A DNA stretch of 33,025 nt, taken from positions 1 through 33,025 of the forward strand of contig VBJT01000122.1 in NCBI GenBank assembly GCA_005880075.1, read 5' to 3'. The first letter of the stretch is position 1. Each line of letters begins with the position of its first letter. Source of the DNA: Chloroflexota bacterium. GTDB lineage: Bacteria > Chloroflexota > Dehalococcoidia > SM23-28-2 > RBG-16-64-32. Below are positions 1-33,025 of the stretch, piece after piece. The notes under the pieces are model-generated. The model saw only the letters and a list, made by a program, of their open reading frames with translations. It was not told the DNA's origin and made no database searches. Both the position numbers and the translations under genes were made by a program.

Positions 1-1179
1 CGGCTCGGTCTGGATGTCGGCCACAAGTACCGGTTGTGGATCAGTCGCATCTGCCGGCCAGGGCGAGTGGCCGTCTACAGCCGCTCGGTAGCCCTCTGAA
101 AGTCCCCGCCATGCCTTGAAGCGCAGAATCCCGTCTGGGTCGAAGAGCAACAGTGACGATCTCTCCACCCTCAGGGAAAGTTGGATTGCGTCGAGCGCCT
201 TCTGGTAGACCGTTTCGATATCATCAGCACGGGCTACGGCGTCGGCGAGAATATATATGCTCTGCGATTGCTCGGCGTGTGACCGCACTTGGCGTTCGAG
301 CTGCTTGCGACTCGTTAGGTCACGGGTGAAGCAGCGCGTGTGGACAAACTTGTCGTCCTCAACTAAGGCGCTCGAATTGATCGCCACATCCTTGATCGAG
401 CCGTCCTTGGCCCGCATTTGCGCCTCATATTCGTCGACCGTTTCGCCTCTTTGTAACCGGGCGAGCAGGTCTTCGATGGCCTGTTGATCAACGTGGAACT
501 CAGCTATGTTCCTTCCGATGTACTCCTCGGCTTGATAGCCGAGAAGATGCAGTTCGGCGCTGTTTGCCCAGAGGATCGTGCCGTCGGGACCCACCCAGTG
601 AAGACCGATGTTGGCGTTCTCGACGAAATCTGAGAGGCGGTGCTCGCTGCGGCGCAGCTCATGTTCGATACGCTTGCGTTCCACGAACTGTCCGATCTGA
701 CTGCCCAGATTGTCGAACATACTGAGGATGTCGGGATCCGGCTCACGGATCCTCCGGCTGAAGAACTCGGCGACCCCGATCGTCTCCCCGGCGAAGCTGA
801 TCGGAAAACCGAAGGCCCCGTGTAACCCTTCTTCTTCTGCGGCCGGGGAGCGCGGGAAATTATCGTCCGCTACAACGTCCGGGACCCAGAGCGGCTGGCC
901 GCTCTGCCAGACTCGGCCCGGCAGACCGACTCCCCTGGGAAATGCAACCTCACGGCTCAACGCCTCGAACCTGGACGCTGCCCGGCCGGAACGCCAGACT
1001 TCTTGGCATACGAGCAGGTCGAGCTCCTTGTCCACGGTCCAGAGCGCTCCGAGCTCCCAGTCAAGTGTCTCGCAAACGGAGCGCAGAATCCGCGGCGCCG
1101 CCTCGCTCAGCGTTTCGCATTCTGCCAGCGCCTTTGTTACGGCGTACTGAGTGAGCAAGCGCGACTCGGCTGAGATCAC
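1..1179 (-). CDS. GAF-PAS-GAF sensor protein (probable histidine kinase), runs off the left end of the window
   Basis: Manual translation from GTG at 1179 is open to position 1: GAF (WELGALW...GVGLPGRVWQSGQPLWVPDV...GLHGAFGFPI), PAS (FVENANIGLHWVGPDGTILWANSAELHLLGY...RCFTRDLT), second GAF. Absent from the ORF track because it has no stop in the window. Confidence 0.85.
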   Translation of the reverse strand, partial: MISAESRLLTQYAVTKALAECETLSEAAPRILRSVCETLDWELGALWTVDKELDLLVCQEVWRSGRAASRFEALSREVAFPRGVGLPGRVWQSGQPLWVPDVVADDNFPRSPAAEEEGLHGAFGFPISFAGETIGVAEFFSRRIREPDPDILSMFDNLGSQIGQFVERKRIEHELRRSEHRLSDFVENANIGLHWVGPDGTILWANSAELHLLGYQAEEYIGRNIAEFHVDQQAIEDLLARLQRGETVDEYEAQMRAKDGSIKDVAINSSALVEDDKFVHTRCFTRDLTSRKQLERQVRSHAEQSQSIYILADAVARADDIETVYQKALDAIQLSLRVERSSLLLFDPDGILRFKAWRGLSEGYRAAVDGHSPWPADATDPQPVLVADIQTEP

Positions 1180-1539
1180 GCTACCTGGAGTCGGGCCGGA
1201 TTGCGAAAGCTCGGCTTGGGAAAGCCGATTCACACTCGGCCCAAACGAAGACTTGGACGGCAATGTCACAGGAGTATGCGGCTATCGGTCGCGTCGGCAC
1301 GCAGCATAAGACCAACCGTCGAGGAAGAGATCTAAATCTTGCCCCAGCGGCTCTACGCTGCCGTGACCGCACCTCCTACATTTCGCCAATGTAGGGAAAG
1401 CTTACACCGTCTTAGGTGGCGAGTCCTTGCATTGGCCGGAGTGGAGATGCCATTGATACGCATTTGAAACGCCTTACCCGTCTCCCCTTGAGCCCTTCCG
1501 TTTTACGGTGGCGTTAAGCTTTTGTGGGGTGAAATGCGT

Positions 1540-1908
1540 ATGTCTCTCGCGGATAACGGGAACTTGGCTACCTGCTTGGTGATCGATGACGAGCCGGCGA
1601 TTCTCCGGCTCGTTGCCGTAGTTCTGGAGGATCTTGGTTGTGAGGCGTTGACCGCTCGTGACGCCGAGTCGGGGCTAGAGGTCATCGAGAAGCAGGACCC
1701 TGATTTCGTCATCAGCGATGTCAAGCTTCCGGGAATGGACGGCCTCGAACTCGCTCGGCGCATAAAGTCGGAGCAAAAGCAGACGCCCGTCCTGCTGATG
1801 AGTGCCTTCGGCGAGCCACGGAATCACCCGGGCGACGGCTTTCTCGCCAAGCCCTTCGACATCGACGGCCTCGTGGACTTCGTCAGTCCTTACCTCGACT
1901 CACAATAG
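1540..1908 (+). CDS. Single-domain response regulator (receiver)
   Basis: LVIDDE, phosphoacceptor ISDVKLPGMDG, MSA, KPF motifs; start could be 1522-1540. Confidence 0.9.
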   Translation: MSLADNGNLATCLVIDDEPAILRLVAVVLEDLGCEALTARDAESGLEVIEKQDPDFVISDVKLPGMDGLELARRIKSEQKQTPVLLMSAFGEPRNHPGDGFLAKPFDIDGLVDFVSPYLDSQ

Positions 1909-1956
1909 GTACCTGGCCCACCCACGCCGATTTCGATCAGACGATGACCGGCGTTT

Positions 1957-2951
1957 CTACGCTCTCTGTGGTTCAGCTGTTCTAATGCGGGCGCCAGCAC
2001 GCATCGCAGGCAACACCTCTCGCTCGTAGAATCGGAAGAAGCCTTCCTGGTCCGGTCCCACCTGGTGGATGTACACGTGATCGAAGCCGGCCTCGCTGAA
2101 CTTTCGAATCGCCTCGATGTGCTGGTCGGGATCAGGACCACAGATGATCTGTTCCGCAACCTGCTCCTCGGTCGCATCCGCCGTCGCCTGCTCGAAATGC
2201 GCGGGCAGCCTTAGCTCTTGACCGAGTTCCCCTTTGAGCACCGCGGTCGGCCAACATTCACGCGCCCTTCGGCGAGCGGCCGACTCGTCCTCGGCCCAGC
2301 AGACGGTCAGCTTACCGTAGCGGGGCTTGCCGGCACCCCGTTTCCCTCGAATTCCTCTACTGTCTCCTTGACCGGGGCCGTCGCGATGAGACCCTCGCCG
2401 ATGCGCCCGGCCAGACTCGCCGATTTCGTCCCGCCCGCCGCAACGTATATCGGCGGGAGTTCCTGCGGCAGCGTGTAAATCCGTGCGTTATCTACGCTGT
2501 AGTAGCGGCCGCGATGGCTTTCCGTGCCGCCCTGCCAGAGAAGCCGGATGACCTCAACGGCTTCCTCGAGCATCTCGAGCCTGACGTCGGTTGGCGGCCA
2601 GTACGTAGCGATGATGTGTTCATTAAGGTTCTCCCCGCTGCCGACACCCAGAAAGAAGCGGCCGGGCATCATGGCCGCACAGGTCGCGGCGGCTTGTGCG
2701 ATGATCGCCGGGTGGGTCCTCATCATGGGACAGGTGACGCCTGTACCTAGGCGCAGCCCTTCGGTCGCCTCGGCAATCCCGCCGATCACGCTCCAGACGA
2801 ACGGGCTCTGGCCCTGCCGGTCGATCCAGGGATGGAAGTGGTCCGAAATGAGCGCAAACGTGAACCCGGCTTCCTCCGCCCGCCGGGCATTCCGGATTAG
2901 TACATCGGGCGCGTGTTCTTCGCTCGAAAGCGCGTAACCGAATTCAGTCAT
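1957..2951 (-). CDS. F420-dependent LLM-class oxidoreductase (G6PDH-like family), split by a 1-nt frameshift near 2336-2339
   Basis: GYALSSEEH, ISDHFHPW, GVGSGENLNEH motifs; adding one G to the GGGG run gives GNGGAGKPRYGKLTVCWAEDE... continuous with the 1957..2241 ORF. Confidence 0.85.
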
Positions 2952-3154
2952 GTGGCCCTCCGACGTAGAGGCGCGGCATGTCGGCGAGCTTCGGAAACCT
3001 TCCTCGCCGGCTTAATCAGAGCGGTCTCCAGCCGCGATATGTAAGCGCCGCCGATCGGTGCTTCTATCGCGTCTATTTCGAGACCCATTGCGTAGAAGAC
3101 AGGAAACCAGATCGCCCTATGTACCGCCAACATCCATTCGCTTGCGAGACTCAT
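2948..3154 (-). CDS. Possible small hypothetical protein
   Basis: 68-aa ORF whose stop overlaps the downstream LLM start (ATGA); no recognisable motif. Confidence 0.3.
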   Translation of the reverse strand: MSLASEWMLAVHRAIWFPVFYAMGLEIDAIEAPIGGAYISRLETALIKPARKVSEARRHAAPLRRRAT

Positions 3155-3366
3155 TCCGTATCACGCTCCCTTCAACGGATGAAGCGATTCAAGCGTAGGC
3201 CAGCTTGTTCGCTTGCGGGGTAAAAGCTTAAGGCGCGCTGCTTTCAAACGCATTGCATCAACGAGGCGCGCGTATCGAAATCCGCCCGTAGGCCAACATT
3301 GACCCGCTGATCGCTCCTGCCTATATTCGTCCGTATGAAAAGCGCGTCTGCCACTAACGGGAGAAT

Positions 3367-3858
3367 ATGACCACAAAAAGTAAATTATTACGGATGGACA
3401 ACGTTCTCATCGTTGTCGACGACCTCGAGGCTGCCAAAGCGTTCTTCGCCGAACTCGGTATGGAGCTGGAAGGCGAGGCGCCGGTCGAGGGGCGTTGGGT
3501 GGACCGCGTCGTCGGGCTCAATGACGTCCGTGCCGACATCGCCATGATGCGGACCCCGGACGGCCACAACCGGGTTGAGCTGACGAAGTTCCACACGCCG
3601 CCGGCTGTCAGAGCCGAGCCGGAAAGCGCGCCGGCGAACACGCTGGGCATACGCCGCCTCATGTTCGCTGTCGACGACATCGACCACGTCGTTGCCCGCC
3701 TGCGCAGCCACGGTGCCGAACTCGTCGGCGAGATCGCGCAGTACGAGGACATCTACCGGCTCTGCTTCCTGCGTGGCCCTGAGGGCATCATCATCGGACT
3801 GGCCGAGCAGCTCAGTAAGAAATCAGTAACGGACTCCTACAGGGAGACCGCCCGCTGA
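3367..3858 (+). CDS. VOC/glyoxalase family protein
   Basis: MDNVLIVVDDLEAAKAFFAELG, GIRRLMFAVDDID, LRGPEGIIIGLAE; GGGAG SD upstream. Confidence 0.9.
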   Translation: MTTKSKLLRMDNVLIVVDDLEAAKAFFAELGMELEGEAPVEGRWVDRVVGLNDVRADIAMMRTPDGHNRVELTKFHTPPAVRAEPESAPANTLGIRRLMFAVDDIDHVVARLRSHGAELVGEIAQYEDIYRLCFLRGPEGIIIGLAEQLSKKSVTDSYRETAR

Positions 3859-4602
3859 AGATAGGCGTCAAGATCGGCCCGGCCAGCGAGCGCACGCTCA
3901 AGCGGGTCGCTGAAGAGGCAGAGAGAGCAGGCTTCGATTCCGTCTGGCTCAGCGAGCGCGTTGCGGTCCCGCTGGATAGACCACATCCTTATCAGCCGCT
4001 CGTCGACCCCTGGATCGGGCTGTCGTTCGTCGCCGCCGTTACGGAGAGGGTCACCCTCGGTACGAGTGTGAGCCAGATCGCCTTGCGACCGCCGGTCCTG
4101 ATGGCACGCGAGCTTGCGACGCTGGACCGCCTTTCGGAGGGCAGGCTCATCGTCGGAGCAGGGGCCGGCTGGGTGGAAGAAGAATTCACCTCGACAGCAG
4201 TCCCGTTCGAAACGCGTGGCGGCCGTCTGAACGAGTTCATCCCCCTCCTGCGGCATCTTTGGACGAGGCCCGAGGAGTCGTGGCACGGCAAGTTCTTTAG
4301 CATCCCGGCCGTTGGCCTGATCAAGCCGGCAACGCCGGGCGGCCCGCCGATTTACGTCGGCGCGGCCAGTACAGCCGGCCTCCGCCGGGCCGCACGCTAC
4401 GCGGACGGCTTCATCGCCACGGCGCTTCCGGTCACGACACTCACCAATATCAAACAAAGGCTGGAAGAGATGCGCTCACAGGGCGATGGTGAAGGACCAC
4501 GCAGCCGCCGGCGTGGACGGCCTGATCCTGACATATCCCGGAGAGCTACCAAATGCGTTCTTGGACAGCCGCGAAGTCGTCAAAGCGCTCATCGAAAGCT
4601 GA
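3855..4602 (+). CDS. LLM-class flavin/F420-dependent oxidoreductase, probable CTG start, frameshift or deletion near 4480
   Basis: The frame of ORF 4068 extends upstream without a stop to CTG 3855: KIGVKIG...AEEAERAGFDSVWLSER...DPWIGLSFVAAVTERVTLGTSV. The C-terminus (AAAGVDGLIL...ALIES*) lies in another frame ending at TGA 4600-4602. Confidence 0.8.
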
Positions 4603-4638
4603 CATCCGACTCTGGACCGCGTTTGCTACACTTCAGCC

Positions 4639-5725
4639 ATGCAGCTCACTGACGCCCAGCGCATGGTGTATACGACTGCACGCCGCTTCGCCGAACGCGA
4701 AATCAAGCCGCATATCCGCGAACGCGCGAACGACGAGTGCTTTCCGGTGGATATCATGCGGAAACTCGCCGACTCGGGTCTGCTCGGAGGCGCGTTTCCA
4801 GAGCAGTACGGCGGCGCCGGCATAGACAACGTTTCCTACGTTCTCATCTGCGAAGCGATCGGCGGCGCGAGTCCCTCGGTCTTCACCGCCGCGCTCACTG
4901 TGCAGCTTTCGCTCGTAGGAACAGCGATGTACGCGTTCGGGACGGAGGACCAGAGGAAGGACTACCTTCCGGACTTATTTTCGGATCACCGTGTTGGAGC
5001 GTGACGGGGATGACTGGGTCCTTAATGGAAGCAAGTTCTGGATATCGAACGGTTCCATCGCCGACGTCATAGTCGTCTTCGCGCAGACGCAGCCCGGAGC
5101 CCGCCACAAGGGCATGGCCGCTTTCATCGTCGATGGCGACTCGCCCGGCCTGGAGCGGCAGGTCATTACTGAGAAGCTGGGACTCCATGCCTCGAACACC
5201 GCAGCCCTGTTCTTCGATTCTGTTCGGGTGAGCGGCGATCGCCTCCTCGGCGGTACCGGAGATGGCTTCAAGATCGCGCAGACCTCCCTCGAGAGCGGCC
5301 GAACCTCGACCGCTGCCTGCGCCGTCGGCATCATCCAGGCGTGCCTCGACGCCTGTATCGCGTACGCCGGTCAGCGTAAGCAGTGGGGCAAGACTATCGG
5401 CAACCACCAGCTCATCCAGGAGATGGTTGCCGACATGGCGACGGACTGCGAGGCGGCTCGCCTGTTGACGATTGAGGCCGCACGTCTACGAGACGCCGGA
5501 GAGCCGGCCATGAAGAATGTCGTCATGGCGAAGCAGTTCGCGACGGAGGCCGCCGTGCGGGCGGCGCGCTCGGCGATCGCGCTGCATGGCGGCATCGGCT
5601 ACCTGGGCGAGTACCCCATCGAAGCGCTCTTACGAGATGCGATCGGCCTCAGTCTCTACGAGGGCACGACCCAGATCCAGAAGCTCATCCTCGGCCGCGA
5701 GCTGCTGGGCGTCCCGGCGTTTTAG
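4639..5725 (+). CDS. Acyl-CoA dehydrogenase family protein, interrupted near 4995 (internal deletion with frameshift)
   Basis: N-part (FPEQYGGAG) and C-part (LNGSKFWISNG, QWGKTIGNHQLIQ, HGGIGY, YEGTTQIQ) are in different frames; the family's xTEPxxGSD segment is absent at the junction. Confidence 0.85.
5681..5725 (+). repeat. Direct repeat copy 1: last 15 codons of the acyl-CoA dehydrogenase gene
   Basis: aagctcatcctcggccgcgagctgctgggcgtcccggcgttttag = KLILGRELLGVPAF*. Confidence 0.9.
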
Positions 5726-5749
5726 CGTCGGCACAGGCGAACGTCCTCG

Positions 5750-6193
5750 ATGACGGGTTCAGGACCAGTGGTCGGGCCGGGGAGTGGATACAAGCCATCA
5801 CTCCGAATCGCCGGCCTCGCAACCGCCCTCGGCTTGATAGCGACACTTGCGGGCTGCAGGTTCTTATATTCATCCGCGCCTACGGATTGGGTTCTGGCGG
5901 AGGAGCCGAAGGGAAACCGGCTCTCTCTCGACATCGCGATTGGCGATTCGTGCACGTCGCTGGATCAAATCGGCGTTTATGAATCTCCGACCGAAGTAAA
6001 CATCCAAGCGTTCGTTGACAGGCAAGGCGCCAGGCAAGGTGCCTCGGGTTGTAATTCAATTTTGAAAACCGAGCGGCATGAGATTGACCTCGCTCGGCCT
6101 CTTGGGGCTCGGGACCTGAGGGGATGCGATGCATCTGGCAACAAACATCTGCTCAGGGACGCGCTTAAAGACTGCCACAGCCTGCGTAGGTAG
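5750..6193 (+). CDS. Hypothetical lipoprotein
   Basis: Hydrophobic stretch ending in lipobox LAGC; several further Cys; exact start uncertain. Confidence 0.65.
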   Translation: MTGSGPVVGPGSGYKPSLRIAGLATALGLIATLAGCRFLYSSAPTDWVLAEEPKGNRLSLDIAIGDSCTSLDQIGVYESPTEVNIQAFVDRQGARQGASGCNSILKTERHEIDLARPLGARDLRGCDASGNKHLLRDALKDCHSLRR

Positions 6194-6209
6194 ATCAGGT
6201 CTCGCCGCG

Positions 6210-6254
6210 AAGTTGATCCTCGGCCGCGAGCTGCTCGGCGTCCCCGCCTTCTGA
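6210..6254 (+). repeat. Direct repeat copy 2: orphan 3' end of the acyl-CoA dehydrogenase gene
   Basis: aagttgatcctcggccgcgagctgctcggcgtccccgccttctga = the same peptide; 37/45 nt identical to copy 1. Confidence 0.9.
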
Positions 6255-6259
6255 ATAAG

Positions 6260-6286
6260 CAAACGAGGCGCCTTGCGCCTCGTTTG
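6260..6286 (+). terminator. Hairpin, probable terminator
   Basis: Perfect 12-bp stem caaacgaggcgc-ctt-gcgcctcgtttg just after repeat copy 2. Confidence 0.6.
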
Positions 6287-6462
6287 TCCCCTCCCTTAGG
6301 CCCCACGAGCGGGCTTTCGGGTTACCGCACGCGTAGGCAAATTCTGTTTGGTTGCGGAATGTGTGTCAACCCGCTTTCAGCCGGGCACTCGGGATCTCGC
6401 TGGTTGGCTGAAATTTTGTCGGTCGTATCGAGCTCCCGATGGTCTACAATACAGAAAAGAGC

Positions 6463-6706
6463 ATGGTTACCGAAGACGTCATCATCGAGGGCCTGCGGGA
6501 AGTTTACGACCCGGAGTTGCATTACAACATCTACGACCTCGGCCTCGTCTACGACATCAACGTCAAGGACGGTCACGGAGCAGATCAACGAGAGCATCGG
6601 CCTGATTCCCGGCGTGAAGAACGTCGGCGTAGAGTTTACGTTCGATCCCCCCTGGACGCCCGACCAGATGAGTGACGAGGCGAGGGCTGACCTCGGCCTC
6701 GACTAG
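6463..6706 (+). CDS. Metal-sulfur cluster assembly factor (DUF59/SufT-like), interrupted near 6575
   Basis: LREVYDPELHYNIYDLGLVY and FDPPWTPDQMSDEAR are in different frames; the central MTLTxxxCP segment is missing. Confidence 0.85.
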
Positions 6707-6718
6707 CCGAAAGAAGCC

Positions 6719-7009
6719 ATGGAATCCAAGATCGCTGAGCGCTACCCGGGCCGCCTCACCATCGAAATCACCTACTGTATAGAGTGAGGATACCTGCCCC
6801 TGGCCGCCTGGATGGCGACCGAAATCTGGCACGACTTCGGTGAAGACGCGCCCGTCACCCTGATTCCGGTTGGCTCCGGCCGCCTCGAAGTGATCGCCAA
6901 CGGCGAAGTCCTTTTCGACCGCAAGGCAGAGGGCGGAGCCTACCCCGATATGAAGCGCATCCGGGCGATCAAGGCGGAGATCCGGAAGCGGTTAGAAACC
7001 GGCTCTTAG
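6719..7009 (+). CDS. Rdx (SelT/SelW/SelH) family selenoprotein, Sec encoded by TGA 6785-6787
   Basis: MESKIAERYPGRLTIEITYCIE-TGA-GYLPLAAWMATEIW...LIPVGSGRLEVIANGEVLFDRK...YPD: CxxU motif in frame with ORF 6812..7009. Confidence 0.85.
6802..6820 (+). promoter_or_regulatory. Candidate bacterial SECIS hairpin
   Basis: GGCCGCC-UGGAU-GGCGACC stem-loop starting 14 nt after the UGA, with G in the apical loop. Confidence 0.5.
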
Positions 7010-8031
7010 AATTCCCGCTCGAGCAAGAACTCGGCGATCTGTACGATCTCTTCGCGCGGCCCGGGCACCAGATCGAGCCGGCCGAGTTCGGCGATCGCAT
7101 TCCCTTTGAGCTCTGCCGCTTGCCTTTCGCAGTACCCCCGAGCACCAACCTCGTCGAGATGCTGCCGCACCTGCGCCACGTCGTCAGCATCAAGCGCCGG
7201 CTTGTCGTAGATCGCTCGCAATTCCTCCCGCGTCCCGGCCTTACCCTCGCTGAGCGCGTAAACGACGGGCAGTGACTTCTTGCGGCGGTAGACGTCCGCG
7301 CCTGCTGCCTTACCGGTCTTGCTCTCGTCGCCCCAGACGCCCAGCATGTCGTCTCGGACTTGGAATGCCGTCCCAAGCGTCCGCCCGACCCGGCCAAGCC
7401 GCTCGGCAAGTTCCCAATCACCGTCGGCCGTCAGTACCCCCAAGCGAAACGCAGAGTCGAACAGCGCGCCGCTCTTCTGCCGAACCATCTGCAGATATGC
7501 CGGCAAATCGACGTCCGTCTTCTCTTCAAAGGCGAGATCAAGCGTTTGCCCTGCCACCATCTCAAGCGTGGACTCGTCGAGGACGCGCGCTGCTTCTATG
7601 ACCGTGGCAGCCGCCACGCCTTCGTCCGCCAACCTCAATACCACCGGCCGGGCCAGCGCGAGAAGGCCATCGCCAGCGTTTATCGCCTGCGCCTCGCCCC
7701 AGATGCTCCACACGGTGGGCCGGTGGTGCCGCTCCTGGTCACGGTCCTGGACATCATCGTGGATCAGCGAAAAGTTGTGTACCAGCTCTACTGCCGCGGC
7801 CGCGGGCAGCGCGCGGTGCCATTCGCCGCCCGCCGCTTCGCAGGACAGCAAGCAGAGCGTCGGACGCAGCCCCTTGCCACCGGCATCTTGCGGCTGCCCC
7901 GCGGCGTCCTCCCAACCGAGGTGATAGCGAATCATACGGTTGAGCAACAGCGGCTGATGGTCGCTTATGAGGGAGCGCAGGTACGCATTGAACTCCCGCC
8001 GATGACGGGCGACCGGAAGGACGGACAGCAA
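7006..8031 (-). CDS. Polyprenyl diphosphate synthase (GGPP synthase/IdsA-like)
   Basis: GGKGLRP, FSLIHDDVQD, GQTLD, AFQVRDDMLG motifs. Confidence 0.92.
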   Translation of the reverse strand: MLSVLPVARHRREFNAYLRSLISDHQPLLLNRMIRYHLGWEDAAGQPQDAGGKGLRPTLCLLSCEAAGGEWHRALPAAAAVELVHNFSLIHDDVQDRDQERHHRPTVWSIWGEAQAINAGDGLLALARPVVLRLADEGVAAATVIEAARVLDESTLEMVAGQTLDLAFEEKTDVDLPAYLQMVRQKSGALFDSAFRLGVLTADGDWELAERLGRVGRTLGTAFQVRDDMLGVWGDESKTGKAAGADVYRRKKSLPVVYALSEGKAGTREELRAIYDKPALDADDVAQVRQHLDEVGARGYCERQAAELKGNAIAELGRLDLVPGPREEIVQIAEFLLEREF

Positions 8032-8469
8032 CTACTCTCCGACGAGGTGGACGACGACCTCGCGGTCCCGGCCGTGGTCAAGCTCCACAAGAAAGAGGCG
8101 CTGCCACGGCCCGAAGGTAAGCCGGCCATTGACGATAGGCACGGATTCACTCGCGCCCAACAGCAGCTGCTGGCAATGCGAATGGCCGTTCGGCCGCTCC
8201 CCGTTGTTTGACAGCGCGTGGGCATATTTGTTGTGTGCGTAGTCGTTGCCGGCCGGCACAACTTCGCCAAGCATCTGCTCCATGTCGCGGAGGAGATGCG
8301 GCTCGGCTTCATTGATGCGAATAGCAGCAGTCGTGTGCTTGGAAAAGACCACTGCGAACCCGTTGAGCAGTCCACACTCGCGGGCCGCCTCCTCAACGTA
8401 GTCGGTTATGTCGACGAATTGAGGGCCGCGCTCAGTCTTGACCTCCAATGTGCGTGAGAGGAATTTCAT
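8032..8469 (-). CDS. yjbQ: YjbQ/UPF0047 family protein
   Basis: VDITD, HTTAAIRINE, NGHSH, GPWQRLFLVELD; AAGGAGG SD before ATG 8469, so the ORF-track start at 8679 is too long. Confidence 0.9.
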   Translation of the reverse strand: MKFLSRTLEVKTERGPQFVDITDYVEEAARECGLLNGFAVVFSKHTTAAIRINEAEPHLLRDMEQMLGEVVPAGNDYAHNKYAHALSNNGERPNGHSHCQQLLLGASESVPIVNGRLTFGPWQRLFLVELDHGRDREVVVHLVGE

Positions 8470-8498
8470 GCGGGATTCCTCCTTCTTGCCGGTATCCC

Positions 8499-8526
8499 CG
8501 CGTGGTTTCAGTATTGAAACCACGCG
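8499..8526. repeat. Perfect 12-bp inverted repeat upstream of yjbQ
   Basis: cgcgtggtttca-gtat-tgaaaccacgcg. Confidence 0.8.
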
Positions 8527-8698
8527 CGGGCGGCGCGGGCCGTTCGCCGAAACGCGATGCCTCATTTGCCTCCGGCTTAGATTATCGCGCGAAAACCTCT
8601 TACAAGATAGACTTTGTGCGATTTTCACAATGCCTCCCTTGAAAACGAGGGCCTCGGGCGCTAAAGTTTCTCTTGCCATTCAGAAGATGGAGGTTGAA

Positions 8699-8878
8699 GT
8701 GGGAAAGGTAGTTGATTGCGCGAAGGTCGACCCCAGCACCGGTTGTAGTCACGTCGTTCGAGGCGAGACCGAAGAAGATCTCATGAAGAACGCCCAGGAA
8801 CACGCGCAAGAGCATGGCCTAGTCGAGGTTACTCCCGAATTGATGGAGCGCGTCCGGGCGAACATCAGAGACGAATAG
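8699..8878 (+). CDS. DUF1059-like small metal-binding protein
   Basis: GTG start after GGAGG; KVVDC...GCSHVVRGETEEDLMKNAQEHAQEHG pattern. Confidence 0.8.
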   Translation: MGKVVDCAKVDPSTGCSHVVRGETEEDLMKNAQEHAQEHGLVEVTPELMERVRANIRDE

Positions 8879-8880
8879 GC

Positions 8881-9300
8881 TCATTCGCCGTTTCGCTCTT
8901 TCGCCGACGGATGCCGCCAAGGCGATAACCGTCCGGCTGCTCGCCCCTTTTTCCTCTGTACGCCCGACAGGATCTTGAACGTCCGCTCGATGTAGTCCTG
9001 ATCCCGCAAGATCTCGACTTCGTAGTCGAGTGGCACGACGCGGCTCTCCGCGTCTAGCGTGGCGCTGTGCCAGCCGCCCGGGTACTCGCGAACTATGGCA
9101 TCGTGAAATTCATAGCTCTTGGCTTCCTGAACCCTTGCTTCGCCTATCTCCACACGGGTCAGCGCCGAATCATCGCCGACGAGGCACATGCGGAGGCCAC
9201 CAACATCCCACAACCGTAGAACACGCGCTTGGAAACTCACGCGCTGTCCGGCAGAGCAGTCCTTCAGCGCCCGCAGGTTTTCCAGCGCTGGCGCGCTCAT
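8881..9300 (-). CDS. Hypothetical protein with a probable OB-fold (RPA/SSB-like) domain
   Basis: VSFQARVLRLW...LVGDDSALTRV...YEFHDAIVREY pattern; basic C-terminal tail. Confidence 0.6.
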   Translation of the reverse strand: MSAPALENLRALKDCSAGQRVSFQARVLRLWDVGGLRMCLVGDDSALTRVEIGEARVQEAKSYEFHDAIVREYPGGWHSATLDAESRVVPLDYEVEILRDQDYIERTFKILSGVQRKKGRAAGRLSPWRHPSAKERNGE

Positions 9301-9602
9301 CTGCCCTCCAGCCAGCGTGCGATGGCATCAACATTTTCCCGAAGGCTCGCCCTCGCCTCTTTGACTAGCCAGCGATAGCAGTGCATGCGGCTGGACTTAT
9401 CAGGCGCGTAGTCCTCCCAGGACAGGACGTAGGCGCGGCCCTGCGCCCTGTGAGGCCAGCTCTCCTTCGGCAGGAGGTGGACGTAGATAGTCCCGCCGTC
9501 ATCCGTGAACGTAATCGCGCCGACCGCGGCATCAGTTAGTGACTGGTGGCCGGTATCCACCAGCAACCGCCTCAGCTCCCGCTCTAGGAAACGTAGCGCC
9601 AT
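9297..9602 (-). CDS. Hypothetical protein
   Basis: 101-aa ORF with ATGA overlap to the downstream gene. Confidence 0.65.
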   Translation of the reverse strand: MALRFLERELRRLLVDTGHQSLTDAAVGAITFTDDGGTIYVHLLPKESWPHRAQGRAYVLSWEDYAPDKSSRMHCYRWLVKEARASLRENVDAIARWLEGR

Positions 9603-9626
9603 CGCTGACTTAAGCCGAAGGCAAGG

Positions 9627-10655
9627 CTATCCGTAGAACGTACTCGCGATGGCGCCTCCATAAGCGAGTACCTTCTGAGCCGGTAGCCCATACGGCGCCG
9701 GCACCGGACAAAGAGAATCGGCGATGTCCCACAGGGGTTCGATTCTCTTTCTCACATCGTCCGCCGGGCCACATGTAACGAACGCCTCCACCATCTCATC
9801 GGGGACGAGGTGCGCCACGCCCAAGTAATCTCCCCGCTTGACGCCCTCCTGCAGCCGCTGCGCCTCCTTCCGAAAACCGTGGGCAGCGAAATACTCTTCG
9901 TACTGGGTCATGCCGGCATAGAAGGCGATCGTCGCGCGGGAGTCGTTGATGGCTTCGGCGCGGTCGTTGTTGATCATTATCAGCGGCCAGAGGTTGATCT
10001 CAATATCGCTGCGTTGCTTGCCGGCACGAGCCAGGCCGCGCTTGATGGCCTCCGGACCGTCATTCGTCGCCCAGCGGAGCGACCAGATGGCGTGCCCCAT
10101 CACCCCGTCGGCGATTTCGGCCGCGAGGCTGACGAGAGGCCCGCGCAGACCCGCGATCCAGATCGGGAGGTCCGTGCGAAGGGGCGGCGACGGAGGCTGG
10201 AGCTCGCTGAAATCGTGCCGGTGGTAGCTCCCCTCGAAAGCCGCGAGCTCACCAGTATGCGCCTTCGCGATGATGAGCCGGATAAGCTCGACAACCTCTC
10301 GCAGATGCTCGAGCGGCTTGCCGTATGGCATTCCGAAGAATCCCTCGCTCCACGAGCGTATGCTGCAGCCGAGCCCGAGCGTGAAGCGCCCGCCGCTAAG
10401 CCGATCGAGGTCTATCGCCGCCATTGCCGTCTCGAAGGGGCTGCGCGCGAACGCCAGAGCGATTCCGGAGGTAAGCTTCACCCGCGTCGTTACAGCCGCC
10501 GCAGCCGCCAGCGGCACAAATGGCGGCCCATAGACCTGCGGGGCGAACAGCCCATCGAGACCCGCTTGCTCGTACATCTTCGCCTGGCCGGTCAGCACCC
10601 CGGGCGGCAGAGTAGGCGTAATCACACCCCAGATCGGCCTCTTTCCATCCCGCAC
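9627..10655 (-). CDS. LLM-class (probably F420-dependent) oxidoreductase
   Basis: SGIALAFARSP, LDRLSGGRFTLGLG, PIWIAG, AAEIADG; AAGGAGG SD. Confidence 0.9.
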   Translation of the reverse strand: MRDGKRPIWGVITPTLPPGVLTGQAKMYEQAGLDGLFAPQVYGPPFVPLAAAAAVTTRVKLTSGIALAFARSPFETAMAAIDLDRLSGGRFTLGLGCSIRSWSEGFFGMPYGKPLEHLREVVELIRLIIAKAHTGELAAFEGSYHRHDFSELQPPSPPLRTDLPIWIAGLRGPLVSLAAEIADGVMGHAIWSLRWATNDGPEAIKRGLARAGKQRSDIEINLWPLIMINNDRAEAINDSRATIAFYAGMTQYEEYFAAHGFRKEAQRLQEGVKRGDYLGVAHLVPDEMVEAFVTCGPADDVRKRIEPLWDIADSLCPVPAPYGLPAQKVLAYGGAIASTFYG

Positions 10656-10832
10656 CAGCAGCCTCCTTCAAATGGTGGCGGTACTACGCACACGATACGC
10701 GGTCCTAATGCGCATTGATGACGTCATTACACTTGGGAACTGTGGGGTGCCGGTGGCGCTAATATGGCATCCCTCGTGCCACCGGTCAACGATATCGACA
10801 GTCTCCAACGCCGATGCTAACCTTGCCGCAAT

Positions 10833-12326
10833 ATGGCGGACTTGGTGCTCGCTCTAGACCAAGGGACATCTTCCAGTCGGGCCATCCTGTTTGACCATTC
10901 GGGGAACGCCGTTGCCTCCGCCCAGCAGCCGTTCGAGCAGATATACCCGCAGCCTGGCTGGGTTGAACACGACCCGGAGGACGTCTGGCAAACGCAGCTG
11001 GCGACCGCTCAGGAAGCGCTGAAGCAGGCAAAGGCAACCGCGGACGATGTAGCCGCGATCGGCATCACGAATCAGCGCGAGACCACGCTCCTCTGGGACC
11101 ACAACGGCCGCCCAATCGCCAACGCCATCGTCTGGCAAGACAGACGTACCGCACCGATCTGCGACGAAATGCGAGACAAGGGCTTGGAGCCTCTGTTCCG
11201 CGAGCGGACGGGCCTGCTGCTTGACCCGTACTTCTCTGGAACAAAGGTGAAATGGCTCCTCGATAATGTCAGCAGCGCCCGTGCCCTTGCCGAAGCCGGC
11301 GACCTGAGGTTCGGCACGGTCGATTCCTGGTTGCTCTATCGCCTGACGGGCCTCCACGCGACGGACTATACGAACGCCTCGCGCACCCTGCTCTACAACA
11401 TCTTCGACCTGGGCTGGGATGATGAATTGCTATCAGCCCTCGAAGTTCCTCGAGGCATCTTGCCTCCCGTGCGGGCATCCTCCGGCGTCTTCGCTGAGAC
11501 GAGCTTGTTTGGCAAATCCGTGCCCGTCGCCGGAATCGGAGGCGACCAGCAGGCAGCCCTCTTCGGGCAAGCGGCATTCGAGCCGGGCATGGCGAAGAAC
11601 ACATATGGCACCGGCGCGTTCTGCCTGATGAACATCGGCGAGCGGAAGGTCGCCTCAAAGAATCTGCTGACCACAATCGCCTGGGGGATATCCGGTGCGG
11701 AGCGCGACGAAGTCGTATACGCGCTCGAAGGCTCCATCTTCATCGCAGGCGCGGCCGTCCAATGGCTACGGGACGAGTTGGGCATCATTTCGACCGCCGC
11801 CGAATCCCAGGAGCTTGCGCTGAGCGTGCCCGACTCGAACGGGGTTTATGTCGTGCCAGCGTTCGTCGGCCTGGCGGCGCCACACTGGGACCCGAGCGCG
11901 CGCGGTGCCATCTTCGGGCTCACGCGCGGTGCCAACCGGGCGCATCTCGCCCGCGCGACGCTGGAAGCGATCGCGTTTCAGACTTGCGATGTAATTGATG
12001 CTATCGAAGCTGACTCTGGCGTGACGCTTTCCGAGCTGCGCGTCGACGGCGGCGCCGCGGCGAACGACCTGCTTCTCCAGATTCAGGCTGACCTGCTCGG
12101 CCGGGACGTCGTGAGGCCGGCGGTGCTCGAGACGACCGCGCTTGGAGCAGCTTATCTGGCCGGCCTGGCGACCGGGTTCTGGAGGGATGCGTCGGACGTT
12201 TCCAAGAACTGGCGCATCGACCGCCGCTTCAGCCCGCAAATGGCTGCTGACAGGCGGGCCGAGATGTATGCCGGCTGGAAGCGCGCGGTTGAGCGCGTAA
12301 AGGGATGGAGCACGGCCGGGGCCTGA
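10833..12326 (+). CDS. glpK: Glycerol kinase
   Basis: [46 protein letters not shown] motifs. Confidence 0.97.
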
Positions 12327-12338
12327 GCCGAGGCGCGC

Positions 12339-13604
12339 CTAGTGAGGCCTTGGCGTCCGTGTTGTGGGCGGGATCGGGCTCGGAGTGACGTTCGGCGTTG
12401 GCGTGTCACTCGGTGCCGGCGTGAGTGCGGGCGTCGGTTCAGGGGTTGCGGGCGGCGTCGGTTCCGGAGTGGGCGGCTGCCAGAGGCCATACTTGCCCAC
12501 CATCCAGTCCCAAACGTCTCTCGAGAGCCGGGCGCCGAATGAATAACCATCCTTCTCGCTGTTCGCCAACTGGGACAAATACGTGATCGCGTAAGCCTTC
12601 TGCTTTCCATCCACCCCCTGGAACGTCACGATTCCAACGTCGTTGTTCACCCACCCGTCCCAGTCCGCGTAATAGCCAATCTTATGGCCGACAGTAGCTT
12701 CCGATGGGAGACGCTTGGGGATGATGTAGTCGACATACGAATAGCTGTCACGTAGTACCCGGAGCGTGTAGACGGTCCATTCATAGTTGAAGAGTTGCTC
12801 GTTCCAGAGCTTGGCCAGGATGTCGTTTGTTTCGAGGGCAGTCAAGATGTTGGGGGACGGATAATCGCCCCCGTAGAACGGAATGTGATCAAAGTACGAG
12901 GTGGTCATTCCCCAGGAGTTCATAAGAGACCGCGCGTAATACGTGCCCTCCCAATACGATCCGAAAATCTCCTGCGTGAAATTCTTGACCTCCGGCGGAT
13001 AGCTGCCGCCAATGCCCTTCTTGATGCTATAACCGAGGCCGTCCGGGCTGGCGTTACCTGCCTGAAACTGATCGACGGCGCCCAGTAGAGCGAACAAGTT
13101 AATCACGCAGCCCGTGCGGTGCAGAACGTTGCCACCGACTGATATCGTTTCCCCGTTCTGGAGGTCAGTGACGGCTACGGCTACATCGATGCCGCCGACG
13201 TCCGCATCATAGTCAACGATCGAGCTTTCAAGCTGGTCGCGCAGCGCCAGAAAATCAGGCGAGGCGTTGACGTTTTCGGGCATGTTCCCGGATGTCTGAG
13301 GGAGCGGCGCTGAGGTCTGATCGCCGCCGGTGCCCTCTTGCGGTGAAGGGGCGGGCGTCTCCGACGGCGCGGGAGAGGCCGACGATCTATTCCAGTCGAC
13401 TACCCCATCGACTGTGACGCCCGGATACGATTGCCCGCCTTCGCGCCTCACGGCCGCTGCTGACCGCGCCGGGCTTTCTGAGCCAGCATCTTTCGCGCTT
13501 CCGTCAAGCGATGCCAGTACTATGACGACGCCGAGGGCAACCGGCGCCGAAGCCAGCCCGACGCCGGAGGCAATCCTTATCATTCTCCGGTCTAGACGAA
13601 ACAC
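12339..13604 (-). CDS. Exported beta-lactamase class A-like (serine hydrolase fold) protein with Pro/Thr-rich linkers
   Basis: N-terminal TM/signal; VAVAVTDLQNGETIS, VGHKIG, VNNDVGIV, YAITYLS; PTPEPTP tail. Catalytic motifs are atypical. Confidence 0.75.
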   Translation of the reverse strand: MFRLDRRMIRIASGVGLASAPVALGVVIVLASLDGSAKDAGSESPARSAAAVRREGGQSYPGVTVDGVVDWNRSSASPAPSETPAPSPQEGTGGDQTSAPLPQTSGNMPENVNASPDFLALRDQLESSIVDYDADVGGIDVAVAVTDLQNGETISVGGNVLHRTGCVINLFALLGAVDQFQAGNASPDGLGYSIKKGIGGSYPPEVKNFTQEIFGSYWEGTYYARSLMNSWGMTTSYFDHIPFYGGDYPSPNILTALETNDILAKLWNEQLFNYEWTVYTLRVLRDSYSYVDYIIPKRLPSEATVGHKIGYYADWDGWVNNDVGIVTFQGVDGKQKAYAITYLSQLANSEKDGYSFGARLSRDVWDWMVGKYGLWQPPTPEPTPPATPEPTPALTPAPSDTPTPNVTPSPIPPTTRTPRPH

Positions 13605-13786
13605 GGTTCCCCTTCTGACCGCCTATTCAAGCGCTGTGATACTGATAACGCCGTATAGTGCTGCAAGGATACCAAAAGCAGGCTAAGGCGCACGACCCAC
13701 TTGTGGCTTCGCTAGAATGACGCCTCGATGTGCGGCGGCGTTGCAACCGCTTCTGTTTCCCAGAAGGGCACTGCTAGACTTAGCGC

Positions 13787-15235
13787 GTGAAGCGCAGCAG
13801 CCTCATCCGAGACCTTCAGGGCGCAATCGGCCGCCGCTGGGTGCTCCACGCGCCCGAAGATCTCCTCGTGTATGAATACGACGCGACGATCGATCGCGGG
13901 CTACCGGAGGCCGTCGTGCTGCCAGACGACGCGGAGGGCGTCGCCAGCGCTGTGTGCATTGCAAGCAATCACGGAGTGCCGGTGACCGCGCGAGGCGCCG
14001 GGACGGGCCTCTCAGGCGGCGCCATCCCGTGCGAGGGCGGCGTCGTTATCGTTACGACGCGCATGAACCGCATCCTCGAACTCGATCCAGAGAACCGAAT
14101 CGCGGTCGTCGAGCCGGGCGTCATCAATCTCGACATCTCGCGCTCCACCGCGCCTTATGGCCTCTATTACGCGCCCGATCCGTCGAGCCAGAAGGCGTGC
14201 AGCATCGGCGGCAATGTAGCCGAGAACGCCGGCGGGCCCCACTGCCTGCGCTACGGCACGACGACCAACCACGTTCTGGGCCTCGAAATCGTGACCGCCG
14301 ACGGTGTGGTCGTATGGCTTGGCGGCAAGACGGCTGATACGCCCGGCTACGACCTCACCGGCGTTGTAGTCGGGTCCGAGGGCACTCTCGCAATCGTGAC
14401 GAAGGTCATCGTGCGGCTGCTGCACAAGCCCGAAGCGACCGTTACTCTGCTGGCGATTTTCGATACAGTCACGCAGGCGTCTCGCGTCGTTTCGTCAATC
14501 ATCGGCAAGGGAATGGTCCCCGCCGCGCTCGAGATGATGGACAAGAACACGATGGACGCAGTCGAGCCTTTTGTACATGCGGGCTACCCGCCCGACGCGG
14601 GCGCCGTGCTGCTAATCGAGGTCGAAGGCCTGAAGGAAGATGCTCAAGAACAGGCGGACGCTGTCGCCTCGATCTGCCGCGAGTTGGAGGCCCGTGAGAT
14701 TCGCATTGGTCTCTCGCAGGAAGACAGAGACAGGCTCTGGGCCGGCCGCAAGGGCGCGCTAGGCGCGTTGGGACGGCTGGCGCCCTCTTATTACATCCTT
14801 GACGGCGTCATACCGCGCACCCGGCTCCCAACCGTGCTGGACGGCGTTTACGAGGCCTGTGACCGTTTTGGCTTCCGTGTAGCGAACGTGTTCCACGCCG
14901 GCGACGGCAACCTCCACCCGAACGTGATGTTCGATGAGCGTGTGCAGGGCGCCACGAAAAAGGTCCTGGATTTGGGCGAGGAAATCATGCGCCTGTGCGT
15001 AGACGCCGGCGGATCGATCACCGGGGAACACGGCGTGGGATACGAAAAGCGCAACTATATGAGCTGGATCTTCTCGCCGGACGATCTCGAGGTGATGTCC
15101 AGACTCAAGGCAGCCTTTGGAGCCTCGGAGATCTTTAACCCGGGAAAGGTCTTCCCGACCTCGAAAGGCTGCGGCGAGGTCTCCTCGAGAATGAGAGCGG
15201 CGATCGCCAGGGTTGGCGCGGATGCCTTCGTCTAG
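13787..15235 (+). CDS. glcD: Glycolate oxidase-type FAD-linked subunit GlcD
   Basis: RGAGTGLSGG, APDPSSQ, GGNVAENAGG, GSEGTL, FHAGDGNLHP, GEHGVG. Confidence 0.9.
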   Translation: MKRSSLIRDLQGAIGRRWVLHAPEDLLVYEYDATIDRGLPEAVVLPDDAEGVASAVCIASNHGVPVTARGAGTGLSGGAIPCEGGVVIVTTRMNRILELDPENRIAVVEPGVINLDISRSTAPYGLYYAPDPSSQKACSIGGNVAENAGGPHCLRYGTTTNHVLGLEIVTADGVVVWLGGKTADTPGYDLTGVVVGSEGTLAIVTKVIVRLLHKPEATVTLLAIFDTVTQASRVVSSIIGKGMVPAALEMMDKNTMDAVEPFVHAGYPPDAGAVLLIEVEGLKEDAQEQADAVASICRELEAREIRIGLSQEDRDRLWAGRKGALGALGRLAPSYYILDGVIPRTRLPTVLDGVYEACDRFGFRVANVFHAGDGNLHPNVMFDERVQGATKKVLDLGEEIMRLCVDAGGSITGEHGVGYEKRNYMSWIFSPDDLEVMSRLKAAFGASEIFNPGKVFPTSKGCGEVSSRMRAAIARVGADAFV

Positions 15236-16508
15236 GACGCCAACCGTGATCGCCCAGGCAACCATTCTCGACGACCTGAGTGCCATCGTGGGCGGCGAGC
15301 ACGCTTACCCAGCGGACGAATCGCAGAGGTTCGTGGTCGATGGCATGACCCCGCGGGCTGTAGTCGAGCCGGGCAGTTATGAAGAGGTCGCAGGCGTCAT
15401 GCGCTACGCAAGCGAGCAAGGGCTGGCCGCCATCCCGCTCGGCGGCGGGACTAAACGGCACATCGGCAACCTGCCCTCGCGCTACGATTTGGCATTGAGC
15501 CTCTCGCACATCCACCAGATCATCGAGCATGAGCCGGCCGATCTGACCGTGACCTGCCAAGCGGGGATTAGCGTTGCCGAGCTGGACCGGCGCCTTCGCG
15601 TCCACGGCCAAAGAGTGCCCTTCGATGTCTCGCACGGGCAGCAGGCGTCGGTCGGCGGGGTTCTTGCGGCGAACACTAATGGCCCATCACGTCCCGCTTA
15701 CGGCGCGCTCCGCGACTTTACAATCGGAATACGAATGGTCACGGGAGATGGTCGAATCACCCGCGCCGGCGGCAAAGTCGTTAAAAATGTCGCTGGCTTC
15801 GATTTGTGCAAGCTGTACATCGGGTCGCTGGGCACGCTTGGCGTGATCGTCGAGGCAACCTTCAAGGTAATGCCGGTCGCCCGACTTGAGCGAAGCGTCC
15901 TACTCTCCCTAGACACGCCCGGCGGTGCCTGCGCGCTCTCTGCGGAGTTGCATCGGCGCGGCCTCGCGCTGAGTCATGTCCAGCTTTCGGGCAGAGGAGA
16001 CGCAACGGGATACAGCTGGCTCCTTGAGACAAGGCTCGCGGGCAGCGAAGGAGCGGTCGAGCGCTCAGAGAACGAAGTCGTGGGCCTCGCGCCTGGTTCG
16101 CACGCGCAGCCTGCAGGCTCAGACGTAAGCTCGACTGATCGATTTAGCGGCGAGCATTTCGACGACAGTTCGCTCCTTTGCCGGTTCAGTACTCTCCCAT
16201 CGCGGCTCGCAGCATTCATCGGCGCCGTTCAGCGCCTGGAATCGCCGGACATTTTGGCCGAGCCGGCGACCGGCATCCTTCGCGTATCTTGGCATGAGAT
16301 CGACGGAGCCACGGTCTTAGAACGCGCCCGCCAGATCGCCGCAAGTCACTCGGCCACAGCGGTCGTCGAGCGTTGTCCACCCGAGCTCAAGCAACATATC
16401 GACGTCTTCGGCGACCCGCCGCCCGCTTTCCAGCTCATGCGGAGCGTCAAGCAGCAGTTCGACCCGAAAGGCATTCTCAGCCCGGGGCGCTTCGTGGGGA
16501 GGCTCTGA
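15222..16508 (+). CDS. glcE: Glycolate oxidase-type FAD-binding subunit GlcE
   Basis: EHEPADLTVT, GGKVVKNVAGFDL, GSLGTLG, FDPKGILSPGRF; lies between glcD and glcF. Confidence 0.88.
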   Translation: MPSSRTPTVIAQATILDDLSAIVGGEHAYPADESQRFVVDGMTPRAVVEPGSYEEVAGVMRYASEQGLAAIPLGGGTKRHIGNLPSRYDLALSLSHIHQIIEHEPADLTVTCQAGISVAELDRRLRVHGQRVPFDVSHGQQASVGGVLAANTNGPSRPAYGALRDFTIGIRMVTGDGRITRAGGKVVKNVAGFDLCKLYIGSLGTLGVIVEATFKVMPVARLERSVLLSLDTPGGACALSAELHRRGLALSHVQLSGRGDATGYSWLLETRLAGSEGAVERSENEVVGLAPGSHAQPAGSDVSSTDRFSGEHFDDSSLLCRFSTLPSRLAAFIGAVQRLESPDILAEPATGILRVSWHEIDGATVLERARQIAASHSATAVVERCPPELKQHIDVFGDPPPAFQLMRSVKQQFDPKGILSPGRFVGRL

Positions 16509-17792
16509 TTGGGTAAACAACCGGCGTTTACCAAACGGTTCGCTCCGTCCGAAGCCGACCTCGCCCAGTGCGTGCGTTGCGGCCTCTGCCTGCAACACTG
16601 CCCGACGTACGTGGCAACGGGCCTTGAGGCCGAGTCACCACGCGGACGGCTGTATCTGATCAAGGCGATGTCCGAGGGCCTGATCGAGCCGACGGTGAAC
16701 GTCACCGGCCACATGGACAGGTGCCTCCAGTGCCGAAACTGCGAGGCGGTCTGCCCTTCCGGCGTGCCCTACGGGCGCATCATGGAACATGGCCGAGCGC
16801 ACGTCCTTCACACCGGCCGCGCGCCGTTCGCCTGGCGCCTGCGGGCGCTCTTCCTGCGCGAGGTAATCGCGCGGCCAGGCCGCCTCGCGCTCCTCGCCTC
16901 GGCCTTACGCGTATACCGCGCGTCCGGGCTGCGGGCGCTCGCCGAGCGAACGCCGATGCTGCGTGACCGCGTCGCCCTGGCGCCGACTATTGCCGGGAAG
17001 GAGTTCAAGCGCCGCGGGGTTCTCGCCCGGCCGAAGGGCGCGACGAAGTATCGCGTCGCGCTACTAACCGGGTGCATCATGCCCCTGGCTTACGGCCGGG
17101 TGCATGCCGCAACTGTCAGGGTGCTCGCCCGCAACGGCTGCGAAGTGATCGCTCCGGCGACGCAGGTATGCTGCGGGGCGCTGCACGGCCACAACGGCGA
17201 TCTTCCCACCGCGATCGAGCTCGCGCGCCGCAACATCGATGCCTTTCTGGCGGAGGATTTCGACGCCGTTATCGTGAACTCAGCCGGCTGTGGATCAGCG
17301 ATCAAGGAGTACGGCCAGTTGCTTGCGGAGGACGGCGAGTACCTCGACCGCGCTCGGCTCCTCGCTTCGAGGGTAAGGGATGTGACCGAGTTCCTCGCCT
17401 CGCTGCCGTTTGAACCGCCCAAGCGGCTGTTGGACGCGCGCGTCACATACCAGGACTCCTGCCATCTGGGCCATGCGCAGCGAATTACGCGGGCGCCGCG
17501 CGAGATCATCGCCTCGATTCCCGGCGTTCGCTTCATCGAGTTGCCGCATGGCGACCGATGTTGCGGCAGCGCCGGTGTCTATGGGCTAACTCAGGGAGAT
17601 ATGTCGCTCCGCTTACTTGATGAGAAGATGCGATATATCAGGGAGACCGGCGCGGACGTCATCGCAACCGCGAACCCGGGCTGCATGACGCAGCTGGAAG
17701 CGGGCCTGCGGCGTCACGGCGTGAACGGACGCGTCGTTCACGTCATCGAGCTGCTAGACGAGTCATACCGGCGCGCCACCGCGCACGTTTAG
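16509..17792 (+). CDS. glcF: Glycolate oxidase Fe-S subunit GlcF
   Basis: CVRCGLCLQHCP, CLQCRNCEAVCP, two CCG domains, TANPGC. Confidence 0.9.
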   Translation: MGKQPAFTKRFAPSEADLAQCVRCGLCLQHCPTYVATGLEAESPRGRLYLIKAMSEGLIEPTVNVTGHMDRCLQCRNCEAVCPSGVPYGRIMEHGRAHVLHTGRAPFAWRLRALFLREVIARPGRLALLASALRVYRASGLRALAERTPMLRDRVALAPTIAGKEFKRRGVLARPKGATKYRVALLTGCIMPLAYGRVHAATVRVLARNGCEVIAPATQVCCGALHGHNGDLPTAIELARRNIDAFLAEDFDAVIVNSAGCGSAIKEYGQLLAEDGEYLDRARLLASRVRDVTEFLASLPFEPPKRLLDARVTYQDSCHLGHAQRITRAPREIIASIPGVRFIELPHGDRCCGSAGVYGLTQGDMSLRLLDEKMRYIRETGADVIATANPGCMTQLEAGLRRHGVNGRVVHVIELLDESYRRATAHV

Positions 17793-17962
17793 CAGACCTT
17801 TCCTTTACACCGAATTCACCGGGTGTTAACCGCTTAAGCGGTCGCGTTAACCGTATTCGCGCACGGCCGATGCCATAATTCGCGATGAAGGACGTTGACC
17901 CGAAAGTTTCCGTGTTATGAGTCGCGCGAGAAACAGCACAGCTAAGTTCGAATATAGAAACG

Positions 17963-17990
17963 TGTAACAGGGTGGCCGGAGGGGCGTCTA
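17963..17990 (+). promoter_or_regulatory. Putative ECF-sigma promoter upstream of the sigma gene
   Basis: TGTAAC-N16-CGTCTA. Confidence 0.7.
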
Positions 17991-18071
17991 TTGTTCATCC
18001 CAAGAGTTGAGGGTTCGCAAGAACCGTCAGTAGCCCGTGTCTTAGACACGGTGGATGACGAGGGCCGGAAT

Positions 18072-18692
18072 ATGACAACGATGCGCGTGGCGATGGCAGA
18101 AGCCTTGAAACAGCAACCGTCAGTCAAGGCCGAACAAGCGCAGACTGCGACCGAAGTGCCGCAGACGGAAGCCGGCACGAAGCCGGTGGAATTCACAGAC
18201 CTCTACCACCAGTACTTCCCCAAGGTCTTCGCCTACGTATACGGCCGGGTGCAAGACAAGGAAATCTCTCTCGATATCGTCTCGGACGTATTCGAGAAGG
18301 CATTCATCAAGATGCGGTCGTTACGCTCGCCGGACTCCTTCGGGTCATGGCTGTTCACGATCGCGCGGAATGAAGTTTCATCGCACTGGCGAAAGACAAA
18401 GCCCGCCGCCCGAGCTGCCCAGGAAGCCGCCTGGGAAACCGAGCTGCACTCGCAGCCGCGGGGCCCGGAAGAAACCGTGCTGCACAAAGAGAGGCTCGCC
18501 TCACTTTCGCAGCTCGTGCGCCAGTTGCCTCGGCGGGAGCAGGAAATCATCGCTCTGAAGTTCGATGCCGAGCTCACGAACCGTGAGATCGCGAATGTGC
18601 TGAGCACAAGCGAAGTGAACGTGCGGGTCACGGTCTTTCGCGCGCTGCGCAAGCTGCGGGAGCGCCTCCAGACCAGCGGCGACCGTACATGA
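18072..18692 (+). CDS. ECF-family RNA polymerase sigma factor
   Basis: FTDLYHQY, DIVSDVF, SWLFTIARN, LPRREQEII, EIANVL...VRVTVFRALRKLR. The ORF-track TTG 17991 abuts the -10 element, so a later ATG is more likely. Confidence 0.92.
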   Translation: MTTMRVAMAEALKQQPSVKAEQAQTATEVPQTEAGTKPVEFTDLYHQYFPKVFAYVYGRVQDKEISLDIVSDVFEKAFIKMRSLRSPDSFGSWLFTIARNEVSSHWRKTKPAARAAQEAAWETELHSQPRGPEETVLHKERLASLSQLVRQLPRREQEIIALKFDAELTNREIANVLSTSEVNVRVTVFRALRKLRERLQTSGDRT

Positions 18693-19939
18693 ACGAAGAG
18701 GAGCGGGCCGAATGGCTGGCCCGCGCCATCGACGATCTGCTTAACAAGGATCGTTCACGCCCCCAAGAACCCGCACCACCAAAATTCGAGCGACAGGAAC
18801 TCAACGCGCTGCTGCGCATCGCGAACGCGCGCGCTGAGCAGGGCGATGCGTCGATACAGACGGGCGTCCAGTACGAAGGCGCGGTCTGGCGACGAGTCCT
18901 CGAACGGCTGGACAGGCGCCGCACTTCGCGCGAGGTCCGGCCCCTCGACGCCAGCGAGCCGGCAAACCCGGAAGAAGCGATGGCTGCGAGGGCTCTCGAG
19001 GAAATGGAAATCGATGAGCTACGGGAAATCGCCCGCCTGCGCAGGATGATGGCCGAGCGGGCCGCCTCGATCGGAGAGTCGCAGCGGGACCGTGTCTGGG
19101 AGAGAGTTCAGTCACGTATTCAGGCGCAGCCCCGGAAGAGATGGCCGTTTACATTCTTTGTCCCGAGGACAAACAAGGCGCCTCTAGCCGGGGGCACGGA
19201 TGATCGCGCCGCTTCGGCAAGCCATTCGCTTCGTGAAGGGGAAAGGCGAGCGGCAGAGCGAAGCACGGAAGGTGCATACGCGGAAGAGGCCCATCCCGGC
19301 TTGGCCGGCGGCTGGCAGAAGACGGCAGCCGCGGCTGCGCTGGTCGTGTTGATCGCTGTCGCCCTTGCGCCCTTGCCGGTGACCGGCTTCGCCGAGCATC
19401 CCATTGCAGGCGTCCTGCGTTCCATCGGCGAGCACCTCGGCGTCAGAGAAGCCGGCGCGCCTCCCGCACCGCCACCCGTCACAGCCGTGGTCCGGGGCAG
19501 CGAGATTACGGCCGCCGAAGCGTCGGACCGGCTGGGCGTGCGGGTGGGAGTCCCGGTCACGCCCCCGTCGGGATTCGAGCTGACGTCGGCACGGTTCTTC
19601 GACCAGGCGCTCACTGCGGACGAGGGCGGTACATACGCGCTCACGTATTCGCGGGCAGGTGGATCGAGCGTGGTCATCTACCAGGAACGCGCGTCCGGAA
19701 AAGAGTTGAGCGTTGAGGGCGGCTCCGCGACTGACGTTGCTCTTTCGGACGGGACCGCGGGGACGTACGTCGAGGGGATGTGGCAGCCGGTGGACGGCAA
19801 GCTGGTCTGGAGCGCGGGCGGCGCGCAGACTCTCGTCTTCGAGCGCGGCGGGCTGCGGACGACAATCCAGTACACGGGCCCGCAGGCCGAAGCGCCCTCG
19901 CTGTTCGCGCTCGCGGACAGCATGTCATCCGCCCCCTGA
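18689..19939 (+). CDS. Putative membrane-anchored anti-sigma factor
   Basis: ATGA-coupled to the ECF gene; cytoplasmic helical N-domain, one TM helix (AAAAALVVLIAVALAPL), extracellular beta-rich domain. Confidence 0.75.
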   Translation: MNEEERAEWLARAIDDLLNKDRSRPQEPAPPKFERQELNALLRIANARAEQGDASIQTGVQYEGAVWRRVLERLDRRRTSREVRPLDASEPANPEEAMAARALEEMEIDELREIARLRRMMAERAASIGESQRDRVWERVQSRIQAQPRKRWPFTFFVPRTNKAPLAGGTDDRAASASHSLREGERRAAERSTEGAYAEEAHPGLAGGWQKTAAAAALVVLIAVALAPLPVTGFAEHPIAGVLRSIGEHLGVREAGAPPAPPPVTAVVRGSEITAAEASDRLGVRVGVPVTPPSGFELTSARFFDQALTADEGGTYALTYSRAGGSSVVIYQERASGKELSVEGGSATDVALSDGTAGTYVEGMWQPVDGKLVWSAGGAQTLVFERGGLRTTIQYTGPQAEAPSLFALADSMSSAP

Positions 19940-20003
19940 AAGCCGAAGCCCCTCCACAGCACTCCTTTACTCTGGCTACAATTAAAGCGACCGGAGGCTC
20001 GCC

Positions 20004-20468
20004 ATCAGAAAGCTACCCAGATTCTCAGGCCGTGTTACATTCGGCGCCCTTGCCCTGTCGGCCCTGATAATTACTGGCTTTCTGCTGCTATCCGGCTGGC
20101 TTAGCTCTGACGATAACTCAGGGGATCGGACGGCTGAGGCAGACGCCACGGGCCGAGTTCCTATGGTCGAGCCGGAAGGTACGGTACTGCCGGAAGTCAT
20201 GCCGACGTCGCCACCGCACATTATCATTAAGGGCCAGCAGGTGATGCTAGCGCCGGGGATGAGGTACTGGCGTTCGAGTCCAGAGGTGGACCCGGCCCCA
20301 CCATCGCCAATCCCCGAGCGCTGGATGGTGACGTATGACTCGGATCTCACCACGCTCGGAGACTCCTGGATTACATTCGATCTCGACTACAACCTACTGG
20401 CGAGCCATATACGCCCTGAGGATCAAGACGAATTCCAGCCGATTCTCGACGCGCTCGCGGCGCCGTAA
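20004..20468 (+). CDS. Hypothetical exported/membrane-anchored protein, possible ATC start
   Basis: The frame of ORF 20163 is open upstream through a signal/TM segment to ATC 20004, 6 nt after GGAGG; TACAAT at 19977-19982. Confidence 0.55.
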   Translation: MRKLPRFSGRVTFGALALSALIITGFLLLSGWLSSDDNSGDRTAEADATGRVPMVEPEGTVLPEVMPTSPPHIIIKGQQVMLAPGMRYWRSSPEVDPAPPSPIPERWMVTYDSDLTTLGDSWITFDLDYNLLASHIRPEDQDEFQPILDALAAP

Positions 20469-20544
20469 GCGCGTGCTCGATGTGGGTCGCAGGGGTAGCG
20501 TGGAGGCCTGAAAGGTGCGCCGCACAGGTGTCGCCGGACGGGGG

Positions 20545-20724
20545 TTATTCGATGTCTTCACGCGCGCGGCGTTCGCGCATCATCTCGTAGAGGAGGTTCT
20601 CTACAATCATGAGGAGGAGGAGGACCTGGCGCTGCTGGCGGCGGGACATGCGCCCCAGCATCTGGAGTAGTTCAGGGTCAATCTTTTCGGCGAGAGCGAG
20701 GCGGTCGTCCGGCAGGTCGGCCAT
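20545..20724 (-). CDS. 59-aa stand-alone XRE C-terminal domain protein (SinI-like antagonist candidate)
   Basis: MADLPDDRLALAEKIDPELLQMLGRMSRRQQRQVLLLLMIVENLLYEMMRERRAREDIE*; TAATG overlap with the upstream XRE stop; aligns with the C-domains of both XREs. Below the ORF-track cutoff. Confidence 0.8.
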   Translation of the reverse strand: MADLPDDRLALAEKIDPELLQMLGRMSRRQQRQVLLLLMIVENLLYEMMRERRAREDIE

Positions 20725-21206
20725 TAGCGACGGGCCCGCCTGAGCTCCGGATGTCCCTTCGAGACGGTCGTTACCGGCGAACGCTTCAGGGCGAGCGGGC
20801 CGGTGGTCACGCCGTCCGGGGTCGCCCAGTCAGGCCCGTTGGCGGTTACGGAGTAGCCGTTGAGCACTTGCTCCATACCCTGGAGGATGAGGAGCAAGCG
20901 GCGCTGGCGGTCCCGCGGCATTTTGCCGAGATAGCCAAGCAGGCCGGCATCTACCGTCGATTCGTAGTCCTGGTAGACCTGGCGGAGCATGCGCACGGTC
21001 GGATAGCCCGCAGCTTCGAAGAGCTCATCGGGATCGATCTGCATCGCCTGAGCGACGCGCAGCAAGACAGCCGCCGAGGGGTTCTTCACCTCGCCGTTTT
21101 CGAGTTGCGAGAGGTAGCCCTGGCTCACCGAGGAGCCGCTGGCGAGCTGTCCCTGGGTGAGACCGAGCTCATCGCGTATTTGCCTGATCCTGTCTCCTAA
21201 TCGCAT
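20724..21206 (-). CDS. XRE-family HTH regulator 2
   Basis: LGDRIRQIRDELGLTQGQLA...SQGYLSQLENGEVKNPS; GGAG SD before ATG 21206. Confidence 0.92.
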   Translation of the reverse strand: MRLGDRIRQIRDELGLTQGQLASGSSVSQGYLSQLENGEVKNPSAAVLLRVAQAMQIDPDELFEAAGYPTVRMLRQVYQDYESTVDAGLLGYLGKMPRDRQRRLLLILQGMEQVLNGYSVTANGPDWATPDGVTTGPLALKRSPVTTVSKGHPELRRARR

Positions 21207-21238
21207 CTTGTCGCTCCGCCTAACTGAGAGTCGCAAAA

Positions 21239-21267
21239 ATTGTCGATGCTCCTCGCCAGCTTGTCAA
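21239..21267 (-). promoter_or_regulatory. Putative housekeeping sigma promoter for XRE2 and the small protein
   Basis: TTGACA-N17-GACAAT on the minus strand. Confidence 0.6.
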
Positions 21268-21317
21268 TAATTCCTCTTGCCGCTGCCCCGAATCGATGGA
21301 CGGGGATCGGGTGCTCC

Positions 21318-21698
21318 CTAACTAGCGCTGGGCCTGGCGGCCGCTGTGGCTCCGCGCTCCATCCCCTTGAACAGCTTGAGCAGGCGTGCCTGCTGCTCTC
21401 TCGGAATTCGCGCCAGAAACGATAAGAGATCAGGGTCGACAGAGACCTCGTAGCGGCCCGCGTTCCCCTCCTCCTGCCCGATCTCCGCGTAGCCGGCCGC
21501 TTGCATGAGAACGCGGGGGTCGATATGGAGCGAGCGGGCCAGCCGAAAGATGACGGCCGCGCTCGGGTTCTGGACATCGTCGTTCTCGAGCTGCGATAGG
21601 TAGCCCTGGCTGAGCTCCGCCTGGGCAGCAAGCTGCGCCTGGCTCATACTGAGCTCGTCCCGAAGACCCCGGATTTTCTTTCCCAGCGACACCCGCAT
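21318..21698 (-). CDS. XRE-family HTH regulator 1
   Basis: LGKKIRGLRDELSMSQAQLA...SQGYLSQLENDDVQNPS; 6 nt downstream of tadC. Confidence 0.92.
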   Translation of the reverse strand: MRVSLGKKIRGLRDELSMSQAQLAAQAELSQGYLSQLENDDVQNPSAAVIFRLARSLHIDPRVLMQAAGYAEIGQEEGNAGRYEVSVDPDLLSFLARIPREQQARLLKLFKGMERGATAAARPSAS

Positions 21699-21704
21699 AT
21701 CTCC

Positions 21705-22589
21705 TTACGAGAGGGACTGAGCGATGCGGATGGCAGCCGGCCCGAGAATAACGAGCAGGAAAGCCGGGAAAATGAACAGCACGAGCGGGAAAAGCATCTT
21801 GATCGGCGCCTCGTGGGCAGACTTCTCGGCCCGCTGCCGGCGCTTGGTACGAAGCTGATCAGACTGCACGCGAAGCACCTGCGCGATGCCGACACCAAGC
21901 TGCTCGGCCTGAATGATCGAGGTGATGAACGTGGTGAGCTCCTCAACACCAATGCGCTGTTCCAGTTCGGTCATCGCCTCCCTACGCATCTTACCCATCG
22001 CGACGTCGCGCAACATGCGAGAAACAACGCGGGCGAGAGCGGCGTCCAGACCGAGGCCGGCCTCCACACAGGTGGTGATCAGGTCCATCGCGTCGGGCAT
22101 GGCCCGGATCACCAGCTTCTGACGGGCCTTTACTTTGCCCTTGAGCCAGATGCGCGGGAACACGAAGCCAAGGGCCGCGAACATTACAACAAAGAGCAGT
22201 TTCTGAATGAGCAGGCTGCCGGGAAGGACGACGAAGAAGACGAGGCCCAGTCCGGTAAACGTTGAGAAGAGTACCCCCCAGAAAGTGAGATACGTTTGAA
22301 GGGTCATAGGATGGCCCGCCATCATCAGCTGTTTCTGTATGTCGGACAAGACCGAAGCTGGAAGCACCGAACTGATGGTGCGGGAGAACCCTTCGATGGT
22401 CGGCCTGAGTACTCGCTCGCCGAAGGGAAGTTCCAGGTTTACCTCATCCTCTTCCATAGAGACCGCGCGAGTGCGAAAGTCCTGAATTCGGGATTCCATG
22501 CTGGTGCCGCGCTTAGCGCCGCCGAACATGGCGTAGACGATGGACATTATCGCCCCAAAGACAGATACAGCTGCGAATGCGATGATCAT
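21705..22589 (-). CDS. tadC: Tad pilus assembly protein TadC (T2SS-F family)
   Basis: PDAMDLITTCVEAGLGLDAAL, QAEQLG, APIKMLFPLVLFIFPA; probable short in-frame deletion near 22025. Confidence 0.88.
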   Translation of the reverse strand: MIIAFAAVSVFGAIMSIVYAMFGGAKRGTSMESRIQDFRTRAVSMEEDEVNLELPFGERVLRPTIEGFSRTISSVLPASVLSDIQKQLMMAGHPMTLQTYLTFWGVLFSTFTGLGLVFFVVLPGSLLIQKLLFVVMFAALGFVFPRIWLKGKVKARQKLVIRAMPDAMDLITTCVEAGLGLDAALARVVSRMLRDVAMGKMRREAMTELEQRIGVEELTTFITSIIQAEQLGVGIAQVLRVQSDQLRTKRRQRAEKSAHEAPIKMLFPLVLFIFPAFLLVILGPAAIRIAQSLS

Positions 22590-22598
22590 TTGTGGCTC

Positions 22599-23588
22599 CT
22601 AAATCTCAATCGCCATGATTCGCTTCATGGAGAAGTAGCCCATGAGCTGGAGGCCGATTGCCGCGACCAGCATGCCCTTGCCGATCGTCTAGGTGATGAG
22701 GAGGCTCATGTAACCCGGGTTCATAACCATGAAGATCGCGAACATGAACACCGGGAGGCCGCCGATAACGATACCCGTCATCTTCTGCTGGGCCACCAGC
22801 GTATTGATCTCGCCCCGGATGCGCTCCCGCTCGCGCATGGTACTCGCAACCTTGTCCAGAATCTCGGCCAGGTTGCCGCCGACCGTGCGCTGTATATTGA
22901 TCGCGGTGAGGACCATATCGAGGTCGCTGCTGTCGATGCGCTCGCCGACGGCGTTCAGAGCATCCTCAGCGCCCATGCCCAGGTTGGAGTCGCGAAGCAT
23001 CCTGCGGATCTCCAGGGAGATTGGGGGCTGCATTTGCCTCGAGGCGAACTCGAAACTCTGCATAAGGCCGTAACCGGACTTAAGCGAGTTCGAGACTAAG
23101 CCAAGAAGGTCGACGAGTTGCTGGTTGATTTTGTTTAGCCGCGACTTCTTCTTGTTGTTCACCCACATAGCGGGCAGCATATAGCCGACCACCGAAAGGC
23201 CAATGCCGAGAAACAGGTTGAAGGCGGCGAAGCCGAAAACGAAAGGAATGACGAGAAAGAGCGCCGCCATACCCCAACGAATCAGGTAGAATTCGCCGAC
23301 GCGCAGGGGGACGGCCGCACGCTCGAGGTGAATGGCCATCGCCTCCGAGCCGCCAAACTGGGCAAGGAATGTGCTGAGCACGGGTAGGCCGCTGTAAGAG
23401 CGCTTCTCTCGGAAGGTGGCTTTGCCCGGCGCGGCAGTGCTCTGCGGAAGCGGCCCTCCTCCGGAACGAAAAGCTTCCAGCCGCGAGCTCATCGGGTCGT
23501 CCTGCCCGCCCCGGCTTGTAAGGCCAACAGCTGCCAGGATGAACGCGAAGAAGATGGTGATAGCAATGCCGATAATAAGTGGGTCCAT
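22599..23588 (-). CDS. tadB: Tad pilus assembly protein TadB, with an in-frame TAG at 22689-22691
   Basis: SNSLKSGYGLMQ, IQRTVGGNLAEILD; after the TAG the frame continues TIGKGMLVAAIGLQLMGYFSMKRIMAIEI*, a typical TadB end. Confidence 0.85.
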
Positions 23589-23590
23589 GA

Positions 23591-24958
23591 TTACCTCGCG
23601 CGGGCCAGGAACAGCCCGTCCGGGAGTTTGATCCCGGACTGTTCGAACTGCTCGGTAAATGTGGGCCGGATGCCCGTAGGCGACATCAGCCCTTCGATCT
23701 TGCCCTCAGGGCTGACGCCGGTCTGCTGGAATCGGAAAAGGTCCTGCAGGGTGATGATCTGCCCTTCCATTCCGCTGACCTCAGTGACGTGAGTAACGCG
23801 CCGGACACCGTCCGTGAACCGCGAGAGCTGGACAATGAGGTGCAGGGCCGAAGCAACCTGCTCGCGGATCGCCCTGTCCGGCAGCTCGAGGCCGGCCATG
23901 AGGACCATGTTCTCGACACGGGCGAGCCCGTCTCGCGGAGAGTTGGCGTGGACGGTGGACATAGAGCCTTCGTGGCCGGTGTTCATGGCGTTGAGCATGT
24001 CGAACGCCTCCTGGCCTCGGATCTCGCCGATGATGATCCTGTCAGGCCGCATGCGCAGTGTGTTGCGCAGGAGGTCTCTCTGGGATACCTCGCCGCGGCC
24101 GTCTATATTGGCCGGCCGCGCCTCCAGACTGACGATGTGCGGCTGCTGCATCTTGATTTCGACCGGGTCCTCGATGGTGATAATGCGCTCTGTTTCAGGG
24201 ATATACGCCGAGAGCGCATTGAGGAACGTGGTCTTGCCGGTACCCGTACCGCCCGAGATGAGGATGTTCAGTTTGACCTGCACGCAGGCCTTCAGGAACT
24301 CCACCATGTCTTCGGTGATGGTGCTGGCGTTGACGAGGTCGTTCATCTGGAGCTTGTCGGCGCGGAATTTTCGGATGGTAATAGTCGGGCTCTTCGGCGC
24401 GACGGGTGGAATCACGACGTTGACACGCGACCCGTCCGGCAGGCGCGCGTCCACCATTGGAGACGACTCATCGACACGCCGTCCAATCGGCGCGATGATC
24501 CGCTCAATGACGCGCGCGATGTGCTGGTCGTCGCGGAAGCGGACGTCGCTCAGGTAGAGGATACCCTCGCGCTCGAAGTAGACCTCGTCGGGCCGGTTGA
24601 CCATGACCTCTGAAATCGAGGGGTCGCGCATGAGAGCGTCGATCGGCCCCAGGCCGACGACCTCGTCGACGACGCGCGACACGATCTGGTCGCGGGTGAT
24701 GCCACCGACGCCGGGCATCTCACGCCGCAGCAGCGTCTCGGCCGCCTGCTCGACGACTTTGCGGCGCTCATCTGCGGGCATGGCGCTGATCTGGTCCGCA
24801 TCCAGCTCATCGATGAGCATCTGGTGCATGCGGAAGATAAGCTGCTCCATATCCTCGTTGTAGCGGCCAGGCGTCGTCCGGCTCGGGCCCATGGCCGGCC
24901 GTAGAGTGGGTGCCTGGGGTCTGCCTGATTGAAAGCTTGTCATCTTGTCACTCCACAC
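23591..24958 (-). CDS. cpaF: Tad pilus assembly ATPase TadA/CpaF
   Basis: VDARLPDGSRVN, GGTGTGKTT, LRMRPDRIIIGEIRG, AMNTGHEGSMSTVHAN. Confidence 0.95.
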   Translation of the reverse strand: MWSDKMTSFQSGRPQAPTLRPAMGPSRTTPGRYNEDMEQLIFRMHQMLIDELDADQISAMPADERRKVVEQAAETLLRREMPGVGGITRDQIVSRVVDEVVGLGPIDALMRDPSISEVMVNRPDEVYFEREGILYLSDVRFRDDQHIARVIERIIAPIGRRVDESSPMVDARLPDGSRVNVVIPPVAPKSPTITIRKFRADKLQMNDLVNASTITEDMVEFLKACVQVKLNILISGGTGTGKTTFLNALSAYIPETERIITIEDPVEIKMQQPHIVSLEARPANIDGRGEVSQRDLLRNTLRMRPDRIIIGEIRGQEAFDMLNAMNTGHEGSMSTVHANSPRDGLARVENMVLMAGLELPDRAIREQVASALHLIVQLSRFTDGVRRVTHVTEVSGMEGQIITLQDLFRFQQTGVSPEGKIEGLMSPTGIRPTFTEQFEQSGIKLPDGLFLARAR

Positions 24959-26198
24959 TTACTTCAGTTTTGTCTTCAGGGACCGATCCAAGGATCCGGC
25001 TAAGCAGGCCGCCCTTCTGCACTTCTCTTGGCTTGGGCGCCTGTTGCTGCCGCCGGACCCCGCTTAGCGCGTAAGCCATTTCCGTCAGGCTCTCGGACGC
25101 CTTGGACTGGGGCTTCGCGACCACCACCGGCATGCCCAGCTGCGTGGCGGCGCTAATGTTGCGGTCGTAAGGCACCGCCCAGAAGACGTCGCGGCCCAGC
25201 ATTCGCCGGATTTCGTGGGGCTGGACATTACTGGCCTCGTTGGTCGAATTAATTACGAGTTTGATCTTGTCCTGCGGAAAGTTCCAGGAGCGCAGCATGT
25301 CGATGGCGAGCAGGGTGTCCTTCAGGCTCGCCATATCGACCGTGCAGATGAGGACAACCATAGTTGCCATCTCCAGCGCCCGGGCGACGATGTCGTTGAA
25401 GGTGCCGGGCGTGTCCAGGATGACGTAGTCGTGGGTCTGCATGAGCAGGGTGACAACGCGCTCGATGTGGCCGGCGTGGACGTTGCGCCAGTCCGTGGGC
25501 CGGATCGGCGCAGGAAGGATCGTGACGCCGGTGTTGTGCGTGTACGTGCACTCCTCGACGATCTCGCGCGTAATATCTTCCTCTGGCATCGCCAGGTCCG
25601 CGATGCTCCGCTCGACCGGGATGTCCATGAGAATCGCGACGTCACCGAACCGCGTGTCGAGGTCAACGACGACGACCGACTGTTTGGTCTTCTGAACGAG
25701 CGCGGTCGCGAGGTTGGTGGCGATCGTCGTCTTGCCGATGCCGCCCTTGGCGCCGAATACGGTGACGACCGTGCCCGCGGCGATCGGTTCGTCCGTTTCG
25801 CCTGCGAGCCTGGCCCGGCGCCGTTCCTCCTGTGCGAGGACCGCGTGGATGGAGTTGATTAGCTCCTCTTCCTTCACGGGGCTGCCGAGGTAGTCCTTGA
25901 CACCCGCCACCATCGCCTTACGCATCGGCCCGGAGCCCTTGATCGAGGAGTGGCCGATGATTGGGGACTGCGGCAGGAGGTCCGCCAGGGCCTCGACCGT
26001 TTGTAGCGCCCGGATCTGGGGCTCTTCGATGGCGATTACGACCACATCCGGCTCGGTCTTCTTGGCCAGCGAGACGGCCTCGATGCCGTAGCCCGCCTCT
26101 CCGAGGACGCTGAACCCGGAAAGGGCGAGCATCTTCTGCACCTCGTCCCGGCTTACGGGTTCGGGGCCAATCACAATCACGCGTGGATTACGTGCCAT
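24948..26198 (-). CDS. cpaE: CpaE/TadZ (pseudo-receiver plus MinD/ParA-like ATPase)
   Basis: N-terminal receiver lacking the phospho-Asp (DVVVIAI); KGGIGKTT deviant Walker A; VILDTP. Confidence 0.88.
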   Translation of the reverse strand: MARNPRVIVIGPEPVSRDEVQKMLALSGFSVLGEAGYGIEAVSLAKKTEPDVVVIAIEEPQIRALQTVEALADLLPQSPIIGHSSIKGSGPMRKAMVAGVKDYLGSPVKEEELINSIHAVLAQEERRRARLAGETDEPIAAGTVVTVFGAKGGIGKTTIATNLATALVQKTKQSVVVVDLDTRFGDVAILMDIPVERSIADLAMPEEDITREIVEECTYTHNTGVTILPAPIRPTDWRNVHAGHIERVVTLLMQTHDYVILDTPGTFNDIVARALEMATMVVLICTVDMASLKDTLLAIDMLRSWNFPQDKIKLVINSTNEASNVQPHEIRRMLGRDVFWAVPYDRNISAATQLGMPVVVAKPQSKASESLTEMAYALSGVRRQQQAPKPREVQKGGLLSRILGSVPEDKTEVSVE

Positions 26199-26237
26199 CG
26201 CCTTCCTTAGCTCCCTTCAGACTCTGCCGCCTGGCTC

Positions 26238-27095
26238 CTATTGGCCGAGGGCCGAAACACCCAGGACTTTGGCACAGGTCGGAGGCGGACCGTCGGCCGG
26301 CCACTGCGTGCGGTTGGAGAGCGCTTGACCGTCTCCGACGCCGCGCAGCGAGACGGACAAGCGGCCGCCGTGGTTGTGCGCACATGTTTCGGCCATCGCC
26401 ACAGTCTCACCCTGTATCGGCGATACACCAAGGGTCATGCTCGTGGCCGCCTGGTTAGCCTGCGTGGATTTACTGGGATCGCTGCTAGCCTCGGCATTTG
26501 GGTTGGTCGTCGTCTGGTCAACGGCCAGGACTTTTGCGTTCTGGATGATGGTGGCCGCCAACTGGTCCGATGTGCCCTGCGTGTCCCCTTCGGGCTTGAC
26601 CTGCACGATCAGAATCACGTCCACGAAGTCGCCGGGCCGGATGTTTCCGCCGGCGCCGATGACGCTGCTCAGCTCAATTGAGACCGCGCGCTGGCCCGGG
26701 TCGATGATGAGTGCCAGCGGCGGCTTGTCGCCAAATGCACTGATATTCGTAGTGCCGGTGACCTTGGTCTGGATGATCTGTTCGCCCGCAACAAGAGGCA
26801 CTCGCGTCACCTGACCGGACAGCCCCTCGACGCTCGAGAAAGCGCCGGCGAGCTGGGTGCCCTGGGGGATGCTTTCGACTCGGAGCATGGCGGCAGTCAG
26901 GCGCGTGCCGGCGGGAATCTCCTGTGCCGCGACAACTGTCGGCGCACCTTCACCGTTGCTGCTCGTGGAGCCGCCTTCGTCCTTGGCGCTGGTCAGGTAG
27001 ACCACCACGAGGACCGCTGCGACGAGGCCCAGGATGAGCCCGAGGATAAGCGGGAGTCTGCTGCCGCCCTTGGAAAGGGCCATACCTTTAATCAT
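26238..27095 (-). CDS. cpaB: Flp pilus assembly protein CpaB/RcpC
   Basis: TM helix, SAF domain (VVAAQEIPAGTRLT), GQRAVSI, IRPGDFVDVI, KVLAVDQ. Confidence 0.92.
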   Translation of the reverse strand: MIKGMALSKGGSRLPLILGLILGLVAAVLVVVYLTSAKDEGGSTSSNGEGAPTVVAAQEIPAGTRLTAAMLRVESIPQGTQLAGAFSSVEGLSGQVTRVPLVAGEQIIQTKVTGTTNISAFGDKPPLALIIDPGQRAVSIELSSVIGAGGNIRPGDFVDVILIVQVKPEGDTQGTSDQLAATIIQNAKVLAVDQTTTNPNAEASSDPSKSTQANQAATSMTLGVSPIQGETVAMAETCAHNHGGRLSVSLRGVGDGQALSNRTQWPADGPPPTCAKVLGVSALGQ

Positions 27096-27140
27096 GCGTA
27101 CACCTCGACATAGAGAAATGTGCTGCTTGGTTCAGAAAGA

Positions 27141-27169
27141 AAGATGGTTTGCTCTCCAGTGGCGTTACA
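27141..27169 (-). promoter_or_regulatory. Putative ECF promoter of the cpaB-cpaE-cpaF-tadB-tadC-xre operon
   Basis: TGTAAC-N17-CATCTT. Confidence 0.7.
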
Positions 27170-27310
27170 ATGTTTACCGATTAATCCGGTCATTTTTCTT
27201 AAGTCCGGCCGGCTGGCAATCCGGCGCTCCCGACCGAGGGACCGATTGCCGGCGACGCCCTGCGGGGCTCCCGACATTGAGGTCCAGGCGGGCGGGCAAG
27301 GTGTTCCTCT

Positions 27311-27340
27311 AAAGAAAGAGCGGGCGCGTTGTGCGCCCGC
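27311..27340 (-). terminator. Intrinsic terminator after tadE
   Basis: GCGGGCGC-ACAAC-GCGCCCGC followed by UCUUUCUUU. Confidence 0.75.
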
Positions 27341-27402
27341 GTGTTGTCGTTTTGTTTCCGCCGGCAATTTATTCCGCCGGCTCGGACCTCCGCTGTATGG
27401 GT

Positions 27403-27864
27403 TCACTCCAACCGCATATCAGCCGTCGAAGTGAACTTCAGCGTCGGGCCGATTTTACCGCCGCTTATTAAGCCGAGCATGTTGTCAAGAGGGGTGATCA
27501 GGTCGTAGTCGTAATCAACCTTCACCACAACCGACGAGCCCGGCGTGCCCTGTGCGTTAGTGACGGTCGAGGTGAGCTTCGCCTGGTTCAGCGACTCGGC
27601 CGTTTCCTTGACGCGGCAGGTGATATTCGTGGCTTTCGTGCTGGGATCGTTATCGCAGGCGCCGGAAGCAGGAGCTCTGACCGCCCCAAGCCGAGCACCC
27701 TCGCGGGCTGAGTTAGTTACTGTGAGCCAGGCGTGGAAGCCGAGACCGAAGTCGATGATGGCGAAGACCAAAATGAGGAAGATCGGCAAGACGAGGACGA
27801 ATTCGGCCAGGCTCTGGCCCTTTTCGCCCTTTCGCAAGAGTCCCTTTGTGCGCTTGGTAGTCAT
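27403..27864 (-). CDS. tadE: TadE/TadG-family pseudopilin
   Basis: KGQSLAEFVLVLP, NSAREGARLG; ATG 27864 follows a GAAGGGA SD-like sequence. Confidence 0.9.
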   Translation of the reverse strand: MTTKRTKGLLRKGEKGQSLAEFVLVLPIFLILVFAIIDFGLGFHAWLTVTNSAREGARLGAVRAPASGACDNDPSTKATNITCRVKETAESLNQAKLTSTVTNAQGTPGSSVVVKVDYDYDLITPLDNMLGLISGGKIGPTLKFTSTADMRLE

Positions 27865-28023
27865 TCTGATCCGTCCCTTCCGTCCGGCCCGCGGACGAGC
27901 CGCAGAGTCTTGATAAGAGAGCGCAGGGGTCACGGCCTATCGGCGCGCGACCCCCGAGCTACCTTGTTATCAACAACAGCGGTCTGTTGCCGACGTTTGA
28001 GCCCTGAAGGCTCCGGATCGATC

Positions 28024-28206
28024 TTAGAGCGAGCCCGTGATGCTGGACAGGGTGCCCGCGATCGCCAGACCCAGGGCAGTCAGCGCGAGGATGCAAACGA
28101 CCGCGATGAGGGCCAGAAGCAGACCGTACTCGGCCAGCGCCTGTCCGTCCTCACGCTCGTGGCGCGACGCGAACCACACCAGGGCTTCGTTGATCTTGGA
28201 GAGCAT
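28024..28206 (-). CDS. flp: Flp family type IVc pilin (copy A)
   Basis: EDG|QALAEYGLLLALIAVV Flp motif; AAGGAGG SD. Confidence 0.93.
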   Translation of the reverse strand: MLSKINEALVWFASRHEREDGQALAEYGLLLALIAVVCILALTALGLAIAGTLSSITGSL

Positions 28207-28263
28207 TCGTCTCCTCCTTTCCAAACTAATTGATCGCTTGGTTGAGAACCTTCTCCGCCAAGT

Positions 28264-28292
28264 TAGATGGGAGTGGTGGTTCGCCCGTTACA
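28264..28292 (-). promoter_or_regulatory. Putative ECF promoter of flp A
   Basis: TGTAAC-N17-CATCTA. Confidence 0.7.
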
Positions 28293-28370
28293 CCTTATCC
28301 GCCCGGTTCACGAAGATTTCACCGTCGGCAGTGAGCGAGCGAGCGGCGTGTTTGCAGGGCGAGAGCCGGC

Positions 28371-28411
28371 AAATAAGAAGAGCGGCCCGCAGCGAATACG
28401 CAGCGGGCCGC
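28371..28411 (-). terminator. Intrinsic terminator after flp B
   Basis: GCGGCCCGC...GCGGGCCGC stem followed by UCUUCUUAUUU. Confidence 0.75.
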
Positions 28412-28434
28412 ATAAGTTCCCCGGTGCAGTTTCT

Positions 28435-28617
28435 TTAGAAAGCGCCGGTGATGCTGGACAGCGTGCCAGCGATCGCCAGACCCAGGGCGGTCAGCGCGAG
28501 GATGCAAACGACCGCGATGAGGGCCAGAAGCAGACCGTACTCGGCCAGCGCCTGTCCGTCCTCGCGCTCGACGCGCGTCGCGAGCCGCGTCAGAGTCTCG
28601 TTGATCTTGGAGAGCAT
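28435..28617 (-). CDS. flp: Flp family type IVc pilin (copy B)
   Basis: Same Flp motif; mature part identical to copy A except the last two residues. Confidence 0.93.
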   Translation of the reverse strand: MLSKINETLTRLATRVEREDGQALAEYGLLLALIAVVCILALTALGLAIAGTLSSITGAF

Positions 28618-28672
28618 TCGTCTCCTCCTTTCCAAAAAATTGATCGCTTGGTAAGGACCGTCTCCGTGAAGT

Positions 28673-28701
28673 TAGATGGGGTTGGCCGTACAGCCGTTAC
28701 A
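28673..28701 (-). promoter_or_regulatory. Putative ECF promoter of flp B
   Basis: TGTAAC-N17-CATCTA. Confidence 0.7.
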
Positions 28702-28838
28702 GCTTATGCACTCGGTAAACGAAGATTTCACCTTTGATTACTAAAGTCGGCGAGCGGTAAAGGAAGCGGCACAAGCAGCGGCTGGTTGGATTGCGACGAG
28801 CAACGTGAATTTCTGGCCGGTACCTGACTCTCTTACCT

Positions 28839-29804
28839 TTAGAAAGCCAGCGCGAGCTTGATTGAAACCAGCAGAATCAGTGCGCCCGTTAGGAGGAATA
28901 TAGCGCTGGGCCGGCTCGTAAACCCCGGTGGGACCCTGACGGGGCCAATCCTCTCGGGGCCCGGGCGCGCAGCGGGCCCAAAGGCAGGCGCGGGCTGCGA
29001 AACCGGATCCGGAGATGAGCGGCGCGGCCACGCCAGGCTGATCTGCGCTGCAAGCGCGATTGTTACGGCAACCACAACGCCGCCTAACACATCCACAACA
29101 TAGTGCTCGCCGGAGAGGACCACCTCAAAGCCAATCAGAACCGAGTAGGCAAGCATTGCCAGGGCAGGAAGCCTCCAGCGCTCGCGGAATAACCAGAGGC
29201 TGATGAGGAGAGGAAGCGCGACATGCAGGCTGGGCATCGCCGCCAGCGGGTTGTTGTCCGGAATCTCGCGGGCTGCGTGCAATGCCACAAGTCGTGTGAC
29301 CTCCGCGTTCGCCATCCACGGCGGTTGCAGTGGAAAGAGCGCGAACATCGGATTAACGACAAAGTGTAATGTGATCCAGCACAGAAAGAACGAGCCGATC
29401 CGCTCGGGCCTCTTCCACGAGACAAGGAGACCAACCAACCACGGCACGACGAACCAGGAACCGTGGACGGCCCTCACCGCCCACGAAAAGAACGTGGGCG
29501 AGAGCGGGTAGACGTGGTTTTGTAACCACATGGTCGGAAGCGAGCCGAACACGGCCTCCTCTGTGGCTGCGCCGTGGACGGGCAAACCAAAATCGTCCAT
29601 GTACCCTCGGATCACTGCGCAGACCGCGAGGGCGAGCCAGGCCAGTACCCACCAAAAGAAGAGTTGTCTGTGTTGCGGTTCTCGCAGTAGACCTCTCGCC
29701 CATGCGAGCGTGAACCCTCTTCTCGGCCTAACAGTGCCTGAAATTGTGGACATGGGTCGTTGGGTCGCCTTCCGCGGAAAACTGCTTCGCTGCAAAGTCT
29801 GCAA
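28839..29804 (-). CDS. PAP2-superfamily membrane protein (PAP2_3/IPC-synthase-like)
   Basis: PLQPPWM, NPLAAMPSLH, HYVVDVLGG; several TM helices; start could be ATG 29753. Confidence 0.85.
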   Translation of the reverse strand: MQTLQRSSFPRKATQRPMSTISGTVRPRRGFTLAWARGLLREPQHRQLFFWWVLAWLALAVCAVIRGYMDDFGLPVHGAATEEAVFGSLPTMWLQNHVYPLSPTFFSWAVRAVHGSWFVVPWLVGLLVSWKRPERIGSFFLCWITLHFVVNPMFALFPLQPPWMANAEVTRLVALHAAREIPDNNPLAAMPSLHVALPLLISLWLFRERWRLPALAMLAYSVLIGFEVVLSGEHYVVDVLGGVVVAVTIALAAQISLAWPRRSSPDPVSQPAPAFGPAARPGPERIGPVRVPPGFTSRPSAIFLLTGALILLVSIKLALAF

Positions 29805-29852
29805 GCGAGCAGCCGGTCAGAAATGAGCAGCAATCGCCTGCGGTCATCAGTA

Positions 29853-29881
29853 CTGACGTAGCCCGAAAGAAGGCCGTTACA
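29853..29881 (-). promoter_or_regulatory. Putative ECF promoter of the PAP2 gene
   Basis: TGTAAC-N17-CGTCAG. Confidence 0.6.
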
Positions 29882-30031
29882 GATCGAAGCAGCCGCCGAG
29901 TAGACGCAAAAACGCGGGCGAGGACGTCGGAGACGGGACACCCCGCGGACGGTCGACATGGTTGCCAACCTTTCATTGAACCGTCGCGTTCCAACTCATT
30001 AGATGCGGCGTTCTTTTCCGAGTAACCGGCA

Positions 30032-30760
30032 GTGATATTTTTTGCAGCTCTGATCGGTTTCGCCGTGGGCCACCTCGTCCACCTCCTCTTCGACCGCTTC
30101 TTCAGCGGAGAGCCAGTGCGCGGGCCGCTCTACGAATGTCCGGCCTGCCGTTCACCTGTTAGACCGGTCGCGGCCATACCCTACGCCACCGTGGTCCTTT
30201 CCGGCGGCCGCTGTCCCAACTGCCGCGAGAAACTGCCCTGGCGCGCGGTGATACTTCCAGCCGGCGCAGCGGGCCTTTTCGCCCTGTCGTACCTGGCGTT
30301 CGATGAATTGGCCGCCGGCCTCCTGGGTGGGTTGTTCGCAACCGTCTTCTTGACCCTCACTCTTACCGACCTAGAACGCCGGCTGCTTCCGAACCGCATC
30401 GTCTACCCTTCGATTCTGCTGGCGATTGCCTTCTGTTGGGCCTGGCCGGACACGACCTGGGTGCAGATCCTGGCGGGCGGCGCCGTTGCGATAGCGATCG
30501 CCGTGCTCATCTACCTCTTCTCACTGTTGTTCGGCCCGGAAGCCTTCGGGATGGGCGACGTCAAAATGATCGTCCTCATCGGGTTTGTCGTCGGATTCCC
30601 GGCCGTGATTGTTGCCGTATTGCTCGGGACCGTCGCTGCGGGGATTGTCGCCGCTGTTCTGGTTGTTACCCGCCTGCGCGGGCTACGAGACTACGTGGCT
30701 CATGGGCCCTTTCTGGCCCTGGGCGCCGTCCTGGCGCTGTTGGCCCAGCATAGTCATTGA
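30032..30760 (+). CDS. A24 prepilin peptidase with N-terminal Zn-binding domain
   Basis: CPAC...CPNC, TDLERRLLPN, FGMGDVKM, HGPFLALG. Confidence 0.9.
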   Translation: MIFFAALIGFAVGHLVHLLFDRFFSGEPVRGPLYECPACRSPVRPVAAIPYATVVLSGGRCPNCREKLPWRAVILPAGAAGLFALSYLAFDELAAGLLGGLFATVFLTLTLTDLERRLLPNRIVYPSILLAIAFCWAWPDTTWVQILAGGAVAIAIAVLIYLFSLLFGPEAFGMGDVKMIVLIGFVVGFPAVIVAVLLGTVAAGIVAAVLVVTRLRGLRDYVAHGPFLALGAVLALLAQHSH

Positions 30761-30794
30761 ATGCTAATCGAATAAGCGAATCGGGTGCGCTTCG

Positions 30795-30823
30795 TGTAAC
30801 GGCCGGCGATAGGGGCCAGTCCT
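30795..30823 (+). promoter_or_regulatory. Putative ECF promoter of the methyltransferase gene
   Basis: TGTAAC-N17-AGTCCT (weaker -10). Confidence 0.5.
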
Positions 30824-30868
30824 ACTCAGCGTGAGGGCGCCATTGGTTGCGCCACACTAGGAGGACTA

Positions 30869-31446
30869 ATGGCGACGGTACAGACCGCGCTCCCGCTGCG
30901 TAGACAACTGATCCGAGCTCTGACCAAGCTCGAGAACACTTTCCCAGCGCTCGTCTGGTTCTTCCTTGTGGTCTTCCAGCTCGCCAAAGCCTACGAAACC
31001 CCCTGGGTTTCCACCATCGGCCTCCTAATGATCAACTCGGTTGCGATGGTCCTCTTCCTGACTCGTCGAGATGCGTCGCGGATCGGGAACGTCTGGGAAG
31101 GCTTGCTGGCGGTTTCAGGCACCTTCGTGGTTACTCTGCTGCTCATCGTCTCGGATGACGACGAGGCGACGCTCGGGCCCGGGGCATCACCTCTCGCGAC
31201 CTTCCTCCAGTGCATCGGTATCGCCGGATGGGCGGCCTCGCTCTTCGCGCTCGGTCGGAGCCTGGGGATAGCTCCTGCGGACCGAGGGCTTGTCCGGCAC
31301 GGGCCTTATCGCTTTATCAGGCATCCCCTCTACGCCTTTGGGCAGCGCTCCAGATCGGCCGGATCGTCCGCGAGGAGAGGATCATCGGCGGCTACGAGCA
31401 GTACCGGCAGCAAGTTCGCTGGCGCCTGATCCCGTTCGTCTGGTAG
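30869..31446 (+). CDS. ICMT/PEMT-family membrane methyltransferase, interrupted near 31340
   Basis: LGRSLGIAP...LVRHGPYRFIRHPLY, then in another frame RIVREERII..YEQYRQQVRWRLIPFVW*. Confidence 0.82.
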
Positions 31447-31557
31447 GCAGTGGCTCGCGGCTTCCCGTCTTCCCGTTTTCGCCGCTGCGGGTTGAACCCG
31501 CAGGTCACTGACAACTGACCACGGATAACTGACGACGAATCGCGCTATCATACGGCC

Positions 31558-32130
31558 ATGTCGCCGGCCGTCTCGGACACCATCTATCTTGCCGATTACG
31601 ATCCCCGCTGGCCGCAGCTTTTCGAAGACGAGCGAGCGCGCTTGCAAGCTGCCATCGGCGAATGGGCAGCGGACATCCAGCACGTTGGCAGCACGTCGAT
31701 ACCGGGCATCGCGGCCAAACCGATCATCGACATCGCGGTCCACCTGAGATCGCTCGTCGACGCGCTCTACTGCATCACCCCGCTCATGGAACTCGGATAC
31801 GAGTGCCTCGGCGAGTTCGGCATCCCCGGCCGCATCTACTTCCGCAAACGGACTCACCAGCCGGTCCGCGGCCAGAGTCACGACGGCATCGGGCGCACAC
31901 ACCAGATCCACATGTACGAGCGCACCAACGATCAGTACGAGAAGCAGATCGTCTTCCGCGACTACCTTCGCTCCCATGCGGACGCCCGAGAGGCCTACGA
32001 AGCCCTCAAGCGCCAGCTGGCGGAGCGGCACGCGGGCGATGTGGAGGCGTACGCGTTGGCGAAGAGCGATTTCGTCATCGAGGTCCTCGCACGGGCCCGC
32101 AGCGAACGCGATGGGGCTCCGGCCGGCTAA
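31558..32130 (+). CDS. GrpB family protein
   Basis: YDPRWPQLF, HVGSTSIPGIAAKPIIDI, FRDYLR, YEALK...YALAKSDFV. Confidence 0.92.
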   Translation: MSPAVSDTIYLADYDPRWPQLFEDERARLQAAIGEWAADIQHVGSTSIPGIAAKPIIDIAVHLRSLVDALYCITPLMELGYECLGEFGIPGRIYFRKRTHQPVRGQSHDGIGRTHQIHMYERTNDQYEKQIVFRDYLRSHADAREAYEALKRQLAERHAGDVEAYALAKSDFVIEVLARARSERDGAPAG

Positions 32131-33001
32131 TGGCCGTGCATCGCTTCAAGCAAGTCGACGTCTTCACCGCCCGGCCGTTCTTCGGGAACCCGGTCGCCGT
32201 CGTGCTCGACGCAGACGATATCGCGGACGAAGAGATGCAGCGGATCGCCGCCTGGACGAACCTCTCGGAGACGACGTTCGTGCTCAAGCCGACGATCACG
32301 CAACCCGCTTACCGTCTGCGGATCTTCACGCCTGCCCACGAACTGCCCTTCGCGGGCCACCCAACGATCGGCTCGTGCCACGCAGTCATCGAGGGCGGTA
32401 TCGTTACGCCGAAAGATGGGCGACTGGTCCAGGAGTGCGGCGCCGGCAACCTGCCACTTCGCATCGAGGGCGCGGGGGCGCAACGCAGAAATTGGGTGGA
32501 GGCGCCCGAGGCGAAGCTGATGGGTGAGCACCCGGAGTTGTCCTCGACCCTTTCTGACGTGCTTGGAAGCCCAATCGCTGAATCGCCGGCCCCGACGGCA
32601 TTCCGCAACGGCCCCACCTGGCTCTTCGTCCGATTCGAGACCGAGCCCGCGGTGGCGGCGCTCAAGCCGGACATATCCGCACTTGCGAAGCTCAGCCCGG
32701 CCGTCACCGGCGTCGCTGCATTTGCCTTCGTCAACGGCGAGCAATTTGCCGTCCACATACGCTGTTCGCGCCGGCAGCTGGTGTGCCGGAGGACCCGGTC
32801 ACGGGCAGCGCCAACGCGGCTCTGCCGGCGTATCTCGTCCACCACGGCCTCCTGGAAAAAACGGGCCGCGAGTACATCGCGACGCAGGCGACAGAGATGG
32901 GCCGCGATGGCCGCGTCCACGTCCGCATCCTCGACGACACTGGTCGCGCGGAGATCGGCGGCCAGGCGGTGACGGTGATCGATGGTGAGATACGGCTGTG
33001 A
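32130..33001 (+). CDS. PhzF-family epimerase/isomerase, 1-nt frameshift near 32765
   Basis: VDVFT..PFFGNP, NLSETTF, ELPFAGHPT; adding one T gives RCFAPAAGVPEDPVTGSAN; TAATG overlap with the GrpB gene. Confidence 0.88.
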
Positions 33002-33025
33002 CGGAGTACGCTCTCTATCTCGAGT

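Follow-up and report, generated by a model that had tools for sequence, protein, structure and literature searches.

An ECF sigma factor gene at a Tad pilus locus of uncultured Chloroflexota and the predicted promoters that it may control

The window, i.e. the whole stretch of 33,025 nucleotides analysed here, comes from an uncultured member of the Chloroflexota found in soil and carries the gene of a group 4 ECF sigma factor, a putative anti-sigma factor gene, two genes for XRE-type HTH regulators, a Tad pilus locus, and genes for a PAP2-type protein and a membrane methyltransferase (Table 1). An earlier note on this DNA had named the products as ECF sigma factor, CpaB, two Flp pilins, PAP2 protein and methyltransferase, and these assignments were confirmed by Pfam (PAP2_3 and PEMT/ICMT type in the last two cases). 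The real start of the sigma gene is the ATG at 18072, and its product scores 94.1 bits with the NCBIfam sigma70-ECF superfamily model (cut-off 42.9). Both Flp pilins possess a G/QALAEY processing motif; the flpA translation displays the G/QALAEYGLLLALIAVV motif as well as the leader, and flpB is followed by a hairpin and a T run. The HTH regulator "a", the true start of which probably lies 3' of the longest-ORF start, is kept at the same position in relatives, and HTH regulator "b" is encoded at the end of the cpaB operon, by its final or penultimate gene. A 144-aa ORF (21197-21631) was rejected as a gene, as it is a shadow frame over HTH "b". The methyltransferase frame is broken in the assembly; an intact 215-aa orthologue (L022:2910-3554) scores 36.8 bits for PEMT (cut-off 25) and 25 bits for ICMT (cut-off 24).

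Table 1 Features of the locus (bits for promoters: matrix built from relatives only; rank: within the window)
Feature	Position	Strand	Remarks
Autoregulatory ECF-type promoter (predicted)	17963..17990	+	TGTAAC 17963-17968, N16, CGTCTA 17985-17990; 29.9 bits
ECF (group 4) sigma factor, 206 aa	18072..18692	+	Pfam Sigma70_r2 48.5 bits, Sigma70_r4_2 42.5 bits
Putative single-pass anti-sigma factor, 416 aa	18689..19939	+	start overlaps sigma stop by 4 nt (ATGA), from coordinates
XRE-type HTH regulator "a"	20724..21236	-	Pfam HTH_3 55.1 bits
XRE-type HTH regulator "b"	21318..21698	-	Pfam HTH_3 44.8 bits; start 7 nt past tadC stop
Assembly operon cpaB-tadZ-tadA-tadB-tadC	21705..27095	-	
tadC	21705-22589	-	Pfam T2SSF
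tadB	22689-23588	-	Pfam T2SSF
tadA/cpaF	23591-24958	-	Pfam T2SSE 232 bits
tadZ/cpaE with receiver domain	24948-26198	-	Pfam ParA/AAA_31 and Response_reg
cpaB	26238-27095	-	Pfam RcpC 85.8 bits
cpaB operon promoter (predicted)	27141..27169	-	TGTAAC 27169-27164, N17, CATCTT 27146-27141; 11.3 bits, rank 5
Intrinsic terminator 3' of tadE	27320..27340	-	stem of 8 G-C pairs, then T run; ends flpA-tadE unit
TadE-like pseudopilin	27403..27933	-	Pfam TadE 61.2 bits
flpA, Flp prepilin	28024..28224	-	likely ATG 28206; Pfam Flp_Fap 25.8 bits, under cut-off of 32.2
flpA promoter (predicted)	28264..28292	-	TGTAAC 28292-28287, N17, CATCTA 28269-28264; 14.6 bits, rank 3
flp-specific box GGTGAAA	28317..28323	-	31 nt 5' of -35 hexamer; second copy 28726-28732 before flpB
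flpB, second Flp prepilin	28435..28635	-	likely ATG 28617; Pfam Flp_Fap 26.4 bits, under cut-off
flpB promoter (predicted)	28673..28701	-	TGTAAC 28701-28696, N17, CATCTA 28678-28673; 13.0 bits, rank 4
PAP2_3 membrane phosphatase-like protein	28839..29804	-	Pfam PAP2_3 73.2 bits
PAP2 promoter candidate	29853..29881	-	TGTAAC 29881-29876, N17, CGTCAG 29858-29853; 15.3 bits, rank 2
Methyltransferase promoter candidate	30795..30823	+	TGTAAC, N17, AGTCCT; below 8 bits
PEMT/ICMT-type membrane methyltransferase	30869..31429	+	weak ICMT match; frame broken after ~residue 157

The putative anti-sigma gene conservedly adjoins the sigma gene in relatives, and its product has no sequence match in Pfam, NCBIfam or the PDB. 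Residues R118, V136 and W137 are invariant and located in a cytoplasmic helix, which precedes a hydrophobic stretch at about residues 221-240. The outer domain (residues 270-416) was modelled with a pLDDT of about 85-93, and the model is closest to the C-terminal domains of MucB (Z 9.0, rmsd 3.5, 104 residues aligned) and RseB (Z 8.9, rmsd 2.6, 99 residues aligned), with Z values that only just exceed the background of 7-8 stated for the structure tool. The response to an extracellular signal proposed in the earlier note has its sole basis in this topology and the confidently modelled outer domain; at least one relative encodes an anti-sigma factor of 112 aa without any outer domain, and such proteins probably characterize a sub-clade.

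Six sites of the pattern TGTAAC-N16/17-(C)RTC had been described, and all of them are present at the positions in Table 1, in intergenic DNA and in the correct orientation. They are located 66-109 nt 5' of the longest-ORF starts of the respective genes, and upstream of every promoter there is either a terminator or a divergent gene. Read literally, TGTAAC-N{16,17}-RTC matches only the first site (17963), since RTC is shifted one base later in the other five, the extra base being the bracketed C; for the window and genome counts the pattern was rewritten as TGTAAC-N16/17-NRTC. This form occurs seven times in the window versus 0.28 +/- 0.53 times expected from 500 shuffles (maximum 3; none with 7), the seventh site being situated at 9774(+), outside the 12.9-kb interval spanned by the other six. 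The whole 2.6-Mb genome contains 34 such sites, so that 0.17 would be expected in an interval of this size. Bare TGTAAC is found 13 times on both strands of the window, versus 3.78 +/- 1.76 in 100 dinucleotide shuffles (maximum 10, hence at least 13 in none of them); one copy, at 20039(-), lacks a -10-like element. Since flpA and flpB have duplicated promoter regions, the six sites count as five independent ones.

A matrix trained on the sigma-gene promoters of 41 non-redundant relatives, with the window left out, ranks the ECF, PAP2, flpA, flpB and cpaB sites first to fifth on both strands of the window. Applied to 50 orthologous loci (735 kb), it gives 54 matches of at least 11 bits outside the upstream regions of the sigma genes, versus 10.6 +/- 4.1 per whole shuffled set. 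Forty-five of these lie at most 350 nt 5' of a tad-locus gene on the correct strand (21 flp, 18 cpaB, two PAP2, two HTH, one methyltransferase and one peptidase). Genome-wide, the majority of 64 matches of at least 11 bits fall within long open frames, and single matches are therefore unreliable unless conserved.

Orthologous loci have kept the motif. As expected for the proposed autoregulation, [TC]GTAAC-N16/17-CGTCT precedes the sigma gene at 47 of 49 loci with unrelated spacer sequences, and the motif, again with varying spacers, is present 5' of flp at 21 of 23, of cpaB at 26 of 30 and of the methyltransferase gene at 4 of 4 loci; the related genomes are non-independent observations, one family supplying much of this conservation. 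Its placement is specific: it was found 5' of none of the tadZ (0/33), tadA (0/34), tadB (0/34), tadC (0/36), anti-sigma (0/34) and glcF (0/25) genes, and only sporadically 5' of tadE (1/26), peptidase (1/14) and HTH genes (2/38). At the targets, the -10 elements depart systematically from that of the sigma gene: flp has CATCTAA, cpaB has CGTCATT (in many loci) or CATCATT, and the methyltransferase gene has AGTCCTA. The flp element of L031, L032 and L034, which are order-level relatives, reads CGTCTAA and resembles CGTCTAT of the sigma gene itself. The two membrane enzymes formerly assigned to the regulon fared differently. TGTAAC-N17-(A/T)GTC(C/T)TA is kept at all four loci possessing the methyltransferase gene, with a deviant -10 (AGTCCTA in the window, where the site stays below 8 bits with the matrix), whereas the PAP2 site is conserved at one of five loci, namely the window itself, the other PAP2 genes being only ~30% identical. 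At the flp promoters an additional box, RGTNAAW at -31/-32, occurs in 19 of 21 cases but in 0 of 25 cpaB and 0 of 46 ECF promoters; it was defined post hoc and suggests that other factors act at the flp promoters.

The sigma factor and the pilus locus are also linked in evolution. The same secretin-less tad locus lies beside a sigma orthologue in four families, all from a single order of uncultured Dehalococcoidia-like Chloroflexota, and the gene order glcF-ECF-(anti-sigma)-HTH-HTH-tadCBAZ-cpaB was found at all loci of sufficient reach with an ECF protein at least 59% identical, with one exception. In this case (L109, genome G014) the tad locus is located on a separate large contig from the sigma gene, and the unlinked flp gene retains TGTAAC-N17-CATCTTA 85 nt upstream. 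Among 40 relatives, orthologues of the sigma factor and of TadZ (at least 62% identical) co-occur in the four families; the six genomes of a further family, f2, contain neither, but only a TadZ paralogue of 43-46% identity. In a sample of the class, 4 of 151 genomes carry a sigma orthologue, all from the same order. TGTAAC-N16/17-CGTCT occurs 169 times in 21 genomes of the sigma-carrying families versus 21 times for the reversed control pattern, and 7 versus 2 times in three f2 genomes, a signature of a factor acting in trans. No correctly placed motif was found at a paralogous tad locus (genome G000, contig C211).

Outside the window, the motif precedes three unlinked genes, those of a GGDEF cyclase (16/16 loci), a GAF-HD-GYP-type protein (GAF-HD_5; at least 11 bits in 10/15 loci) and a STAND regulator (at least 11 bits in 12/18 loci). 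For each of them the distance to the start codon is constant, and the GGDEF and STAND targets carry a CGTCT -10. Since the genome is a metagenome bin that is 79% complete, this list is incomplete.

Quite likely, the ECF sigma factor reads the TGTAAC-N16/17-C(G/A)TC(T/A) promoters of its own operon, of the Tad pilus and of signalling genes. The membrane protein encoded directly 3' of the sigma gene would bind the sigma factor and keep it inactive until a signal, perhaps an extracellular one, leads to its release, whereupon it would guide RNA polymerase to these promoters. Transcription of its own operon would provide positive feedback; further transcripts would cover both Flp pilin genes, flpA together with tadE, the assembly operon cpaB-tadZ-tadA-tadB-tadC-HTH, the membrane methyltransferase gene and, in this genome, probably that of the PAP2 enzyme. 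Elsewhere in the genome, the sigma factor would transcribe the genes of the membrane diguanylate cyclase, the GAF-HD-GYP-type protein and the large STAND-TPR-BTAD regulator. We infer that this sigma factor rather than another one reads the promoters and activates them directly, and two checks named in the earlier note, conservation of the motif at orthologous loci and the matrix scan, both support its reading of the locus as an ECF/Tad pilus regulon.

The systematic -10 differences between the sigma gene and the targets make it conceivable that a second sigma factor prefers a similar -35: the sigma gene would be autoregulated via CGTCTAT, and a paralogous ECF sigma factor sharing the TGTAAC preference would read the CATC-type pilin and cpaB promoters. 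The G-to-A change at flp is uniform within the family of the window, the targets score 11-15 bits versus about 30 for the sigma-gene promoter, and genome G000 has 13 ECF-like matches. This arrangement nevertheless appears unlikely in view of CGTCTAA at flp in the distant relatives, the many CGTCATT elements at cpaB, CGTCT at the unlinked GGDEF and STAND targets, the joint gain, loss and linkage of sigma orthologue and tad locus, and the absence of TGTAAC upstream of the 23 paralogous ECF loci listed. Less probable still is a bipartite transcription factor site, e.g. for one of the XRE-type regulators, in place of a promoter. Two HTH regulators are indeed conserved within the locus and the flp promoters have their additional box, but the element is asymmetric, with two short blocks at a fixed spacing of 16/17 nt around a free spacer, it has a fixed orientation 50-260 nt from start codons, and it also precedes the sigma gene almost throughout. 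Moreover, ECF promoters typically have AAC at -35 and CGTC at -10. A chance cluster or a mere trace of local duplications, to which the duplicated flp regions and the unconserved PAP2 site might point, can for practical purposes be dismissed given the shuffles, the reversed-pattern control and the conservation at orthologous and unlinked loci with divergent spacers.

With pilus genes and c-di-GMP enzymes among the predicted targets of the ECF sigma factor, the module would represent a lineage-specific switch for surface attachment, tying the building of the Tad pilus to c-di-GMP turnover.

The sigma factor belongs to a new ECF group, and its predicted output is new too; the mode of action would be the one usual for ECF sigma factors. 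Among the specific NCBIfam models, BldN fits it best (120.5 bits, under the curated cut-off of 206), and its best solved relative is the ECF sigma chain 6dxo_A, from what we take to be the BldN-RsbN structure entry. Sigma-BldN/RsbN of Streptomyces, which PMC7826278 classifies as ECF121, likewise pairs the sigma factor with its own anti-sigma factor, a protein that crosses the membrane once and lacks sequence similarity to classical anti-sigma domains. The main output, according to the structure paper PMC6101532, consists of secreted surface-fibre subunits, i.e. chaplins and rodlins, compared with Flp pilins here. No solved chain matches the window anti-sigma factor in sequence, and targets, lineage and outer domain are all distinct. 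An influence of an ECF sigma factor on flp and tad expression, here suggested by motifs, is described for Pseudomonas aeruginosa in the available part of PMC3832394: loss of SigX decreased flp 17-fold and tad genes 2- to 4-fold and altered biofilm behaviour, effects that were ascribed to lowered expression of the response regulator PprB, the direct controller of flp. The SigX gene lies outside the tad locus and that part of the source reports no ECF-type promoter at flp, whereas the sigma gene of the window is syntenic with the tad locus and the motif is located directly at flp and cpaB. Sigma-E/RseA/RseB of E. coli and AlgU/MucA/MucB of P. aeruginosa are comparable in that their ECF operons are autoregulated and encode a membrane anti-sigma factor; unlike in these systems, the RseB-like domain (in the model) forms part of the anti-sigma factor, and the predicted regulon comprises the pilus and c-di-GMP enzymes instead of envelope repair. 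In other bacteria, flp and the assembly operon have dedicated transcriptional regulators as well, e.g. CtrA in Caulobacter and PprAB in Pseudomonas, which are response regulators working with the housekeeping sigma factor; in contrast to them, the primary device at the locus described here would be an alternative sigma factor.

Seven matches to the ECF-type promoter candidate TGTAAC-N16/17-NRTC lie in the window, compared with 0.28 ± 0.53 in 500 dinucleotide shuffles (largest count 3), and the hexamer TGTAAC occurs 13 times versus 3.78 ± 1.76 in shuffled sequences, none of 100 of which reached 13. The source genome (G000) is a metagenome bin of 2.6 Mb in 281 contigs (62% G+C, 79% complete), the window representing the first 33,025 of the 37,251 bases of its contig C103. 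Genome-wide, the motif occurs 34 times, and six of these sites fall within a 12.9-kb interval for which 0.17 would be expected; since flpA and flpB have duplicated promoter regions, the independent sites number five. The motif finding is real. The earlier note had placed the six sites before the genes for the ECF sigma factor, CpaB, two Flp pilins, a PAP2 protein, and a methyltransferase, and both the coordinates and the −10-like hexamers agree with the sequence (see table). Its spacing formula, read literally as TGTAAC-N{16,17}-RTC, holds for the sigma gene site, whereas in the other five RTC follows one base later, as allowed by its variant "(C)RTC". The seventh match (TGTAAC-N17-CATC, position 9774, plus strand) is located outside the locus.

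Features of the tad locus and of further genes preceded by the motif. Coordinates without a contig refer to the window; the last column gives loci with the motif per loci examined, in the window rows as [TC]GTAAC-N16/17-NRTC within 300 nt upstream of the gene
Feature	Position	Strand	Motif position and −10-like element	Loci with motif/examined
phzF				0/3
glcDEF (tally for glcF)	end 17792			0/25
ECF sigma	18072-18692	+	17963, CGTCTA	
Single-pass membrane protein, 416 aa (anti-sigma candidate; start overlaps sigma stop)	18689-19939	+		0/34
XRE-type HTH genes, two	20724-21236 and 21318-21698	-		2/38
tadC		-		0/36
tadB		-		0/34
tadA		-		0/34
tadZ (with receiver domain)		-		0/33
cpaB		-	27169, CATCTT	26/30
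Strong terminator	27320-27340			
tadE				1/26
flpA (tally for flp)			28292, CATCTA	21/23
flpB			28701, CATCTA	
flp-specific box copies	28317-28323 and 28726-28732	-		
PAP2_3 gene			29881, CGTCAG	1/5
A24 prepilin peptidase		+	none	1/14
PEMT/ICMT-type methyltransferase	30869-31446	+	30795, AGTCCT	4/4
Membrane GGDEF cyclase	G000:C271:6041-6934	-	6957-6983, TGTAAC-N16/17-CGTCT	16/16 (L122-L137)
GAF-HD_5 (HD-GYP-type) protein	G000:C262	-	11196, at least 11 bits	10/15
AAA_16-TPR-BTAD STAND protein, 1083 aa	G000:C237	-	32115, at least 11 bits	12/18
XRE HTH gene of L035	G026:C52	-	2410, TGTAAC-N16-CGTCTC	

The 206-aa sigma factor matches only Sigma70_r2, Sigma70_r4_2, and Sigma70_r4 in Pfam and scores 94.1 bits with the NCBIfam model TIGR02937 (cut-off 42.9), which places it among the group 4 (ECF) sigma factors. 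The nearest NCBIfam model is that of the BldN family (TIGR02952), but the score of 120.5 bits is below the equivalog cut-off of 206.45, so the protein falls outside that family; its best solved relative is 6dxo_A. The predicted promoter TGTAAC-N16-CGTCTA is located 109 nt upstream of the sigma ATG, and from its AAC-containing −35 and CGT/GTC-type −10 elements we infer promoter function and autoregulation of the sigma gene. In the first 20 orthologous loci fetched, TGTAAC-N16/17-GCGTCTATTGTTC was present before the sigma gene in all 20, with spacers unrelated to each other, and in an enlarged, de-duplicated set [TC]GTAAC-N16/17-CGTCT was found in 47 of 49 loci, one of the two exceptions having GGTAAC-N16-CGTCTGAA. 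TGTAAC was absent upstream of paralogous ECF genes in all 23 loci listed. In two assemblies of few contigs, the sigma gene is in two pieces, one of them with a TAG codon (G011:C2:1317232-1317866 and G022:C1:796340-796958), and in a third genome (G017) the tadZ and tadA frames are broken as well; these interruptions represent either sequencing frameshifts or real decay.

A two-block position matrix, for the kind of scan suggested in the earlier note, was built from 41 non-redundant sigma gene promoters, all from relatives and none from the window. On both strands of the window, its five best matches were the sites before the ECF gene (29.9 bits), PAP2 (15.3), flpA (14.6), flpB (13.0), and cpaB (11.3), followed by a next-best score of 9.8 bits, the methyltransferase site scoring below 8. 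In 50 loci (735 kb), 102 matches of at least 11 bits were obtained, and 54 of them lay outside the region upstream of the sigma gene, versus 10.6 ± 4.1 matches in whole shuffled sets (largest 19). Of the 54, 45 were located on the correct strand within 350 nt upstream of a gene of the tad locus (21 flp, 18 cpaB, two PAP2, two HTH, one methyltransferase, and one peptidase), four inside genes, and five elsewhere. Conservation at orthologous loci, which the earlier note had named as a check, was thus found for flp and cpaB as well as for the sigma gene. The proposed inclusion of two membrane enzymes in the regulon gains support from conservation for the methyltransferase, which has the motif in every locus examined, but not for the PAP2 gene (see table). 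In the window, the methyltransferase frame shifts past approximately residue 157 and appears to be about 20 codons short compared with the 215-aa orthologue L022:2910-3554, due either to a pseudogene or to an assembly error. At flp, three order-level relatives (L031, L032, and L034) have the −10 element CGTCTAA, which ties the pilin promoters to the −10 type of the sigma gene itself.

A TGTAAC at 20039 on the minus strand lacks a −10-like element, is directed towards the 3′ part of the anti-sigma gene, and was judged to be a chance occurrence; the ORF at this site (19982-20353) had no match in relatives. A scan for sigma-70-type promoters was uninformative (five matches versus 2.4 ± 1.4 expected); the sites before ECF, flp, PAP2, and the methyltransferase gave no match, and a weak one (9/12) lay just upstream of the cpaB site. 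Directly upstream of HTH gene "a", TTGACA-17-GACAAT (10/12) is present at 21239-21267 on the minus strand, and this gene may have its own housekeeping promoter. The second XRE-type HTH gene starts 7 nt past tadC, and a 144-aa ORF within 21197-21698 on the minus strand was rejected as a shadow frame over it.

The locus encodes a Tad component set comprising the TadA/CpaF ATPase (Pfam T2SSE, 232 bits), the TadB/TadC platform (T2SSF twice), TadZ/CpaE (ParA-like plus receiver), CpaB/RcpC (RcpC, 85.8 bits), the TadE pseudopilin (61.2 bits), and an A24 prepilin peptidase (Peptidase_A24, 56.2 bits). Both pilins carry the Flp processing motif G/XXXXEY (...REDG/QALAEYGLLLALIAVV), their Flp_Fap scores of 25.8 and 26.4 bits being below the Pfam cut-off of 32.2. 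Monoderm-type tad loci are expected in Chloroflexota, and in agreement with this, a scan of 21 ORFs from the 13.8-33 kb region revealed no secretin (RcpA/CpaC), a component confined to diderm systems. The source genome contains a second, paralogous tad locus (C211:47800-53650, plus strand; tadE, cpaB, tadZ with 39% identity, tadA with 57%, tadB, and tadC), in which a correctly placed motif was not found.

The closest loci belong almost exclusively to metagenome-assembled genomes of uncultured "Chloroflexi/Chloroflexota" or "Dehalococcoidia bacterium". Among loci that reach far enough and have an ECF gene with 59% identity or more, the order glcF-ECF-(anti-sigma)-HTH-HTH-tadCBAZ-cpaB-...-tadE-flp-peptidase is conserved in all except L109 of genome G014, where the tad locus is located on a separate large contig and flp is still preceded by TGTAAC-N17-CATCTTA at a distance of 85 nt. 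A sigma factor of at least 53% identity was found in 32 of 40 relatives. Six of the eight relatives lacking such a match constitute family f2 and are also devoid of an orthologous tadZ, having only a paralogue of 43-46% identity; the other two are bins of 72-73% completeness, one of which (G003) possesses an identical promoter. Genome G026 of family f3 has a 53%-identical sigma gene without a tadZ match, and here the motif precedes an HTH gene instead. In an even sample across the class, the sigma orthologue was present in four of 151 genomes, all of the order to which the source genome belongs.

The anti-sigma candidate is encoded by a syntenic gene with an ATGA overlap with the sigma gene, and it has one membrane span; searches of Pfam, NCBIfam, and PDB sequences gave no match and revealed no known anti-sigma domain. 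In an alignment of 20 orthologues, R118, V136, and W137 are invariant within the helical cytoplasmic part; the proteins further have a linker of variable sequence, a single hydrophobic span, and an outer domain that is conserved. In the AlphaFold model, the outer domain (residues 270-416) has a pLDDT of about 85-93 and the remainder is poorly modelled. Foldseek gave weak matches alone, none with an E value of 0.001 or better. The top-ranking structures in VIA-align were C-terminal domains, those of MucB (Z 9.0) and RseB (Z 8.9), with scores slightly above the stated background of 7-8. DUF4367 (PF14285) was below threshold in the outer domain (one of 20 orthologues, E 0.069); of 30 matches by ESM Atlas features, 25 were clusters of DUF4367, with scores of 0.91-0.92 among those listed, which serves as a lead only. 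In L056 (5923-6261, plus strand), the sigma gene is followed by a gene for a 112-aa tail-anchored protein which retains the conserved helix alone and lacks the outer domain, and consequently sensing via this domain is not universal. Six further loci in which no anti-sigma gene was matched (L061, L062, L064, L068, L078, and L083) may encode the same minimal protein.

The regulon appears to extend beyond the window. The source genome contains 64 matrix matches of at least 11 bits, mostly within long open frames, and three of these proved to be conserved, namely those before genes for a membrane GGDEF cyclase, a GAF-HD_5 protein, and a STAND protein (see table). The cyclase (GGDEF, 138.1 bits) has an intact RLGGDEFG motif in its translation, and its orthologues were found in sigma-bearing families only, in f1, f4, f5, and f6 and not in f2 or f3. 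For the GAF-HD_5 protein, two further loci have matches of 9-10.6 bits at a similar position and for the STAND protein two further loci reach 9.9 bits, the motif being located, in most orthologous loci, approximately 70-90 nt upstream of the starts of both genes (loci L191-L225). Across 21 genomes from families with the sigma factor, the strict pattern was counted 169 times and its reversed control 21 times; in three f2 genomes, the counts were seven and two. The best additional match in the source genome (C248:11672, 20.6 bits) was rejected, having a hairpin and T run within about 30 nt and no credible gene. Another match, C37:1190 (17.7 bits), precedes a 379-aa ORF without Pfam family. Genes following pattern sites in three relatives (G008, G014, and G015), which code for RecX, RDD, CAP, and YchF-like proteins and seven family-less ones, were each encountered a single time and are not counted among the targets.

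A further element is carried by 19 of 21 flp promoters, a box RGTNAAW that precedes the −35 hexamer by 31 or 32 nt. The box, which was defined post hoc after inspection of the promoters, is absent at this position from all 25 cpaB and all 46 ECF promoters; a second regulator may bind there. Tandem motif copies are present before flp in seven loci (L025, L069, L071, L076, and L112-L114), the distal copy, YGTAAC-N16/17-C(G/A)TCTT, preceding the proximal copy by about 120 nt.

The comparative evidence lends good support to the proposal of the earlier note that the ECF sigma/anti-sigma pair controls the Tad pilus, and it suggests a larger regulon linking the pilus with c-di-GMP enzymes, which probably both make and break this messenger. 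A single release event would lead to co-induction of the Tad pilus, the diguanylate cyclase, the HD-GYP-type protein as candidate c-di-GMP phosphodiesterase, and the STAND regulator. A factor binding to the flp-specific box, 31 nt ahead of the −35 hexamer, would impose a second gate on pilin output; candidates are the two XRE regulators encoded in the putatively sigma-dependent operon, which would create a feed-forward loop, and the weaker conserved CATC −10 elements at flp could determine the order of induction. Tentatively, and with somewhat more doubt than confidence, we consider that the sigma factor of this uncultured order of Dehalococcoidia-like Chloroflexota is the master switch for a programme of surface attachment, in which flp is gated twice and CATC sets the order of induction. 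Tad pili are widespread organelles of adhesion and colonisation, and the locus offers, for never-cultured soil Chloroflexota, a regulatory circuit that can be read and tested. It also provides a defined set of promoters, natural −10 variants included, and a new anti-sigma candidate without family assignment together with its natural minimal version. ECF sigma/promoter pairs are usually functional in heterologous hosts, so that a test of the circuit does not require the native organism.

The presumed mechanism is the ordinary one of ECF sigma factors; probably new are the ECF group, its anti-sigma candidate, and its output. Among known regulators of Tad pili, CtrA is a response regulator that acts with the housekeeping sigma factor. 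The same is described for PprB (PMC3832394). The module would work like sigma-BldN/RsbN, which controls chaplin and rodlin genes via an anti-sigma factor that spans the membrane once and represents a class of its own (PMC6101532). In the literature searched on sigma factors or ECF in combination with Tad or Flp, direct ECF control of a tad locus was not found, and the main text of the ECF re-classification (PMC7826278) contains neither pilus, pili, Flp, nor Chloroflexi, while its supplementary tables might list such context. The nearest reported case is SigX of Pseudomonas: in P. aeruginosa without this ECF factor, flp was down 17-fold, an indirect effect which the authors link to the response regulator PprB (PMC3832394). 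Whereas PprB and CtrA are response regulators, the primary Tad switch in these bacteria appears to be an ECF sigma/anti-sigma pair dedicated to this role, which in four families is syntenic with the pilus locus.
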